A stretch of DNA of 64,000 nucleotides, from positions 51,765 to 115,764 of the forward strand of contig CAWBTR010000009.1 of NCBI GenBank assembly GCA_963791735.1, given 5' to 3'. Below, piece by piece: positions 1-64,000 of this stretch (within the stretch, counting starts at the first letter, position 1; each line of letters begins with the position of its first letter). Source of the stretch: an uncultured Acidobacteriaceae bacterium. GTDB taxonomy: Bacteria; Acidobacteriota; Terriglobia; Terriglobales; Acidobacteriaceae. The position numbers were made by a program, and so were the translations under genes. The notes under the pieces were generated by a model. It was given only the letters and a program-made list of their open reading frames with translations, was not told where the DNA came from and did not search any database.

Positions 1-845
1 AAGAACTTCGGCGTCCACGGCAGACCGCTGATGGAATAGTCCGGTTCATCGCCACGAAATCCCATGATCGTTTTGCCGAACTCATCGCCAACCGCCTTCT
101 TGTACTGCTCGTGAGTAAAGGCAAGGTACTGCAGCGTCGCCGCCGGATCGAGGTAATCTTCAAGCGACTGTGTGCCATCTTTGACACGCTTTGGATTTGT
201 ATCCGACCGCGTCGGCGACGTCTTGAACTGATGCTCTACCACCATCACGGTCCAATGTCCTGCCGGTGCGGTCCAGGCGATCGTGCTATCTGTAACCGGA
301 ATGGTTACTGTTGCGCCATCGTCTGCATTGATGGCCGTCACGGCAACCGTTGCGGCTCCCACCGTCGCGTTGACCGGCTCTCCCGTGGCGGCCGGAATCT
401 TCTGTGCAACCACGAGAGCCTGCATCCGCAGCTCCGGCTTCAACTCCGTGAATTTCCCACCCGCAAAGCCGCTTGGATAACCCGCATCGTCGACGATCCA
501 GACGCGCATGTTGCGTTTCTTCGCCTCTTCGACAAAGGTGCGGAAGAAGGTAAAGTACTCAGGCGACAAATAGGCAAACGGCATATCGTACCCGGCCTGC
601 ACTGTCACTGCCTGATAGCCGAGCGTCTTCATCCTGTCGAGATCGCGCTGGATGACCGTCTCATTCACCGCGCCGTTCAGGCCGTAGTACGGCTCCGGTC
701 CATACTCCGGCGGCGGCGCCTTCCAAGTTTGCGCCACCTGTGCCGCCGTCGGCATCTGAATCTTCTGCCATGGCTGCTGCGCCATTGTGGACTGCATGGC
801 AAGGGCGCCAACTCCAATTGTCAGAGCTTTCATCAAAAACTGCAT
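1..845 (-). CDS. Secreted glycoside-hydrolase-like protein, N-terminal ~281 codons; gene continues past the left edge of the window
   Basis: Absent from the ORF track because no stop lies in the window. Reverse translation from ATG (845-843) reads MQFLMKALTIGVGALAMQSTMAQQPWQKIQ (signal-peptide-like), then ...VIQRDLDRMKTLGYQAVTVQAGYDMPFAYLSPEYFTFFRTFVEEAKKRNMRVWIVDDAGYPSGFAGGKF..., and stays open to nt 3. The listed + ORF 111..860 is its Arg-rich antisense shadow. The family call rests on motif resemblance only. Confidence 0.55.
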   Translation of the reverse strand, partial: MQFLMKALTIGVGALAMQSTMAQQPWQKIQMPTAAQVAQTWKAPPPEYGPEPYYGLNGAVNETVIQRDLDRMKTLGYQAVTVQAGYDMPFAYLSPEYFTFFRTFVEEAKKRNMRVWIVDDAGYPSGFAGGKFTELKPELRMQALVVAQKIPAATGEPVNATVGAATVAVTAINADDGATVTIPVTDSTIAWTAPAGHWTVMVVEHQFKTSPTRSDTNPKRVKDGTQSLEDYLDPAATLQYLAFTHEQYKKAVGDEFGKTIMGFRGDEPDYSISGLPWTPKF

Positions 846-1056
846 CTCGAATCCCCTTGAACTACCTGCGAATCGCTTGCAAACAGCGTTATACAGTGGC
901 GAGGCAGGAATTGGAAACTATTTCCTGATAGGAATTTGCCCTTCAACCCTCAGCTCACGAAGGCGGAGCCATCTCTCAAATGATTGTGCAGAATCACAGT
1001 CCGTGATTTCATCATGGCTATAGATAATGCCGCAAATCCTGGCGGCAGGAGTCCGC

Positions 1057-1740
1057 ATGACCTATCAAGTTTCACGCAATGGACAGATGTACGGACCGTA
1101 CACTCTCGAAGACCTCAAGCGTTACGTCGCCTCCGGCAATATCCTGCCAACCGACATGGCGAAAAGCGAGGACATGCCCGACTGGCTACCGGTCGCCCAA
1201 ATCCTCGGCGCACAAGGCATCGCCGGCGCACCGGCACCGGCCTACGCTGCGCCTGCTGCGTACCCGCAACCCGCAGGCAATGCATACCCCGACCCACCGA
1301 ATCTGAACTGGGGCCTCGAACTTCTCCTGGGTTTCCTCACCTGCACCATCTTCGTCATCGTCTGGAACCTGGTCCTTGCCGCCTGGGCAAATCGGATTCA
1401 GCCGGCCAGCAAAGCTCTAATGTATTACATCGTCGCAACGGTGTTGATTGTGCTCAACTACGGCGGCTCGTGGGGCATCCTCGTCGCTATGGCCCACCAC
1501 GTGCACCCGCATCGCAGCGTTCTTGGCAGTCTGGTCAGTCTCGCCTGCTGGGTTGTTCGCCTCATCGCTCGCTTCACTCTGCGCGATACGCTGGAGCAGC
1601 ATTTCAATGGACCTGAGCCGCTTGGCCTGCGCCTCAGCGCCGTGATGACGTTCTTCTTCGGCGGCATCTATTTTCAATACAAGCTCAACGAGATCAATGA
1701 GATCAAACAAGCCATGCGCTACCGGAACACGCCACGATGA
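1057..1740 (+). CDS. GYF_2 (DUF4339) domain membrane protein with DUF4234-like C-terminal half
   Basis: ORF 1027..1740. Preferred start is ATG 1057, preceded by AGGAG (1048-1052). YQVSRNGQMYGPYTLEDLKRYVASGNILPTDMAKSEDMPDWLPVAQI fits the GYF_2 pattern. The C-terminal half has several hydrophobic segments and ends FGGIYFQYKLNEINEIK. Confidence 0.7.
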   Translation: MTYQVSRNGQMYGPYTLEDLKRYVASGNILPTDMAKSEDMPDWLPVAQILGAQGIAGAPAPAYAAPAAYPQPAGNAYPDPPNLNWGLELLLGFLTCTIFVIVWNLVLAAWANRIQPASKALMYYIVATVLIVLNYGGSWGILVAMAHHVHPHRSVLGSLVSLACWVVRLIARFTLRDTLEQHFNGPEPLGLRLSAVMTFFFGGIYFQYKLNEINEIKQAMRYRNTPR

Positions 1741-2171
1741 TCGTGATGAACCCGTGGCTCCGCAAGCGTATCGCAGACGCATTGCATACTGCTGCGCCCC
1801 CGGCGGTCATCGCGGTCATCGCGCTCGTCATCCTCGTCATCATCGTCCTGCTGCGCTTTCCTCCTGCGCAGTACAACTTCTATCCCCAGTGCCCCATCCA
1901 TGAGCTCACCCACCTTCAATGTCCCGGCTGCGGAGCTACGCGAGCCGCCGCTGCCTTACTCCGCGGACACCTCGCCGAAGCGATGTACCTCAACGCACTC
2001 GTCACGCTACTGCTGCCGTTTGTCGCGGTCTGGAGCATCGTATGCTATCGGCGCGTCCTGCAGCGCAAACCGGTCCGCTGGCTTCAACCACCGCCTGCAG
2101 TGCTCTACGCTGCGTTCACCCTGTCCGCAGTCTTTACGGTAATTCGCAATCTTCCGCGTCACTCGTTCTAA
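1737..2171 (+). CDS. DUF2752 domain-containing membrane protein
   Basis: The CPIHELTHLQCPGCGATRA motif is typical of DUF2752 and hydrophobic segments flank it. An ATGA start/stop overlap with the upstream gene suggests translational coupling. Confidence 0.75.
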   Translation: MIVMNPWLRKRIADALHTAAPPAVIAVIALVILVIIVLLRFPPAQYNFYPQCPIHELTHLQCPGCGATRAAAALLRGHLAEAMYLNALVTLLLPFVAVWSIVCYRRVLQRKPVRWLQPPPAVLYAAFTLSAVFTVIRNLPRHSF

Positions 2172-2185
2172 CCAGACGAATATAA

Positions 2186-2209
2186 CGGCCCCAGCACAAG
2201 CCGGGGCCG
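2186..2209. terminator. GC-rich hairpin between convergent genes (candidate bidirectional terminator)
   Basis: CGGCCCC (2186-2192) pairs with GGGGCCG (2203-2209): a 7-bp stem with a 10-nt loop. It lies between gene ends at 2171 (+) and 2246 (-). A T-rich tail is present only when read on the minus strand. Confidence 0.4.
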
Positions 2210-2245
2210 CCATCACTCTACTGAGGGTGTTGTTCCGGCGGAAGT

Positions 2246-2776
2246 TTACGCGTCGACGGTGACGGGCTCAGTCGATACAGGTGTAGCCGTACCGCCTTTC
2301 AGGTCTGTGCCGCCGGGCTTGCGAATGTCGATACCGCCCTTGAAGAACGCGCCATCTTCAATGGAGATCCGCGCTGCGATCACATCGCCCGTAAGCGAAC
2401 CTTCGCTGCGAATATCCACGCGATCGCTCGCCTGGCAGTTGCCGCGAACTTTGCCCAGCACGACGATCTCGCGCGCTACGATGTTTGCCGCGACCTGTCC
2501 GTTGCGGCCAACAGTCACGCGGTTGCCCGGCAGATTAATTGCGCCTTCTACCTTGCCGTCGATGTACAGAGATTCTGAGCCCGTCAACTCTCCCTTGACG
2601 ATCAGAGATTTGCCGATGGTCGCTTGCTCTCCTGTCGGTACAGCAGACGCCGCGGTTCCAGCGCCGACCGTTGCAGGCCGCGTGGGGCTGACATCAAAGT
2701 TCGTCGCAGGCGCCGAGGGACGCACCGGTTCAGGGGTTGAGGGGGTATTGCTTCCAGTCTGATTCGGTTTCCACAT
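2246..2776 (-). CDS. Bactofilin family cytoskeletal protein
   Basis: The core IGKSLIVKGELTGSESLYIDGKVEGAINLPGNRVTVGRNGQVAANIVAREIVVLGKVRGNCQASDRVDIRSEGSLTGDVIAARISIEDGAFFKGGIDI is the repetitive beta-helical bactofilin (DUF583) signature. Both tails are Pro/Thr-rich and look disordered. Confidence 0.85.
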   Translation of the reverse strand: MWKPNQTGSNTPSTPEPVRPSAPATNFDVSPTRPATVGAGTAASAVPTGEQATIGKSLIVKGELTGSESLYIDGKVEGAINLPGNRVTVGRNGQVAANIVAREIVVLGKVRGNCQASDRVDIRSEGSLTGDVIAARISIEDGAFFKGGIDIRKPGGTDLKGGTATPVSTEPVTVDA

Positions 2777-3062
2777 ATTTGTTCATATCCTTTCGTACTG
2801 CTTCAGATGTTCCCGCCGCGGTCGTTTGCACGCGCCACCACGACGGCAGCACGTATTCTTTCCACGATACTACTCTGCGAGAGCATGCGTATTGGCCCGG
2901 ATTCACAATCTATTCCACAGTTTTCGTACCTTTCTCAATACCTCTGTACATCTTTCCCGCAACCACGAAGTTTCTACCGTCCATCCTGCCATTTCTTCCC
3001 CCCTCGAAAGTGTTAGGCCTCCCGGGAACTTATCGTGCAGAAAGCACAGCACGTCGAGTAGC

Positions 3063-3836
3063 ATGACAGCATCTGAATTCTTTTCCAGCGAGCCCTATCT
3101 CTTGAGTTTGACTCCGCGTCCGTCCTGCACCGCACCGAATGCACTGCGTCTCGTCTCCGCGTTCTTTCTGCTGACGTTAGCCGCGATTTCCTCACCGCGC
3201 CCTCTCCTTGCCGCTGCCCCCAAGGTCCACACCGTCACTCTCGGCCCGTTCCGCAAGGTGCCGTACACGCAGCCCGACGCCACCCCGGACACAAAAGCTG
3301 ACGAGACTTCCACCCTGAAGGTCCGCCCGCTCTTTGTCGACGACCACCAGAAGGAGTGGACCACCGGCGAGATTCACGAGGTCACAGATCGCACCTTCAC
3401 CGTTCGCCGCGCCCTCCGGCTTAACGACTCCCTGCCGGCCGATGCCGCCCCCCACTGGGTCTGGCAGCCGGGCCCCTGGCTTTCGGTCGACCGCATCACC
3501 GGCCACATCACAGCGCTGCATCTGCCGGACTTCGATGCCGCCGTCTCCGATGTGGTCTGGTTCCGCGACTACGCCGCCTACTGCGGAATCGCCACCACGG
3601 CCAAAGGCGGCCTCTTCGTCATCGTCGCTCAACTTGGAGCGCGCCGCCCCGTCGTCCAGAAGCAGATCGGCAAATGGCCCCAGACCGACCACTTCATCCC
3701 TGTCTGCCAGCCCGCTCAGTGGCAGCGGCTACCCATGCGCGTTACATTGAAGCCGACCGGAGGCGAAGCCACAACCTACGACGTCGTCGGCACCGCCTCT
3801 CTCATCGAAGAGGGCGACAACTCGGACGAGAACTAG
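3063..3836 (+). CDS. Hypothetical secreted protein
   Basis: Part of ORF 2826..3836. I prefer ATG 3063 (MTASEFF...), which places the hydrophobic LVSAFFLLTLAAISSPRPLLAAA near the N-terminus. No domain recognised. Confidence 0.45.
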   Translation: MTASEFFSSEPYLLSLTPRPSCTAPNALRLVSAFFLLTLAAISSPRPLLAAAPKVHTVTLGPFRKVPYTQPDATPDTKADETSTLKVRPLFVDDHQKEWTTGEIHEVTDRTFTVRRALRLNDSLPADAAPHWVWQPGPWLSVDRITGHITALHLPDFDAAVSDVVWFRDYAAYCGIATTAKGGLFVIVAQLGARRPVVQKQIGKWPQTDHFIPVCQPAQWQRLPMRVTLKPTGGEATTYDVVGTASLIEEGDNSDEN

Positions 3837-3950
3837 TCAGCGCAGCCTGCGCATTCTTCAAAAATTCCCGGCAATTTGATTTAGCATCAACCTCGATTCG
3901 CATTACGGAAAAGCGGTGCGCTGCATTGCTCGCTGTGCGGGAGTCTTGAT

Positions 3951-5654
3951 TTGCTGAGTCTGTTCCAGGGAATAAAACCTGTTAAGCGAGCCGGCGCGGT
4001 GCGCGACGCTCTCGCGGGCGTCCTCTTCGCCGCAATGGACATCCCGCAGGTCCTCGGCTATACCCGCATCGCCGGCATGCCGATCGTCACGGGCCTCTAC
4101 GCCCTTCTGCTGCCGCTTCTTGCATTCGCCACCTTCGGCTCATCGCGCTATCTTGTCGTCGCTGCCGACTCGGCCACCGCCGCCATTCTTCGTAGCGGAT
4201 TGGCGGGCATGGAGCCCTCTCCCAGCGCACGGTATGTGGCGCTGGCAGGTTTGGTCGCTTTACTCACGGCTGGATTTCTGCTGCTTGCACGCCTGCTCAA
4301 GCTGGGTTTCATCGCCGACTTCCTTCCCCAGACGGTGCTCATCGGATTTCTGACCGGCGTTGGACTCCAGGTCGGCATCTCCGTCCTGGGACAGATGCTC
4401 GGTGTCCCAAGTGACTCCCACAAAACAATCGTCCAGCTGTATCAAGTCTGCCGTGGCCTGCCTCACGCTCATCTTCCTACGGTGCTCCTCACGGCTGTCT
4501 GTCTCGCAACGATCTTCTTTCTGCGCTGGGCGGCTCCCAAAGTGCCGGGTACTTTGTTGGTCGTCGTTGGAGCTACGGCAGCCAGCGCAATCTGGAACTT
4601 CGCCGGACATGGCATCTCCATCATCGGTCCGGTAGCTGGCGGTCTACCGCACCTGTCGTTTCCCGACGTCCACTGGGGCGATATTCCTCCGCTCATCTCA
4701 GTTGCCGGATCGTGCGCCGTCATGATTCTCACGCAGAGCGCGGCAACCTCGCGCATCTATGCGGCCCGCCACCACGAACACCTCGATGCCGATCAGGACA
4801 TTATCGGACTCTCCGCGGCCAACGCTGCCGCCGCCTTCAGTGGAACCTTCGTCGTGAATGGAAGCCCCACCCAGACCGAGATAATAGCTGGCTTCGGCAG
4901 TCGCAGCCAGATCGCGCAGGTCAGCGCCGCCGCAGTCGTAGCGCTCGTCCTGCTTTTTATCACCAAACCAATTCAATATCTCCCGCACTGTGTGCTGGGA
5001 GCTCTGGTCTTTCTCGTCGCCCTCCGCCTCATCAATCTCCGCGCGCTGCAGGCGATTCTTCCCGAAAGCCCCGCGGAATACACGCTAGCCCTGATAACCG
5101 CCGCGTTTGTCGTGTTTGCCGGAGTCGAACAGGGCGTCGTGCTGGCGATGGTGATGTCTCTGCTCCGCATCGTGCACCACAGCTACCACCCGCGCAGCGG
5201 CGTCATGATCTCTGAAGGCAATGGAACCTGGAGACTCATTCCACCAGTCACCGGTGCCGTCACCGAGCCCGGCCTGATCCTGTACCGATTCGGAGCCGCG
5301 CTCTTCTACGCAAATGCCACACGTTTCTCCAGCGAGATTCTTACCCTGGTTGGCCCCTCGCCCACCGCTGTGCGCTGGCTCATCGTCGATGGCGAGGCGA
5401 TTACCAACGTCGACTACAGCGCCGCCCGAGTGGTCGTCGAGTTGAAAAACATTCTCGCCCAGGCAGACGTCACCTTTGGCTTCGCCCGCGTACCGTCGAA
5501 CACCCAGGCCGACCTCGACCGCCACCATGTGACCGAAGCCATCGGCCAATCCCTGATCTTCAACCGTCTGCACGATGTATGCGACGCCTACGAGAAGCTT
5601 TACCCGCAACCACCACACGTCAGCGGATCCCCACAGCACTCGCCTACGTCGTAG
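3951..5654 (+). CDS. SulP family inorganic anion transporter with C-terminal STAS domain
   Basis: N-terminal [62 protein letters not shown] is the SulP signature region. There are more than 10 hydrophobic segments. The STAS-like tail reads [18 protein letters not shown]...[20 protein letters not shown] start. Confidence 0.9.
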
Positions 5655-6096
5655 CCGTCCCGGAGATATACGCCTCGAGATGACGAATGGTCATCTCCTG
5701 CTCCGAAATCACCCAGTTCACCAGGTCGCCGATCGAAACCACTCCCAACACAACGCCGTTCTCCACCACCGGAAGATGTCGAATCCGATGATTCGTGATG
5801 ATGCGCATACATTCGCCCACCGAATGCTGCCGTGTGACCGAAATCACCGGACTGCTCATGATCTCGGCGACCCGAGTCTCCTTCGACAACCGCCCCTGCA
5901 GAATCACCTTGCGAGCATAGTCGCGCTCGGAGATGATCCCCAGCAACACACCCGCCTCCATTACAAGCAGAGCGCCCACCCGCTTATCCGCCATCATTTC
6001 AATGGCCTGATACACGGATGCATCGGGCGTTGTAGACGCAATCTGCCCGCTCTTCTGCTTCAAAACCATGCCAATCGTCGTTGCAAAATCACTCAT
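5644..6096 (-). CDS. CBS domain pair protein
   Basis: Part of ORF 5644..6240, with start moved to ATG 6096 ([15 protein letters not shown]). Two CBS motifs are present (...[21 protein letters not shown]... and ...[23 protein letters not shown]...). Confidence 0.85.
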
Positions 6097-6189
6097 CAAA
6101 CACCTCGGGCATCGAATACTACCCCCACCGCACAACATCGCGCAATGAGCAAAAATCACAGCCCTCGTCGCCAGCAGTATCATGAAGTT

Positions 6190-6891
6190 ATGCAGACTTT
6201 CGACGCCCTCCTCCGCGAAGCCGAAGTAGCCCACGGCCATCTCTGTGCCGGCCAGATCCTCGGCGTCCGACTGGCAATGCTCGGCTGCGAGCGCCTCGGC
6301 ATCGACGACCCCAAAGGCCTCGTGAATCCAAAAGACCGCAAGCGCCTCGTCACCTTCATCGAAATCGACCGCTGCGCCACGGACGCCATTGCCGTCGTTA
6401 CCGGCTGCCGCCTCGGCAAGCGCGCCATCAAGTTCCGCGACTGGGGCAAGATGGCCGCCACCTTCGTCGATCTCTCTTCACCTTTGTCACAAGAAGGCGA
6501 CACCCCTATCTACAAAGCCATACGTATCGCCGCTCTCGAATCTTCCAAGCAGCGTGCCCGCGACCTCTACCCGCATATCGAAAACAAAAATCAACAGCAG
6601 ATGCTTGCCTACCGCGAACTCCCCGACGCAGACCTCTTCAGCGAAGAGTGGGTCTCGGTCCCCATCCACCCTCGCGAGATGCCCGGCTACAAATCCGCCC
6701 GCATCGCCTGCGAAGCGTGCGACGAAGGCATCAACTACGACCGCGAAGTGCGTCGCGAAGGGAAGATTCTCTGCCAGGCCTGCGCCTACCCCGACACGCG
6801 CTACTACCAGCCGCTCACCGGGGAAGAGCTCACCACAAACAGCAAGGCCGGCGCGAAAACTTCTTCGCAACCGGCCTGCGAACATTGTTAG
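6190..6891 (+). CDS. FmdE-family protein with C-terminal zinc ribbon
   Basis: In-frame ATG 6190 within ORF 5575..6891; the longer N-terminus overlaps the CBS gene in antisense. [19 protein letters not shown]...[22 protein letters not shown] matches the FmdE N-terminal pattern. The C-terminus carries [10 protein letters not shown]...ILCQAC (a CxxC...CxxC arrangement). Confidence 0.7.
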
Positions 6892-6912
6892 GAGCTACCC
6901 AGCGGTTGTGAA

Positions 6913-7188
6913 CTACCAGCGTCCCCGGTAGCCATATCCATAGCGGTAGCCATCCCGCTCATGCGCCCGTACCCACTCCGCATGCCGTCGGGCCTCTTCA
7001 AACCGGAGCCTGGCATAGTAGTCAGGCCCATAGTAGCCCGCATAACCGGGGTGCGGATAACCAATCTGCACGCCCACGCCAAACGGCTGTGCCTCCGCCT
7101 TCGCTGGTGCCGCCAGTGCAAACGCACCCGCCAGTAAAACAACCGTTACACCCTTTGCAACCATCGCTTTTACCTTTGACATCGTCAT
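6913..7188 (-). CDS. Small secreted Gly/Tyr/Arg-rich protein
   Basis: Start ATG 7188 is preceded by GGAGG (complement of 7194-7198). The signal peptide is MTMSKVKAMVAKGVTVVLLAGAFALAAPAKAEA. The mature part ends GYRYGYGYRGRW. Confidence 0.55.
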   Translation of the reverse strand: MTMSKVKAMVAKGVTVVLLAGAFALAAPAKAEAQPFGVGVQIGYPHPGYAGYYGPDYYARLRFEEARRHAEWVRAHERDGYRYGYGYRGRW

Positions 7189-7338
7189 AACAACCTCCTG
7201 CGTACACCAGATGGAACCCCCCTTCACCACGCCGGTTGCGCGCAACTATAACGCACAACCAGTGTCGTGAATCCGCCTGAGGCAACGAATCGCCGAAGCG
7301 AATCGTAGAATTGAGCATCGTTTGGGTAAGGTCCTCCT

Positions 7339-8163
7339 ATGCCGCAGCCGGTTTCTTTGCTTCTTCGCCAGTCGCTGATGCTGAAGGACGCAGTGCAGGA
7401 GTGTCTCAAGGATCCAGCTCCAAAGCCCGTTCATCGACTGCGCTCCACGACTCGCCGGATCGAGGCCACTCTCAAACTGTTGTCCCTCTCCAGCTCCCTT
7501 CCCGACCTGCAAGAACAAACAAAGCCGCTGGCGAAGCGACTCCGGGGGGTCCGTCGCGCAGCCGCCAAGGTCCGCGATCTCGACGTTCATCTCGATCTAC
7601 TCAAAAAATATCGGGAAAATCGCGACGGAGATGACGAGGAGATGAGCCGGCTCGAAAGATCTCTTGCCAAAGCCAGGAAGAAAGCCGCTCGGCAATTGCA
7701 GAAAAGCCTGCAAAAAGACCGGCGAAGGATTCCTCGCGAATTCGACCGCGTGGAGGTAGCTCTGAAACCCGCTCTCGATCTTGCAATTGGCGGCGGAGCC
7801 CTGGCGGACGTGGCACTGAGCTGGCTTCTCCAAGCTATTCGCGGGCTGGATCCTCAAAAGGATGATCCCCTACATTCGGTTCGCAAGGCCTGCAAGACTG
7901 CCCGCTATCTCGCCGAGATCGGCGCCCCGAACTCCAAAACCGCGGCCGGGATGGCCTCCCGCTTCGAGCGCGTACAGCATACTCTCGGCGCATGGCACGA
8001 CTCGCTTCTTCTGGAAGAAGAGGCGCTCGCTAATCTTGGGGAACACGCTCAAATCGTCGAGCAGATTCAGGCAGATACGCTGCGTCTACGCCGAAGAGCC
8101 GTGGATAGCACCAGACATTTGCCCAAAACCAGCCGAATTGCACCAAATTATTTGTTACACTAA
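7339..8163 (+). CDS. CHAD domain-containing protein
   Basis: Helical and Arg-rich. KPVHRLRSTTRRIEATLKLL and HSVRKACKTARYLAEI are typical of the conserved-histidine alpha-helical domain. Confidence 0.7.
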   Translation: MPQPVSLLLRQSLMLKDAVQECLKDPAPKPVHRLRSTTRRIEATLKLLSLSSSLPDLQEQTKPLAKRLRGVRRAAAKVRDLDVHLDLLKKYRENRDGDDEEMSRLERSLAKARKKAARQLQKSLQKDRRRIPREFDRVEVALKPALDLAIGGGALADVALSWLLQAIRGLDPQKDDPLHSVRKACKTARYLAEIGAPNSKTAAGMASRFERVQHTLGAWHDSLLLEEEALANLGEHAQIVEQIQADTLRLRRRAVDSTRHLPKTSRIAPNYLLH

Positions 8164-8327
8164 AATCCAACATGACGGTCTCCCGCCAACTCGCGACCTT
8201 GTACCTCATGCCCTCACGTTGTTGTTGTAGCTAGTCCCTCCTGCGCCTTACCCCTTCTCGAAAGATTCAAAGCAGCTCCAGCCCACGTTACACGGGTACA
8301 CCACGCTATCTCCAAGGAGAGTCGATC

Positions 8328-8459
8328 ATGTCTACCCTACGCACCCGCATCTCCCCTCCCGTTTCCCCACGAATTTCCAAGGAAGCCTGGACGATCCTCC
8401 TCGTCGCCGCGCTCGGTCTTCTGATCCGCTTCGGCCTGCTCAGAACCATAGCCTGGTAA
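8328..8459 (+). CDS. Candidate 43-aa single-pass membrane peptide (below ORF-track cutoff)
   Basis: ATG 8328 is preceded by AAGGAGAG (8314-8321). Sequence MSTLRTRISPPVSPRISKEAWTILLVAALGLLIRFGLLRTIAW, TAA at 8457-8459. There is no homology evidence. Confidence 0.3.
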   Translation: MSTLRTRISPPVSPRISKEAWTILLVAALGLLIRFGLLRTIAW

Positions 8460-8497
8460 GCAGGCGCGAGCACGATTCACACCCGTGGAGGCTCCCC

Positions 8498-8602
8498 ATG
8501 GCCGCCTCAATCAACCTGCAAATCCTGGAATACAATGATTGCGCAGAAGAAACCCGCGGGATGGGGCAGGACAACAAGGTGTCCGCCATGATCCTGATCT
8601 GA
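8498..8602 (+). CDS. Candidate 34-aa peptide (below ORF-track cutoff)
   Basis: ATG 8498 is preceded by GGAGG (8487-8491). Sequence MAASINLQILEYNDCAEETRGMGQDNKVSAMILI, TGA at 8600-8602. It lies 38 nt after the previous small ORF. Confidence 0.25.
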   Translation: MAASINLQILEYNDCAEETRGMGQDNKVSAMILI

Positions 8603-8681
8603 GTCCGATCGCCCATCTAAGCGTTCGCCTATGGTAGCCTCCAGCAAGGGGTTTCAGTGAGCTGTCACCCCCAACTTGTTG

Positions 8682-11285
8682 ATGCCAGTGACTCTCCCCA
8701 AATTTGGCGCATCCCTCTGCCTCACAGCCTCCCTTCTGTTTGCAACGAGCAGGTTTTGCTCTGCGCAGAGCGTTCCCCAGCCCACAACGGCGACCACCGC
8801 AACCGAAACCTCCACTTCGTTGCCGGACGCGCCCGAGCCACACAACAACCCCACTCCCGCGTCGCCCCCACCGTCAAAACCTGAACCGATCACCCTCGCC
8901 GGCACTCCACGGAGAATCCTGCTCGACCAAAAGGCCATCTGGACCAGCCCGCTGCATGTTAAACCGGTGGACGGTGTGTGGCTGCTCCCCCTCGCCGCTG
9001 TGACCGGCACGATGATCGGCAGCGACCAACACACGATGACAGATCTGATCCGCATCAACCCCCACGATCAGCAGCACTTCAACACTATCTCGAACGCCGG
9101 CGTCGCCGCCTTGGGCTTCGCCCCCGCCACCATGTATCTGTGGAGCCTGGGCCACGACGCCCCGCAAGCACACGAGACCAGCCTCCTGACCGGCGAAGCG
9201 TTGGTCGACAGTCTGGCGGTCAGCGAAGCCATCCAGTTCGTCTCCCGCCGCGACCGCCCGGACGTGAACTTCGCAAAGGGCAGTTTCTTCAGCTCCAGTC
9301 CGCTCGACTCCTCCTTCCCCTCCAACCACGCCGCGGCAGCCTGGGCCATGGCCTCGGTTCTCGGTGATGAATACCCGGGCTGGCTCACGCGCACCGCCGT
9401 GTACGGATTGGCCACTGGCGTCAGCGTCAGCCGCGTCCTCGCAGAGCAGCACTTCCCCTCCGATGTCCTCGTCGGCAGCGCTGCGGGCTGGCTGATCGGC
9501 CACTATGTGTACCGGGCCCACCACAACTTCAGCCTGAACCCCTTCGACACGACACCCATGCCGGGCGAGTACGGCGCGCCACGCACCCGCACCGTGCCGC
9601 CATCGACTCTACACATCCCGCCCGACCCCATCGTCCCACGCCCACCTCGCCTTTTTCCAGACGATGTCGATCCCGACACCATTGGCTCTACCAACGTCCC
9701 AATGGACAGTTGGGTGTACCCAGCCCTGGAAAGACTGGGTGCCATGGGCTTTATCCCAACCCAGAGCTCCGCTATTCGGCCCTGGACCCGTCAGGAGTGC
9801 CTGCGGCAACTTCGCCAGGCAGAAGATCTGGCTGACCTGAAGGACGCCTACAGCCCGGGCTTGATTGCGGAAGCTCGCCTTCTCATAACCGATCTTCATA
9901 CCGAGTTCGAAACCGAGCCCAATTACTATGAGTCTCTGACCCTGCAGTCTGTCTACGCGCGATACGGAACGATCGCAGGCCCCGCTTTGCAGGACAGCTT
10001 CCACTTTGGCCAGACCTGGTGGAACGACTTCGGCCGCCCGCTGGGACGAGGCAGCAGCGCGATCGCCGGATATGAGATACGCGCCCACTCCGGACGCCTC
10101 TTCTTCTACAGTCGCGAGGAGTTACAGCACGGCCCCGGCAACCCGGCAGAGACACCTTCCCGGAATCAACTGATCAACACCATAGATACGCTGGTGGGCA
10201 ATCAGCCCTTCATAGAACCTGTGCCCGCTCGGTCGGCCTACGATCAGATGCGAGCGACTGAACTGTACGGAGGCTTTGCGTTCGCAGGGAATGAGCTCTC
10301 CCTGGGGAAACAGGAACTCTACTGGGGACCCACGACAATGGGAGCTCTAGCCTTCTCCAGCAACGCTGAACCAACGTACAATCTCCGATTTGTATCTACG
10401 CGTCCCCACCCGCTACCGTTTATCCCGTCGGTTGGAACTTACCGCTTCGACATCGTACTGGGCAAACTCTCTGGGCACAGCTACCCGGACCGGCCCTGGT
10501 ACAACGGTCAAAAGATGGCCTTCAACTTCGGAGACAATCTCGAAATCAGCTTTACTCGCTGGTCCATCTTCTGGGGTGTTGGACACCCCATTACGTTCCA
10601 CAGCTTCAAAGCCAACATCTTCAGCTTCAATTCGACTGGTGGAGGCACCACAGGGGAAGGAGGAAGCGCCGGCTATGGGGATCGGGACGATCCAGGCGAC
10701 CGTAAGAGCAACTTTGACTTCACCTATCGACTGCCGTTTCTCAGCCGTCTCGTCACTCTCTATGCTGACGCCTACTCCGATGATGATCCGAGCCCGATCG
10801 ATGCTCCCAGGCGAGCAGTCTGGAACCCCGGCATCTACTTTGCACGGCTACCCTTTCTGCAGCATATGGATCTGCGTGTCGAAGCAGTCAGCTCGGAAGG
10901 GCTTGCGCATGACTATGGCGGAACGCACTATTTCATCAATAATCAGTACATCGATGGCAATACGAACAAGGGCTTCCTGCTTGGGAATGCCATCGGTCGT
11001 GACAGCCGCGCGATTGAGGCTCGCACCAGCTACTGGTTTTCTGCCCGCACGCGAGTCGAAGCAGGCTATCGCCAGAACAAAACCAGCGCAATTTATCTTC
11101 CCGGCGGCGGTACGATCACAGATGGCTTTGTGAATGCCTCGTACGCCATCAATCGCCATTGGCAGGCACAGCTTTTCACCCAATACGAACGGTTCCTGGT
11201 TCCCTCGTACATTAGTGGGTCACAGCACAACACGAGCGGCTGGCTTGAGCTCACATGGTATCCAGAGTTGCACTTGCATCAATAG
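8682..11285 (+). CDS. PAP2 phosphatase domain fused to capsule-assembly Wzi-like outer-membrane domain
   Basis: Part of ORF 8676..11285, with ATG at 8682. The signal peptide is MPVTLPKFGASLCLTASLLFATSRFCSAQ. PAP2 motifs present: RRDRP, PSNH and SRVLAEQHFPSD. The downstream WVYPALERLGAMGFIPTQSSAIRPWTRQEC and the Tyr/Gly-rich beta-strand region ending WLELTWYPELHLHQ resemble Wzi. Confidence 0.7.
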   Translation: MPVTLPKFGASLCLTASLLFATSRFCSAQSVPQPTTATTATETSTSLPDAPEPHNNPTPASPPPSKPEPITLAGTPRRILLDQKAIWTSPLHVKPVDGVWLLPLAAVTGTMIGSDQHTMTDLIRINPHDQQHFNTISNAGVAALGFAPATMYLWSLGHDAPQAHETSLLTGEALVDSLAVSEAIQFVSRRDRPDVNFAKGSFFSSSPLDSSFPSNHAAAAWAMASVLGDEYPGWLTRTAVYGLATGVSVSRVLAEQHFPSDVLVGSAAGWLIGHYVYRAHHNFSLNPFDTTPMPGEYGAPRTRTVPPSTLHIPPDPIVPRPPRLFPDDVDPDTIGSTNVPMDSWVYPALERLGAMGFIPTQSSAIRPWTRQECLRQLRQAEDLADLKDAYSPGLIAEARLLITDLHTEFETEPNYYESLTLQSVYARYGTIAGPALQDSFHFGQTWWNDFGRPLGRGSSAIAGYEIRAHSGRLFFYSREELQHGPGNPAETPSRNQLINTIDTLVGNQPFIEPVPARSAYDQMRATELYGGFAFAGNELSLGKQELYWGPTTMGALAFSSNAEPTYNLRFVSTRPHPLPFIPSVGTYRFDIVLGKLSGHSYPDRPWYNGQKMAFNFGDNLEISFTRWSIFWGVGHPITFHSFKANIFSFNSTGGGTTGEGGSAGYGDRDDPGDRKSNFDFTYRLPFLSRLVTLYADAYSDDDPSPIDAPRRAVWNPGIYFARLPFLQHMDLRVEAVSSEGLAHDYGGTHYFINNQYIDGNTNKGFLLGNAIGRDSRAIEARTSYWFSARTRVEAGYRQNKTSAIYLPGGGTITDGFVNASYAINRHWQAQLFTQYERFLVPSYISGSQHNTSGWLELTWYPELHLHQ

Positions 11286-11337
11286 GGAAAATTCAAGACG
11301 CATCTTCAATCGCGGCTGGAAGGCACAGCGAACGATC

Positions 11338-12411
11338 TCAGTTTTCGCAATCTGCAGTCGGCTTCGAGTTGGCCTCTTCTTCGACCGGCTTGCGACGAGC
11401 GTAGATCAAGCCGGCCGCTACGCCCAGCACCTGCGCGCAGGCCCGAGCCGCGAGCAACACCGGTGAGAGTATTCCGACAACCGGATCTTTCCTGAACGCC
11501 CGCAGCGCAAATGGCAGCGTGCTTAGCAGAAAACCGGCAACGACAACCACCGACACAAGCACCCTCGGCCGCACGGTTAGATCGAAGGCCACCGCAAGCA
11601 ATAGCGCTGGCGCAAAAAGAAGCTGGAGCTTCATGATCTGCGGCGTATGGCTGTCTTTCACGCCTTTGCTCGGATTCTTGCGCACCGCAAGTACACGCCA
11701 GAAGGCGAACTTGTATTTCTTCTTCAGGTAACGCGACAGCGTGTCGGGATGCGTGTGGTAGACGATTGCCGCGGGAACGAACTTCATCTTCCAGCCGCGG
11801 GCCGACATGCGGTAGGAGAGTTCGATGTCCTCGGCACATGCCACGGGAAAGGAGGTGTCATATCCAGTCATCTCAAGAAACCGGTCGCGGCGAAAGGCGG
11901 CGGAATAGGTGTCAATAAAATCGATGCTGGGAAGGCCCGCCATCAGGCGGTATTTGTCTTCGTACTCAATCTGCACAAACCTCGCAGTCAGACTTTTTTG
12001 GTGGGTACGGTAGACGCCCTTTGCTCCGATGACGTCCTGGTCTTTGAAAGGCCCAAGCATCGCCTCCAGCCAGTCCGGCATCGGTACGCAGTCGTCGTCG
12101 GTGAACAGCAGAATCGTTCCCCGCGCCTCCAGCGCCCCACGGTTCCGCGCCGAGGCGGGCCCTGCATTTCCCTGGTTAATCAGGCGAACGGAAGAATAGC
12201 CCGCGACCACCTTCGCAGTGTTATCAGTTGAGCCGTCGTCAACGACCAGAATCTCAACGTCTCGGCCTGCCGTCTGCTTCATTAAGGAGTCAAGGCAACT
12301 TACAATGCGAGAGGCGCCATTGAACGTCGGAATGATGATCGACGCTGACCTGACTTCGATCGAAACTCCGCCCGGCGCCTCCGGCACTGCATGCTGCTTT
12401 GAGTCACTCAT
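11338..12411 (-). CDS. Family 2 glycosyltransferase with C-terminal transmembrane segments
   Basis: IIIPTFNGASRIVSCLDSLMKQTAGRDVEILVVDDGSTDNT, a DDD motif (FTDDDCVP), AEDIELSYR, and two to three hydrophobic helices at the C-terminus. The gene starts 8 nt after the stop of the radical SAM gene. Confidence 0.85.
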   Translation of the reverse strand: MSDSKQHAVPEAPGGVSIEVRSASIIIPTFNGASRIVSCLDSLMKQTAGRDVEILVVDDGSTDNTAKVVAGYSSVRLINQGNAGPASARNRGALEARGTILLFTDDDCVPMPDWLEAMLGPFKDQDVIGAKGVYRTHQKSLTARFVQIEYEDKYRLMAGLPSIDFIDTYSAAFRRDRFLEMTGYDTSFPVACAEDIELSYRMSARGWKMKFVPAAIVYHTHPDTLSRYLKKKYKFAFWRVLAVRKNPSKGVKDSHTPQIMKLQLLFAPALLLAVAFDLTVRPRVLVSVVVVAGFLLSTLPFALRAFRKDPVVGILSPVLLAARACAQVLGVAAGLIYARRKPVEEEANSKPTADCEN

Positions 12412-12419
12412 GAATCGAG

Positions 12420-13961
12420 TTATACCGTTGCTCCCTGGGGCTTGGTCGGAGTTGCGGTTTTATCCGGAATTGCGTTCTTATCGTGTTCGCTTCCACGAAG
12501 CAGATACTTCGACAGCGTAATAAAGCCTTTGACGTTGCGTTGCAATTCCCGGCGATCCATCAGGGATTGCTTCAACTTGTAGGCCAGGTAGGACGGCGCG
12601 AGATAGAAACTCCGCCGCGCCTTGTCGCAAAAGCTGACCAATTGCTCGTGTGTGATGTTCGGCAGAGTGACGACGCTGTTATGAAGGCCGTCCTTGGTCA
12701 ACCACGCGCCCCAATCCTCAATCTGGATGTACTCCCGCTTCTTGGCCTCCTGATACGCGACCGTACCGGGATAAACCATGATGGGAAAGAACTGCGCCGT
12801 ATCGGGCCGAAGCTTCTTGGCGAAACTCAGCGTCTTTTCCATGCTGGCCGGCGTTTCATTCAGGTTGCCGACCATGAAGCAGCCATGCACCATGATGCCC
12901 GCATCCTGGCAACGGCGGACGAACTTGTGCGCCTCTTCGTGATACTTCGCGTCGCGGCGGTCATCATTGTTCTTCTTCATGCCATTGATGACTTCAACAT
13001 CACCGCTCTCGAAGCCAACGCAGAACAGCCGAGCTCCGGCCTTGTGCAGCGTTGAAAGCAGTTCCCCTTCGGCGCCGATGTCGGCGCGGCAGTTGGCATC
13101 AAATGGAAGCTTGTTGCCGCGGCGGATCAGTTCATTCGCCAGTTCGAGCGTTCGGGGCTTGTTGACGATAAACGTATCGTCTTCAAGCATGACCGTCTTG
13201 ATCTCAGGCATCTCACGCGAGACGAAATCGAACTCATCGGCTACGTTGGCCACCGACCGGTAGCGCATGGTGTGTCCGCTGAAGGTCTGAGGATAGACGC
13301 AGAACGAGCAGTGATACGGGCAACCACGGCTGGTGTCGAAGACCACCAGCGGCCACAACGAGTGACCATAGAAGTAGTCAGGCGTGTGCAGAAAACGCTT
13401 GTACACTTCGGATACGAAGGGCAGCTCATCGAGGTCCTTAATAGCTTCGCGCTGCTTGTTGCTGATGATCTCTCCGGTTGCACTGCGCCAAACCAGGCCG
13501 TCGACCGTGGAGAGATCCGCGCCGCATGCCTTCGCTGCCAGCCAATCGCGCACCGTGTATTCATACTCGCGAATGGCCACAGCCTCCAGTGAGGGCGACA
13601 TAGCAAGCGTCTCTTTTGGAAGGGACGACACATGGCGACCGACCATCAGCACATGCAAGGAGGGATTCGCTGCGACCATGGCCTCGACAACACTGATGTC
13701 GTTGAGAATGCTGGGGGTCGAAGTATCGCAGACCACCGCTTCAATGTTCTTCGCTGCAATCCGGTCGATCACCGCCTGCACCGAGAAACCGCCGGCAGGA
13801 GCATCAACTAAGTCAACATCGTGGCCATTCTTAATGGCAACTCCAGCGGCAGTGGCCAGCCATTTGGGATAGTACAGCGTCCCGCTCTTGGTCACGGCCG
13901 GGCTGCGCTGTTCCCGGGAAAATCGAGGGTGAAAGGGCGGATTGAGGAAGAGAACGCGCAT
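12420..13961 (-). CDS. B12-binding domain radical SAM protein
   Basis: The N-terminal MRVLFLNPPF...YYPKWLATAAGVAIKNGHDVDLVDAP looks like a cobalamin-binding Rossmann-like domain. SRGCPYHCSFCVYP is the CxxxCxxC radical SAM cluster motif. Confidence 0.85.
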   Translation of the reverse strand: MRVLFLNPPFHPRFSREQRSPAVTKSGTLYYPKWLATAAGVAIKNGHDVDLVDAPAGGFSVQAVIDRIAAKNIEAVVCDTSTPSILNDISVVEAMVAANPSLHVLMVGRHVSSLPKETLAMSPSLEAVAIREYEYTVRDWLAAKACGADLSTVDGLVWRSATGEIISNKQREAIKDLDELPFVSEVYKRFLHTPDYFYGHSLWPLVVFDTSRGCPYHCSFCVYPQTFSGHTMRYRSVANVADEFDFVSREMPEIKTVMLEDDTFIVNKPRTLELANELIRRGNKLPFDANCRADIGAEGELLSTLHKAGARLFCVGFESGDVEVINGMKKNNDDRRDAKYHEEAHKFVRRCQDAGIMVHGCFMVGNLNETPASMEKTLSFAKKLRPDTAQFFPIMVYPGTVAYQEAKKREYIQIEDWGAWLTKDGLHNSVVTLPNITHEQLVSFCDKARRSFYLAPSYLAYKLKQSLMDRRELQRNVKGFITLSKYLLRGSEHDKNAIPDKTATPTKPQGATV

Positions 13962-14142
13962 TAAGTAAGGTCTCCGTCGATCTTGATTAGATCACATTTC
14001 CATTATAGCGATGTTGAGCCTTCTGACCCTGGGAAGGAGTGTCGAAAGCGCAGAATCGGCAGATCTTTTCCCGTTTCAGGTCAGCATCTCTCCATATCGA
14101 CCCAGGTCTGCGAGTAAAGTCGCATGGAATCGAATGACCTCA

Positions 14143-15297
14143 CTACAAGACAGCTAAGACCTTGCCATCGGATAAGCAGCGTTCGTCCGGAAGGACAATC
14201 CGCCAAGGGCTCAATTTCCCCAACGCTCGCTCGCTGAGCAGTTGGTCCAACTCGCGAAGTACAATCTCTGGCGTTACCTGGTGCATGCATCCGTTGAATT
14301 GGCACGGCGCGAAATCGCGGCCATCGTAGCAAGGCCGGCAAGCAAAGCCCTGCCCACCCCATATCCCCACCGCAAGAGGTCTCCTCGGAACACGCGTAGC
14401 AGGATCAGTGGGCCCAAATATTCCTATAAGGCACGTAGCGCTCAAACCAGCCAAATGCAACGGACCGGTATCGTGAGTGATCACAGCGTCGCACGCGTCG
14501 CATGCGTTAATCACTTCCGGAAGCGATAGTTTACCGATGCAATCCGTAACTGCGAGTTGCTCGAAATAGGGCCTGACCCAAATGTCCTCGGGCCCTCCTA
14601 GCAAAACAACCTCCCGGCCCCGATCAGCCAGACGACGCGCCAACGTCACATAACTCTCTACAGGCCACCTGCGCAAAACCTGTTCCGGCAACTGACCCGT
14701 AGCCTGCTCTCGGATTAGATGGTTGCCGCCGCCAGGGAAGATAGCAATGCGTTGGGGCGTACTCTTGGTTTGCCACTCGGATGGCGGCAAACGATCCGGG
14801 CGAACTGGCGAAATGCTTTGCTCTCGGTAACCGTCCTCCGTCCCAAGAAGCACGCGAGCATATTCATCGGTATGGTGACGCCCTGCGAGTAAAGTCATCT
14901 CCCGTGACTTCCGGGTGAGCGCCAATTTACGGCGGGCTCGAATTGGCAACGTCAGAAGGCGGTAACGTCTGTCGTAGTACAATGTCGCACAAAGATCATA
15001 CTTCTTGAAACCAATCTTGCTCCAAAGGCGAACAATATTCTTGATTCGCTCGGGGGATCTTCCGAGAAGTATTGCCTTGTCATCCACGGGTATCACGTTT
15101 AGCCACGAGTAGCACGCAAGCAGCGGTTGAACAGCTCTACCGCACGCCCAATGGACATCGAATCCCTGCTGGGAGAGTGCGTACGCCGCCGGGATGGCCA
15201 TAATCACGTCCCCGATTGCGCCGAACTTCACAATAAGAGCACGCTTGCACGAGCACGCGTTTGATTTTAGATCCACATCAAATCCCGTTGGTAACAT
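14143..15297 (-). CDS. Family 9 glycosyltransferase (heptosyltransferase-like)
   Basis: ALIVKFGAIGDVIMAIPA near the N-terminus and THDTGPLHLAGLSATCLIGIFGPTDP near the C-terminus are GT9 hallmarks. Confidence 0.8.
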   Translation of the reverse strand: MLPTGFDVDLKSNACSCKRALIVKFGAIGDVIMAIPAAYALSQQGFDVHWACGRAVQPLLACYSWLNVIPVDDKAILLGRSPERIKNIVRLWSKIGFKKYDLCATLYYDRRYRLLTLPIRARRKLALTRKSREMTLLAGRHHTDEYARVLLGTEDGYREQSISPVRPDRLPPSEWQTKSTPQRIAIFPGGGNHLIREQATGQLPEQVLRRWPVESYVTLARRLADRGREVVLLGGPEDIWVRPYFEQLAVTDCIGKLSLPEVINACDACDAVITHDTGPLHLAGLSATCLIGIFGPTDPATRVPRRPLAVGIWGGQGFACRPCYDGRDFAPCQFNGCMHQVTPEIVLRELDQLLSERALGKLSPWRIVLPDERCLSDGKVLAVL

Positions 15298-15565
15298 TCA
15301 GAGACGGTTTTGCAACTATGGCCATTCGGAACTAGACATAGATGCATATACAACACCTTAACCGGTTTAACGTCGACAAAACACGCTCTCCAGATCCGAG
15401 GATATACCATTGCTCTCTTCCCGATAAGCCAGCCTCGTGATCAGACGGGTGGCCGCGACAGAATTTGCATCGACGATAAAGACCTACATCGATCCTTTAT
15501 TTGTCAGGCAGGTCAAACGCACGCCGATGACATCCTCAGCACTCGACTTCATCACCGGAGGCTCC

Positions 15566-16285
15566 ATGCAAAAGATACTTCATGCAACCCTGCTTTTGGT
15601 CGCAGCTGTCGGCGCGTCACATGCCCAGACTGCCATGATGCCGTGCACAAATTGCGGCTGGCAAGACCATGAGTCTTCGGCGACCGGAACACTGACCGCA
15701 CAGCCTGTGAACGGCGTTCAGAACGCTGCGTCTTTTTCCGGTCCGGACATCGGGGCAAAAATCAACGCGGCAATCGCAAACCTGCCAAACGGATGTGGCG
15801 AAGTGGTTGTCCCATCTGGGATTTACAACCAAACCACGACGATTATCAAGTCGCGATGTACCACCTTACATGGCGAGAGCGCATTCGGAACCACCTTGAC
15901 TTGGACGCCCACAGGCGGAACGGCCATGGTGTCTGAAGACTCGGCAGGGGTCAATAATTACCCGGAAGGAGAAGTGGCCGATATTACGTTGAATGGCCCT
16001 GGAATCTCAACGCCGACAATCGGCACATACATCGGCGGCGATCCAACGGGCTCAACCATATCCGTCTATTTCAATGGAGTGCCCTGCAAAGGTACCCATA
16101 CGCCAGAAGGGTGCCCGATTCTTCCCATCCCGTCGACCGCTTATGCCGATCATCAGAATTTCAACCGGGTGAGGATTCTGAGTTTCGGAACTGCCGTCCA
16201 ATGGGGTATGAATGCATGGTCGACCACCATTTCGCAGAGCCTCATCTCCAATAATGGAGTAGGACTTTATTTTCCCGCCTTTTAA
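15566..16285 (+). CDS. Secreted right-handed beta-helix (pectate-lyase/tailspike-like) protein, N-terminal half of a split gene
   Basis: Part of ORF 15437..16285; ATG 15566 follows GGAG. The signal peptide is MQKILHATLLLVAAVGASHAQ. GPDIGAKINAAIANLPNGCGEVVVPSGIYNQTTTI resembles the start of pectate_lyase_3-type beta-helices. The ORF ends in a repeat, ...SLISNNGVGLYFPAF. Confidence 0.55.
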   Translation: MQKILHATLLLVAAVGASHAQTAMMPCTNCGWQDHESSATGTLTAQPVNGVQNAASFSGPDIGAKINAAIANLPNGCGEVVVPSGIYNQTTTIIKSRCTTLHGESAFGTTLTWTPTGGTAMVSEDSAGVNNYPEGEVADITLNGPGISTPTIGTYIGGDPTGSTISVYFNGVPCKGTHTPEGCPILPIPSTAYADHQNFNRVRILSFGTAVQWGMNAWSTTISQSLISNNGVGLYFPAF

Positions 16286-16313
16286 GGGGGGTACAGGCAA
16301 TTCGGGCGAGTCA

Positions 16314-17165
16314 ATGAGTGTTGTAAGCACCAGAATTCAGAACAATCAGACCGGTATGAATCTAGTCGGATTCTCCGATTTCTATTTCTACGGCGGAAGT
16401 TGTGACTACAACACCACCACTTGCGGCAATGTGAACGCCGCGCACTTCTATGGAGAACATTTCGAGCAGTCCTCAGGAATCATTCTTACGATAACCGGGA
16501 ATTCGCAGCCACATGTAGAGCTGTTCGGTGGTTGGGCACAGCTCTCCGCAACTACTGGGACGGACCCGCAGATGTTCTACGTAAACTCGACGCTCAACCC
16601 CTTATTCAAGATGGACGGAACCTTTATTCTTGCTAGCCATCGCGTCACGAATGTTGTGAACTGGAATGGAAGCGGAGGAAGCGCGTCGCTGATTATAAGG
16701 GACCTGCCTTACTACATTCCAGGAGGGAATATTGCCTCGCTTACCAACGCCACTTGCAACTTCTGGGGTTGTCGCATTCACGATGGGCAGGGTAATTTTG
16801 CATTCAGCGGTCAACATGCCCAGGTCTTGATGAATGGAGCGGCCTTATTCCTCACGGTGACAACTGGCACTGGCTCGTCACCAGGCGCCTCAATTGGGAC
16901 TGTTGGTGGGTTTGCCGAAGTGCGAGGCAACAGCACAGGGCTCCGGTTGGATCCGACCGACGGAAGAAGTACGACTCCGATCTACTTCACTAATGGCACT
17001 CTCAATGCGACTGGAGTGAGCGTCGTAGGCGGCTCATACGCTCCCGCGGCATCTACATCGGCACCGACCGGTAGCTGTACTGTCGCAGGTACGCTTGAGA
17101 TAACTGCGGACGGTCATGCCACCTATTGCAAGGCTGGCACACTGATCTGGACAACCTTGTACTGA
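16314..17165 (+). CDS. C-terminal half of the same beta-helix protein (other frame)
   Basis: This frame is already open from 16263. The sequence continues the beta-helix rungs (IQNNQTGMNLVGFSDFYFYGGSCDYN...). It has no signal peptide or SD of its own. See the finding on the frame change at 16263-16291. Confidence 0.5.
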   Translation: MSVVSTRIQNNQTGMNLVGFSDFYFYGGSCDYNTTTCGNVNAAHFYGEHFEQSSGIILTITGNSQPHVELFGGWAQLSATTGTDPQMFYVNSTLNPLFKMDGTFILASHRVTNVVNWNGSGGSASLIIRDLPYYIPGGNIASLTNATCNFWGCRIHDGQGNFAFSGQHAQVLMNGAALFLTVTTGTGSSPGASIGTVGGFAEVRGNSTGLRLDPTDGRSTTPIYFTNGTLNATGVSVVGGSYAPAASTSAPTGSCTVAGTLEITADGHATYCKAGTLIWTTLY

Positions 17166-17226
17166 TACTTAACGATCAGCGCACGCTACGCTATTCGCAA
17201 TAGCTGCGAATTCCATGGACTGCGTT

Positions 17227-17889
17227 TCAACTTGGCTTACGTTGGCCGAACACGTGGTCTTCAAATCCGAGGATGTACCAGAGCCCTTTGCAGGAGAGCC
17301 TGCCAGTGACTAAACGCTTCAGAAATGCCCAAGGAAGAATCGCAGCGCCGAGGAGCGTTCTTACTAGATCTCTTGAACGACCAGCATGGAGAACCTTGAC
17401 CCCGTTCGCCAGAAGAATATTCGAAACCTCGCGAACATCCGGAACATAGACATGTGTAGGGTCATCACAAAATTGCAGTGTCCCCTCCGCTGATGGTAAG
17501 GACAAACTCCGCAATGAAGGGAAGGCAATCCAGATATATCCTCCAGGTCTCAATTTGGAGCAGATGGTAGCGAGAATCGGCGCCTGCGCATCCATATGTT
17601 CGACAACATGATGGAGAATGACGAAATCATAGCTACTATCCGGGATCGCCGAGTAGCCCGAACCGTCAATACCGAGGGGATAGAAAGTGTCCATTGCCGC
17701 AGTGTCTTCCTCGCTGAGGTTATATTGTGCGATATCTGCACCCGAGTAATGACATCCTGGAAACCAACGTTTAGTGGTGGTTGGTGAGTTGTTTCCGCAA
17801 CCAATATCCAAAATTCGCGGGGACTGCACAGACGGCCTGCGCCGGAAAAACAGAAATTTTGTCGGACAGACGTGCATTGCAATTCGCAC
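17227..17889 (-). CDS. Class I SAM-dependent methyltransferase
   Basis: ILDIGCGNNS (motif I), YDFVILHHVVEHM, LRPGGYIWIAFP. Confidence 0.75.
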   Translation of the reverse strand: MRIAMHVCPTKFLFFRRRPSVQSPRILDIGCGNNSPTTTKRWFPGCHYSGADIAQYNLSEEDTAAMDTFYPLGIDGSGYSAIPDSSYDFVILHHVVEHMDAQAPILATICSKLRPGGYIWIAFPSLRSLSLPSAEGTLQFCDDPTHVYVPDVREVSNILLANGVKVLHAGRSRDLVRTLLGAAILPWAFLKRLVTGRLSCKGLWYILGFEDHVFGQRKPS

Positions 17890-18053
17890 TAATTTAACCC
17901 CTTTTCATGGCTTTTGATGACTCATTTAGAAGAAGTGATCGTAACACGAGTGAAGGGCGCAGCCACAGACTGAGACTCAGATCCCCATAGCTTTGACAAA
18001 CGCGAGCCCTGCAAATGTCGATCGACGACGACGATCCTATAGCCATGAACCAA

Positions 18054-19397
18054 CTATCTTCCCACGGGCACCAAATTCGTGACCTTCAGCGTCGGGGGGA
18101 CCGCCCTTCGTTCCGCAACGAATTGAGTCGCAAGCAATAGGGGGCACCACAACATCGGCATAGTTAAATCTGCGACGCTGATTCCTATATTCACAAGGAA
18201 CGCCAATACGGCCCATCTAAACCACTCGTACTCCTTAGGAAGATTAGCGAGCAATTTGAAGTAGAACACCCCATAAGCTAGAGTGCCCGCAACGCCCACG
18301 TTGCTAAAAAGTGTCGAGAGAAAACTCGATGTTCGATTGCTGCCAAGCCCAACACCAATCCCATACGTTTGGAGCAGCAGTTGCAAAGAATATAGATCCG
18401 AAGCGGTGCGGTTGATGAAAGATCCCGACTCCCCTTTGGAAACGGTCACAGCAGTTAAGACTTCTCTATATCCTGAAGAAAAAAGCAAGACAAGTATCAA
18501 GGGCGCGGTAAACAGAAACAGTATCCACGCAATTCTCTTTGCCTGCCTGAGGTTGACATACCAGGGAAATCTGAAAGGAGAATAGCGAACTAGCAGCGCA
18601 AAGGGAGCGAGAATCAGCGCGAACAAGGAGGTCGTCGACGCAACCATTCCGCTTGCTACTAATGAGACGATCGCTCTCAGAGATCCACCCTTCCCGGCGA
18701 GGTATTGCGCAAGGAACCCGACACAATACAGCACTAGAAATGGCCCGGCAAGCGACGGTTCGGAAAATGTGCCTGGAACTCTCGTTCCATAGGCTTCCAT
18801 CCAGTTTTCCCAGAGCGCGTACCCTGGATTATTGAGCACGAGCCAAAGTGGAAATTCAATCCTCGCGAGTTGACAGAGAGATTCAGCAAAAACGAAAAAA
18901 ACTTCAATATAGAAGGCCAGCAGATACGCCTTACGGGTCTTCTCAGCAGAAAACTTGATAGAAAATAGAGCGAAGGCGGTGGCAACGTGCAATGCTAGGT
19001 AAACCGCTTGGATCACGTTGTTCAAGCCAAACTGAAGTGGTGGCCGATTGAAGAGGCCGGCATCGATACCAATTTTCGGGTCATAGATCGGAACTCCAGC
19101 GAAGATGACCGGAAAAACGAACGCTGAAGTGACTCCGATAGCTCCAAAGATCAGCAGCCACTTCCCTTGTGGCATCTTTCTGTTTAACCGGAGTCCGAGC
19201 GACCGGTTGACAAGGGCCCGGGCGATGACGAATGCGGCAACTACGAAATAAGGCTGGATCCCCCTCTGACCAATGTTTATTGCAGACGCCGCCTCGAACG
19301 TGCTCGCGACAAGCAGCAGACCGAACAGAATCTCTTCCTTGTAAAGGAAACAATAGGCTCCGCAACAGAAAAAGATGACGCCTATGATGGTTGGCAT
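18054..19397 (-). CDS. Wzy-like polymerase / O-antigen-ligase-like polytopic membrane protein
   Basis: About 10-12 hydrophobic segments, one larger loop (SKGESGSFINRTASD) and no soluble domains. It sits among GT genes and a flippase gene. The call rests on context and topology only. Confidence 0.5.
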   Translation of the reverse strand: MPTIIGVIFFCCGAYCFLYKEEILFGLLLVASTFEAASAINIGQRGIQPYFVVAAFVIARALVNRSLGLRLNRKMPQGKWLLIFGAIGVTSAFVFPVIFAGVPIYDPKIGIDAGLFNRPPLQFGLNNVIQAVYLALHVATAFALFSIKFSAEKTRKAYLLAFYIEVFFVFAESLCQLARIEFPLWLVLNNPGYALWENWMEAYGTRVPGTFSEPSLAGPFLVLYCVGFLAQYLAGKGGSLRAIVSLVASGMVASTTSLFALILAPFALLVRYSPFRFPWYVNLRQAKRIAWILFLFTAPLILVLLFSSGYREVLTAVTVSKGESGSFINRTASDLYSLQLLLQTYGIGVGLGSNRTSSFLSTLFSNVGVAGTLAYGVFYFKLLANLPKEYEWFRWAVLAFLVNIGISVADLTMPMLWCPLLLATQFVAERRAVPPTLKVTNLVPVGR

Positions 19398-19443
19398 TTG
19401 TTGTGAGTCTACTAAAGTCGACTACGAACAATCGAGGGCACGT

Positions 19444-20361
19444 TCATCGTTGCACGCCCCGACCCTGTAAATCGTTCCTTGGAATATGAAACGCTTCGTT
19501 GATCGCGTTCTGTTTCATTTTGAACGTGGCGAAGTTATCTTTCGAAGAGAGCAGGTTCGCCAAATAGTACAGCCGATGCCCGAGGATCCAAAAACTTGCC
19601 GTGAACCGGCCAAAATGTTTCAGTGCGAAAAATGCATGGTTTCGCGCTCCATATCGAATAGAGAATGGAGAATCCGCTCCCCCAGTGAGGCGACCGACTT
19701 TATGAAATAGTCTGGTATCCGCCGTATAGAAGAGCGTGGCTCCTGCCTTCAAGGCCCTGTACATGAAGTCCGTGTCATCAGCGTAAGCAAAATAACGGGC
19801 ATCCATGAGGCCGACCTTTTCGAAAAGTTCGGTACGAATGAGGACGCAACACGTTGGAGTATAAGTGACCCGCCGAGAATCATCGAACTGACCTCGATCG
19901 ATTTCGCCCTTGCCGTAGTGCAGGGCGCGATATCCAAGTCGCGGCTGGAAGAATCCTCCGGCAGCCCAGATCCTATCCGGCTCGTCGAAGTAAAGCATCT
20001 TCGGACAGATCATATCGCATTGGTATCTCTCAAGATCCGAGACGAGGCCCGCGATCAGCGATTCGTCAAACTCGGTGTCATTGTTCAGCAGGAGAACGCT
20101 GGAACAACCTGCTTCAAGTGCCTGGCGGATTCCCTGGTTGTTTCCCTCCGCCACTCCGCGATTATCCGGATTCGCAACGACGACGATCCTGCCGTCGTCG
20201 CACGCCTGCAAAAGCTCGACACTCGCGTCATGGGAGGCGTTGTCAATCGCAAAGAGAAGAAAGTCTGTATGGGTCTGGGACAACATGCAGCGCAAGAAAT
20301 CCGGCAGGACGTCTGCGCTGTTATACGCCACAGTGACAACGCCGATACGCGCTCTAGTCAT
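19444..20361 (-). CDS. Family 2 glycosyltransferase (rhamnosyltransferase-like)
   Basis: IGVVTVAYNSADVLPDFLRCMLSQTHTDFLLFAIDNASHD, NRGVAEGNNQGI, ADDTDFMYR. It overlaps the upstream epimerase gene stop by 8 nt. Confidence 0.85.
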   Translation of the reverse strand: MTRARIGVVTVAYNSADVLPDFLRCMLSQTHTDFLLFAIDNASHDASVELLQACDDGRIVVVANPDNRGVAEGNNQGIRQALEAGCSSVLLLNNDTEFDESLIAGLVSDLERYQCDMICPKMLYFDEPDRIWAAGGFFQPRLGYRALHYGKGEIDRGQFDDSRRVTYTPTCCVLIRTELFEKVGLMDARYFAYADDTDFMYRALKAGATLFYTADTRLFHKVGRLTGGADSPFSIRYGARNHAFFALKHFGRFTASFWILGHRLYYLANLLSSKDNFATFKMKQNAINEAFHIPRNDLQGRGVQR

Positions 20362-21481
20362 GCAACATGCCTCGCTCTCTCATTTCTGACAGCGAGCGCT
20401 CGTAGTTGCGACCATATAGGTCCTGGGTAGTGGCCCATTCGAGGAATTCCTGAATCCCTTCTGAGAACTTGCACACAGGAACGAAATCTAGCATTTGTTG
20501 TAACCGGGTGGTGTCAGCGCAGGCGTGCCGGATATCGCCTTCGCGGAAAGAGCCCGGGAATGAAACTTGCGACTCACTCTGGAAGTAGTTCACGATCCCG
20601 TCAACCACTTCTGACACTGATACCGGAACACCCGTGCCAACATTCACCGCCGCCGCCCCCTCAAAAGGGACCTCGACGGAGCGGCAGATCGCTTCGACTA
20701 CGTCCGTAATATAGACAAAGTCGCGACTCTCCTTACCGTCCTCAAAAATATAGATAGGCTCGTTTGCTCTGGCTTGGCTGGAAAAGATGGCGAGAATGCC
20801 CGTGTAGGGATTCTTCAGTGACTGCCCTGGGCCATAAACATTCTGAAAGCGCAAAGCAATTGAGGGAATACTCATCGTCCGCGCGAAAAGAAGCGTCATC
20901 TGTTCCTGTACCTGCTTCGTAAGCCCATAAAATGACGAAGGCTGAAACGGAGCGCTTTCGGAGGTGGAGACAGAGGAGCAAGGGCACCCACAGGCTGGAC
21001 ACACCGGATCGTAAAAACCATTCGTCTTATCGAGACTCGAACGCGAACCAGGATACACGAGTCCATGCTCCTGGCACTCATAGGCCCCCTCCCCATATAC
21101 CGCGCGCGAGGAAGCTACCACGATGCGCTCCACCCCATGCCTTGGGCTCCTCGCGAGCAGATCGTAGAGTAGCGACGTTCCGGCCACGTTTACCTGTTCG
21201 TATTTTGTGATGTCGTACATGGATTGGCCGGTGCCGGTCTCCGCGGCCAAATTGACTATGGCTTCGTGGCCAGGCACGCTCGACGACCATATACTCGCGT
21301 CACGAACATCTCCGCGGACCAGACGCACCTCGCGTCGCAGGTCTGACGGCAACTCTGTATTATTGCCATGGATTTGTGGGCTGAAGTTGTCCAGCACGGC
21401 AACGGAATGTCCTCGTTGGAGAAGTGCTCGGGAGAGGTGTGTCCCAATGAAACCTGCTCCGCCGGTAATGAGGATATTCAT
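20354..21481 (-). CDS. NAD-dependent epimerase/dehydratase (extended SDR) with Cys-rich insertion
   Basis: Part of ORF 20354..21604, with start moved to ATG 21481 ([16 protein letters not shown], the GxxGxxG motif). The YxxxK motif is in SFYGLTK. An insertion, CQEHGLVYPGSRSSLDKTNGFYDPVCPACGCPC, precedes it. Confidence 0.85.
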   Translation of the reverse strand: MNILITGGAGFIGTHLSRALLQRGHSVAVLDNFSPQIHGNNTELPSDLRREVRLVRGDVRDASIWSSSVPGHEAIVNLAAETGTGQSMYDITKYEQVNVAGTSLLYDLLARSPRHGVERIVVASSRAVYGEGAYECQEHGLVYPGSRSSLDKTNGFYDPVCPACGCPCSSVSTSESAPFQPSSFYGLTKQVQEQMTLLFARTMSIPSIALRFQNVYGPGQSLKNPYTGILAIFSSQARANEPIYIFEDGKESRDFVYITDVVEAICRSVEVPFEGAAAVNVGTGVPVSVSEVVDGIVNYFQSESQVSFPGSFREGDIRHACADTTRLQQMLDFVPVCKFSEGIQEFLEWATTQDLYGRNYERSLSEMRERGMLHD

Positions 21482-21597
21482 GTGGACTATTCGTCGCCTC
21501 TGTCTGTCCTTTGTTTGTCTGATTATACGATCCGGGACAAACACATTCGACCACTTGGTGAGTGATATATACTTCTGGATCAGGGGTGGGAATTCGT

Positions 21598-22257
21598 ATG
21601 TCATTGATGGGAAAGATAGATGCCTTCCTCAAAACGCGCTTTCACGACAAGTTGAATACTATTCACAGTGCCCTATGTGCCCTGAAAGGGAGGTTCTATT
21701 ATCGCCATGTCTTTGGCAGCTTTGGCAAAGGATCCAAGCTATATAAGCCCATGCTACTTGCTAATCCAAGGTTTATCCATATTGGACGTGACGTCTCAAT
21801 TCGACAAGGTGCAAGAATCGAAGTAATTATCAGCGACGACCTGCGCACTCCGACAATGCAAATAGGAAACAATGTCAATATCGAGCAGAATGTTCACCTT
21901 GTCTGTCATTCGAGGCTGGTAATCGGCAGCAATGTTTCCATTACGGGGAACTGTGCCATTGTGGATGTGACTCATCCCTACGCGAACGTACATGACCCCA
22001 TAAAGATAGGAAGCCGTATCCTCAACGAGAATTCCTTCGTCGAGATTGGAGATGGCTGTTTTCTAGGCTCTGGTGCCTTGGTAATGCCAAATGTCCGCAT
22101 TGGAAAATACTGCGTCGTCGGCGCCCATTCAGTTGTGACGAAGGACGTTCCAGATTATTCAGTTGTGGCTGGCAACCCAGCCCTTCTTTTGCGACGCTAC
22201 GATCCCGAAAGCGATACTTGGAACGCTCTTCACGGGAATAATCGGGGCTTGATCTGA
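21598..22257 (+). CDS. Hexapeptide-repeat (LbH) O-acetyltransferase
   Basis: IGNNVNIEQNVHLVCHSRLVIGSNVSITGNCAIVD...IGDGCFLGSGALVMPNVRIGKYCVVGAHSVVTKDVPDYSVVAGNPA. Transcribed divergently from the epimerase gene. Start ATG 21598 is preferred over 21562. Confidence 0.8.
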   Translation: MSLMGKIDAFLKTRFHDKLNTIHSALCALKGRFYYRHVFGSFGKGSKLYKPMLLANPRFIHIGRDVSIRQGARIEVIISDDLRTPTMQIGNNVNIEQNVHLVCHSRLVIGSNVSITGNCAIVDVTHPYANVHDPIKIGSRILNENSFVEIGDGCFLGSGALVMPNVRIGKYCVVGAHSVVTKDVPDYSVVAGNPALLLRRYDPESDTWNALHGNNRGLI

Positions 22258-22383
22258 ACGCCTTATCTTAGACAACAACACTCAACGTAGGGTCAATGGA
22301 GACTATCTGGGGATTTCGTTTTCTGCCTCAAAGGCGGACACCTACAAGCCTTCGTCCCATCCAACATCGCCGCTCACGTCGTC

Positions 22384-23274
22384 TTATTCTAAAGTCCAGT
22401 GTTGCGATTTCCATGCATCGGCAATACCGGCGAGCACGCCTTTGAGCGTAGTCCAATCTCTCTTCCGAACTTTATTGAGCACTACTGCGATACAGAATAA
22501 AGCCTGTGTGATACTCGGAAAACGAGAATACTTGTACATGAAGCGCAGTACCGAGCCGATCGTATATCGGGTGCGTAAAGGATCCAGCGCTCCCAGCGAA
22601 GCGCCTTCCTTGTGTAACACAGCGGTATCCTCCGCCACCACCAAGCTCCATCCTGCGTTGTAAATCCGAAAACTCAAATCCGAATCTTCGTAGTACATGA
22701 AGAAACCCTCATCCAGCAGGCCGACTTGCATGAGCGTTTCGCGGCGCAGGAGTACGCTCGCAGCCATCAATGCTGTGTTCTTACCGAATTTGCGTGGAGT
22801 TGTGACTAATCGGGCGCGATAAAAAGACCAGGGGAACAAGACCGCTCCTCCCCATGCCTGCACCGTCCCTGGTGAATTCAGATGACGCAACACGGTACCA
22901 ACTTCGCCAGCTCGTGGCTCCGCGGTGGCTTTTGCTACCAATTTGGTGACTGTATCGGGGGGAGCAACGGTATCACTATTTAGCAACCAAACATAATCAG
23001 CACCGTTTTCTAATGCCAGACTAATACCGGCGTCATTGCTGCTGGAAAATCCTAAGTTCGCCCCCGTTTCTAAAAGTTGTATGAATGGATAATTCTGCTT
23101 GATCCTGGCTACGGAGTCGTTTTGGGAACAGTTGTCAACAACAACAACAACTAAGCTGGGATAATCCTGAAGCATTAGAGATGCGAGACAAGCAAGGGTG
23201 TCTTGCCAACCGTTCCAGTTAAGTACTACGCAGTAAACCAAGGGCATCCTTACCATGGCCGTTTGATTCGACAT
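22384..23274 (-). CDS. Family 2 glycosyltransferase
   Basis: VYCVVLNWNGWQDTLACLASLMLQDYPSLVVVVVDNCSQNDS, NLGFSSSNDAGI, YEDSDLSFR. Confidence 0.85.
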   Translation of the reverse strand: MSNQTAMVRMPLVYCVVLNWNGWQDTLACLASLMLQDYPSLVVVVVDNCSQNDSVARIKQNYPFIQLLETGANLGFSSSNDAGISLALENGADYVWLLNSDTVAPPDTVTKLVAKATAEPRAGEVGTVLRHLNSPGTVQAWGGAVLFPWSFYRARLVTTPRKFGKNTALMAASVLLRRETLMQVGLLDEGFFMYYEDSDLSFRIYNAGWSLVVAEDTAVLHKEGASLGALDPLRTRYTIGSVLRFMYKYSRFPSITQALFCIAVVLNKVRKRDWTTLKGVLAGIADAWKSQHWTLE

Positions 23275-23310
23275 TCATTTGCTTTCTGCGGAATAAGATC
23301 TACATCGATC

Positions 23311-23342
23311 GATTTATTGAATATCCGATTTATTGAATATCC
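23311..23342. repeat. Perfect 16-bp tandem duplication (gatttattgaatatcc x2) in an AT-rich intergenic spacer
   Basis: Read directly: 23311-23326 equals 23327-23342. It lies 37 nt upstream of the GT2 start at 23274 and just downstream of the methyltransferase stop at 23360. Confidence 0.9.
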
Positions 23343-23359
23343 AAATTTTTACCAAGGGT

Positions 23360-24292
23360 TCAAGATTTTTGAATTTGACCCAAGACAACCTCTTTTTGTT
23401 TCCGGGCAATTATCTTGATGACGTCGCCTTGACCTATAAAGTCGAGGATTCGTGTCATGGTGGTTGCTCCGAACATCAAAATACGACTCTTTATGAGCCA
23501 TCCATCACTCGACTTTTTTTCACTGTTACGGTTCACGTATATCTGCAGACTACCTAACAAACTTGCAAAATTCGAATTGAAATAGACCTTATCAATCACA
23601 AAGCCCGACTGCTGCATGAGCGCAGAGATAGTGGAAGCACTATAACTATAGAGGTGCACGGGAACTGCCAGGTGCCACCAGTATTTGCCAAATATTCGAT
23701 AGGGCAAACCATCTATATTAGGTATTCCGATATATAGCTTGCCATCAGGTTTTAGAATGCGAAAGATTTCGTCAAGCGTCTCTACGGGATTTGGTACATG
23801 CTCGAAGGAGTGATTTGATCGCACATAATCAAAAGACCCGGTCGCAAACTTCGCCTCTTGCAACGTCCCATGGAAAATATCAAATCCGGAACTGCGCCCT
23901 TCTTCTGCCCCGAACGCGCTTGGCTCCACGCCGTGCACGCTCCATCCTCTCGCGCTCATTTTGTGCAGGTAGTCACCACTTCCGCAGCCAATATCCAAGA
24001 ATTCGCCTGGTTGCGGAAACGCAGGGTCGTGAGTTTTTATCGTAATCCCGAGCAATCGCCTGATTAGGCGTTTAAACTTCCTAGGCCTTTCTACGGGTTG
24101 ATAGGCATAGTAGTCCCTTGAATAGAAATCAGCTATTTCATCAGTAGTGGGGATTGGATCCAAATGAACTAGGCCACAGCCGACACACCGCACAAGGTCA
24201 AATTGTCCGGAAATTCCATAATGATAGTCTCGAGTCCTGAGGCATGGACGAGTATCAAGCGACCTACAAACGATACACGGTGTTGGGGGCAT
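23360..24292 (-). CDS. Class I SAM-dependent methyltransferase with N-terminal CxxC...CxxC zinc-ribbon
   Basis: CIVCRS...CVGCGLVHLDP, then FLDIGCGSGDYLHKMSARGW (motif I) and LKPDGKLYIGIPN. Confidence 0.75.
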   Translation of the reverse strand: MPPTPCIVCRSLDTRPCLRTRDYHYGISGQFDLVRCVGCGLVHLDPIPTTDEIADFYSRDYYAYQPVERPRKFKRLIRRLLGITIKTHDPAFPQPGEFLDIGCGSGDYLHKMSARGWSVHGVEPSAFGAEEGRSSGFDIFHGTLQEAKFATGSFDYVRSNHSFEHVPNPVETLDEIFRILKPDGKLYIGIPNIDGLPYRIFGKYWWHLAVPVHLYSYSASTISALMQQSGFVIDKVYFNSNFASLLGSLQIYVNRNSEKKSSDGWLIKSRILMFGATTMTRILDFIGQGDVIKIIARKQKEVVLGQIQKS

Positions 24293-24402
24293 CTGAGAAA
24301 ATTATATCCGAAAGACGAGGGGTGAAGGGACACGCTGAAAGCTGATCACGGCACGGCCAGCGACAATGTCACGAGCAGCCCGCCGAAATTCGAGATCGAT
24401 TC

Positions 24403-25932
24403 TTAGTTGTGCCATGGGACCCGCCGATCTTCAAGGGGAATCGGCACTGTCCTCAAACTTCTGAATTGGCCTGCGGCTACAGCGGTTGTATATAGAACGC
24501 ATAATGTAACGGCAATCGTTGACACAGAGCGGTGCAGCGAAACAATCACATAACAGATAACAGGACTGAGGAATAATGTTGGTTTAAGTGTCGTCGTCCA
24601 AATAAACGCTTTGCGATCTATCGGAATCAGGCGTGCCCACCGCATCGTAAACAAAAGCATCCAGACAACACCAATGATAGCTCCTGCGAGAGTGCCCCAG
24701 GCAACTCCAATTGGACCAAGCAGTATTATTCCTAATAGGCTGCAGACGAGATTTCCGACACCTTCAGCAACGGCTCCCGAGATAGCGAAGCGTAGCTGGC
24801 CCGTGGCGGCCAGAACCGTACTGTATGGATTGCTAATCATACGGATCGCTTGTCCGAGCATCAGTAATTCAAGAATGGGAAGAGCCTTTTTTTCGTAAAC
24901 AGGCCCCACCCAAGCCCTCAGAATTACGTTGCCCGCAAGGAAAGCCAATGCAGTAAAAAGTAGATTCGCGTAGGTATTCAAAGAAGTCGCTAAGAACAGT
25001 ACATCGTTAATCCGTTTCAATTCCCCTCGAGCTTGCAAAACCGCAACAGGAGTCAGCAGAGCGCTGACTACCGAAGTGTTCAACCCGACAAAGAATGCAA
25101 TGAGTGTTACAGACACGGCGTAATAGCCAACTGCGTCAAAATTGAAGTGCCCTACAATGGTCACGTCTACGCCGCTGATAAGCAGCATGGCAAACGTGAG
25201 GACCGTCAATGCGTAGCAGTAGTTCGCCAGTTCACGCACCATCGGAAAAGTGATCTTCGAAAATGACACACGCATGCCCGTCAGCAATGCCTTGGCTATC
25301 AAATATTGGATCAACCACCCCATGAAGTTTGTGACGGCAAGGCAAAGCGCAAGCCACGCAAGCGAATGGGTGTACCGCACTGTGACAAGCACACCCAGAG
25401 CGGAAAGGATTCGTGTGCCGCCAATAGCTAGTGCGGGGAATTCATTGCGATGCAGACCAACCAGCACACCAGTGAAGGTGGACATCGGCAATCCTAGCGC
25501 TGCGCTGACTGCCATGAACATCAGGCCTAGTCTCAAATCTCCGACCAAGGCAGATGGGATCCCCTGAAATATTCTTGGCAAGAAGAAAATAACGATACCG
25601 ATGACCGACAAAGCGATCACACCCGCTATCGCCAACATGGCAAAGGCTGTACTAATCAATCGGTCACGCTGCTGGTCGTCGTCACGCTCGATTGCTTGTG
25701 CCAGATAGCGGGCCACGGCGAACTGCACGCCAAAATCGAGATATGACGCAAACGCCGCAATTTGCAGCATCAAAGCCCAGGCGGCGAAGCGATCGTGATC
25801 CAGCGCTTGCGTCAGAAAGTGCGGCAGCACCACTGCCACCATTCCGCTAGCTCCGCCTCGAACGATATTCGCCAGCGCGTTCTTGATCACGGTATGGCCG
25901 AGGCGTTTCACATCTGCTCCAAAAGTTTGCAC
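24403..25932 (-). CDS. wzx: Wzx-type oligosaccharide flippase (MOP superfamily)
   Basis: 509 aa with about 12-14 hydrophobic segments. The N-terminus IKNALANIVRGGASGMVAVVLPHFLTQALDHDRFAAWALMLQIAAFASYLDFG is typical of polysaccharide biosynthesis flippases. Confidence 0.8.
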   Translation of the reverse strand: MQTFGADVKRLGHTVIKNALANIVRGGASGMVAVVLPHFLTQALDHDRFAAWALMLQIAAFASYLDFGVQFAVARYLAQAIERDDDQQRDRLISTAFAMLAIAGVIALSVIGIVIFFLPRIFQGIPSALVGDLRLGLMFMAVSAALGLPMSTFTGVLVGLHRNEFPALAIGGTRILSALGVLVTVRYTHSLAWLALCLAVTNFMGWLIQYLIAKALLTGMRVSFSKITFPMVRELANYCYALTVLTFAMLLISGVDVTIVGHFNFDAVGYYAVSVTLIAFFVGLNTSVVSALLTPVAVLQARGELKRINDVLFLATSLNTYANLLFTALAFLAGNVILRAWVGPVYEKKALPILELLMLGQAIRMISNPYSTVLAATGQLRFAISGAVAEGVGNLVCSLLGIILLGPIGVAWGTLAGAIIGVVWMLLFTMRWARLIPIDRKAFIWTTTLKPTLFLSPVICYVIVSLHRSVSTIAVTLCVLYTTAVAAGQFRSLRTVPIPLEDRRVPWHN

Positions 25933-26014
25933 ACCAAGAATCGGGCCGCTGAGTTATGCCTCTTCCGCCTCGCCAAAGCACCAGCGTTGCGTGCTATCGA
26001 AATCCTAAATTGGT

Positions 26015-26472
26015 GAAAGCGATTGTTCGAGCGCGAATCAGGATACACGAGTCCATGTTCCCGGCACTTATGAGCCCCCTCCCCATCTATCGCGCGCGAG
26101 GAAGCTACTACGATGCGCTCCACCCCATGCCTAGCGCTCCTCGCAAGCAAATCGTAGAGTAGCGACGTTCCGGCCACGTTTACCTGTTCGTATTTTGTGA
26201 TGTCATACATGGATTGGCCGGGTGCCGGTCTCCGCGGCCAAATTGACTACGGCTTTGTGGCCAGGCACGCTAGACGCCCATACACTCGCGTCACGAACAT
26301 CTCCGCGGACCAGACGCACTTCGTCTCGCAGGCCTGACGGCAACTCTGTATTATTGCCATGGAATTGCGGGCTGAAGTCATCCAGCACAGTAACGGAATG
26401 TCCTCGTTGTAGAAATGCTCGAAAGAGGTTTGTTCCAATAAAACCCGCTCCACCTGTAATCAGTACATTCAA
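26015..26472 (-). pseudogene. Truncated, frameshifted duplicate of the 5' ~40% of the epimerase gene at 20354..21481
   Basis: Nucleotides 26037-26472 align collinearly with 21045-21481 at roughly 90% identity by eye. The start codon is changed to TTG. There is one extra G (ggccgggtgccgg versus ggccggtgccgg, near 26216-26228), so the reading is split between ORFs 26203..26472 and 25908..26210. Similarity stops near 26015, so the C-terminal ~225 codons are missing. Confidence 0.75.
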
Positions 26473-26601
26473 GTCGCTTGGGATTCCTTGCTAATCCAAT
26501 ATGAACGAATAGCTGGTAAAAAGCGTAATTCCATCCTGGACCCAGCACGGCGCACGTCCGACGAAACGGGCCAGACCCCACACTCCAAAGCCGGAGTTAT
26601 T

Positions 26602-28184
26602 TCAATAATATACCACTCTCAAGCAGGGTACTCGGCGCGTCCCCAACTGGGGAAAACGGGCTACCGATCCTACTTTGTTGGGGTCCGGTGGGCAGATCCT
26701 CCGATTACGCCACGGAGGACTTGCCACGGCTTTTGGAATACCAACTCCAAGTGTCGCAGTCGATACGACACAGATTCCGAGGCTTATCCAATAAGCCGAA
26801 GGCCTGAGATAGCCTTGGACCAGCCAGGGCGTTGCAAAGGGCAAGCATGGGATCACGCCGGGGAGCACCGCATTGATTAGAAAGTCCCTCAAAACAAAGC
26901 GAACGCCGGTAGCCGAGGCATCGTGCGTGTAAGAACCGACAGTATTCCGAAGATCGCGCCCACCAATGTGCCCCAGGCTACTCCAACCGGGCCAAAAAGC
27001 TTCATCCCGACGACGCTCGCGAGCAGATTCACAATCGCTTCGCAGATCGTCGGGCTTATCGCCCGGTGTTGCTCGCCGACACTGACGAGCATTACAGAAA
27101 AGGGCGCACACATCAAGTGAATTGTTTGCGCGAGTGCTAGGACCTTCAGAATAGGTAATGCACTATCAGCATAAGCTGGGCAACCATAGTCGAAGCACCG
27201 ATCCTCCCCACAAGAAGATGGCTGCCGTCAAGCAAAGATTGGCGAACCTGGTCATACGCGTCGCGACAAACACTATTTGTCGGATACGTTCGCTTCCGCC
27301 GCGTGCATGCAGCGCTGCTACAGGCGCCATGAGCGCACTAAGAACTGCATTACTCAGCCCGGCAAAGAACACGATGAGCATAGATGCGATGGAATAAAAA
27401 CCGACTGCGGAGAACTAAAAATGACCAACGATCGTCACATCCAGACCACTGATGATCAACATGCCGAACGACCAGACTGTCAGTCCAGCACAAAAACGAA
27501 GTAGCTCCGTCCCAATAACCCGGCTGATATGTCGCAAGCGCGCTCGGCCTTCGGCCATCAGTCCATGCACAGCCCACATTTGCAACAGTGCGCCGGGCAG
27601 GTTCGGACCTCCAAGACAGAGCGCCAGTATGGCAAGCGATTGGGTGTAATGGCATACAACAATCACTGCAAAAGCTCCGGCGAGACGACTCCCTCCGATC
27701 GCGAGGGCTGGAACTTCATTGCGGTGCATTCCGATCAGCACGCCCGTATAGGTCGAGAGCGGGAGGAGCAAACAGGCACCCAGGGAAAGCAGGAGAGCGC
27801 CATGCCGGAAGTCAGGAAGGAGATCGGAAGGGACACCTTCAAACAAATGGGGGAATTGCCTGATGATAATCGCTATTACGATGAAGGCAATTAGACCTGC
27901 CAGCGAGAGCAGGATCAAAGTCGTGCTGACCAGTTTTGCCAGCCTCTCCTTCTGTTCAAGCTCGACCGCCTGAGCAATGAACCTGGCAATCGCCGTTTGC
28001 AAACCAAATCAAGATAGCTGGCGTAGGCAGCAATTTGCAAAATTAGGGCCCACGCTGCAAAATGCTCTGGATCGAGCGAACGCACAAGGAAACGTGGCAG
28101 TAAGATGGCCACCGCTGCCGTTGCCCCGCCGCGCATCAAATTCGCTAGTCCGTTTTTGGTCACGGTAGAGCTCAACCCCTTCAT
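26602..28184 (-). pseudogene. Degraded second Wzx-type flippase gene (several frame breaks)
   Basis: ORF fragments 27915..28268, 27415..28002, 27166..27381, 26889..27116 and 26602..27111 are collinear with the intact flippase at 24403..25932. For example, MKGLSSTVTKNGLANLMRGGATAAVAILLPRFLVRSLDPEHFAAWALILQIAAYASYLDL matches its N-terminus, and FGPVGVAWGTLVGAIFGI matches LGPIGVAWGTLAGAIIGV. The fragments lie in different frames. Confidence 0.65.
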
Positions 28185-28534
28185 GGCAGGCCCCAACAGC
28201 GATACACGATAATCTCCATGGACGTTGGATGCCCAGACCAATTGAAGGCCTCTGACTGCGTCGGACAATTCGTCAAAGGGAAGATCACATAAATTGAGGA
28301 TATGGTGAAATCTTTCGCAAAAGCAATCGCCACAATAGAATGTCAGTGTTTACTCATCGATTTTGACGCCAACGTCAATTCTCCATATCGCGGTTAAAGC
28401 CAATATCGGCTGCCCTTATGCCATTCTTACGAGTGCGCCCGAGGGTAGAGGTAGGATATGAAGTACGCTTCACATTTTGCAGGACTAATTTTTTTTGCAT
28501 TTCTTAGTCGCTATTTGGCGCTATCGAGAACAGA

Positions 28535-29230
28535 ATGATGTCTTCTTCAAACGCTCCTCACGAGCGGAGATTCATCTCAGACGCCGGGATCCATTTGCTC
28601 ATAAAGCGACTGAAACGGCTCGCAGACAATTCCCTGCACGACAATCTATCTTTGCTATCTAGTGCTCCGGCGCGGATCGTTTCCGCCCTCTACTACCCCA
28701 GGATATTCGGTAGCTTTGGACGCCGTAGTCTAATGCTGCGCCCCCTTCTGCTTCAAAACCCGCAATTCATACATATCGGATCCGGCGTTTTAATTCGTGA
28801 TGGTATCAGGATGCAATCTCTCCAGACCAACCCAAGCAGAATTCCTCAACTACGCATCGGCGATGGCACGAGCATCGAACAGTTCGTTCACATTATCTGT
28901 CATAATCGAGTCATTATCGGGTCAAACGTCGCCATTGCTCCTATGTGCGGAATCGTAGATGCGACCCACCCCTGGACGGTGTCTCCGGAAGTCGCAAATC
29001 CAGGAGCACAAATTATTGACGACGACGCCTTCGTTGAGATTGGAGACGGAACTTTTGTCGGGATGTGTACTGTGATTCTGCCAAACGTCCGTATCGGTAA
29101 ACAGTGCTACATAGGAGCAAATTCTGTCGTAACTTCCGATATCCCAGACTATTCGGTAGCCGCTGGCGTCCCAGCAAGGGTAATCCGCACACACGCTGCC
29201 TTATCGACTCCTGAAAGCGAGATTTTATAG
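28535..29230 (+). CDS. Hexapeptide-repeat O-acetyltransferase, paralog of 21598..22257
   Basis: Shares FGSFG..., FIHIG, IGSNV, HP, FVEIGDG, LPNVRIGK and DIPDYSVAAG blocks with the other acetyltransferase (about half of residues identical by eye). Transcribed divergently from the flippase pseudogene. Confidence 0.8.
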   Translation: MMSSSNAPHERRFISDAGIHLLIKRLKRLADNSLHDNLSLLSSAPARIVSALYYPRIFGSFGRRSLMLRPLLLQNPQFIHIGSGVLIRDGIRMQSLQTNPSRIPQLRIGDGTSIEQFVHIICHNRVIIGSNVAIAPMCGIVDATHPWTVSPEVANPGAQIIDDDAFVEIGDGTFVGMCTVILPNVRIGKQCYIGANSVVTSDIPDYSVAAGVPARVIRTHAALSTPESEIL

Positions 29231-29370
29231 CTTCAAGCGTAGAGTCGCCCTGCCATAACGAGATCCTTGCAGTGCTCGGAAGAGCATGAATGACCCTTCA
29301 AAGTCGAGATTCGAACACCCCATGGATTGCCTTGCTGACCGGAATTTGGGTCCTGTGAGAACATAGTGTT

Positions 29371-30691
29371 GTGAGCCGATCTGAAGGAGCAGTAGGAATA
29401 CTCAGCGAAACCGAAAGAGACACGGGTCCGAATTCTGGCGTGCCGACAGAGGACGAGATTTCCCTGCTGGACCTATCCATCGTAATTGTCCGAAATCGAT
29501 GGCTTATTGTAAAGATTGCGTTTGTCGTGGCTCTGGTCGGCGTGATAATTTCACTCTTGCTGCCCCTCCGTTACACTGCCTCGACATCCATCCTGCCACC
29601 ACAGCAGGGCAGTTCTGCCGGTGCGGCCCTCATGGCGCAACTTGGGAATCTTGGCTCGGTCGCCTCACTGGCTAGCGGGAGCTTGGGATTGAAGAATCCC
29701 AATGATCTTCAGGTGGCTATGCTCAAGAGTCGGACGGTTGAAGACGCAATGCTGGATCGATTCCATCTGATTGATCTCTACAAGAGCAAGCACCGGTCTG
29801 ACGCCCGAAAGAAGTTCGAGAGCTTCGTAGATATCGACAACGGTTCCAAAGATGGACTGATCCGTATCTCCATCACCGATGGAGACCCTCGTCGCGCAGC
29901 GGACATGGCCAACGGATACGTCCAGGAGTTCAAAAGGTTTTCTGCTACCCTCGCGGTCACCGAGGCGTCTCAGCGTCGACTCTTCTTTGAGCAACAACTA
30001 AGCCAGGCTAAGGACAACCTGGCGCGTGCCGAAGAAGAGCTGAAAAAAACCGAGCTAAAAACTGGCCTGATTCAGTTGGACAGTCAGGCACGTGCGACTA
30101 TCGAATTGATTGCTGACCTACGGGCCCAAATCGCCGCTAAGGAAGTTCAGATCAGCAGCATGCGCTCCTTCGCGACGGGCGAGAACCCCGATCTGCAGTT
30201 GGCCGAACAGGAATTGGCGGGTCTGAAATCACAAGAGGAGAAGATGGGGGCGGCCTCCGAAGATGCCTCGAATGCACTCCTCCCAAAAGGAAACATGCAG
30301 GAAGCAGGTCTCGAATATATCCAGAGATTACGCGACGTCAAGTACTTTGAAACCATCTTCGATCTTTTGGCACGGCAGTATGAAGTTGCTAAAGTAGATG
30401 AAGCGAGGCAGGGCGCGACAGTTCAGGTCGTCGACCTGGCAATTGTCCCGGATCGGCGGTCGTCACCTCAGCGAACCCTCATTGTGCTTGTGCGCCTTCG
30501 TTCTCGGCCTATTCCTTGGCGTTGCTTGGGCCTTCACCAAAGAGGGCTTGACTCGGCTCTCAGACGACCCTGCTATGCAGCCGCGGTTGGAAACCTTGAA
30601 AAGACTGATCTCCCCCGAAAAGCGAGTGCCATCCAATGACTCCGCCGATGGCTCACGCCAAAAGGGGCATGAAGCACGCCTTCGAAGCTAA
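29371..30691 (+). CDS. Wzz/GumC-like polysaccharide chain-length determinant (no kinase domain); apparent 1-nt frame disruption near 30480-30500
   Basis: GTG start. TM1 is IAFVVALVGVIISLLLPLRYTASTSILPPQ, followed by a long coiled-coil region. ORF 29371..30639 ends in Arg-rich nonsense. The expected TM2, CAFVLGLFLGVAWAFTKEG, is in the next frame (ORF 30398..30691). 29371..30691 is 1321 nt (3n+1). Confidence 0.7.
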
Positions 30692-30899
30692 TTTTGGGTT
30701 CAGTTCACGACTGCCATCAGATTACATGGGCGACCCATACCAAGATTTGAAGGGGGCGATCTGTTCACAAACACCTGAACAAGCAAGGGGCCCTGTTCGA
30801 CCTGTCGTAGACCCTGACGAGACAAACTCTTACGGCCATCAAAATGTCGACTCTCACCCATCAGGCGCTAGTCGGCAATAGAGCCTCACAAGGAAATTC

Positions 30900-33689
30900 C
30901 TAGAACACAGTATTACCAGCCGCTATTGCGATCCCCAACTGACCCACGATCTGCGCTATGCTAACGATCGTTTTGAGAGTTTGGCCTTTCGTCAGGTTCA
31001 GGGGCACCACGACCGTATCGCCCGGATAGATATGTAACGAGTCAAAGTTGTTTCCGCGCAGCGAGGAACTGTATTGCTTGCTGAGAACGGAGCCGCTTGC
31101 CCTGATGACGTAGGATCGACTAGTATCGGCGTCGCGATTGGCTCCGCCAGCCAAGCGGATATAACTTCCCACACGTCGAGTCGGATCGAATACAAATGAG
31201 TTTTGATTGTAGACTGCTCCCTCGACGTTCACCGTAGATGGTACTCGAGGCACAATCAATCGGTCCCCATCTTCCAATGGTAGATCCGGAAGCTGCGATA
31301 CACTTTTCGCGTCGACCGGAAGCTCCAATACGATCCGGCCTGTCGCTCGAATTTGGCGCAAACTACTGATGACGTTTTGGTTCTGCTGCGCTGCGGCGGT
31401 CGCAGCGGCACTATCTGACACATTGAGCGAGCGACCGAAGCTATTGGTTGTGTTCGCGCTGATCTGGACGGTAATTTGGTCGATATATTCGTTCAAACGC
31501 TGCTGCTGTACGCGGCGCGTCGACTCTCGAGTAAACTCCGAGCCATATAGATAGGCATCCGCGGTAACGCCCCCAGCTCGCTCTACAAGGTGTCGCAAGG
31601 TCTCTCCTGGCAATACGCTGTAGACTCCCGAAGAAACAACCTCTCCTTCGAGTCGAACATATCTGGTCTGCTGCGCCTGAGGGACGCGAATATCCGCCTT
31701 CGAAAATATAGTGACCACGTCACCCGGCAGCAACTCAAGATTTTGCGAAGCGTCTCCCTCCAACACAAGCTTACCCAGATTGAATGGCAACAAGGACGTC
31801 GTCAGATTCTCCTTGCTTTGGCGCTCGATCACCGCGTAGTTCCAATCAATATCCGGCTCGCTCAACTTGACATCATTGCGCGGCTTGAACTGCCCAGCCG
31901 AGGAACTAGTGACGCTGATAGAACCCACACTGGCGCTTGTTGCACTCATTTGATTCAAGTTCCCGCCATTCTGTGGCACGCCATTTGTCAATAGGCCCGC
32001 ACCCGTAGTGGCAGAGTTTGATCCGGCTCCTGCGCCTGCGCCCGTTACGGGAGCTAAGGAAGGACTATAGCGATCATTAATCCCGCTAGCTGCAGTCTCC
32101 GATTGTGGGATTGGCCCGCAATCCAACCCCCCGTCTGTCAAACCATCGTTCGTCGGGTGCGAGCCAGCCTCATTATTTCCAAACGGCAGTCCTATCAGAT
32201 TCGGATTTCTCGTCGAGGAATACCTCCAGTTTGGATTTTCTCCCTCATCGCCGAACGGGATACCATAACGCAAGCCTGGAATGCCAAAGGGCGTCGCTGG
32301 AAGGCATGTAGGGATGTAAGTCAACAATGGCTGACCCAATTGGCTCCGTTTCAACCAATAATCGCGGGTGATGAGCGCATCCTTGTCAGGTAACAGATCG
32401 CGGATACGCATCCCCGGCTTCCATGTGTATCGCCCGGGATTCGCCACATTGCCGCGAAGCGTGACCGCGTCTTTAAATTGGCTGACGACGGCAACCAGTT
32501 CCAGCAGATCTCCGTCCCGTAATACCGTAGATCTTCCTTGCACATCAAGGGTGATCTGCGTCGTGCTGCGCATTCGGCGCTCGTCAACACGATCCAACCG
32601 AACCATCTGCCCTGACGCGACATTCGTCAACCCGGCGGCCAACTCCAGAACATCGCCAACCGTCGTGTCGTTTGCCGACTTCAACTCATAGATAGCGGGC
32701 ATATTCACGCTACCCGCCACCGCCACTTGCGGCCCCACCGGCGGAATGTAAATCACATCGCCCGGCAATAACTGCACATCCTTCGATTTATCACCGCGCT
32801 GCAGCAGGTCATATAAATCGAAGTCAACGACAACTTTGCCGGAGCGTTTCAACTGAATGTGCCGCAAGCTGCCCTGTGGAGTCGGCCCCCCCGTCACAAA
32901 GAGAGCATTGATCAGAGTGCTCAGGGAGCTGATCGTGTAGCTTCCCGGTCGCCGGGCCTGCCCCACCACAAACACCTGGATCGAACGCAACTGGCCCATA
33001 TTCACGTTCAGGTCAAAGTTACGAAACACCCTGCCCATCTGCGACTTCAAAAAGTCGTGCATCTGCGCAAACGACAGCCCCGCTACATGCACCGTGCCAA
33101 CCTGGGGAATGTAGATACTGCCCGATCGATCAACAGTAAAGCGGCCATCCAGCGTTAACTGGCCCCACACCTGCACGAGTAATTCGTCTCCGGGCCCAAT
33201 CACATAGTCCGGGGTCACTGGAACCAGATTCAGCGGCGCAAACGTACTCGGTGGATTGCGAAACAGGCTTGCTCCATAGATCGGCAGTGTCTTACCGATT
33301 GAATTGGCGATCATCAGTTGAAACTCAGTTGGCGGTTCCAACGGAAGACGGACCTGCTGGTTCAAATTCTGCTGTTGTTGTGTCCGGTTGCCATTCTGAG
33401 TATTAGTGGTTTCGTTCTGATTTTCAGGTTGCCCAGGCACGACAATCTGAGGATTCACCGGCTGCTGAGTAGTTTGCGAAGGATTGCGTATCTGAAGATT
33501 GTTTTGATTCCCAGTCTGGCACGTTGGATCGCTCGGGTTACACGATTGCTGCCCCTGCGTGCTAGCCTGACCAAATTGTTCGAATTGAGCGGATGACGCA
33601 AGTGTCCCGACCACGATGAACAGCAGCACATATCCAAACTTGCGAACTCTGGGGGAACTACCAAACTGCATCTGCTCTAATCCTCGCAA
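30900..33689 (-). CDS. Large Wza-family polysaccharide export protein with multiple SLBB domains
   Basis: IGPGDELLVQVWGQLTLDGRFTVDRSGSIYIPQVGTVHVAGLSFAQMHDFL (Poly_export motif), followed by repeated SLBB-like units (LLPGDVIYIPP, LLPGDVVTIFS, IYPGDTVVVPL). The start could instead be the ATG at 33671. Confidence 0.85.
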   Translation of the reverse strand: MRGLEQMQFGSSPRVRKFGYVLLFIVVGTLASSAQFEQFGQASTQGQQSCNPSDPTCQTGNQNNLQIRNPSQTTQQPVNPQIVVPGQPENQNETTNTQNGNRTQQQQNLNQQVRLPLEPPTEFQLMIANSIGKTLPIYGASLFRNPPSTFAPLNLVPVTPDYVIGPGDELLVQVWGQLTLDGRFTVDRSGSIYIPQVGTVHVAGLSFAQMHDFLKSQMGRVFRNFDLNVNMGQLRSIQVFVVGQARRPGSYTISSLSTLINALFVTGGPTPQGSLRHIQLKRSGKVVVDFDLYDLLQRGDKSKDVQLLPGDVIYIPPVGPQVAVAGSVNMPAIYELKSANDTTVGDVLELAAGLTNVASGQMVRLDRVDERRMRSTTQITLDVQGRSTVLRDGDLLELVAVVSQFKDAVTLRGNVANPGRYTWKPGMRIRDLLPDKDALITRDYWLKRSQLGQPLLTYIPTCLPATPFGIPGLRYGIPFGDEGENPNWRYSSTRNPNLIGLPFGNNEAGSHPTNDGLTDGGLDCGPIPQSETAASGINDRYSPSLAPVTGAGAGAGSNSATTGAGLLTNGVPQNGGNLNQMSATSASVGSISVTSSSAGQFKPRNDVKLSEPDIDWNYAVIERQSKENLTTSLLPFNLGKLVLEGDASQNLELLPGDVVTIFSKADIRVPQAQQTRYVRLEGEVVSSGVYSVLPGETLRHLVERAGGVTADAYLYGSEFTRESTRRVQQQRLNEYIDQITVQISANTTNSFGRSLNVSDSAAATAAAQQNQNVISSLRQIRATGRIVLELPVDAKSVSQLPDLPLEDGDRLIVPRVPSTVNVEGAVYNQNSFVFDPTRRVGSYIRLAGGANRDADTSRSYVIRASGSVLSKQYSSSLRGNNFDSLHIYPGDTVVVPLNLTKGQTLKTIVSIAQIVGQLGIAIAAGNTVF

Positions 33690-33901
33690 CCTTCTTTACC
33701 TTTGACCGTTCATTAAACAGAGCGATCCGCTGCAAAAAGGAACTGATACGCAATCCACGCCCGCCTGGCCGCCGAAATCATTTTGATATCGCTACATCCA
33801 GCATACCCGAATGCATTCCCGTATCGAAAGTGACATAGAGGATGCGGCTCCTATTCTTCCTGCTCATTGCGTGCGGGTGGGCGTCCGCGATCCAATGAAA
33901 T

Positions 33902-35344
33902 TCACGCCCTCTGCTGCCCGGTCTCCACCGCCTGTGCGACGCGCAGCATCGTAGCCTCATCGAAGTGCTTGCCCAACACCTGCACCCCGATCGGCAGCCC
34001 ATCCTTCGTCGTCCCGCACGGTACCGATACCCCGCAGATTCCTGCCAGGCTCGCTGCAACCGAGTAGATGTCCTCCAGGTACATCTTCACCGGATCATCC
34101 GTCTTCTCTCCCAGCTTGAACGCCGGCGTCGGCGTCACCGGCGCCACCAGCACATCCACCTCCGCGAACGCCGCCAGAAAATCCCGCGTCAGCAGCGTTC
34201 TCACCTGCTGCGCCTTGCGATAGTAAGCGTCGTAGTACCCTGCGCTCAGCGCATAGGTGCCCAGCAGAATCCGCCGCTTCACCTCAGCCCCAAAGCCCGC
34301 ATCCCGGGTCTTCCGGTACATCTCCGAGAGCGTCTTCGCCCCCTCCGCCCGGAACCCGAACCGCACCCCATCAAATCGCGAAAGGTTCGACGACGCCTCC
34401 GCCGTGGCAATCACGTAGTAGGTCGGGATCGCGTACTTTGTGTGCGGTAAACTGACCAGCTTTATCACGCATCCCACCATCTTCAAACCAGCAATTACAC
34501 CATCAATTGCACCACGAATCTCCGGGTCCAACCCCTCGCCAAAGTACTCCTCCGGCACACCGATCCGTAGTCCTTCCACCGGCTTCGCCAACCCGCCGAC
34601 ATAGTCGTCCACCGGACGATCCGACGAAGTTGCATCCATAACATCTTTGCCGGCAATCACTTGCAGCACAGTCGCGGCGTCCTTCACGTTCTTCGTCAAG
34701 GGCCCTACCCGGTCCAGCGAAGACGCAAATGCGATCAATCCATACCGGCTTACCCGCCCATATGTCGGCAGCACGCCAACCACACCACAAAAAGCCGCCG
34801 GCTGCCGAATCGACCCTCCAGTATCGGTTCCCAGCGTCGCCACTGCAAAATTTGCCGCCACCGCAGCCGCCGACCCACCGCTCGACCCGCCCGGAACGCG
34901 GTCCAAAGCCCTTGGATTCAACACCGGACCATACGCCGAGTTCTCATTGGACGAGCCCATCGCAAACTCGTCGCAGTTCAACTTCCCCAACAGAACCGCC
35001 CCCGCCGCCTCCAGCCTGGCTACTGCCGTGGCGTCGTAAGGAGGCCGATAACCTTTCAGAATCAACGACCCAGCCGTGGCAGGGGCACCTTGCATGACCA
35101 GCACATCCTTGATCCCCATTGGAACCCCAGCCAGTATCGGCAAAGCCTCAGCATTCGCTGCCATCTCGTCAATCTTCGCTGCCTGAGCCATCGCCCGCTC
35201 GCGGCTGAGCGCCAGAAAACTATTGATTTCGGCATCCCGAGAACCAATCCGCGCATAATGCGCCTCCGCCAAAGCCGTAGCGGTCGGTTCGCCAGCGGCC
35301 ACCGCCGCCCGCGCCCCATCAATTGTCAAACTCTCTAACTCCAT
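33902..35344 (-). CDS. gatA: Glutamyl-tRNA(Gln)/aspartyl-tRNA(Asn) amidotransferase subunit A
   Basis: Amidase signature GGSSGGSAAAVA, plus FLALSRERAMAQAAKID and GVPMGIKD. Start moved to ATG 35344 (MELESLTIDG) within ORF 33902..35425. Confidence 0.95.
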   Translation of the reverse strand: MELESLTIDGARAAVAAGEPTATALAEAHYARIGSRDAEINSFLALSRERAMAQAAKIDEMAANAEALPILAGVPMGIKDVLVMQGAPATAGSLILKGYRPPYDATAVARLEAAGAVLLGKLNCDEFAMGSSNENSAYGPVLNPRALDRVPGGSSGGSAAAVAANFAVATLGTDTGGSIRQPAAFCGVVGVLPTYGRVSRYGLIAFASSLDRVGPLTKNVKDAATVLQVIAGKDVMDATSSDRPVDDYVGGLAKPVEGLRIGVPEEYFGEGLDPEIRGAIDGVIAGLKMVGCVIKLVSLPHTKYAIPTYYVIATAEASSNLSRFDGVRFGFRAEGAKTLSEMYRKTRDAGFGAEVKRRILLGTYALSAGYYDAYYRKAQQVRTLLTRDFLAAFAEVDVLVAPVTPTPAFKLGEKTDDPVKMYLEDIYSVAASLAGICGVSVPCGTTKDGLPIGVQVLGKHFDEATMLRVAQAVETGQQRA

Positions 35345-35414
35345 TGTCTTTACGCTCACTTGTTTCTGTATTGCAAACTCCGGTTCCGCTCTGTAGCAAT
35401 TGTCCCGCTTTGAA

Positions 35415-35741
35415 TTAGCGCTCAATCACCTTGGGAACCTTGAAGAATCGACCGTCGGTCTCCGGCGCCGCCGCCATCACCGTACTGCGATCCAGTGAAG
35501 GCCGCACCGCATCCGCCCGCAACGAGGTTCCCACGGTATCCGTAATGCCACCCAGCATCTCGCCCACCTGCGCCATCGGCGGAATTCCGGAGGTATTCAG
35601 CTCGTTCAATTGAGCGATATGCCCCAGAATGGCATTCAAATCCCGCCGCATCCGCGGTTCCTCTTCCGTGGTCAGCTCCAGATTCGCTAATTCTGCGACT
35701 CGCCGCACATCCTCAATCGTTACACCAACGTCTTCCTTCAT
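35415..35741 (-). CDS. gatC: Glutamyl-tRNA(Gln)/aspartyl-tRNA(Asn) amidotransferase subunit C
   Basis: VTIEDVRRVAELANLELTTEEEPRMRRDLNAILGHIAQLNELNTSGIPPMAQV is the canonical GatC pattern. It lies directly upstream of gatA. Confidence 0.9.
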   Translation of the reverse strand: MKEDVGVTIEDVRRVAELANLELTTEEEPRMRRDLNAILGHIAQLNELNTSGIPPMAQVGEMLGGITDTVGTSLRADAVRPSLDRSTVMAAAPETDGRFFKVPKVIER

Positions 35742-35750
35742 AGCCTGTCA

Positions 35751-36035
35751 CTACCTCTTCATCTCAAAGTGTATCTCGCTCACCCTCACTCCTGCGATCC
35801 GCGCCATCTCTCCGGCAAGCTGTCCACGCATACTCATCAACTGTCGCAACCACACCCTATTCTCGACCTGAATTCGCACTACGCCGTCGACATAGCCCAG
35901 GACGGTTCCTCGTTCGGCCATCGCTTTACCGCAGGCTACCGGCCAAGCCGCTGCGAGCCTGTCCTCATCGGGCAACGCGGCAAGGGTTCGTCCCAGAGAC
36001 CCTTTCAATAGATCCCGCATACCTTCCAACGACAT
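35751..36035 (-). CDS. DUF721 (DciA-like) domain protein
   Basis: 94 aa. LAAAWPVACGKAMAERGTVLGYVDGVVRIQVENRVWLRQLMSMRGQL fits the DUF721 pattern. Confidence 0.65.
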   Translation of the reverse strand: MSLEGMRDLLKGSLGRTLAALPDEDRLAAAWPVACGKAMAERGTVLGYVDGVVRIQVENRVWLRQLMSMRGQLAGEMARIAGVRVSEIHFEMKR

Positions 36036-36175
36036 CAGCGGTACTCCGGCAAATGGATTGGCAGTAATTGCACAGCGTCAGAACAGCAAAGCGAAACGGT
36101 GCCCAATCTCAGGGTCAGTGCAGGCAGAGGACGACTCACGCTCTGATCTTGTCCTTCATGAAAATCTGCTTAGAA

Positions 36176-36961
36176 TTAGAATGCGCCGTCCTGATTCACT
36201 ACGGACGCAAACGTTTTCAGCAAAATCACGCAGTCTTTGGTCAGCGACCAGTGCTCCACATACTCGCAGTCCAGAGCGACCCGCGCATCGTAACTCAGCT
36301 CACTACGCCCGGAGACCTGCCAGAGTCCCGTCAACCCCGGCTTCACCCTGCAATAACAGTCGAAGCAGTCGCCGTATTTCTCTACCTCTGCCGCCACAAT
36401 CGGTCGCGGTCCAACCAGACTCATTTGACCCATCAACACATTCCAAAGCTGGGGCAACTCATCCAGGCTGTATCGCCGCAGAAACCCGCCGAGAGGCGTG
36501 ATCCGCGGGTCCCTCCTCAGCTTATGAGTTTCATTCCACTCCGCGTGCGCCTCGGGGTGTCGTGCCAGATAGTCTTCCAGCACCTCTGCCGAATTGACGC
36601 ACATCGTGCGGAACTTCCACATGGAGAAGAACGCGCCGCCCTTGCGGATCCGCCGGTGCGAATAGAAGATCGGGCCGGGCGAGCTCAGCATCACCACGGC
36701 TGACACCGCTCCCAATGCCAGCAAGATCACGGGCATTGAAGTCAGGACCAAAAAAACATCGCAACAACGCTTAAGCACTCTGTAACGAAAAAACTCTGAC
36801 GGAGCACTCTTGGCCCGCTGGGCTCTTCCCAGCGCGCTGCCTGCTAACTCCGTGTACGAATAAGAACCTTCGATAGCCGCTGTCCGCGACTCGGGAGATT
36901 GATATTCAGCCTGCATTCGAATCCTGTATCTGTGCGACTCGTACGCGTGCATATTCTGCAT
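36176..36961 (-). CDS. Polyprenyl-phosphate sugar-phosphate transferase (bacterial sugar transferase, EpsL/WbaP C-terminal type)
   Basis: LKRCCDVFLVLTSMPVILL (TM), SPGPIFYSHRRIRKGGAFFSMWKFRTM, DPRITPLGGFLRRYSLDELPQLWNVLMGQMSLVGPRP, PGLTGLWQVSGRS. Confidence 0.9.
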   Translation of the reverse strand: MQNMHAYESHRYRIRMQAEYQSPESRTAAIEGSYSYTELAGSALGRAQRAKSAPSEFFRYRVLKRCCDVFLVLTSMPVILLALGAVSAVVMLSSPGPIFYSHRRIRKGGAFFSMWKFRTMCVNSAEVLEDYLARHPEAHAEWNETHKLRRDPRITPLGGFLRRYSLDELPQLWNVLMGQMSLVGPRPIVAAEVEKYGDCFDCYCRVKPGLTGLWQVSGRSELSYDARVALDCEYVEHWSLTKDCVILLKTFASVVNQDGAF

Positions 36962-37272
36962 CGCGTCGGTCGTACTGGTTACTCACGCATACACTTGTGC
37001 GGTTGAGAACTCTAACTCGCCTCCGCAGCCCAGTTGGGACACGTAAACGACCGCTCGTCTAACTTCCATTTACCTGTTCGTGCTGGATTGGCATCCAGTC
37101 TTTGTTTGTTGACCGTCTGGGAAATGTAGCGCATCTAACCAACTCCATCATTCTACTCGTCAACGCTTCAGCGGTTGAAGAATCATCCAAAAATTCGCTG
37201 TTTATTCGTCCCCTATTGGAATCAGAAGGCAATGTGCTTTCGTGCACAATCTTCGACCGTTAGACTAGTGTC

Positions 37273-37845
37273 ATGCAAGTTCTGAAGACACCTTTAAGTG
37301 ACGTTAGACTCATTCAACCCCAACGTTTGGGAGATAATCGCGGCTGGTTCGCAGAAGTATTCAATCAGTCAACCTTTGCAGCCGCTGGCCTTCCCACGCA
37401 ATTCGTTCAGGATAACCAGTCCTTCTCCGTCAAGGGTGTGCTCCGCGGCCTGCATTACCAACTCGGCAAACCTCAGGGTAAACTCGTCCGCGTCCTCTCC
37501 GGACATATCTGGGACGTCGCCGTCGATCTCCGCCGCAACTCCCCCGACTTCGGTAAATGGGCCGGCTTCCACCTCAAAACCCAGACCGCCAGCGACGATC
37601 TCCAACTTCTCTGGATCCCCGAAGGCTTCGCCCACGGCTTCCTCGTCCTCTCCGACACCGCTGAAGTCCTCTACAAAACCACCAACCTTTACTATCCCGC
37701 TGGAGAGCGCTCCATCCTCTGGAACGACCCCACCCTCAACATTGCATGGCCCCTCGATGCACTCAATGGCACTCCTCCCTCGGTCAGTCCAAAAGACACC
37801 GTCGGCGCACTCTTCACAACCGCCGATCTCCCGCCAGCGAACTGA
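37273..37845 (+). CDS. rfbC: dTDP-4-dehydrorhamnose 3,5-epimerase
   Basis: GDNRGWFAEVF..., VQDNQSFSVKGVLRGLHYQ, GKLVRVLSGHIWDVAVDLR, IPEGFAHGF. Confidence 0.95.
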   Translation: MQVLKTPLSDVRLIQPQRLGDNRGWFAEVFNQSTFAAAGLPTQFVQDNQSFSVKGVLRGLHYQLGKPQGKLVRVLSGHIWDVAVDLRRNSPDFGKWAGFHLKTQTASDDLQLLWIPEGFAHGFLVLSDTAEVLYKTTNLYYPAGERSILWNDPTLNIAWPLDALNGTPPSVSPKDTVGALFTTADLPPAN

Positions 37846-37912
37846 CTCTTAAACAAAAGACGAATCGCCGTAGTAACCTCACCCGCTTAAGAGCAAAGAA
37901 ACGGAGGACCTC

Positions 37913-38356
37913 ATGACAAGCCTTGAAGTGATGTCCCTTGCAGGTCTGCTCTCCGGCGTTCTTGACCTTACCGCAACCTCAACCTTGATCTGGACGCAAG
38001 GCATACCCTTCGAGCGGCTCCTGCAGAGGATCGCCAGCGGCGCATTCGGCCCCTCTGCATTCCAAGGAGGAAAGAAAACCGCAACCTTGCCTGTTCTTCC
38101 ACTTCTTGATCGCCTTCACCGCCGCCTTCATCTACTACGCAAGCAGCCGCAAGCTAGCGATCCTCATCGATCATCCACTGCTCAGCGGTGTCCTATACGG
38201 CGCCGCGGTTCATTTGCTGATGAATCGAATTGTGATCCCACTCTCCGCCGCAGCTAAACAATTTTCCTTTTCCGCCAAAGCTTAACCCAGCTAGTCATTC
38301 ACATGTTCTGCGTCGGCCTACCGATCGCACTCGTCGTCAGCTATCTCTCGCGATAA
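37913..38356 (+). pseudogene. Small polytopic membrane protein with two compensating frame changes
   Basis: Frame A (ORF 37913..38257) is protein-like up to ...AFQGGKKTATL and then turns Arg-rich. The next frame reads LFFHFLIAFTAAFIYYASSRKLAILIDHPLLSGVLYGAAVHLLMNRIVIPLSAAAKQFSFSAKA (stop 38283-38285). Frame A resumes as ...LTQLVIHMFCVGLPIALVVSYLSR (stop 38354-38356). Total length is 444 nt (3n). Confidence 0.4.
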
Positions 38357-38362
38357 TGGGTC

Positions 38363-38911
38363 CTACCCGCGCTTCACCAGCCACCTCTCCACCTCGGCCA
38401 GCGACTCCACCCTCACATAGTCTCCGCCACACTCCCCAGTTTCAGTCCCGGTAATCAAAAACGCCTGCCGCAGTCCCGCCGCGTTCGCCGCCCCTATATC
38501 GGAGCAGCGATCACCCACTAGAACGCTCTCGCTTAGCTCCACTCCAAACTCCCGGGCCCCGCGCCGCAGCATTCCTGTCCCCGGCTTTCTATCCTCGTGC
38601 TCCCGCTTGTACTTACCCACCCCGTGCTCCGGATGAAACGGACAGCAATACACTGCGTCCAACTCGACCCCTTCGGCACGCAACTCTGCCCGCATGAACT
38701 CCATCAGCGCCTCATAGTCTTCCTCTGAGTAATATCCGCGTGCGATTCCCGCCTGATTCGTCACCACAATCAGCCGGTACCCGAGCCCGGTCGCCGCCCT
38801 GCAGAGGGAGAATATCCCATCGACAAACCGCAGCTCGTCGGCCCGATGCAGATACCCCACCTCCTCATTCACTACTCCATCCCGATCAAGAAATAAAGCC
38901 CGCTCCCTCAT
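38363..38911 (-). CDS. HAD-IIIA phosphatase, D,D-heptose 1,7-bisphosphate phosphatase (GmhB)-like
   Basis: FLDRDGVVNEE, VVTNQAGIARG, CPFHPEH, DRKPGTGML, VGDRCSDIGAA. Start ATG 38911 overlaps the rfbD stop (ATGA). The typical GmhB CxC before RKP is not present, so substrate assignment is tentative. Confidence 0.65.
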   Translation of the reverse strand: MRERALFLDRDGVVNEEVGYLHRADELRFVDGIFSLCRAATGLGYRLIVVTNQAGIARGYYSEEDYEALMEFMRAELRAEGVELDAVYCCPFHPEHGVGKYKREHEDRKPGTGMLRRGAREFGVELSESVLVGDRCSDIGAANAAGLRQAFLITGTETGECGGDYVRVESLAEVERWLVKRG

Positions 38912-39834
38912 AGTTCCGCCGAGACCTTCCGCAACGAATCCTGCCAATCCATCATCTTCCACCCAAACCGCTCTGTTAACCGGCTGCAGTTCATCCGAGA
39001 GTTTGCCGGCCGCTTCGCTGGCGTTGGATATTCCGGGGTCGTAATCGCCTCAATCGCGGCAAATCGTACCTTCGGCTCCCTCTCCCGCCGCAACCCCACT
39101 GCTTCGGCAGCAAATCCATGCCATGTCGTCTCCCCTGCACCGGCCGAATGATAGACGCCTCCGGCGTCGGCCAAAACATCCGCAAGCTCCCGGCCTCGAG
39201 CCCCCGCCTCGCACTGTCCGATCACCTCGGCTGTCATCTTCGCGAGATCACGACTCCAGGTAGGCGCGCCATGTTGGTCGGCTACCACGCGCAACGTCTC
39301 CCGCTCGCGTGCCAGCTTCAATATTGTCAGCAGAAAATTCTTACCTCGCGCTCCATACACCCAGCTCGTCCGAAAAATAATATGACCTGCGCCACTCTCA
39401 GCCAGTGCCGTCTCCCCACCCAGTTTGCTCGCCCCGTAGACACTCACCGGCCCCGTAGCATCTGTCTCACGGTATGGTGCAATCCCAGAACCATCAAAAA
39501 CATAGTCGGTCGAAAAATGGATCACGCCGGCACTGATCGCCTTCGCCTCCTGCCCAATAACCCTCACGGCCTCCGCATTGATCGCATACGCCAACTCCGG
39601 CTCACTCTCCGCCTTATCCACCGCCGTGTACGCTCCCGGATTCACAATCCATCGCGGCTTGATCGCACGAATCGTCTCCCGCACCGAAGCCGCATTCGCC
39701 AGATCCATTGCCACGCGCGCCGGAGCGATCACTTCACCCAGCGGTTTCAGCACCTCCAACAGCTCCCCACCCACCTGCCCCGTAGCTCCCGTCAACAGTA
39801 TTCGTCCACCCTGAGGCAGAGCGCTTCGTACCAT
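38908..39834 (-). CDS. rfbD: dTDP-4-dehydrorhamnose reductase
   Basis: ILLTGATGQVGGEL, NPGAYTAVDKAESEPELAYAINA, HFSTDYVFDG, and a RmlD-type C-terminus PANSRMNCSRL. Confidence 0.9.
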   Translation of the reverse strand: MVRSALPQGGRILLTGATGQVGGELLEVLKPLGEVIAPARVAMDLANAASVRETIRAIKPRWIVNPGAYTAVDKAESEPELAYAINAEAVRVIGQEAKAISAGVIHFSTDYVFDGSGIAPYRETDATGPVSVYGASKLGGETALAESGAGHIIFRTSWVYGARGKNFLLTILKLARERETLRVVADQHGAPTWSRDLAKMTAEVIGQCEAGARGRELADVLADAGGVYHSAGAGETTWHGFAAEAVGLRREREPKVRFAAIEAITTPEYPTPAKRPANSRMNCSRLTERFGWKMMDWQDSLRKVSAEL

Positions 39835-40709
39835 CAGTACACCGTCTCTTCCAGCACCCGCAGCAAGTATTGCCCATATGTGCTCTTCGCAATCTTCGCT
39901 GCCAACGCCCGCAGTTGAGCCGCATTGATATAGCCCAGCCGATACACAATCTCTTCAGGACACGCCACCTTCAGACCCTGCCGTTTCTCCAGCGTATGGA
40001 TGAACATCGCCGCCTCCAACAGAGAGTCGTGCGTCCCGGTATCGAGCCAGGCTGTCCCTCGCCCCAGCAATTGCGTCCGCAGTTGTCCCCGCTCCAGATA
40101 CCACCGGTTCACATCAGTTATCTCCAGCTCGCCCCGCGGCGACGGCTTCAACCCCTCGGCTACGCTCACCACCTGTGCGTCGTAAAAATAAATCCCCGTT
40201 ACTGCATAGCGCGACTTCGGTTTCGCCGGCTTCTCTTCAATCGAGATCGCCTTTCGTTCGGCATCGAACTCCACCACCCCGTATCGCTCTGGATCGAGCA
40301 CCGGATAGGCGAACACCGTCGCTCCCGGTCCTCCCCCTGCCGCCTTTCGCAGTGTCTTCGCAAAATCCTGCCCATAGAAGATGTTGTCGCCCAGCACCAG
40401 GCAACAACCCTCTCCAGCCAGAAACTCCTTGCCGATCAGAAACGCCTGTGCCAATCCATCGGGCGACGGCTGCACTGCGTACTGTAGTTTGATACCCCAC
40501 TGCTCCCCATCGCCCAGCAGCTGCCTGAAGCGTGGCGTATCTTCCGGCGTCGAGATCACCAGAATCTCGCGTATCCCCGCCAGCAACAGGGCCGACAACG
40601 GATAGTAGATCATCGGCTTGTCATACACCGGCAATAGCTGCTTCGACACGGTCTGGGTCACCGGATGCAATCGTGTCCCCGAACCACCTGCAAGAATAAT
40701 TCCCTTCAC
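39834..40709 (-). CDS. rfbA: Glucose-1-phosphate thymidylyltransferase
   Basis: [55 protein letters not shown] place the start at GTG 40709, which overlaps the rfbB stop (GTGA). The listed ORF extends to 40853 inside rfbB. The stop overlaps the rfbD ATG by 1 nt. Confidence 0.95.
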
Positions 40710-41872
40710 CGAGCACTCTCCCGGGCTGGAACGGTCGTGCGTTCCTCGACCGCAGCACTTGCAGCTTCGCGGCCCGCATAGTTCTGCGTCATCCAGTGTT
40801 GATACGCGCCGCTTGTTACGCCCTCCACCCATGCCGCGTTCGCCAGATACCACTCCACCGTCTTCCTCAAACCCGTTTCGAAACTCTCTTGCGCGCTCCA
40901 GCTGAGCTCACCCTCAAGTTTGCGCGCATCGATCGCATATCGCCGGTCGTGTCCCGGCCGGTCCGTCACATACTTCACGAGTTGCAGATGCGGCTTGAAC
41001 TTTGATTCCGGCACCAGCTCATCCAGCAGCGCGCACACCGTCGTCACCACCTCAAGATTGCTGCGCTGGTTTCCACCACCGACGTTATACGTCTCGCCTA
41101 TACGCCCCCGTTCCAGCACTGTCCGCAAAGCCCGGCAGTGATCCGCCACATACAGCCAGTCCCGCACCTGCTGCCCATCTCCGTACACCGGCAATGCCTT
41201 GCCTTGCAGCGCATTCGCAATCATTAGCGGGATCAGCTTCTCTGGAAACTGATATGGCCCATAGTTGTTCGAGCAGTTCGTAACAACCGCCGGCAACCCA
41301 TACGTATGGACCCACGCCCGGACCAAGTGATCTGACGACGCCTTTGACGCCGCATACGGACTGTTCGGCGCATACGGCGTCTCTTCATGAAACGCGGGCG
41401 CCTCCGGAGTCAGCGTGCCGTACACCTCATCGGTCGACACGTGCAGAAACCGGAACCTTTGCCGCTCTTTATCCGGCAGCGACTCATAATACTCACGCGC
41501 CGCGCGCAGCAGGGTAAAGGTCCCATCAATATTTGCCCGCAAAAACGCCTCTGGACCCACAATCGAGCGGTCGACATGGCTCTCTGCCGCAAAATGGATG
41601 ACTGCCCGAGGCCTGTGCTCTCGCAACAACCGGGTCACCAGTTCGCCGTCGCAGATATCGCCATGGACAAACGTATACGCCGGACTAGCCGCCACAGAAG
41701 CCAGGTTGGCCGGATTTCCCGCATATGTCAGCTTATCCAGATTGACCACGGGTCCACCACCCGCCGCCAGCCAGTCAAGAACAAAGTTGGAGCCGATAAA
41801 GCCAGCACCGCCGGTTACGAGAATGGAATCCGCGCCATTGCCAGCCTTTTCTACTGTCTGATTCAATTTCAT
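40706..41872 (-). CDS. rfbB: dTDP-glucose 4,6-dehydratase
   Basis: [61 protein letters not shown]. Confidence 0.95.
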
Positions 41873-42111
41873 TCGCTAACTGACCCTCCCGAAGCCACAT
41901 AGAGCCGATGCACGACTGCCAGGTTCCGTCAGGATTGGGAGTGCTGCACAAGCCTGACAAAACCCCTCAACCATAGAGTCGCGCACAGTGTCGAAACTCC
42001 CCGACACTTCTCTGAACTCTACAACAATTTGCAGACAAGGAGCAGCATCCCTCCGCATCTGAGGATGCCAACACAACTCCGGGCAATACGCGGGAAAACT
42101 AAAGGTTGTTA

Positions 42112-42666
42112 TTAGTGAAAGCGATAAGCGGCGCCGATGCTAAAGAGCTTGGGAGTAAGACCGTTGGGCGGAAAACTTAACCATTGCTGATATTCGTACT
42201 CGGCCCTTACATTGAACCGCGGTACCACGTGGTAGTCGATACCACCGCCGATAGCGATGATGTTGTAGGCCAGGTTGGCGGCGGGTCCGATCTTCGGATC
42301 ACCATTTACGGGTGGGTAGTTAAAAACTCCTCGTCCATACATGAGCTTCGCGTAGGGCGCCCAACGCCCGTAGCGAAGAACATATCGAGGTCCGATTTCA
42401 TACGTGCGTTCGTAGATGCCTTCTGTCGCATTCGGATCGTTGACCTGGTGAAACTCCCCCTCAATACCGACGTGATATTTGAAATCGAACGTTGTATAAA
42501 AACCGTATCCTTTGAAGGTCTCCGGCCTGTAATCAGGACTCACCAGATTGAACATGGCGCCGATCTGTAGATCTCCAGCGCGCGATGCTGTGGGACTGGC
42601 CTGGCCGTAGAGCCGCGAGACTGTGAGACTGACAAGGCAGATCGACATTAAAATTTTTAGTCGCAC
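42112..42666 (-). CDS. Small outer-membrane beta-barrel protein (OmpW/OmpX-size porin-family)
   Basis: Signal peptide MRLKILMSICLVSLTVSRLYGQA. Alternating aromatic/Gly strands and a C-terminal ...FSIGAAYRFH. It lies 82 nt downstream of the giant repeat gene on the same strand. Confidence 0.6.
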   Translation of the reverse strand: MRLKILMSICLVSLTVSRLYGQASPTASRAGDLQIGAMFNLVSPDYRPETFKGYGFYTTFDFKYHVGIEGEFHQVNDPNATEGIYERTYEIGPRYVLRYGRWAPYAKLMYGRGVFNYPPVNGDPKIGPAANLAYNIIAIGGGIDYHVVPRFNVRAEYEYQQWLSFPPNGLTPKLFSIGAAYRFH

Positions 42667-42748
42667 TGGAACTCTCCTAAAACACGTGCAGGCCTTCGAA
42701 CATTGAATCGTTTCTGATGCTTCGCTGTTTTACTGATCATTGCGGTCC

Positions 42749-44746
42749 TTACTGTGGCGACTGGTCGATGTGGAAGTCGACGACGACGGAGTGTTGAATA
42801 CCATTGCTCGTTGCAGTAATGGTGATCGGATAAGTGTGATCGAAGTACCCGCTTCCGCAGCCCGTCATGGTGCCAATGGCTCCAAGTGACAACAGCAGCA
42901 GCACCGAGTTTGTAATAATGCGTGCCAGTTTTTTACTCGTGCGACGGGAGTACCGAAGGCCCAGAAGAGGCAGCAGGAACAAGCCAAGTGCCACGTGCGA
43001 AAGTTTGCTCGACAGATCCTCATTCGAGGCAAGCTTGCGCGTCGCCACGGTGAGAACGATGTCCGCCGGACCACCAGTCTTCGATACCGTTGCCGGCGAG
43101 AAAGTGTAGGTGCTGAGCAGAGGACCGTTATCGTTTGTTGTGAACTGCACATCTCCCGGATAAGTGCCACCAATCGGAGCAATATGCAGAGTGAACTGCC
43201 GCGTGGTGCCGTACGTTCCCTCGACGGTGCCCGCGCTGGTGACCTGGAGGCTGAAGTCCAGGGGGGTGATGACGATGGTGTTCGCGCCGGTAGCTGCGGA
43301 AGCTGTGTTCGGGGCGAAGTCAGTATCTCCACTGTAGACCGCAACGATAACGTGTGTTCCGACCGAAAGCCCGGCGGAGGTAAAGGTCGCAACCCCGTTA
43401 GACAAAGTTGCCGATCCGATAATGTTTCCATTGTCGAGGAACTTGATGGTTCCAGTCGGGACGCCAGTGGTGCTTGAGGCCACGGTCGCTGTCATCGTGA
43501 CGTTTAGGCCGTATGCGATAGAAGACGCGCTGAGCGTAGTCGTGATGAGCGCGGGTGCCTGCGTAACCGTCAGCGTTCCGTTCTGCACCACCTGGATGTA
43601 GTCGCTGAGGTTGGCTCCGGAAGCGGTGGGGACAATTGGGTACTGACCCGGGTCAGAGGAGATGGTCGCAGTGTTGGCGAAGGTTTCGGTAAAGACGTCA
43701 CCATTCTCGGCGCCAGTGATGCTGCCTTGGAATACCGGGTTCGCTACACCGTAGAGGCGAGTGTAGCTATTAGCGGAGATCGTGAGAGTCGCCTGCGAGA
43801 CAGTGATTGGAACAACCTTGGTCGCAGAGGTGTAGTTCGCCGTATCGGTCGGGGTAAAGGTAACGGACAACTGCTTCGTACCGACCATGAGGACGGTTCC
43901 GGCCGCAGGGCTGTAGACGAAGGTGCCGTCCAATGGGGTGGTTCCATTCAACTGATAGGCAGCGGCGTCCAACTGAGTGGAGCTCAGCGGAGTTCCGTAG
44001 AGGATAGTCGCGGGATTCGGCCAGGTGAGGATCGGAGTGGTCTGGTTGACGGTCAACTGCACGGTCTTGGTGACGGAGGTGTAGTCGGTGGTGTCGGTCG
44101 GGGTAAAGGTGACCGAGAGCGTATCGACTCCTGCTGTTGGCACGCTGCCTGCGGCCGGAGTGTAAGCGAATGACCCAGCGACAGGAGCGGTAGCGTCGAG
44201 TTGTGCACTGGTGAGAGGTGTTCCGTACGAGACGCTCGTGGGAGTGGCCCATGTGATCGTGGGGGTGGCCTGCCCGACGGTCAACTGTACTGTCTTGGTG
44301 GCCGTCGTGTAGTTGACTGTGTCGGTCGGGGTGAAGGTGACGGTGAGGCTATCGGTACCAGCAGTGAGCACGCTGCCTGCGGCTGGGGTATACACGAACG
44401 ACCCAGCGACCGGCGTGGTCGCGTCGAGTTGTGCACCGGAGAGGACGGTTCCATAGGTGATGCCTGCAGGAGTGGCCCAGGTAATCGTGGGTGTAGCCTG
44501 ACTGACGATCAACTGCACGGTCGCGGTAGCTGTTGTGTAGTCGGTCGTATCAGTCGGCGTGAAGGTGACCGATAGCGTATCGGTACCGGCGGTCGGAACG
44601 CTGCCCGCCGCTGGAGTATAGGCGAACGAGCCTGGAACGGACGCGGTCGCATTGAGTTGCGTCGCGGAGAGCGCTGTGCCGTAGACGATGCTCGCCGGAT
44701 TGGACCAGGTGATCGTCGGCGTAGCCTCGGCGACGGTTAGTTGCAC
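42749..44746 (-). CDS. Giant adhesin-like repeat protein, C-terminal segment
   Basis: Four ~81-aa ITW..YGT..QL.AT...TFTPTDT..Y repeats, one MBG-type unit (SANSYTRLYGVANPVFQGSITGAENGDVF...), two Ig-like domains (TGTIKFLDNGNIIGSATLSNGVATF...), then two hydrophobic segments and a short tail. There is no independent start context: the upstream frame continues the same repeat. Confidence 0.8.
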   Translation of the reverse strand: MQLTVAEATPTITWSNPASIVYGTALSATQLNATASVPGSFAYTPAAGSVPTAGTDTLSVTFTPTDTTDYTTATATVQLIVSQATPTITWATPAGITYGTVLSGAQLDATTPVAGSFVYTPAAGSVLTAGTDSLTVTFTPTDTVNYTTATKTVQLTVGQATPTITWATPTSVSYGTPLTSAQLDATAPVAGSFAYTPAAGSVPTAGVDTLSVTFTPTDTTDYTSVTKTVQLTVNQTTPILTWPNPATILYGTPLSSTQLDAAAYQLNGTTPLDGTFVYSPAAGTVLMVGTKQLSVTFTPTDTANYTSATKVVPITVSQATLTISANSYTRLYGVANPVFQGSITGAENGDVFTETFANTATISSDPGQYPIVPTASGANLSDYIQVVQNGTLTVTQAPALITTTLSASSIAYGLNVTMTATVASSTTGVPTGTIKFLDNGNIIGSATLSNGVATFTSAGLSVGTHVIVAVYSGDTDFAPNTASAATGANTIVITPLDFSLQVTSAGTVEGTYGTTRQFTLHIAPIGGTYPGDVQFTTNDNGPLLSTYTFSPATVSKTGGPADIVLTVATRKLASNEDLSSKLSHVALGLFLLPLLGLRYSRRTSKKLARIITNSVLLLLSLGAIGTMTGCGSGYFDHTYPITITATSNGIQHSVVVDFHIDQSPQ

Positions 44747-47700
44747 CGTTTTGGTGACGGTGGAGTAGTTGGTCGTGTCGGTCGGCGTAAAGGTTACCGA
44801 GAGAGTATCGGTGCCAGCCGTCGGGACATTGCCTAAAGCAGGGGTGTAGACAAATGTTCCGGCAACGGATGCTGTCGCATCGAGCTGCGTCGTTGGAGAG
44901 CGCGGTTCCGTAGGTGATGCCGGCGGGAGCGGCCCAGGTGATTACTGGGGCAGCCTGGCTGACGACCAGCGAAACAGTCTTGGTGACTGTGGAGTAGTCG
45001 GTCGTATCAGTCGGGGTAAACGTGACTGAGAGGGTGTCGGTACCGGCGGTTGGAACACTGCCCAGGGCGGGAGTGTAGACGAATGTGCCTGCAACAGACG
45101 CAGTCGCGTCGAGCTGCGTCGCAGAGAGCGCCGTTCCGTAGGTGATACCTGCAGGAGGAGCCCAGGTGATCACCGGGGCCGCCTGGCTGACGACCAGTTG
45201 CACGGTCTTGCTGGCGCTGGTGTAGTCGGTCGTGTCGGTCGGGGTGAAAGTGACCGAAAGCACATCGGTACCGGCAGCTGGAACGCTACCGGCAGCGGGC
45301 GTGTAGGCAAATGTGCCCGCTACAGAAGAGGTGGCGTTGAGCTGCGTTGCGGAGAGTGCGGTTCCGTAGGTGATACCAGCCGGAGTGGCCCACGTGATGA
45401 CCGGAGTGGCCTGGCTGACGGTGATCTGCACGGTCTTGGAGATGCTCGTGTAGTCGGTGGTGTCGGTCGGGGTGAAGGTGACCGAGAGTGTGTCGGTGCC
45501 AGCCGCGGGGATACTGCCAGGGCAGGAGTATAGGTGAATGAGCCGGCGACCGAAGCTGTCGCATTCAACTGGGTTGCGGAGAGCGCAGTGCCGTAGACGA
45601 TGCCGGCCGGGTTGTTCCACGTAATCACCGGAGTGGCCTGGGTGACGGTGATCTGCACCGTCTTGGTGACGGTGGAGTAGTCAGTGGTATCGGTCGGCGT
45701 GAAGGTGACTGAAAGCGTGTCAGTTCCCGCGGTTGGGATGCTGCCAGCTGCAGGCGTGTAGACGAAGGAGCCTGCAACCGAAGCAGTGGCATTGAGCTGA
45801 GCGCCAGAGAGCGCAGTGCCGTAGACGATGCCTAGCCGGGTTATTCCACGTGATCACCGGAGCAGCCTGCGAAACGATGAGCTGGACGGTTGCGGTGGCC
45901 GTGGAGTAGTTGGTGGTGTCGGTCGGAGTAAAGGTGACCGAGAGCGTATCCGTGCCAGCTGTCGGAACGGTGCCAGCGGCAGGCGTATAGACGAGAGTGC
46001 CCGGTACAGAGGCAGACGCATTCAGCTGAGTAGCGGAGAGTGCCGTGCCGTAGACGATGCTCGCCGGGGTTGTTCCAGGTAATCACAGGTGCAGCTTGAG
46101 TGACGGTCAACGTGACGGTCTTGGTGACACTCGTGTAGTCGGTCGTGTCGGTCGGGGTGAACGTGACCGAGAGCGTATCCGTGCCGGCAACAGGGATCGT
46201 ACCGGCGGCAGGCGTATAGGCGAACGTGCCGGCAACCGAAGCCGTCGCGTTGAGCTGTGTGGCCGAGAGAGCAGTACCGTAGACGATGCTCGCCGGGTTA
46301 TTCCAGGTGATCACCGGTGCAGCTTGAGTGACGGTCAGCTGACGGTCTTGGTGGCGGTAGTGTAGTCGGTCGTATCGGTCGGGGTGAAGGTAACCGAGAG
46401 GGTGTCGGTGCCAGCGGCGGGGATACTACCAAGGGCAGGAGTATAGGCAAACGTACCGGCGACCGAGGCAGTCGCATTGAGCTGAGTCGCCGAGAGCGCC
46501 GTTCCGTAGGTGATGCTCGCCGGGTTATTCCAGGTGATTACCGGGGCGGCTTGGGTGACGGTGATCTGCACCGTCTTGGTCACAGTGGTGTAGTCAGTCG
46601 TATCGGTCGGAGTGAACGTGACCGAGAGTGTGTCAGTGCCAGCGGCTGGGATGCTGCCAGGGCAGGAGTGTAGACAAATGTACCGGCGACCGAGGCAGTT
46701 GCGTTGAGCTGAGTAGCGGAGAGCGCGGTGCCGTAGACGATGCCTGCCGGGTTATTCCAGGTGATCACCGGAGCAGCCTGCGTAACCGTAAGCTGGACGG
46801 TTACGGTGACTGTGGAGTAGTCGGTGGTGTCGGTCGGAGTGAAGGTCACCGAGAGGGTATCGGTGCCGGCAGCAGGGACAGTACCAGCGGCAGGCGTATA
46901 GACGAGAGTGCCGGCAACAGACGCAGACGCATTAAGCTGAGTGGCGGAGAGTGCGGTGCCATAGGTGATGGCAGCCGGAGGAGCCCAGGTAATGACAGGA
47001 GCAGCCTGAGTGACGGTCAACGTGACCGTCTTGGTGACACTGGTGTAGTCGGTGGTGTCGGTCGGGGTGAAGGTGACCGAAAGAGTGTCGGTGCCGGCGG
47101 CGGAGTCGTGCCCGCTGCCGGCGTATAGACGAACGTGCCGCGTACCGAAGCCGTCGCGTTCAGCTGAGTTGCTGAAAGCGCGGTCCCGTAGACGATATTC
47201 GCCGGGTTATTCCAGGTGATCACCGGAGCAGCTTGGGTGACGGTGAACTGTACCGTCTTGGTGACACTGGTGTAGTCCGTGGTGTCGGTCGGGGTGAAGG
47301 TCACCGAGAGCGTATCGGTGCCGGTCGCCGGAGTCGTGCCCGCTGCCGGCGTATACGCAAACGAGCCGCCCACCGAGGCCGTCGCGTTCAACTGCGTTGC
47401 CGAGAGCGTGGTCCCGTAGACGATATTCGCCGGGTTATTCCAGGTGATCACCGGAACGGCCTGGGTGACGGTGATCTGCACCGTCTTGGTGACACTGGTG
47501 TAGTCGGTGGTGTCGGTCGGGGTGAAGGTCACCGACAAGGTATCGGTGCCGGTCGCCGGAGTCGTGCCCGCTGCAGGCGTATAGGCGAACGTGCCGCCCA
47601 CCGAAGCCGTCGCGTTCAACTGCGTTGCCGACAGCGTGGTCCCGAAGGGGATGCTGGCCGGGTTGTTCCAGGTGATGACAGGAGCGGCCTGGGTGACGGT

Positions 47701-48370
47701 GAACTGACCGTCTTGGTGACACTCGTGTAGTCGGTGGTGTCGGTCGGGGTAAAGGTAACCGAGAGCGTATCGGTGCCGGTCGCCGGAGTCGTACCCGCAG
47801 CCGGGGAGTAGGCGAACGAGCCGGCAACCGAGGCCGTCGCGTTGAGCTGCGTTGCGGAGAGCGTAGTTCCGTAGGGGATGCTCGCCGGGTTGTTCCAGGT
47901 GATCACCGGAACGGCCTGCGTAACAACGATCTGTACCGTCTTGGTGACCCTGGTGTAGTCGGTGGTGTCGGTCGGGGTGAACGTGACCGAGAGAGTGTCG
48001 GTGCCGGTCGGCAGGAGACGTGCCCGCTGCAGGCGTGTAGACCAGAGTGCCGGCTACAGACGCAGTAGCATTCAACTGAGTGGCAGAGAGCGCGGTTCCG
48101 TAGGTGATGCTCGCCGGGTTATTCCAGGTGATGACAGGTGCGCCTGTGTTACAGACAGCTGCACGGTCTGGGTGACTGTCGTGTAGTCGGTGGTGTCGGT
48201 CGGGGTAAACGTAACCGAGAGCGTATCGGTACCGGCAGAGGGCTCCGTACCCGCCGCCGGCGAGTAAACGAACGTGCCGGCGACCGAAGCCGTTGCGTTC
48301 AACTGCGTCGCCGAGAGCAGGGTGCCATAGGGGACCCCGGCAGGGTTCGTCCAGGTGATGGTGGGAGTTG
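43795..48370 (-). repeat. About 19 tandem ~243-bp (81-aa) ITW..YGT..QLNAT..TFTPTDTTDY coding repeats
   Basis: Unit consensus QA.PVITWNNPA.I.YGTALSATQLNATASVAGTF.YTPAAGT.PA.GTDTLSVTFTPTDTTDYTSVTKTVQ.TVT, read across frames. (48370-43795)/243 is about 19. Resembles the Pfam MBG 'YGX type' as I remember it. Confidence 0.8.
44550..48075 (-). pseudogene. Frame-interrupted part of the giant repeat gene (about 14 units of the 243-bp repeat, about 10 frame changes)
   Basis: ORFs 47017..48075, 47616..47906, 46580..47020, 46335..46583, 45841..46314, 45320..45658 and 44550..45620 each contain stretches of the same repeat consensus. These alternate with its out-of-frame readings (e.g. DRHRHSLGHVHPDRHHRLH is the shifted reading of TDTLSVTFTPTDTTDY). 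Confidence 0.75.
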
Positions 48371-51300
48371 CCTTGGCCACGCTGAAGGTTGCGGTCTTGG
48401 TGGCAGCGGCGTAGTTGCTGTCAGCGGCTTCGGACGCCTGCAGCACCACCGTGCCGGTGCCGGTCAGGGTGACGGTTGCGCCCGAGATGGCCGCCGGACC
48501 CGAGACCACCGAGTAGGTGAAGGCCCCGGTCGAGTTCGAGGTCGCGGCCACGGTGAACGGAGCCGCACCATAGGTCTGGTTGGCCACGTTGAAGACGATC
48601 GTCGGAGTGCCGGCGCCGATGGTCAGGGTGCCGTTGACGAAGGTGAAGCTGTAGTTGGCTGCAGCCAGGGTGCCTGCCGCCGCGGTGATCGGATAAGTCC
48701 CGGCGTTGACCGGAGTCGCAGGCGAGGTGGTCAGGCTGGCGGTGCCGGTCACCACACTCGCGGTATCGCCGTTGACGAAGCCGGTGATGGTCGCGGTGTA
48801 GGGAGCGACGGTGCCGCCGAAGGCGATGGTCTGGTTCGCCGCCGTGACCGTCAGCACCGCCTTGGCCACGCTGAAGGTGGCGGTCTTGGTGGCAGCGGCG
48901 TAGTTGCTGTCAGCGGCTTCGGACGCCTGCAGCACCACCGTGCCGGTGCCGGTCAGGGTGACGGTTGCGCCCGAGATGGCCGCCGGACCCGAGACCACCG
49001 AGTAGGTGAAGGCCCCGGTCGAGTTCGAGGTCGCGGCCACGGTGAACGGAGCCGCACCATAGGTCTGGTTGGCCACGTTGAAGACGATCGTCGGAGTGCC
49101 GGCGCCGATGGTCAGGGTGCCGTTGACGAAGGTGAAGGTGTAGTTGGCTGCAGCCAGGGTGCCTGCCGCCGCGGTGATCGGATAGGTCCCGGCGTTGACC
49201 GGAGTCGCAGGCGAGGTGGTCAGGCTGGCGGTGCCGGTCACCACGCTCGCGGTATCGCCGTTGACGAAGCCGGTGATGGTCGCGGTGTAGGGAGCGACGG
49301 TGCCGCCGAAGGCGATGGTCTGGTTCGCTGCCGTGACCGTGAGCACTGCCTTGGCTACGGTGAAGGTGGCGGTCTTGGTGGCAGCGGCGTAGTTGCTGTC
49401 AGCGGCTTCGGACGCCTGCAGCACCACCGTGCCGGTGCCGGTCAGGGTGACGGTTGCGCCCGAGATGGCCGCCGGACCCGAGACCACCGAGTAGGTGAAG
49501 GCGCCGGTCGAGTTCGAGGTCGCGGCCACGGTGAACGGAGCCGCGCCGTAGGTCTGGTTGGCCACGTTGAAGACGATCGTCGGAGTGCCGGCGCCGATGG
49601 TCAGGGTGCCGTTGACGAAGGTGAAGGTGTAGTTGGCTGCAGCCAGGGTGCCTGCCGCCGCGGTGATCGGATAGGTCCCGGCGTTGACCGGAGTCGCAGG
49701 CGAGGTGGTCAGGCTGGCGGTGCCGGTCACCACGCTCGCGGTGTCGCCGTTGACGAAGCCGGTGATGGTCGCGGTGTAGGGAGCGACGGTGCCGCCGAAG
49801 GCGATGGTCTGGTTCGCCGCCGTGACCGTCAGCACCGCCTTGGCCACGCTGAAGGTGGCGGTCTTGGTGGCAGCGGCGTAGTTGCTGTCAGCGGCTTCGG
49901 ACGCCTGCAGCACCACCGTGCCGGTGCCGGTCAGGGTGACGGTTGCGCCCGAGATGGCCGCCGGACCCGAGACCACCGAGTAGGTGAAGGCCCCGGTCGA
50001 GTTCGAGGTCGCGGCCACGGTGAACGGAGCCGCACCATAGGTCTGGTTGGCCACGTTGAAGACGATCGTCGGAGTGCCGGCGCCGATGGTCAGGGTGCCG
50101 TTGACGAAGGTGAAGGTGTAGTTGGCTGCAGCCAGGGTGCCTGCCGCCGCGGTGATCGGATAAGTCCCGGCGTTGACCGGAGTCGCAGGCGAGGTGGTCA
50201 GGCTGGCGGTGCCGGTCACCACGCTCGCGGTGTCGCCGTTGACGAAGCCGGTGATGGTCGCGGTGTAGGGAGCGACGGTGCCGCCGAAGGCGATGGTCTG
50301 GTTCGCTGCCGTGACCGTCAGCACCGCCTTGGCCACGCTGAAGGTGGCGGTCTTGGTGGCAGCGGCGTAGTTGCTGTCAGCGGCTTCGGACGCCTGCAGC
50401 ACCACCGTGCCGGTGCCGGTCAGGGTGACGGTTGCGCCCGAGATGGCCGCCGGACCCGAGACCACCGAGTAGGTGAAGGCCCCGGTCGAGTTCGAGGTCG
50501 CGGCCACGGTGAACGGAGCCGCGCCATAGGTCTGGTTGGCCACGTTGAAGACGATCGTCGGAGTGCCGGCGCCGATGGTCAGGGTGCCGTTGACGAAGGT
50601 GAAGGTGTAGTTGGCTGCAGCCAGGGTGCCTGCCGCCGCGGTGATCGGATAGGTCCCGGCGTTGACCGGAGTCGCAGGCGAGGTGGTCAGGCTGGCGGTG
50701 CCGGTCACCACGCTCGCGGTGTCGCCGTTGACGAAGCCGGTGATGGTCGCGGTGTAGGGAGCGACGGTGCCGCCGAAGGCGATGGTCTGGTTCGCCGCCG
50801 TGACCGTCAGCACCGCCTTGGCCACGCTGAAGGTGGCGGTCTTGGTGGCAGCGGCGTAGTTGCTGTCAGCGGCTTCGGACGCCTGCAGCACCACCGTGCC
50901 GGTGCCGGTCAGGGTGACGGTTGCGCCCGAGATGGCCGCCGGACCCGAGACCACCGAGTAGGTGAAGGCCCCGGTCGAGTTCGAGGTCGCGGCCACGGTG
51001 AACGGAGCCGCGCCATAGGTCTGGTTGGCCACGTTGAAGACGATCGTCGGAGTGCCGGCGCCGATGGTCAGGGTGCCGTTGACGAAGGTGAAGGTGTAGT
51101 TGGCTGCAGCCAGGGTGCCTGCCGCCGCGGTGATCGGATAGGTCCCGGCGTTGACCGGAGTCGCAGGCGAGGTGGTCAGGCTGGCGGTGCCGGTCACCAC
51201 ACTCGCGGTGTCGCCGTTGACGAAGCCGGTGATGGTCGCGGTGTAGGGAGCGACGGTGCCGCCGTAGGCGATGGTCTGGTTCGCCGCCGTAACCGTCAGC

Positions 51301-54300
51301 ACTGCCTTGGCTACGCTGAAGGTGGCGGTCTTGGTGGCAGCGGCGTAGTTGCTGTCAGCGGCTTCGGACGCCTGCAGCACCACCGTGCCGGTGCCGGTCA
51401 GGGTGACGGTTGCGCCCGAGATGGCCGCCGGACCCGAGACCACCGAGTAGGTGAAGGCCCCGGTCGAGTTCGAGGTCGCGGCCACGGTGAACGGAGCCGC
51501 GCCATAGGTCTGGTTGGCCACGTTGAAGACGATCGTCGGAGTGCCGGCGCCGATGGTCAGGGTGCCGTTGACGAAGGTGAAGGTGTAGTTGGCTGCAGCC
51601 AGGGTGCCTGCCGCCGCGGTGATCGGATAGGTCCCGGCGTTGACCGGAGTCGCAGGCGAGGTGGTCAGGCTGGCGGTGCCGGTCACCACACTCGCGGTAT
51701 CGCCGTTGACGAAGCCGGTGATGGTCGCGGTGTAGGGAGCGACGGTGCCGCCGAAGGCGATGGTCTGGTTCGCTGCCGTAACCGTCAGCACCGCCTTGGC
51801 TACCACGATAGACACCGTCTTCGTTACCGGCGCATAGTCGGTCGTATCGGTGGGGGTAAAGGTGACCGATAAAGTCTGAGTGCCCTGAGACAGAACCGCA
51901 CCGAGAGCTGGAGTGTAGACGAGACTGCCGGAGATCGAACCCACGACGGTTGCATTGAGCTGGGTACCAGACAGTGCAGTGCCATAGGTGATTGCGGCCG
52001 GGTTGCTCCAGTTAATGACTGGTGTCACCTGGGTGACGGTTAAGGTGCCGGGATTGGTCACCACGTTGTAATTGGCCAGGTTGGTCCCTGCGGCTACCGG
52101 GTTGATGGGGTAGCTCCCTACCGGTGATGAGGGGGTGGCAGTGGTGGAGAAGCTCTCAGTGAATGTGTCACCGTTCACGGCACCAGTAATGGTTCCGGTG
52201 AAGGTCGGGTTGGCGGTGTTATACGGGCGGCTGAAACTGTTGGCCGATACGGTCAAGGTAGCCTGGGTGATGACCACCGAACCCGCTACAAAAGTGAAGG
52301 TGTAATTGCCGGAGGCCAGCGTGCCTGCAGCGGCAGTAATCGGATAAGTGCCAACATTGACCGGGGTAGCAGGAGTGGTGGTGAGCGAAGGAGCGCCTGT
52401 CGTGGCAGTGGACTGCGTATCGCCATTGACGAAGCCGGCAATGGTGTAGCTGTAGGGTGCGAGCGCCGTGCCGTACACCACCGTCTGGCTGTTGGCGGTA
52501 ACGGTAAGAGAAGCCTTAGTGATGACCACTGAGCCGTCAACAAAGGTAAAGCTGTAGTTCGCGGCCGTCAGTGATCCCGCAGCTGCAGTGACTGGGTAGG
52601 TGCCGGCGTTGACCGGAGTCGCCGGAGACGTCGTCAGCGACGGAGTGCCTGTGGTCGACGTTGCCTGCGTATCTCCGTTGACAAAGCCGGTGATCGTGTA
52701 AGTGTAAGGCGCAAGCGCCGTGCCGTACATCACGGTTTGGCTGCTCGCAGTCACGGTCAAGCTGGCCTTTGTAATTGTGGCCGTGCCGTTGACGAAGGTG
52801 AAACTGTAGTTGCTTGAGGCCAGCGAACCTATTGCCGCGGTGATCGGGTAGACGCCAACATTGACCGGGGTCGCCGGCGATGTCGTCAGCGATGGAGTGC
52901 CGGTTGTTGCAGAGGTCTGCGTGTCACCATGCACGAAACCGGTGATGGTGTAGGCATAGGGAGCCAGCGCAGTGCCATACACCACACTCTGGCTGGTAGC
53001 GGTCACCGTCAGAGTAGCCTGAGTAATGGTGGCCGTGCCGTTGACGAAAGTGAAGGTGTAATTGCTCGAGGCCAGCGAACCTATTGCCGCGGTGATCGGA
53101 TAGGTGCCGACATTGACCGGCGTAGCCGGGGATGTAGTCAGCGATGGAGTGCCGGTCGTCGCAGAGGCCTGCGTATCACCGTGGACAAAGCCGGTCATCG
53201 TGTAGGTATAGGGATCAAGTGAGGTGCCGTATACCACGCTCTGGTTATTTGCCGTCACCGTCAGGGTGGCCTGCGTGATCGTCGCCGTGCCGTTGACAAA
53301 ATTGAAGCTGTAATTGCCGGAGGCCAGCGAGCCGACTGCAGTGGTGATCGTATAGACGCCGGCGTTGACCGGAGTTGCCGGAGACGTGGTCAGCGTTGGA
53401 GCACCCGTCGTTGCAGTGGCCTGGGTATCACCGTGGACAAAACCGGTCATCGTGTAGGTGTAGGGAGCCAGCGCTGTGCCGTACACCACCGTCTGACTGT
53501 TCGATGTCACGGTTAAGACAGCTTTAGTAATTGTGGCTGTGCCGTTAACCACAGTGAAGTTGTAATTGCTGGCAACCAGCGAACCGACTGCAGTGGTGAT
53601 CGTATAGACACCTACGTTGACCGGAGTTGCCGGAGACGTGGTCAGCGTTGGAGCACCCGTCGTTGCCGACGCCTGAGTATCTCCGTTAACAAAGCCGGTG
53701 ATGGTGTAAGTGTAGGGAGCAAGCGCCGTGCCATATACCACGGTCTGGCTGGTCGCTGTAACGGTCAAGGTCGCTTTTGTAATCGTGACCGTACCGTTGA
53801 CAAACGTAAACGTGTAATTACTGGCGGCGAGCGAGCCCACCGCTGCCGTGACAGGATAGCTGCCCACGTTAACCGGGGTTGCCGGGGATGTGGTCAAGGA
53901 TGGAGCGCCGGTTGTTGCGCTGGCCTGGGTATCGCCGTTGACGAAACCGGTAATGGTGTAAGTGTAGGGAGCCAACGCGGTGCCGTACACAACGGTCTGG
54001 CTGTTCGCCGTCACCTTCAACGAAGCCGGGTTAATAACGACCGATCCGTTGACGAAGGAGAAAATGTAGTTGCCACCGGCGGCGAGAGAACTCTGGGCTA
54101 CCACGATGGGATAGGTTCCTACGTTGACCGGTGTTGCTGGCGTGGTAGTCAACGATGGCGTACCAGTAACTACCGAAGCCTGGGTGTCACCGTTCACGAA
54201 TCCGGTGATGGAGTAGGTATACGCAGCCAGCGCGGTCCCATAGGTTACTGTCTGGCTCTTGGCCGTCACCGTCAGCGTGGCCGGGTTCACCACGATCGTG

Positions 54301-56393
54301 ACAGTCTTGACTATTGGAGAGGCGTAGTCTGTGGTGTCGGTGGGAGTAAAGGTAACTTGTAGTGTATGAGAGCCCGCGGAAAGAACCGTGCCGCTCGCAG
54401 GGGAGTACACGTAGGTACCCGCAACGCCGCCCGCCGTTGCGTTGAGCTGAGTGCCGGACAGGGCTGTGCCGTAGGTGATCGCTGCTGGATTATTCCAGGT
54501 GATAGCCGGAGTAGCCTGGGTGATCGTCAAAGTGCCGGTGTTGACGACTACGTTGTAATCGGCGAGGTGAGTGCCGATAGCGGACGGCGTGATGGTATAC
54601 GTACCGACGGGTGAGGTGGTGATTGCCGGAGTGGAGAAGCTTTCAGTGAAAGTGTCACCGCTCACCGCGCCAACGATAGTTCCCGTGAAGGTCGGGTTGG
54701 CGGTGTTATAGACGCGGGTGGCGTTGTTGGCTGTGAGGGTCAGCGTCGCTTTATTGATGGTGATCTGACCGTTGACGTAGACGAAGCTGTAGTTGGTTGA
54801 AGCCAGACTGCCAGCCGCTGCCGTAAGCACATAGGTGCCAACCGCAGACGGAGTCGTTGGAGTCGTTGTCAATGATGGCGTGCCGGTAATGACGCTCGCC
54901 TGGGTGTCTCCATTGACGAAGCCGGTGATGGTGTAGGTATAGGGAGCAAGCGCCGTGCCGTAGACCACGCTCTGGCTGCTCCCTGTCACCGTCAGCGTCG
55001 CCTGGTTCACCACGATAGAAACGGTCTGGCTCGCTGCGGCGTAGTGTGTGGTGTCGGTGGGGGTGAAGGCGACCGAAAGAGTATGAGTTCCTGGGGTAAG
55101 AATTGTTCCGCTGGCAGGGGTATAAACGTAAGTGCCAGGAACCGGGCTTGTCGCAGACGACGATGTACCGAGGGACATCCCCAGAATTACGACATTGAGA
55201 TTATTGGGAAGCGTAATGCTGCTAACCGTTCTAGTGTTATCGAGAGCAATCTGGTAACCGTACAGGTTATAAGTGCCAGTTACCTGAGATCCACTGGATG
55301 TATCATCCTTTGTCGTCGTTACAACGATCGACTCCCCAGCAAAAGCACTTGATGCTGTCCAGTTGCTGAGACTGAGTTGCGTCGTAGTAGGAGCGCCAGT
55401 GGTGTAGTTGACGGTGAATGTCTGGTTCGCCTGTGCACCGTTAACTCCCGCTCCGATGAGAGACAGAGTCGTAAAGTTCCCCGGAGGAAGCGAGATCGTC
55501 GTGCTCGTCACCGCATCAGGAACACTTGGTGGCCCAAGTGCGAAGGTGATCCCGTTCCAGACAACGGACGTTCCCAGTTGATTGGCAGAGTACGAATTGC
55601 CGTTGCCGTCGAATCCTCCAACCTGATAGCTCACGCCGTCAGTAAAGAAGGCGCTAACGCGATAGTAGGCGGAAATCGGCACAGGGATCATGCCCGTTGC
55701 AGTTAGGGCGGTGGCATCAAGCTGCGTGGAGCTTAACGGTGTTCCGTAGTTGATGGGTGCGGGTGTGGGCCAGCTAAGGTACGCTGTCGCCGGATTGACG
55801 ACGAGTTGCACGGTCGCCGATGCGCTCGAGTAGTCGACGGTGTCAGTCGGAGTAAAGGTAGCCGAAAGAGTATCGGTACCAACAGCAGGGACTGTACCAG
55901 CAGCCGGCGTGTAAACGAGCGTCCCTGATACCGGAGGAGTAGTAAGCCCCATGGCCAGCATCACAACATTGCGTGTGTTCGGAAGCGTAATACTCTGTAC
56001 GATCCTCGTACTATCGAGTGCAATTTGATATCCGTAGACGCAGGTGGAGTGCGTGTCCTGTGCCCCGCCGGATTCATCGCGTGAGATGTCGCACTTCACG
56101 TTCGACTCGCCCGCGTAGTTCATCGGGTAGACCCAGTCGCTGAGACTCTGAGTCACCGTCGTCGGGGTTCCGGTGGTGTACGTCACAACGAAGGTATTCG
56201 ATGCGGTCGCGTTGTTGACCAACGCGCCAAGCATATTGAGGGTGGCGAAGTGGCCTTGTGGCAGGTTGATGGTTATATTGCTGACAGCATCGGCCGCGTT
56301 GAACGGCCCCATGGGGTAGGTCACGCCGTTCCAGCTAATCGATGTGCCCAGTTGGTTACCCGAATAGCATGTTCCCCCCGCCGTCGAATCCAC
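48072..56393 (-). CDS. Giant adhesin-like repeat protein, central 2,773-codon segment
   Basis: A single open frame. It contains two ~175-aa unassigned modules, several ITW..YGT repeats, about 11 MBG-type repeats (VVYGTALAPYTYTITGFVNGDTQAS...NYTFTFVNGT.TIT) and seven identical 163-aa MBG+Ig units. Confidence 0.85.
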   Translation of the reverse strand: MDSTAGGTCYSGNQLGTSISWNGVTYPMGPFNAADAVSNITINLPQGHFATLNMLGALVNNATASNTFVVTYTTGTPTTVTQSLSDWVYPMNYAGESNVKCDISRDESGGAQDTHSTCVYGYQIALDSTRIVQSITLPNTRNVVMLAMGLTTPPVSGTLVYTPAAGTVPAVGTDTLSATFTPTDTVDYSSASATVQLVVNPATAYLSWPTPAPINYGTPLSSTQLDATALTATGMIPVPISAYYRVSAFFTDGVSYQVGGFDGNGNSYSANQLGTSVVWNGITFALGPPSVPDAVTSTTISLPPGNFTTLSLIGAGVNGAQANQTFTVNYTTGAPTTTQLSLSNWTASSAFAGESIVVTTTKDDTSSGSQVTGTYNLYGYQIALDNTRTVSSITLPNNLNVVILGMSLGTSSSATSPVPGTYVYTPASGTILTPGTHTLSVAFTPTDTTHYAAASQTVSIVVNQATLTVTGSSQSVVYGTALAPYTYTITGFVNGDTQASVITGTPSLTTTPTTPSAVGTYVLTAAAGSLASTNYSFVYVNGQITINKATLTLTANNATRVYNTANPTFTGTIVGAVSGDTFTESFSTPAITTSPVGTYTITPSAIGTHLADYNVVVNTGTLTITQATPAITWNNPAAITYGTALSGTQLNATAGGVAGTYVYSPASGTVLSAGSHTLQVTFTPTDTTDYASPIVKTVTIVVNPATLTVTAKSQTVTYGTALAAYTYSITGFVNGDTQASVVTGTPSLTTTPATPVNVGTYPIVVAQSSLAAGGNYIFSFVNGSVVINPASLKVTANSQTVVYGTALAPYTYTITGFVNGDTQASATTGAPSLTTSPATPVNVGSYPVTAAVGSLAASNYTFTFVNGTVTITKATLTVTATSQTVVYGTALAPYTYTITGFVNGDTQASATTGAPTLTTSPATPVNVGVYTITTAVGSLVASNYNFTVVNGTATITKAVLTVTSNSQTVVYGTALAPYTYTMTGFVHGDTQATATTGAPTLTTSPATPVNAGVYTITTAVGSLASGNYSFNFVNGTATITQATLTVTANNQSVVYGTSLDPYTYTMTGFVHGDTQASATTGTPSLTTSPATPVNVGTYPITAAIGSLASSNYTFTFVNGTATITQATLTVTATSQSVVYGTALAPYAYTITGFVHGDTQTSATTGTPSLTTSPATPVNVGVYPITAAIGSLASSNYSFTFVNGTATITKASLTVTASSQTVMYGTALAPYTYTITGFVNGDTQATSTTGTPSLTTSPATPVNAGTYPVTAAAGSLTAANYSFTFVDGSVVITKASLTVTANSQTVVYGTALAPYSYTIAGFVNGDTQSTATTGAPSLTTTPATPVNVGTYPITAAAGTLASGNYTFTFVAGSVVITQATLTVSANSFSRPYNTANPTFTGTITGAVNGDTFTESFSTTATPSSPVGSYPINPVAAGTNLANYNVVTNPGTLTVTQVTPVINWSNPAAITYGTALSGTQLNATVVGSISGSLVYTPALGAVLSQGTQTLSVTFTPTDTTDYAPVTKTVSIVVAKAVLTVTAANQTIAFGGTVAPYTATITGFVNGDTASVVTGTASLTTSPATPVNAGTYPITAAAGTLAAANYTFTFVNGTLTIGAGTPTIVFNVANQTYGAAPFTVAATSNSTGAFTYSVVSGPAAISGATVTLTGTGTVVLQASEAADSNYAAATKTATFSVAKAVLTVTAANQTIAYGGTVAPYTATITGFVNGDTASVVTGTASLTTSPATPVNAGTYPITAAAGTLAAANYTFTFVNGTLTIGAGTPTIVFNVANQTYGAAPFTVAATSNSTGAFTYSVVSGPAAISGATVTLTGTGTVVLQASEAADSNYAAATKTATFSVAKAVLTVTAANQTIAFGGTVAPYTATITGFVNGDTASVVTGTASLTTSPATPVNAGTYPITAAAGTLAAANYTFTFVNGTLTIGAGTPTIVFNVANQTYGAAPFTVAATSNSTGAFTYSVVSGPAAISGATVTLTGTGTVVLQASEAADSNYAAATKTATFSVAKAVLTVTAANQTIAFGGTVAPYTATITGFVNGDTASVVTGTASLTTSPATPVNAGTYPITAAAGTLAAANYTFTFVNGTLTIGAGTPTIVFNVANQTYGAAPFTVAATSNSTGAFTYSVVSGPAAISGATVTLTGTGTVVLQASEAADSNYAAATKTATFSVAKAVLTVTAANQTIAFGGTVAPYTATITGFVNGDTASVVTGTASLTTSPATPVNAGTYPITAAAGTLAAANYTFTFVNGTLTIGAGTPTIVFNVANQTYGAAPFTVAATSNSTGAFTYSVVSGPAAISGATVTLTGTGTVVLQASEAADSNYAAATKTATFTVAKAVLTVTAANQTIAFGGTVAPYTATITGFVNGDTASVVTGTASLTTSPATPVNAGTYPITAAAGTLAAANYTFTFVNGTLTIGAGTPTIVFNVANQTYGAAPFTVAATSNSTGAFTYSVVSGPAAISGATVTLTGTGTVVLQASEAADSNYAAATKTATFSVAKAVLTVTAANQTIAFGGTVAPYTATITGFVNGDTASVVTGTASLTTSPATPVNAGTYPITAAAGTLAAANYSFTFVNGTLTIGAGTPTIVFNVANQTYGAAPFTVAATSNSTGAFTYSVVSGPAAISGATVTLTGTGTVVLQASEAADSNYAAATKTATFSVAKATPTITWTNPAGVPYGTLLSATQLNATASVAGTFVYSPAAGTEPSAGTDTLSVTFTPTDTTDYTTVTQTVQLSVTQAHLSSPGITRRASPTEPRSLPLS
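48371..51793 (-). repeat. Seven near-identical 489-bp tandem coding repeats
   Basis: The string ccttggc(c/t)ac recurs at 48371, 48860, 49349, 49838, 50327, 50816, 51305 and 51794, exactly 489 nt apart. Each unit encodes 163 aa. Only three amino-acid differences were seen among the seven copies. Confidence 0.95.
52265..54290 (-). repeat. Eight contiguous diverged 252-bp (84-aa) MBG-type coding repeats
   Basis: The repeated block is ATLTVTA.SQ.VVYGTALAPYTYTITGFV(N/H)GDTQ...TTG.P.LTTSPATPVN.G.YP.TAA.GSLA..NY.FTFVNG..TIT(K/Q). Boundaries are approximate. Confidence 0.8.
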
Positions 56394-56413
56394 CGTTCAG
56401 AACCGGAGACCCG

Positions 56414-59161
56414 TCAGTGATGATGCCGTCCACGTTGTAGTAGGTGGACAGAGGAACCAACGTGGTGCTGGTAACGGTTGCGTCCAGTTGTACATTGCTG
56501 AGCGGAGTGCCAAAGGCGATCGATGCCGGAGTAGGCCAAGTGATGATCGGCGTCAGCCTGATTGACGACCAGGGTCACGCTCGCCGTGGCAATGGTGTAG
56601 TCGGTCGAGTCGGTTGGAGTGAAGGTTGCGGTGATGGTGTAGGTGCCGGTCGCAAGCAACGTCGATGCGGACGGGTTGTATGCAAAAGTTCCTGCTACGG
56701 TTGCCGTCGCGTTCAACTGTGTGCTCGACAACAAGGTCCCATAAGTAATGGGACTCGGATTGGCCCAGGTGATAACGGGCGTTGCCTTGCCAACAGTAAT
56801 CCCAAATGCGGGTGAGGCCGGGCTGGGTGAGAAGTTGGTATCTCCGCCGTAGCTGGCGGTAATGCTGTGATTGCCTGTCGCGAGACTCGTGGTGTTGAAT
56901 GTCGCTATTCCGCCCGAGACAGGGGCTGTCCCAATCGATGTGCCAAAGTCAAAAAATGTGACGGTGCCCGTTGGCGTCAGGGCACCTACCTGCAGAGGAG
57001 AAGTCTGCAGCGTTGCAGTCAGAACCACTTGTTGCCCAAAGGCGGGGGTAGTGGTGTTCGCGCTCAGGAGCGTAGTCGTTGATACCATCGTCGATTGCAG
57101 CGCCACCGTATTGGAGGTGCTACCGCTAAAGTGCGCGTCTGCTGCGTAGATCGCGTCGATATTATGAAGATTGGGGGCCGTGGCGAGGCCATTGCCCGGA
57201 ATGTCAACGCCTGTAATTAATACGCTCGCCGAATCCGTCACCTGGTTCAGCAATATGCCAACGTTATTCGTGTTGCTGTTTGCTACCGCCAGGTCGGCGC
57301 TGCCGTCCCCGTTAAAGTCCGCCGCGGTTATCGCAACAGGAGTTGTTGTTCCGGTTCCGGTAGTGAACGGGGAACTGGTAGCTGCTGTGAACACCGTGCC
57401 GCTACCGTTACCCAACATGACGGTAGTCGTGTTGTCTGACTGGTTTGTGACAGCAAAGTCCACTTTTCCGTCTGCATTGAAGTCTCCTGAAACAATTGAC
57501 ACAGGCTTCGACCCAGTGGCGGGAGCGCCTGTCAGCAACGTGAAGGTGCCGTTGCCGTTTCCTTTGAAGATATCTACCCTGTTTTTACCGTTCTCCGCGA
57601 CCGCAAGATCAAGGATGCCGTCTCCGTTGAAGTCCGCAACTGCGATAGCAGCGGGACTTGTTCCAGCCCCCGTAGCGAAGGGAGAACCGGTAGCAGCTGT
57701 GAACACTGTGCCGGTGCCGTTGCCCAGCATGACGCTAATCGTGTTGTCATTCTGGTTGGAGACAGCGAAGTCCAGGTTGCTGCCTCCATTGAAGTTTCCT
57801 GTCACAATAGAAGTTGGACCATTGCCGACGGCAATTCCAGTCGGCGTAACATTTGAGAAACCGCCATTCCCATCTCCCTGCAGGATCTCCACCAGGCCTG
57901 CGCCGCCATTAGTATGAGTACCCAACACAGCGAGGTCGGGGATGCCATCCCCGTTAAAGTCCCCTATGGCAATTCCCGTGGAAGTCTTGCTGAGCAATGC
58001 AACAGAATAGGTCGTTTGGGTGTTGAAGGTGCCGTTTCCGTTTCCAAGCAAGATGGAAACCGTCTTGTCGCTGCTGTTTACCACAGCCAGATCAAGGTTA
58101 CCGTTGCCCTTAAAATCTCCTGCCACGATAGCAACCGGATTGTTGCCCGTTGGATACGTCGTCGCTGAGGGTGTAAATCCACCCGAACCATTCCCAATCA
58201 GAATGCTTACAGTCTGGTCGGTGTTGTTCAGTACAGCAAGATCAATAATGCCGTCGCCGTTAAAATCTCCAGCAACAATATCCTGTGGATTATTGCCTAC
58301 CGCAATCGGCGAACCGCCGCCCGCTACCGTCTGTTGTCCAAAAGCTCCAGCGCCCAGTGTTCCTGCCAATCCCACCTGTACGTTGGCGTTCGAGATGTCC
58401 TGGAGAGACACACTTCCAGTGGGCGAGAGATTGAGGCTGCCGATTCCCACGATGGTCGCGGTCAGTTGCCAGCTGCCCGCTACGCCCCCTGTTTGAGCAA
58501 GGCTGCCCGTCGTTGGATATAGGCCTGTAGTGGTTACCCCTTGTGCCGCCGAGAAACTGGTTAGAAAATTATTTGGCGGGTTGAAGGTTGCCACGATGGA
58601 GTGCGTGCCGATTCCACCAAGTTGCCGCATTAGAACTGCGTTGCCCGCTGTGCCGTGCGCCGACTGAACCTGGACTGTGCCGAGCACCGATGTGACGCTG
58701 CCGAAAGTATCTCGGAATGTGACAGTGCCGGCTGTCAGCGCCGATGTCCCTTTTACCGTCGCCGTCATAACGAATACGGATCCGTTGGCCATGCTCGGGG
58801 GATTCAACGGATTCACCGTAAGCGTAGTAGTCGTGGCCGTCTGCGCTCCCGCCACGGCATAGGACATCCCAATAAACAGCGTTACGCACAGAGCGGTGAC
58901 AGGACTTCTCCAAACGGAAGTTCTTCCACAACTCTTCGCACCATTAGAAACTTGCAATCTCTTATCGGCATCGCCGGAAACTTGTGGCAATCCAATTGCT
59001 CCAGGAGGTAATACCGTTTGGAGGCGGGACTGCGACAGCACATATTTCGCGGCGACCAGAGAGAACCAACGTGAGCCCCACGTGGATTTAGCGGATGAGA
59101 CTGACCGGCAGGAGCGAAGTGGGGACGCGGCACTCCGCGAAGACTTCATCATTACAGGCAT
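56414..59161 (-). CDS. Giant adhesin-like repeat protein, N-terminal segment (signal-like helix, Ig-like domains, 7-blade FG-GAP propeller)
   Basis: The hydrophobic PVTALCVTLFIGMSYAVAGAQ is at aa 87-107 of the listed ORF, so the true start may be downstream of 59161 (e.g. TTG 58957). Seven GDFNGDGxxDLAV-type blades lie at 57242-58324. Ig-like units flank them (TGTVTFRDTFGSV..., TGTVTFFDFGTSIGTAPVSGGIATF...). Confidence 0.8.
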   Translation of the reverse strand: MPVMMKSSRSAASPLRSCRSVSSAKSTWGSRWFSLVAAKYVLSQSRLQTVLPPGAIGLPQVSGDADKRLQVSNGAKSCGRTSVWRSPVTALCVTLFIGMSYAVAGAQTATTTTLTVNPLNPPSMANGSVFVMTATVKGTSALTAGTVTFRDTFGSVTSVLGTVQVQSAHGTAGNAVLMRQLGGIGTHSIVATFNPPNNFLTSFSAAQGVTTTGLYPTTGSLAQTGGVAGSWQLTATIVGIGSLNLSPTGSVSLQDISNANVQVGLAGTLGAGAFGQQTVAGGGSPIAVGNNPQDIVAGDFNGDGIIDLAVLNNTDQTVSILIGNGSGGFTPSATTYPTGNNPVAIVAGDFKGNGNLDLAVVNSSDKTVSILLGNGNGTFNTQTTYSVALLSKTSTGIAIGDFNGDGIPDLAVLGTHTNGGAGLVEILQGDGNGGFSNVTPTGIAVGNGPTSIVTGNFNGGSNLDFAVSNQNDNTISVMLGNGTGTVFTAATGSPFATGAGTSPAAIAVADFNGDGILDLAVAENGKNRVDIFKGNGNGTFTLLTGAPATGSKPVSIVSGDFNADGKVDFAVTNQSDNTTTVMLGNGSGTVFTAATSSPFTTGTGTTTPVAITAADFNGDGSADLAVANSNTNNVGILLNQVTDSASVLITGVDIPGNGLATAPNLHNIDAIYAADAHFSGSTSNTVALQSTMVSTTTLLSANTTTPAFGQQVVLTATLQTSPLQVGALTPTGTVTFFDFGTSIGTAPVSGGIATFNTTSLATGNHSITASYGGDTNFSPSPASPAFGITVGKATPVITWANPSPITYGTLLSSTQLNATATVAGTFAYNPSASTLLATGTYTITATFTPTDSTDYTIATASVTLVVNQADADHHLAYSGIDRLWHSAQQCTTGRNRYQHHVGSSVHLLQRGRHHH

Positions 59162-59849
59162 TTCTGAACCTTTCGAACTAATGCAGCGAATTAGTAACTC
59201 GTCTTGCGGAAATTGACCTTCATGTCGTGCAGGACGGCGAGGAATTCTCTACAAGGGCCTCTGGGTTTGCATCACCGAGTGAGCAACGGCTTTTTTTGAC
59301 TAACAAGCTCTCGTTCAACCTGTTACAGGATCGATTAGCTTGTGCGTCCCAGCCATCACTCGAAGGTGTGATAGTGACGAACCTTGTGGTCAATTTTCGC
59401 GAGAAACCCAAACAAATTTGAGTTGGCGGGGTGCCCACGGCATGGGTTCGCAAACAACCGGCATGGCAGCTCGCTGTCGCCTGCTCTCCTCTGATTCAGC
59501 CTTCTTTGCCTTGTTTCGGAAGAATTATGAAATTGACACACTATTGCTTTTTCAGTGGCAGCCGCACATTAATTCTCCGTATCAACTGCGCGCCTTCTCC
59601 GTGAACGCCGACCACGCCTGCAACTTTTGTGGCACGACTCAACATGCCAACAGCACGGGATATGTACCACAGTTGCCACGAGTCGACCGGGGGCGCGCCT
59701 CACCTACAACTCGTGACGCAGCACTTCCGATCGCTTCCCTTGATGATTGCGAAATTCTTGTGCGGATGCGGAAGATCTCCAGCTTTCGGTTCTCGGCCGA
59801 TACTTGGCCGACACAAGTTGCCAGATTCGCCGAGCCGGATACTCTGTCG
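59162..59849 (-). promoter_or_regulatory. Long (~690 bp) lower-GC non-coding region upstream of the giant gene
   Basis: No convincing ORF here (59340..60020 overlaps the oxygenase 3' end and has odd composition). Contains three copies of AAATTGAC: 59210-59217 and 59530-59537 on the + strand, and 59390-59397 inverted. No promoter elements could be assigned with confidence. Confidence 0.35.
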
Positions 59850-62174
59850 CTAAAGATCGAGAATCACGTCAGCACGTTCCCCATTTTGATCGCCCTGCGC
59901 CTTTCGAGGCACGGAGCAGCAGATCAGGATCTCCCCTTCGCCTCGATCGGCCAGCGGTTCGTCCAGATAGTCCACTGCGCCGCGAAGAATCCGCGTCTTG
60001 CACGTCCCGCAGATGCCTGATCGGCAGCCGAACGCGGGAGCGAGACCAGCCTCTTCTGCAAGCTCGAGCAGAGTGCCATCCTCACGGGACCACCCCGTTT
60101 CGGTCCCTGACCGCGAAAATTTCACGTGGACTGCACTCGCACTCCGGTCCTCGGACGGTCTTCCAGGCAACTCCGGTTTCAGCACTGTCCCTGGACCGAA
60201 GGATTCGTAGTGAATTCGCTCGGGACGAACGCCAGTCCTCGTCAGTCCGGAATATAGCGAATTCATAAAATCAGACGGGCCGCACAAGTAGAAATCGTAG
60301 TCGCCAGGAGGTAGAAGCGCAGTTAAAAGGCCCATCTCGACGCGGCCCTTGCTGTCATACGTAACGCCGATTTCGTCGTCGGGCAATGGACCGCTGAAGC
60401 AGACGTGCACGCTTAGCGCTGGGTGCTCAGCCGTGAGTTCCTTGACACGCTTGCCAAATGCCCGGACCCGGCTGTTTTGCGCGCCGTGAATAAAGTGGAT
60501 CGGACGGAACTTCCCGGTGCGGCGTCCCTCCTCGACGATGTGCTCGACGATGGCCATCATGGGAGTGATCCCAACTCCTCCCGAAACAAGCACAACAGGC
60601 CGGTTGCTCCTCTGGTCAAGAACGAACTTGCCGCGCGGCATCAATGCGTGAAGACGAAAGCCTGCCTTCGCATTCGCGTGCATGAACTGAGAGACAAGCG
60701 CCGCTCCCTCACCACGCCTGATCGACAGCCTGTAGAAGTCCGGGTTGTAACAGGTTGAGATGGTATAAGTCCGCAGAGCGGGCTCGGTGCGGCCAGGGAT
60801 CGTCACCCGGATAGGCAGGAACTGACCTGGTTCCCAGCGATATAACGGTTCACCGTCGACGCGGCGGAGATAAAACGAGCTGATGATCTCGCTCTCCTTT
60901 TCAACCTTGGCAACCTCCAGTTCCACATACGAGTTGCGCTCACTTTCCGAGGTGACGGAGGCGGTTGGAACTGCGCTGATCGTAGTCGAAACCGGAAGCG
61001 AGCCGGCCGCCGGCAATACTTCCAGCACCCCTGAGTTCTCAGACACAGCCCGGACGATGAGCTTTTGGAAATGGATGCAGAGGTGCTCACTGTTGATGAG
61101 GAACCTGCCCCGATCGGGAATGCCACCCAGGAGTCCGTGCTGCACAGAATTGGTGAGAACGTCGTCTTCGTATCCCACTTGTTTGTTGAAGGCGATCAGA
61201 TCATGAGCGAACTGTTCCGACACGCCTGGTCCAAAATATTGCTCTGAGAATCCCTTCGCCTTGTTGGGTCCGTCCGGAACCCACACATCAATCGAAAGGT
61301 TTGGAAACCCGGGATTAATGTTAATCGTGACATTTGGCCACAACAGGTGATATTGAGCCTGCGCAATCTCACCGCGCGCGTCATAAATTTCGACGGCGGC
61401 TTTGCCTTCGAGTGCCGATTCGCGCACCTGGCCCAGTTGACTGGCGAACCAGCCATGCGCGGTGAGGTTGTAGTTCTCCTGTTTAACATCGATTGCAGCG
61501 CTGAAACCCGGATGTGCCACGGCGCAGTGGTAACACTCGAGATAGTTCTCAAGCATCGTCTTCCAGTTCGCTTCGGAGGTCCAGGCTTCCCGGCTGTATA
61601 GCTCGAGGCTTTCCAGGTGGATGCCACTTCCGGCGATGATCTTGAGCAGATCGCCGAAATACGAAGCCAGAGACTTTGCCCCGGAATCAAGATTGACGAA
61701 GATGAACGGACCCAGGGCCTCCACTCGAATCGGCAGGAGCGGATAGTCTTCCAGCCGGAAGTGGGGCTCAGCCGCCGAGCGCGGCGCTCCCTTCAGACAA
61801 CCGGTGAGATCGTAGGTCCACGCGTGATATCCGCATTGCATTATCTTCGCGCTTCCGCGGCCCTTCATCACTTCATGCCTCCGATGACGGCACACGTTGA
61901 CGAAGCCCGCCAACCCTGCTTCGTTGCGAATCACGACGATGGGTACTTCGCCCGCATAGCTGGTAATGTAGTCTCCACGATTCGCCAGCTCGTTTGCCGG
62001 GCCTATGTAATTCCAGCTTCTTCTGAATATCTTTTCGATCTCACGCGCCGTAATGGCGGGGTCCGTGTACCAGTGGGCGGGAAGCGATTCGCCGCGATCA
62101 AGCGCTGCAAGCAAACTATCGGGAGTCTCGATGACTCGGCTCGGAATCAACTGAATCATAGGATTTACCTCCAT
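59850..62174 (-). CDS. Single-chain Rieske non-heme iron oxygenase fused to FNR-type reductase and plant-type [2Fe-2S] ferredoxin
   Basis: Rieske motif CRHRRHEV...CGYHAWTY. Mononuclear iron motif ENYLECYHCAVAHP. FNR-like RTYTIS (flavin binding) and VLVSGGVGITPMMAI (NAD binding). C-terminal CRSGICGTCKTRI...ILICCS ferredoxin. Confidence 0.85.
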   Translation of the reverse strand: MEVNPMIQLIPSRVIETPDSLLAALDRGESLPAHWYTDPAITAREIEKIFRRSWNYIGPANELANRGDYITSYAGEVPIVVIRNEAGLAGFVNVCRHRRHEVMKGRGSAKIMQCGYHAWTYDLTGCLKGAPRSAAEPHFRLEDYPLLPIRVEALGPFIFVNLDSGAKSLASYFGDLLKIIAGSGIHLESLELYSREAWTSEANWKTMLENYLECYHCAVAHPGFSAAIDVKQENYNLTAHGWFASQLGQVRESALEGKAAVEIYDARGEIAQAQYHLLWPNVTININPGFPNLSIDVWVPDGPNKAKGFSEQYFGPGVSEQFAHDLIAFNKQVGYEDDVLTNSVQHGLLGGIPDRGRFLINSEHLCIHFQKLIVRAVSENSGVLEVLPAAGSLPVSTTISAVPTASVTSESERNSYVELEVAKVEKESEIISSFYLRRVDGEPLYRWEPGQFLPIRVTIPGRTEPALRTYTISTCYNPDFYRLSIRRGEGAALVSQFMHANAKAGFRLHALMPRGKFVLDQRSNRPVVLVSGGVGITPMMAIVEHIVEEGRRTGKFRPIHFIHGAQNSRVRAFGKRVKELTAEHPALSVHVCFSGPLPDDEIGVTYDSKGRVEMGLLTALLPPGDYDFYLCGPSDFMNSLYSGLTRTGVRPERIHYESFGPGTVLKPELPGRPSEDRSASAVHVKFSRSGTETGWSREDGTLLELAEEAGLAPAFGCRSGICGTCKTRILRGAVDYLDEPLADRGEGEILICCSVPRKAQGDQNGERADVILDL

Positions 62175-62229
62175 GACCTACTCTCCTTTCAAGAACTCCA
62201 TTCGCCAAGCGCGCACTGTGCCTCTGCCG

Positions 62230-63519
62230 TTATCCATCAGATGCCGCGGCTACCGCCTCTCGCGGCGGACCTGTCTTCACGAGAAAGGGGACAGACAGCA
62301 GCAGAATTGCGCTGGCGCATAGCAAAACACCCCAGAAATTGAGTAATCGGGCAGCGGCAGAAGCGAGCGCTGCAGTGCCCAACATTCCAATGGAATAGAA
62401 AATGTTGTACACCGCGTAGACCGCCGAATAGCAGGATGTCCCGGATCGATCGACAACGTTGCCCAGTTCCGCCGACGCCGGGTTCAACATGAATGCATAA
62501 GAGATATTGATCAGAGATAACGTGATGCCGATCAGGACCACTCCCCTGAACACCGCCAGAAGAGGAAGTGTGGCCGCCATCGCGATCGTCCCCAGCACAA
62601 TTACTCTTTGGAGAGGAATCCGCTCCGACACACGCCCCACAAGAGGTGCGCTTAAGCCATACACCGAGGTCGAGACAGTAAAGATGATTCCGATCGCCAT
62701 CGTTGTTGCGCCATATCGCGCCAGTCGTACGGGCAAGAGCGGTTCGATAATTCCCACAGAAAACGCAGCAAGAGCAATCGTCACAGCAGGGACTATCAGC
62801 AATTTATTGAACACCAAAGCACGAAAGTCGACCGACTTGCTGCGGTGAATGCCACCTCCTGGAACAAGAAGAGCAATCAGGGCTGCCGCGACTGCAAACG
62901 CGACCCCAGTGAGGAGAAAGGGCAGCCTATAGCCGCCAGCGCGATAGAGTAGTCCGCCCGCGATCGGTCCGATCACTGAACCGAAGGTGCCGCCAGTGAA
63001 TGCATAACCCAGCATCTCCACCCGCTTTTCGACAAAATTCGTCGCGATCAGCGCAAGACCCGAAGTCCAAAGCGCGGCCGAAGCAGCGCCCTGGCAGAAC
63101 TTGCCGAGCAGCAACAGCGAGAGATTCGGTGCCGCACCCAAAAGCCATACGGAACAGACGGCCAATCCCGCGCCACACAACATAGTCGATCGGCCGCCGA
63201 TGCGATCACCCAGGTACCCGAACACCGGAGTGACCAGCAGAACGCTGATCGCATATACCCCGTAGAGCAACGTAACTTGCCCTTCGCCTTTCAGACCTGC
63301 GCGAGAGTGTGCCACCAAAGGGAAAAGAAGGCCGTAAAGGAAATAGTCCAGGAACAGAGAAAATGCGATGACGACTACCATAGCTCGAGAATGACTGCGC
63401 AGAGCATCCGTTGCACGGCCTTGAAGTATTTGAGCCACGACGCCATCACTAGAAGAAATTACGCCAGAATCTTTTGCGTCAGCCCGACCTTGTTGGAGAT
63501 CGTGCAGGGCAGAGCGCAC
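62230..63519 (-). CDS. MFS transporter
   Basis: About 12 hydrophobic segments. GYLGDRIGGRSTM is the MFS loop 2-3 motif (G-x-L-x-D-R-x-G-R). It lies 55 nt upstream of the oxygenase gene on the same strand. The start is uncertain (63519 or an internal start before MVVVIAF at 63381). Confidence 0.8.
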   Translation of the reverse strand: MRSALHDLQQGRADAKDSGVISSSDGVVAQILQGRATDALRSHSRAMVVVIAFSLFLDYFLYGLLFPLVAHSRAGLKGEGQVTLLYGVYAISVLLVTPVFGYLGDRIGGRSTMLCGAGLAVCSVWLLGAAPNLSLLLLGKFCQGAASAALWTSGLALIATNFVEKRVEMLGYAFTGGTFGSVIGPIAGGLLYRAGGYRLPFLLTGVAFAVAAALIALLVPGGGIHRSKSVDFRALVFNKLLIVPAVTIALAAFSVGIIEPLLPVRLARYGATTMAIGIIFTVSTSVYGLSAPLVGRVSERIPLQRVIVLGTIAMAATLPLLAVFRGVVLIGITLSLINISYAFMLNPASAELGNVVDRSGTSCYSAVYAVYNIFYSIGMLGTAALASAAARLLNFWGVLLCASAILLLSVPFLVKTGPPREAVAAASDG

Positions 63520-64000
63520 ATGTCACCAGGGGATCTTTACCCTGGAAATCTAAGGGCCCTATGCCAGATTCCTTAGGAACCAATTCCGAACAGTCACGGC
63601 AATTCCGGGTCTCTCTCACCGCCCGCATACAGCGCAATCTATGCTTTCGAAGCGTCCTATGAAATAGGTGCAAAAAGACTCCGACTCTCGGAAGAGCAGC
63701 AGTTTAATCCTTTCCACCATAAACCGCCAAGCCCTTGATCCGCATAGTAGCTGTCATCGCGAAGCGCACGCAGAGAGTCGCGAGTTATCATTTTTCTGAA
63801 AAATTCGCTCTCCTCTCTCTCCGCCACACTTGGCCGCCTCGATCGGGCGACATGGGGGCTGATACATTTACAATCATGGAGCTGGCAGGACAATTCCAGC
63901 ATGACAGTAAGCCATAACGTACATCCAACGACGATTCTGTGGAACTTACGTTTGACCGGCTCGAGACGCTGCATCGCAAGGCCTAGACCGGGCAAGTGGA

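Follow-up and report, generated by a model that had tools for sequence, protein, structure and literature searches.

Fibrillar adhesins typically consist of a conserved head, a variable stalk and a conserved anchor. In the LapA, MpIBP, SiiE and BapA type of Gram-negative bacteria, a protein of multi-thousand-residue size has a long tandem Ig-like stalk, binding modules clustered at one end and a strain-variable repeat number, while in intimin and invasin Ig-like arrays end in a binding module and are combined with an outer-membrane beta-barrel. These traits recur, in part as predictions, in the locus described here. For Acidobacteria, our literature search on high-molecular-weight excreted proteins found one general sentence in a review (PMC4885859), which suggests, without experimental support, that high-molecular-weight exported proteins aid adhesion, biofilm and soil aggregation.

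The window, i.e. the whole stretch of DNA analyzed, comprises 64,000 nt from an uncultured Acidobacteriaceae bacterium (GenBank assembly GCA_963791735.1, contig CAWBTR010000009.1). On its minus strand, the region 59161-42749 is covered by open segments that pass from one frame to the next: according to stop-to-stop maps, frame 1 is open at 59161-56417 and frame 2 at 56399-48075; next come about seven short pieces, before frame 1 is open again at 44944-42752. A previous interpretation of this DNA, made from its letters alone (the sequence-only reading), had taken these segments for collinear pieces of one repeat protein, and the frame maps agree with the length it had given (16,413 nt, exactly 5,471 codons including the stop) and with the common frame of the two outermost pieces. 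Twelve one-base indels were placed by aligning the 228-nt repeat units and by alignment to a close relative (contig_71609). Their correction by six removals and six insertions, net zero, yielded an ORF of 5,470 codons without internal stop, and the collinearity is thereby borne out. Judged from sequence, the pieces make up a single gene, which encodes a giant repeat protein of a soil Acidobacteriaceae bacterium close to Edaphobacter/Tunturiibacter, with the following parts and downstream neighbor:

42749-59161, minus strand: entire coding unit; with the 12 one-base indels corrected, 5,470 codons and a stop (frame maps, single-ORF orthologues)
58844-59161, minus strand: N-terminal leader, residues 1-106 (sequence reading, N-terminal alignment of orthologues)
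58310-58843, minus strand: two N-terminal Ig-like domains, residues 107-284 (Pfam, sequence reading)
57242-58309, minus strand: seven-blade FG-GAP/VCBS-type beta-propeller, residues 285-640, seen at the sequence level (PF13517, PF01839, motifs)
56786-57241, minus strand: linker Ig and Big_3_5, residues 641-792 (PF16640, best stretch 699-784)
55788-56785, minus strand: ITW units 1 and 2, unit 2 with nested module 1 at 55932-56472; two frameshifts (56554, 56369)
54999-55787, minus strand: ITW unit 3 with nested module 2 at 55158-55706 (AF2 model, Foldseek, profile search)
51795-54998, minus strand: first stalk segment, two MBG_2 units, ITW unit 4, nine MBG_2 units, ITW unit 5 (PF18676, TRF 252-nt period, motif counts)
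48372-51794, minus strand: seven 489-nt repeats, 98% identical, each an MBG_2 unit and a 79-aa Ig-like unit
43796-48371, minus strand: 20 ITW-type Ig units of 76 aa in an array with a 228-nt period
43268-43795, minus strand: last MBG_2 unit and C-terminal Big_3_5 (Pfam)
42752-43267, minus strand: terminal Ig-like domain, apparently broken by a lipo-invert-like tail (NF058595, AF2, Foldseek)
42112-42666, minus strand: gene of a 184-aa outer-membrane beta-barrel protein (OMP_b-brl, PF13505, E 1.4e-9), 82 nt downstream of the giant gene

The leader comprises an extension of about 85 aa (MPVMMK...AIGLPQVSG), followed by a basic and hydrophobic stretch that resembles a signal peptide and ends in AVAGA-QT; candidates for the start codon are the ATG at 59161 and an internal TTG near 58957. 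The predicted composition of Ig-like, FG-GAP and MBG domains was matched by Pfam HMMs as foreseen: FG-GAP_3 (PF13517) scored 172 bits and FG-GAP (PF01839) 75 bits, in line with the seven blades anticipated, six of which show a DFNGDG-type (DxNxDG) motif by regular expression, the seventh (GDFKGNG near residue 348) being recognized by eye. For Big_3_5 (PF16640, cut-off 35.5), the N-terminal piece scored 78 bits and its C-terminal counterpart 71-75 bits; in the 915-aa piece there were two stretches, the best at residues 699-784. MBG_2 (PF18676) scored 784 bits (cut-off 25), in 18 stretches of the 2,773-aa piece and one of the C-terminal piece. Motif counting likewise gave 19 MBG_2 units, in tandem and of about 72-84 aa each, so that the MBG units expected were present, at 19 rather than about 20. 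TRF detected a 228-nt unit in 19 copies, a 489-nt unit in 7 copies (98% identity) and a 252-nt unit in 6.9 copies. The ITW-type (ASH/HYDIN-like) Ig units number 25, close to the two dozen proposed, and are 76 aa (228 nt) long instead of about 81 aa; two of them bear an insertion of about 185 aa. Seven additional 79-aa Ig-like units, one per 489-nt repeat, matched no family in Pfam or NCBIfam. What did not hold was the block-wise order of the sequence-only reading, since ITW and MBG units are interleaved: from N to C there are three ITW, two MBG, one ITW, nine MBG and one ITW unit, then seven 163-aa MBG+Ig repeats, 20 ITW units, one MBG, Big_3_5 and the tail. The stalk amounts to about 55 beta-sandwich units.

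The existence of two nested modules was confirmed, and they need no longer be called unassigned. Although they matched no family in Pfam or NCBIfam, Foldseek aligned the AF2 model of the module (pLDDT 77; confidence is low in the loops of residues 38-56 and 85-91) with PDB 7WUW/8GS1 (E 3e-9, TM 0.79 by target and 0.60 by query, 192 aligned columns), and the search of PDB sequences with profile A3 (hmmsearch) gave E 5e-4 over query positions 43-206. On the basis of this model and profile, the nested modules are beta-sandwiches distantly homologous to AziU2/AziU3. Their domain family, which has a distant relationship to AziU2/U3 and is represented by no model, comprises about 2,800 sequence clusters. 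In non-catalytic Ig or CHB_HEX_C_1 repeat proteins, module homologues are present in 2-6 copies, a pattern that fits binding modules.

The C-terminus, described before as a double hydrophobic segment, does consist of two helices in the AF2 model, followed by a hairpin; it now also appears NF058595-like. A TM helix (42956-42994) leads via the basic loop RYSRRTSKK to a second, lipoprotein-signal-like helix (42857-42934), which includes the lipobox TMTGC, and a beta-hairpin of 35 aa (42752-42856) comes last, the sequence being VALGLFLLPLLGL-RYSRRTSKK-LARIITNSVLLLLSLGAIGTMTG-C-GSGY...(35 aa). Against NCBIfam NF058595 ('invert_tail', lipo-invert), the tail scored 28.9-29.5 bits (E about 1e-6), which is below the cut-off of 37, in an alignment spanning profile positions 4-109 of 113. 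All 17 homologous tails matched the same family, the best relatives with E 2.5e-12, the Cys is invariant in the 17 homologues, and an LGLxLLP motif is conserved. The layout of helix, basic loop, signal with lipobox Cys and short end, as read from the family name, is present. No paper describing the 'lipo-invert' family was found, and when the last 89 and 171 residues were compared with NCBIfam at E up to 10, NF058595 was the only match, with no PEP-CTERM, T9SS or other sorting domain. The tail appears to be inserted into the last Ig domain: Foldseek Ig matches of the terminal domain span the insertion, which is indirect evidence that the tail hairpin docks on this domain.

The small OMP gene, in front of which the giant gene had been said to lie, directly follows the tail in 13 of 13 related loci. 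Likewise, the rhamnose/EPS neighborhood was recovered, with rmlB, rmlA and rmlD downstream; the rml linkage was seen in the window and in the closest relative, and loci L002 and L003 have other upstream neighbors. Neither at the gene start nor at the junction with the OMP gene did promoter and terminator scans give a match, which is uninformative. Elsewhere in the window, at 26.6-28.35 kb, a gene of a Wzx-type flippase has an in-frame stop and frame changes.

Homologues are annotated as 'Ig-like domain repeat protein', 'VCBS repeat-containing protein' or 'hypothetical protein'. Since the longest protein among those listed had only about 1,600 aa, intact giant orthologues were sought at the DNA level. 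The best match in genome contigs was 79% identical. Uninterrupted orthologous ORFs extend over at least 4,893 codons in the Tunturiibacter isolate T. psychrotolerans X4BP1, at least 4,822 in the isolate T. empetritectus M8UP27 and at least 4,941, 5,082 and 4,952 codons in Edaphobacter MAGs, and a MAG locus (L015) holds a complete copy of 4,830 codons with a tail of the same type, followed by the OMP gene. The orthologous group occurs in cultured Tunturiibacter, Granulicella and strain KBS 89. Its head and tail are conserved, and the stalk composition varies even among near-identical strains.

The sequence-only reading had named no cause for the frame changes, which here correspond to 12 one-base indels private to the assembly. 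Extra bases are found at 56554 (G), 56369 (T), 48013, 46069, 45834 and 44894, and bases are missing after 48142, 47707, 47102, 46661, 46342 and 45521. Because related high-quality genomes have the gene as a single ORF, these frameshifts are, on indirect evidence, most likely assembly errors, namely errors that arose in the consensus of a long-read metagenome assembly, within a strain-variable repeat array. The orthologous ORF was interrupted in 10 of 16 loci from Nanopore-only MFD MAGs, as compared with 1 of 11 in other assemblies (Fisher p = 0.0076), and orthologous protein fragments from such MFD-type assemblies finish in out-of-frame sequence; the MFD pipeline consists of Flye and one Medaka round (PMC12313526). 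Eleven of the 12 indels lie in ITW-type units (10 of them within the 20-unit array at 43796-48371) and the twelfth in the nested module of ITW unit 2; the MBG and 489-nt arrays, 8.2 kb in all, have none. Under a uniform distribution, the chance of confinement to ITW units plus the nested module is about 3e-5, or 3e-6 for canonical ITW sequence alone.

Alternatively, the giant adhesin gene might be truly inactivated in this strain, the 12 frameshifts being real mutations, which we consider unlikely. In the 4.8-kb upstream flank no indel was seen between the window and contig_71609, and the flanking rml and HAD genes look intact, which means that the indels are strongly concentrated in the giant gene, a pattern also expected from real gene-specific decay. 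Furthermore, the broken flippase gene, with a nonsense codon atypical of indel error, indicates that real pseudogenes may exist in the source genome, and the isolate chromosome of T. gelidiferens M8UP28 and one HiFi-style MAG have 1-2 frame changes in their own copies. Long homopolymers are absent at most indel sites; about four of these touch short homopolymers, and no homopolymer or methylation-motif-like context common to the 12 was found. However, several observations speak against decay: (i) all 12 indels are absent from contig_71609 (93-99% identical), which is in frame at each site and has its own, different private frameshifts; (ii) dN/dS relative to this contig is 0.33 (43 synonymous and 40 non-synonymous changes); (iii) confinement to ITW units and the nested module would be unexpected under neutral decay; and (iv) the interruptions follow assembly type. 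The absence of nonsense codons from the 5,470 codons of the corrected ORF points in the same direction but is weak evidence, because 2.2% of random substitutions in the giant CDS create stops, so that none would be expected with P = 0.07 after 120 neutral changes.

Taken together, it seems fairly probable that the locus is a single gene for a giant envelope-anchored fibre, probably a surface adhesin or matrix-binding protein, whose 12 frameshifts are most likely consensus errors. Such a protein would be exported via Sec; its propeller and the two inserted modules would form the distal ligand-binding end, and the repeats would act as a spacer of about 0.2 um (estimated at about 4 nm for each beta-sandwich unit). 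Retention at the envelope would be the task of the C-terminus: a stop-transfer helix, a positive cytoplasmic loop and a lipoprotein-type signal peptide may return the last beta-hairpin to the outside at a lipidatable Cys, where it could complete the final Ig fold, and the co-conserved 8-strand-type OMP is a candidate partner in the outer membrane. More speculatively, fibre, split-Ig tail and adjacent OMP might constitute an undescribed way in which diderm Acidobacteria anchor, and perhaps display, a Sec-exported adhesin: the final two strands of the terminal Ig domain would pass back through the inner membrane after a lipoprotein signal, be lipidated at the Cys and clamp the fibre to the envelope, with the OMP as outer-membrane partner and with the AziU-like modules as ligand-binding heads of a large unmodelled family; we put this forward as a tentative and rather doubtful proposal.

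It is less plausible still that an intact gene serves a purpose other than adhesion, for example as a periplasmic or inner-membrane-tethered spacer, an S-layer-like coat or an exopolysaccharide scaffold, with AziU-like modules that might even be catalytic. The tail does predict tethering to the inner membrane, known outer-membrane export signals were not found, the gene adjoins dTDP-rhamnose and EPS genes, and the sole characterized relatives of the nested modules are enzymes (AziU3/U2 aziridine synthase, PMC12559475). Nevertheless, the multi-copy occurrence of module homologues in non-catalytic repeat proteins and the limits of the rml linkage, in view of the differing upstream neighbors of L002 and L003, argue against such roles, and a conserved head, variable stalk and conserved anchor are typical of fibrillar adhesins.

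Two further explanations are highly improbable. Surface adhesin genes are classic targets of phase variation, one indel directly follows a six-G run and two are GGG-to-GG contractions, but programmed frameshifting or phase variation regulating fibre expression is hardly compatible with the absence of simple-sequence tracts and slippery heptamers at the indel sites, with indel positions conserved in no relative and with twelve events in series, which would leave practically zero full-length product. Similarly, several adjacent repeat-protein genes, each translated independently, would account for the nine or more ORFs listed by the ORF finder, some with GTG or TTG starts, and for the many small genes called in related assemblies, but every ORF boundary lies inside a repeat unit whose amino acid sequence goes on in another frame, a single base per boundary restores the frame, intergenic gaps are absent, the HMM matches do not assign the pieces to unrelated families, and orthologues with equal domain grammar, from isolates and other assemblies, occupy one ORF each, 4,800 codons long or more.

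These results imply that giant repeat genes in Nanopore-only soil MAGs are split into many small 'hypothetical proteins', which inflates gene counts; the fragmentation amounts to at least nine ORFs here and is worse in related assemblies. It hides what is possibly the largest envelope protein of the cell, which frame-aware reconstruction recovers. With its cultured carriers, the orthologous group offers a tractable test case for exported giant proteins, and three of its parts are of particular interest, i.e. a tail family known as a database model only, an unmodelled family related to AziU2/U3 and a strictly co-conserved small OMP.

Compared with known systems, type I secreted RTX adhesins of the LapA type have no Sec signal and bear a retention module at the N-terminus and RTX repeats plus a T1SS signal at the C-terminus, whereas the giant protein has a signal-peptide-like leader at the N-terminus and a membrane and lipobox tail at the C-terminus, and no RTX/HemolysinCabind was among its Pfam and NCBIfam matches. 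In intimin and invasin, the 12-strand barrel is N-terminal and part of the same polypeptide, whereas here it is encoded on its own, as a small OMP_b-brl-type protein of 184 aa; no barrel translocator domain was found by Pfam in any piece, which sets the protein apart from autotransporters. The nested module has a fold in common with AziU2/AziU3 (Azi28) of Streptomyces sahachiroi, with weak full-length profile similarity, but AziU3/U2, an aziridine synthase (PMC12559475), is a small soluble heterodimeric enzyme, whereas the module, at 17% identity, sits within an Ig unit of a giant repeat protein. With NF058595, the tail has the helix, the basic loop, the Cys lipoprotein-type signal and the short beta tail in common, but at 28.9 bits it falls short of the curated cut-off of 37. 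With the MBG_2/Big_3_5/FG-GAP repeat proteins, the giant protein has strong HMM matches to all three families in common, to which its orthologous group adds two AziU-like modules, a lipo-invert-like tail and a dedicated OMP neighbor.

Open minus-strand segments were chained from the head (N-terminus, 59161) of the giant gene to its end at 42749, using an ORF listing and stop-to-stop frame maps.

Open segments of the giant gene (window coordinates)
59161-56417, minus strand, frame 1 piece, 915 aa
56399-48075, minus strand, frame 2 piece, 2,773 aa
between 48423 and 44553, minus strand, about seven short pieces
44944-42752, minus strand, frame 1 again

Past the end of each piece, the repeat was picked up in another frame and the former one gave typical out-of-frame junk (e.g. 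"HHLDEPCRGPLWH"), and both ends of the 16,413-nt span lay in one frame. Since the repeats ran on across the frame changes, the sequence-only reading that these ORFs are collinear pieces of one repeat protein was borne out, and the FG-GAP, Ig-like, and MBG families that it had foreseen were all matched in Pfam: FG-GAP_3 (172 bits), FG-GAP (75 bits), Big_3_5 (78 and 71 bits), and MBG_2 (784 bits in 18 stretches, plus one in the C-terminal piece).

Tandem arrays in the giant gene (Tandem Repeats Finder)
43992-48330, 228-nt unit, about 19 copies
48370-51800, 489-nt unit, 7 copies, 98% identity
52288-54014, 252-nt unit, 6.9 copies

The 98% identity of the seven 489-nt repeats points to either a very recent expansion or copy-number uncertainty in the assembly. 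A plus-strand ORF at 48138-51872 (1,244 aa) is no gene but the antisense shadow that the array casts.

By aligning the 228-nt units (76-aa Ig-like ITW repeats) with each other, reading 56800-56300 in three frames, and aligning a close relative, we placed twelve one-base indels: six extra bases (56554, 56369, 48013, 46069, 45834, and 44894) and six missing ones (after 48142, 47707, 47102, 46661, 46342, and 45521). All twelve edits, net zero, yielded one 5,470-codon ORF free of internal stops. The 20-unit ITW array accounted for ten of the indels; of the other two, one fell where ITW units 1 and 2 meet and one in nested module 1, within ITW unit 2, while the 8.2 kb of MBG arrays and near-identical 489-nt repeats held none of the 12. 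Were indels uniform over the gene, such confinement would have a probability of ~3e-5, or 3e-6 for canonical ITW sequence alone. The frame-corrected translation, to which residue numbers refer, had the following architecture.

Architecture of the giant protein
residues 1-106, leader
residues 107-284, Ig-like domains
residues 285-640, seven FG-GAP blades
residues 641-792, Ig and Big_3_5
residues 793-1387, three 76-aa ITW-type units, the second and third each with a ~185-aa inserted module
residues 1388-3596, two MBG, ITW, nine MBG, ITW, followed by seven repeats of 163 aa, each an MBG unit and a 79-aa Ig-like unit
residues 3597-5122, twenty ITW units
residues 5123-5298, MBG, then Big_3_5
residues 5299-5470, terminal Ig-like domain with tail

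The leader includes a basic and hydrophobic segment ending in AVAGA|QT. The ~85 aa preceding this signal-peptide core (58905-59161, MPVxMK...AIGxPQxSG) are kept in Edaphobacter-like orthologues and not in those of Tunturiibacter, and may represent a longer signal region or else a conserved 5' leader. The start chosen by gene callers, M99, would remove the signal peptide. ITW units gave weak matches to ASH/HYDIN/CFAP65-type Ig models, and family searches of all pieces found no catalytic family, in agreement with the earlier remark that no catalytic motif is visible.

GTDB species genomes were scanned with a degenerate pattern derived from a head-region alignment, which returned 73 loci, the close ones being all from Acidobacteriaceae (Edaphobacter, Tunturiibacter, Granulicella, and strain KBS 89). 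Uninterrupted orthologues spanned at least 4,893 codons in T. psychrotolerans X4BP1, at least 4,822 in T. empetritectus M8UP27, and at least 4,941, 5,082, and 4,952 in three Edaphobacter MAGs, these lengths being lower bounds as the ORFs run off the 22-kb locus. A complete copy of 4,830 codons (L015) ended with the same C-terminal tail as in the window, and the OMP gene came after it. When two loci that overlap in one Edaphobacter MAG (L014 and L055) were merged, they gave a ~24-kb gene of 6,018 + 2,258 codons with a single frame change between them and a near-identical C-terminus. These orthologues had in common a propeller and two nested modules, after which came ITW and MBG arrays whose proportions varied. 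Judged by sequence, the pieces are one gene, and the single ~16.4-kb coding unit proposed earlier is upheld by the stop-free corrected ORF together with the single-ORF orthologues. Frame changes were also seen elsewhere: that of the merged gene (~25180-25645) lies inside a run of perfectly identical ITW and MBG repeats despite a hifiasm-style MAG, and the copy of T. gelidiferens M8UP28 (L026) has two.

The closest relative was the ENA metagenome contig ERZ25039470:contig_71609 (loci L001 and L077), 98.9% identical to the window over the upstream flank and head and 93% over the gene's final 6.2 kb. It was in frame at all 12 window indel sites and carried many private indels, some of them in the adjacent HAD and rmlD genes, whose window copies are intact. 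One-base insertions in L077 (14639, 14897, and 15266) lengthen rmlD and cut the HAD hydrolase gene short, both full length in the window counterpart (38411-39036), so that frameshift errors of contig_71609 reach beyond the giant gene. Over the first 4.28 kb, the two copies were separated by 43 synonymous changes and 40 non-synonymous ones (dN/dS 0.33), the amino-acid replacements being conservative, and every orthologue protein fragment from like assemblies ended out of frame. Among 16 loci from MFD MAGs, 10 had an interrupted ORF, versus 1 among 11 from other assemblies (Fisher p = 0.0076); MFD MAGs are Nanopore-only, Flye-assembled, and polished with one Medaka round (PMC12313526). The window's frameshifts are thus probably assembly artefacts. 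Their clustering might plausibly come from reads of a co-occurring ITW-rich strain mis-aligned on the ITW array during polishing, because near-identical strains differ in stalk composition. A true, recent inactivation of the giant gene appears unlikely; it would agree with the mostly intact state of the window's other genes, which makes the indels gene-specific, and with a flippase gene also being broken in the window, while the lack of nonsense codons in the giant gene speaks weakly against it, since just 2.2% of substitutions in its CDS create stops. This Wzx/Polysacc_synt-type flippase gene (26600-28350, minus strand), the only other clearly broken one seen in the window, has frame changes near 28000 and 27160 and, unlike the giant gene, a nonsense codon, near 27417 ('IVGHF*FSAVGFY'). 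At 15428-17162 (plus strand), in the lower-GC (0.48-0.55) polysaccharide-gene region (16-32 kb), two ORFs (285 and 300 aa) abut each other; the first gave a weak pectate-lyase/RHGA-like match, and they may be a split beta-helix gene. The orthologue fragment P0005 (8.4-kb contig) ends in '...SRSEERRVGKECLE', foreign to the repeat sequence; as this peptide presumably resembles a recurrent contig-end artefact, the end of its contig may be chimeric or artefactual.

The AF2 model of ITW unit 3 with its nested module (pLDDT 77) had AziU3/AziU2, an aziridine synthase (PMC12559475), as its only convincing PDB match (E 3e-9, TM 0.79 on target), and the module sequence profile matched AziU2/Azi28 over the full module length (E 5e-4). 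The family, which has no Pfam model, comprised 2,776 cluster representatives (E up to 1e-3), often with 2-6 copies per protein, beside CHB_HEX_C_1/Fn3_assoc arrays and without catalytic domains, a pattern that fits a binding module. In the stalk, contig_71609 has 4.3 kb of ITW units (L001 13991-14135 / L077 960-5259) in place of window 54874-48318 (6.5 kb of MBG and 489-nt arrays), between 99% identical flanks, which would reflect either cassette replacement between near-identical strains or repeats assembled differently.

The tail scored 28.9 bits, below the cut-off of 37, against NCBIfam NF058595 ("lipo-invert putative C-terminal anchoring domain"), which was matched by all 17 homologous tails (best E 2.5e-12). 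In it, a helix (VALGLFLLPLLGL) and a basic loop (RYSRRTSKK) precede a lipoprotein-type signal (IITNSVLLLLSLGAIGTMTG|C), whose Cys is invariant among the 17 tails, and 35 further residues follow. AF2 modeled the C-terminus (pLDDT 79) as a beta-sandwich with two helices and, at the very end, a confident hairpin; Foldseek Ig-domain alignments cross the entire 165-175 columns, which suggests that this hairpin completes the Ig fold around the membrane insertion. A 184-aa OMP_b-brl gene (window 42112-42666, minus strand; OMP identity 60-92%) followed ~85-140 nt after the tail, on its strand, in all 13 of the related loci that reach it (L077, L036, L031-L034, L040, L019, L051, L054, L055, L061, and L015), among them one on an isolate chromosome, and the pair looks like a conserved two-gene unit.

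We propose that the giant protein would be exported via Sec, with the propeller and two AziU-like modules as its distal binding end and ~55 beta-sandwich units as a spacer of roughly 0.2 um (an estimate from general knowledge). The C-terminal anchor would be formed by a stop-transfer helix, a basic loop in the cytoplasm, and a lipoprotein signal, which would bring the last hairpin back outside at a lipidatable Cys, the OMP being the putative outer-membrane partner of the fibre. At the sequence level, relatives were shown to conserve head and tail and to vary the stalk. Orthologues are present in public isolate genomes, and the tail, the nested-module family, and the OMP coupling deserve experiments. 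Pfam/NCBIfam searches placed the protein outside the RTX/T1SS, autotransporter, inverse-autotransporter, PEP-CTERM, and T9SS sorting classes. Giant exported proteins have already been remarked as a feature of Acidobacteria (PMC4885859). By its domain families, the protein clearly belongs to the MBG_2, Big_3_5, and FG-GAP repeat-protein kind, and by analogy it would work in the manner of giant fibrillar adhesins from Gram-negative bacteria.

Follow-up and report, generated by a model that had tools for sequence, protein, structure and literature searches.

Among the very long surface proteins of Gram-negative bacteria are the giant RTX/T1SS adhesins MpIBP, SiiE and LapA, in which extenders of tens of near-identical bacterial Ig-like domains project a ligand-binding region. 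The Periscope proteins, which include SasG/Aap, Rib, Sgo_0707 and CdrA, differ sharply in repeat number between close strains, and intragenic recombination has been proposed as the cause (Whelan et al. 2021, PMC8201768). In CdrA, the variable repeats are MBG_2 domains (PMC8201768). Fibrillar adhesins, as defined by Monzon et al. 2021 (PMC8286594), combine at least one known adhesive domain with stalk domains. Lastly, Tunturiibacter and Edaphobacter encode giants annotated as 'MBG domain-containing' or 'beta strand repeat-containing', such as P0250 of T. empetritectus (CP132931.1, locus L010).

Here we analysed a 64,000-nt stretch of DNA (the window) from a soil acidobacterium, an Acidobacteriaceae bacterium of the Edaphobacter/Tunturiibacter group, which carries a block of seven near-identical units within a giant gene. 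We conclude that the giant protein belongs to the Periscope kind, with a presumed surface location and rod shape. It shares with these proteins long tandem repeats of folded domains with very high DNA identity (here 98.7% nt, 99.5% aa) and a putative distal, N-terminal functional domain on a stalk. The first half of its unit is an MBG_2 domain, as are the repeats of CdrA, and the two-domain unit resembles the two-part (G5-E) repeat of SasG/Aap. However, the protein comes from an environmental acidobacterium and not from a host-associated pathogen, its unit is a hetero-pair of MBG_2 and an unclassified β-sandwich, and three further repeat arrays in the same protein stand at other stages of divergence. 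It also has neither an LPXTG anchor nor a two-partner-secretion (TPS) domain, and its length variation at this locus takes the form of presence or absence, not of a copy-number series.

P0250 displays the same layout, with an FG-GAP head, Big_3_5, MBG_2 arrays and then a long near-identical array. In this Tunturiibacter isolate, the array comprises more than 21 copies of a two-domain 486-bp unit at 97% identity, with an elevated GC3 of 0.90. The best local protein alignment is nevertheless only ~50% identical, and the unit of L010 pairs a 76-aa Ig type with MBG, its sequence not being that of the window.

Unlike the RTX/T1SS adhesins, the giant protein has a Sec-type signal peptide, a C-terminal hydrophobic tail and a putative head at its N terminus. 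RTX repeats, a T1SS signal and an N-terminal retention module were not detected with Pfam and NCBIfam, and an RTX/T1SS giant adhesin was rejected, the C-terminal 665 residues holding Ig-like, MBG_2 and Big_3_5 domains only in both searches. A CdrA-type two-partner-secretion adhesin was likewise rejected: FG-GAP and Big_3_5 were the only matches in the N-terminal 915 residues, with no TPS (haemagglutination activity) domain, and no TpsB-type (CdrB-like) transporter gene lies among the neighbours. As regards fibrillar adhesins, stalk-type tandem domains are abundant, and the FG-GAP repeats and a ~170-aa domain are candidate heads; FG-GAP is absent from the text of Monzon et al. 2021 (PMC8286594). 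Concerning the anchor, the N terminus carries a signal-peptide-like segment and FG-GAP, and the C terminus a hydrophobic tail followed by basic residues.

Results

The giant gene appears in the window as about a dozen ORF fragments split by 1-nt indels (frame map), with the block falling in a 2773-aa ORF (48072..56393, minus strand). The frame breaks at 56554, 56369, 48142, 46064 and 44893/4 are contradicted by strain L008, which represents the same species and locus, or by short-read contigs. The majority of the window's breaks sit in the 228-bp Ig-like array, and L008 carries private frame breaks of its own elsewhere in the gene. The giant gene is a single intact gene, and the frameshifts in the window are consensus errors. 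Its features are listed in Table 1.

Table 1. Features of the giant gene and its downstream neighbour, in window coordinates
Feature	Position	Strand	Description	Basis
Giant gene	42752..59161	minus	~16.4 kb, ~5,470 codons after discounting 1-nt consensus errors	
N-terminal part	56414..59161	minus	signal-peptide-like segment, six FG-GAP/VCBS repeats, Big_3_5 Ig domains	Pfam, translation
~170-aa β-rich domain, two copies	54875..56393	minus	motif ...LYGYQIALD..., Ig-like domain after each	translation
Diverged MBG_2 array	52263..54281	minus	eight 252-bp repeats	TRF (period 252, 77% matches), Pfam
Pre-block segment	51794..52262	minus	variant MBG domain and 76-aa Ig-like domain	translation
Block	48371..51793	minus	seven in-frame 489-bp (163-aa) units, each MBG_2 and β-sandwich (Ig-like)	TRF, Pfam, AF2
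Copies 1-4, gene order	51305-51793, 50816-51304, 50327-50815, 49838-50326	minus		unit cut
Copies 5-7, gene order	49349-49837, 48860-49348, 48371-48859	minus		unit cut
Ig-like array	44021..48370	minus	~19 repeats of 228 bp (76 aa)	TRF, frame map, GC3
C-terminal part	42752..44020	minus	MBG_2, Big_3_5 and conserved tail	Pfam, translation
Small outer-membrane β-barrel gene	42112..42666	minus	directly downstream of giant gene	Pfam OMP_b-brl, 38.9 bits

The translated protein carries, near its N terminus, the signal-peptide-like segment VWRSPVTALCVTLFIGMSYAVAGA|Q. Pfam matches its N-terminal part to FG-GAP_3 in 6 stretches (172 bits) and to Big_3_5 (78 bits), and the FG-GAP/VCBS repeats probably form a β-propeller head. 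The ~170-aa β-rich domains, for which a Pfam search gave no match, make up the last stretch in common with L008 (97.8% identity down to 54874). In the diverged MBG_2 array, which has a GC3 of 0.68, Pfam finds MBG_2 in 9 stretches. The final 10 nt of the pre-block segment (GTAGCCAAGG) are also found at the unit's end. On the other side of the block, the 228-bp Ig-like repeats are 78% identical, with a GC3 of 0.74. The C-terminal tail consists of a hydrophobic segment, RYSRRTSKK, a second hydrophobic segment with an MTGC end and ~35 further residues, and is kept in L007; an NCBIfam search of the C-terminal part yielded no match, and no anchor or secretion family was recognised there. L007 also has the OMP_b-brl gene at the same position (gene 16584-17195). 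In the window, this gene, a Rieske oxygenase and an MFS transporter are the neighbours of the giant gene. From the N to the C terminus, the protein would comprise a signal peptide, an FG-GAP β-propeller head, Ig and unassigned domains, the diverged MBG array and the block, followed by ~19 Ig-like 76-residue repeats and a hydrophobic anchor.

For the block, Tandem Repeats Finder returned a single array (48370-51800, period 489, 7.0 copies, 98% matches, 0% indels, score 6673). We cut seven units at the boundaries proposed by the sequence-only reading of this DNA (48371, 48860 and so on to 51794). Array and unit comparison both confirm the near-identical 489-bp units of that reading, the number seven for this 3.4-kb block being that of the assembly. 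The units differ from their consensus at 5, 4, 0, 3, 4, 5 and 6 of 489 positions and from one another at 3-10 positions (mean pairwise distance 1.27%), and the mean identity is 98.73% at the nucleotide level, 99.47% at the amino-acid level and 96.7% at third codon positions. Just as had been noted before, there are only three amino-acid changes: copy 2 has Y for F (unit position 40), copy 5 has T for S close to its end (position 478) and copy 7 has S for T (position 211). The remaining 12 of the 15 variable sites all fall at third codon positions (binomial P = 2.9e-4). The variants of the block are genuine and subject to purifying selection. By contrast, the 252-bp MBG repeats that flank it in the same gene (seven units compared, 54026-52263) reach 75.1% nt, 79.2% aa and 50% third-position identity. 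This agrees with the earlier estimate of a difference at roughly one residue in five, and the alignment of the units places their divergence far below that of the flanking repeats (98.7% versus 75% nt identity).

Residues 5-82 of the unit match positions 1-72 of 72 of the Pfam MBG_2 profile (PF18676) with 63.2 bits at a cut-off of 25, as expected from the MBG-type domain named in the sequence-only reading. The second half, which had been called Ig-like, has no matching Pfam family even at E <= 10, save one chance-level match. The AlphaFold2 model of the unit (pLDDT 94.5) is all-β with two β-sandwiches, the second of them a confident prediction at residues 85-165, so that the Ig-like label is backed by the predicted fold but not by a Pfam sequence match. 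The best Foldseek matches of the unit are SraP, InlK, cadherin EC1-2, the Sap S-layer and the GhpA neck. These matches are linear multi-domain adhesin, cadherin and titin fragments, and the whole unit resembles tandem Ig/cadherin-like domains.

Comparison with relatives reveals differences in both presence and number of units. L008 is 98.9% identical over 9,129 nt in the flanks of the block, but lacks both the block and the MBG array and carries more 228-bp repeats, 4.3 kb of which stand in place of the window's 6.5 kb of MBG array and block. This difference (0 versus 7 units, with the adjoining array changed as well) is a cassette replacement and not a simple copy-number change. The gene of L006 contains ~13 units (A-type) that are 1-6% from those of the window, in a gene whose remainder is 68-75% identical, and also a second type of unit in at least 15 copies, 99% alike. 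Arrays of 22 to >77 near-identical units occur in other relatives, with Ig-unit counts of 24, >29 and >77. In short-read contigs of sample X1, plus-one and minus-one unit variants are found in the two arrays adjoining the block. The comparators for repeat number, L006 and L008, are metagenome contigs, and at this locus variation is seen as presence or absence only. Both are error-prone long-read contigs from one metagenome assembly. The L006 contig ends within its own array, and the repeat structures of L006 and L008 may therefore be partly misassembled. The absence in L008, the units of L006, the larger arrays of other relatives and the variants nearby lend support to the suggested copy-number hotspot. 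A risk of assembly collapse had also been foreseen, and the long-read contigs L005 and L006 and the short-read contigs L011 and L012 indeed end inside such arrays.

Short-read (Illumina-derived) contigs were available from four independent metagenomes, X1-X4. Of their ends, 22/50 abut precisely the variable sites of the block, where 3% per end would be expected. A 365-nt contig of X3 matches the unit with 0 mismatches, and contigs of X1-X4 match the diverged MBG array with 0-1 mismatches. The junction between the block and the pre-block segment is spanned by contigs of X1 and X2 (51762-52400), and that between the block and the 228-bp array by contigs of X1 (48063-48412) and X3 (48295-48412). 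The k-mer depth of repeat contigs is 7-23x that of flank contigs, depending on the sample, and thus many near-identical copies exist. In X1 and X2 the ratio is 12-23x; values above 7 could reflect a higher copy number, or the presence of the same unit at additional loci or in other strains.

Eight of the 15 variable sites are common to two or three non-adjacent copies, and neighbouring copies are no closer to each other than distant ones. The four-gamete test fails for 20 of the 28 informative site pairs, and at least five exchange events are needed. At unit positions 3, 9, 21, 41, 165, 294, 336 and 479, the block and the A-type units of L006 are both polymorphic. Several variants of the block, including two of its three amino-acid changes, are thus seen again in the L006 array, in another gene. 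Some of the four-gamete failures and shared polymorphisms could, however, be imitated by recurrent mutation at hot third-position sites.

The block has a GC3 of 0.89. Homogenised arrays lie at 0.84-0.95 versus a background of 0.59-0.71, and over six loci, including the isolate genome, GC3 rises with array homogeneity: 0.68 at 75% identity, 0.75-0.80 at ~85% and 0.87-0.95 at 93-99%.

Discussion

We estimate a probability of about 75% that the block is a real seven-module array in the stalk of a secreted, fibrillar-adhesin-like protein, kept alike and varied in length by recombination between its units. The mosaic variants and their recurrence in L006 fit recombination or gene conversion still in progress better than a simple recent expansion. 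Homogenisation by recombination is thus favoured ahead of a single recent amplification followed by new mutation, which predicts neither pattern. The sequence-only reading had called the block very young or homogenised; the second half of this proposal stands, and youth through amplification alone is disfavoured. In the proposed mechanism, homologous recombination between units, by unequal crossing-over and gene conversion, would shuffle and homogenise the block, and would also add, remove and transfer units. Strains and paralogous or orthologous genes would therefore differ in the number or presence of units. The outcome would be a stalk with heritable and rapidly variable length, as proposed for Periscope proteins.

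A complementary explanation, to which we give somewhat less than an even chance, is that the block, with or without the MBG array, came by recombination from a different giant-adhesin gene, perhaps a paralogue within its own genome, perhaps a gene of another acidobacterium like that of L006/L009. In line with such an import, units of the block and A-type units of L006 are 97-99% identical (minimum substitution distance 0.61%), despite the diverged remainder of the two genes and the different neighbours of the two loci. The cassette replacement relative to L008 and the block's GC3, which exceeds that of the host genome (0.60-0.71), point in the same direction. However, the L006/L009 host genome is not GC-rich either (55% GC in a 10 kb flank) and no high-GC donor was identified. 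Moreover, the adjoining MBG array is without a close match in L006, the contigs L006 and L008 could be chimeric, coming as they do from one assembly, and the transfer could have run in either direction.

It is improbable that the block is an artefact, either of an array collapsed or expanded in assembly or of polishing with multi-mapping reads that made divergent copies look alike. Such an origin would accord with the dozen or so 1-nt consensus errors in this same gene, with related contigs that stop inside comparable arrays, with depth ratios of 12-23 in X1 and X2, and with a copy number taken from a long-read assembly. Yet long stretches of the unit recur letter for letter in Illumina-derived contigs of four samples, at 7-23x the depth of the flanks, these contigs break at the same variable sites, and both block junctions are present in these independent data. 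Furthermore, the variants are 12:3 synonymous, no indels occur across 3.4 kb of block, and an isolate genome of the family has the same kind of array.

A simple, very recent amplification of one unit to seven copies, with the few differences as new mutations and no ongoing exchange, would suit the very low pairwise distance, the exact register without indels and the lack of the block in the close strain L008, but is hardly likely, as sites are common to non-adjacent copies, most site pairs fit no tree, the L006 array of a different gene carries the same alleles, which are therefore older than the present arrangement, and the within-array divergence of 1.27% is as large as the 1.1% that separates the window from L008 in the flanks of the block.

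Recombination between units, the reading that we prefer, places the block within an already known bacterial mechanism, in which homogenised repeats vary the length of surface proteins; the block is a good example of it and not a new kind. A length-variable stalk would agree with the order of domains, with the fold predicted for the unit and with what has been published on Periscope proteins. The giant protein would presumably stand at the cell surface as a rod, and variation in its length may be of selective value. Tentatively, we hypothesise that repeat modules of these acidobacterial giant proteins are mobile cassettes exchanged between diverged genes, and that the intensity of intragenic gene conversion also leaves a GC3 footprint. 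Such a footprint, if real, would mark GC-biased gene conversion in bacteria within a single gene and with unusual clarity.

A block of seven near-identical units

The sequence-only reading had described seven near-identical 489-bp tandem units, a description fully borne out by Tandem Repeats Finder and by comparison of the units. The array at 48370–51800 has a period of 489, 7.0 copies as assembled, 98% matches and no indels (score 6673). Divided at the unit boundaries of that reading, it yields units with 5, 4, 0, 3, 4, 5 and 6 differences from their consensus over 489 positions, and with 3–10 differences between any two. Identity within the block is 98.7% for nucleotides, 99.5% for amino acids and 96.7% at third positions, compared with 75.1%, 79.2% and 50%, respectively, in the flanking MBG array of seven 252-bp units (54026–52263), so that the sharp contrast first noted between the block and its neighbour holds. 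Third codon positions account for 12 of the 15 variable sites. The other three are the amino-acid changes F/Y in copy 2, S/T in copy 5 and T/S in copy 7, exactly as originally stated. A plus-strand ORF of 1244 aa (48138..51872) was rejected as a gene, as it is an antisense by-product of a repeat without stops in that frame.

Residues 5–82 of the unit match Pfam MBG_2 with 63 bits, and the second half has no Pfam family match. An AlphaFold2 model of the unit, computed from 34 homologues, is all-beta with a pLDDT of 94.5. The solved structures that match it best are the staphylococcal adhesin SraP, InlK, cadherin-23 EC1-2, the Sap S-layer and the GhpA neck, all of them tandem beta-sandwich portions from rod-like proteins. 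Because of the MBG_2 match, the confident all-beta model and these structural matches, the earlier description of the unit as 'MBG plus Ig-like' is reasonable, its MBG half confirmed and its Ig-like half a prediction.

The giant gene and its product

The block sits in a 2773-aa ORF (48072..56393), and the giant gene appears in the window as about a dozen ORFs. The frame breaks are single-base consensus errors, five of which were checked against short-read contigs or against L008, a contig carrying the same locus from a related strain. Relative to L008, which is 98.9% identical, the two upstream breaks of the window each correspond to an extra base, at 56554 and at 56369. L008 is open at both points and has private indels of its own, with breaks at 57133, 56097 and 55322; the extra base at 56554 is also missing from a short-read contig of metagenome X4. 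Differences of 1 nt between the window and short-read contigs at 48142, 46064 and 44893/4 fall exactly on frame-switch points, and adding the missing base at 48142 restores ...VTQATPVITWNNPASITYGTALSATQLNATAS.... A pseudogene reading of the frameshifts was rejected, since L008 or short-read contigs lack each of the five breaks and L008 has different breaks of its own. As the breaks are consensus errors, the gene spans about 59161 to 42752, a length of ~16.4 kb that corresponds to ~5,470 codons. Further frame switches occur between 44500 and 48100; the consensus errors are concentrated in the 228-bp array, with none in the 3.4-kb block. The orthologues in the long-read metagenome contigs L004, L006, L007 and L008 are likewise fragmented.

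Features of the giant gene, its product and the adjoining gene (domain layout from Pfam and translation; window coordinates unless stated)
Feature	Position	Strand	Description
N terminus, giant protein			Signal-peptide-like, then six FG-GAP/VCBS repeats, Big_3_5 domains
Unassigned ~170-aa beta-rich domain, two copies	about 56390-55900, about 55700-55200	minus	NQLGTS..WNG..F.LGP…LYGYQIALD…LPNN.NVV.L.M.L
Middle of giant protein			Diverged MBG_2 array, block, about 19 Ig-like 76-aa repeats (228 bp, 78% identical)
Block copy 1 (gene order)	51305-51793	minus	
Block copy 7 (gene order)	48371-48859	minus	
C-terminal part, giant protein			Further MBG_2 and Big_3_5, then conserved hydrophobic and basic tail
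C-terminal tail	42752-43050; L007 15908-16555	minus in window	Conserved
Small OMP_b-brl beta-barrel gene, 184 aa	42112-42666	minus	Directly downstream of giant gene

The ~170-aa beta-rich domain has no Pfam match, occurs in L006 too and is a candidate ligand-binding module. In the C-terminal tail, a hydrophobic segment is followed by RYSRR(T/S)..K, a second hydrophobic segment with a lipobox-like MTGC at its end, and GSGYFDHTYPITITATS...DQ. No NCBIfam or Pfam sorting-signal model matches this tail, which may represent an unrecognised anchor or sorting module. The closest named relatives of the giant protein are an 'MBG domain-containing protein' of Tunturiibacter empetritectus and a 'beta strand repeat-containing protein' of Edaphobacter, which places the source organism in the Acidobacteriaceae; among species-representative genomes, the top match is only 42% identical.

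Since the OMP_b-brl gene is kept at the equivalent position in L007, its product may be a functional partner of the giant protein. Further downstream, at 30900–41872, lie genes for dTDP-sugar enzymes (RmlA, RmlB and RmlD-like) and a Wza-like polysaccharide export protein, and the giant gene thus adjoins a cell-envelope polysaccharide cluster.

Short-read evidence for the block

Random consensus error is an unlikely source of the differences between copies, given that 12 of the 15 variable sites fall on third positions (binomial P = 2.9e-4). Contigs assembled from short reads of four soil and water metagenomes (X1–X4) served as an independent check. Stretches of the unit are matched exactly by these contigs, for example by one of 365 nt from X3 without a mismatch. 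Their k-mer depth is 17–140, versus 2–6 for contigs of the adjacent single-copy MBG array, which carry 0–1 mismatches to the window. Moreover, of 50 listed contig ends in the block, 22 lie directly at a position where the seven copies of the window differ, against an expectation of about 3% per end, so that the assembly graphs of other samples fork at these polymorphisms too. Short-read contigs also span the two outer junctions of the block, one in X1 and X2 (51762–52400) and the other in X1 (48063–48412) and X3 (48295–48412), and a chimeric contig was rejected as the origin of the block's position. Together, the exact contigs, their depth, their ends and the junctions indicate that the many near-identical copies, their variants and the position of the block are real. 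The depth ratio of repeat to flank, about 7–12 in X3 and X4 and 12–23 in X1 and X2, fits at least 7 copies without settling the number, being confounded by other genes or strains with the block unit and by low-coverage truncation.

Homogenisation favoured over a single expansion

The block had been called 'very young or homogenised'. This holds, and we favour homogenisation over a single young expansion. Eight variable sites are common to two or three copies in a mosaic pattern: copies 1, 6 and 7, for instance, have T at position 95 of the unit, and T at position 104 occurs in copies 1, 2 and 7. All four allele combinations are found at 20 of 28 pairs of shared variable sites, and the non-overlapping incompatible intervals (2–14, 14–20, 20–95, 95–104 and 104–164) require at least five exchanges. 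Neighbouring copies are no closer to each other than distant ones. Eight sites, the F/Y and S/T variants included, are polymorphic among the homologous units of L006, a different giant-gene locus with block-type units, and vary within the window's copies or between the window and L006. A single recent amplification of the unit followed by new mutation is less favoured, as it predicts neither the mosaic sharing nor variants that are polymorphic in L006 also. Homogenisation would instead draw on a pool of unit variants, in which repeated unequal crossing-over and gene conversion would generate both the mosaic and the polymorphisms common to L006.

Repeat arrays in related loci

L008, a contig of 1.02 Mb, shares the window's neighbours (an MFS transporter and a Rieske oxygenase) and is 98.9% identical to it across 9,129 nt, as far as window position 54874. 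It then lacks both the MBG array and the block and runs on into 228-bp repeats, at least 34 in number, before rejoining the window's array at 91% identity. The block is thus present in some members of one species and missing in others, a result that goes beyond the sequence-only reading.

At the L006/L009 locus, a TonB-type OMP and a beta-lactamase are encoded upstream. Outside the block, the giant gene of L006 is only 68–75% identical to that of the window, yet L006 holds about 13 units at 0.6–6% substitution distance from the window's units (mean 2.8%), compared with means of 1.27% among the window's own units and 3.2% among those of L006. That one unit is common to two otherwise diverged genes likewise goes beyond the sequence-only reading. 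A second unit type in L006, of at least 15 units that are 99% alike and 20% off the first type, follows the first-type run. Along L006 3776–17585, first-type units (A) are succeeded by A-B hybrids, one B unit within the A run and then a long B run; hybrids mark the transitions between types, and the contig end falls inside the array. This pattern suggests either stepwise replacement between unit types or assembly confusion. Upstream of the A/B units lie 11 Ig-only units of 240 bp.

In other relatives the Ig half occurs alone, in 24, >29 and >77 copies at 93–95% identity, and the closed genome of a T. empetritectus isolate carries >21 copies of a two-domain 486-bp unit at 97%. X1 contigs have one 252-bp MBG unit fewer than the window (53362–53615) and one 228-bp Ig unit more (45579–45806); the former could be a graph artefact, as 52 nt are common across the joint. 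The short-read JGI contigs L011 and L012 break off before the first unit of such an array is complete. Among JGI metagenome contigs, none matches an invariant 38-mer of the block unit exactly, and a 23-mer finds only four loci, all distant and truncated. The relatives' arrays, the X1 variants and the contig ends indicate that these arrays are homogenised, differ in copy number, can be exchanged between genes and are difficult to assemble.

A GC3 gradient that follows homogeneity

GC3 of the block is 0.89, equal in both halves of the unit, with 88% G+C at four-fold degenerate sites, compared with 0.68 in the diverged MBG array, 0.60 at the N terminus and 0.60–0.71 in other genes of the window. 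Across the arrays of the window, L004, L005, L006, L007 and L010, those at 93–99% identity have a GC3 of 0.84–0.95, those at ~85% identity 0.75–0.80 and the one at 78% 0.74; non-repeat parts of the same genes and genomes have 0.59–0.71. GC3 thus climbs with array homogeneity in all relatives examined (Spearman rho 0.83, P = 0.0016 over 11 non-independent arrays), which the sequence-only reading had not anticipated. A literature search retrieved no report of such a pattern in adhesin repeat arrays. Lassalle et al. reportedly proposed GC-biased gene conversion for bacteria in 2015. This process is a possible cause of a gradient that tracks homogeneity, as is common high-GC ancestry of the units.

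A proposed variable-length stalk

The best-supported model for the block is that of the Periscope proteins (PMC8201768), in which long repeats with high DNA identity undergo intragenic recombination; this alters repeat number and thereby the reach of a folded-domain stalk that carries a distal functional domain. CdrA, whose variable repeats are MBG_2 domains, is already counted among them (PMC8201768). Neither this mechanism nor this kind of protein is new. In the giant protein, the head of the stalk would be formed by the N-terminal FG-GAP propeller and the unassigned domains, and the anchor by the C-terminal hydrophobic tail, possibly together with the conserved downstream OMP. The giant protein contains no recognised anchor or secretion family. 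Its architecture is that of neither the RTX/T1SS nor the two-partner-secretion (TPS) class, and no matches support these or a PEP-CTERM-type assignment.

In metagenome assemblies, giant genes of this kind are systematically split by errors in the consensus and cut short where contigs end, so public MAGs should not be relied on, as they stand, for the size, integrity or copy number of such genes. If the GC3 gradient reflects biased gene conversion, the arrays would be a convenient natural system for measuring this process in bacteria, within a single gene, where expression and genomic context are the same throughout. The gene also offers a worked example of four arrays at different stages of divergence, and it would extend the variable-length-stalk principle of Periscope proteins, known mainly from pathogens, to the abundant soil Acidobacteriaceae.
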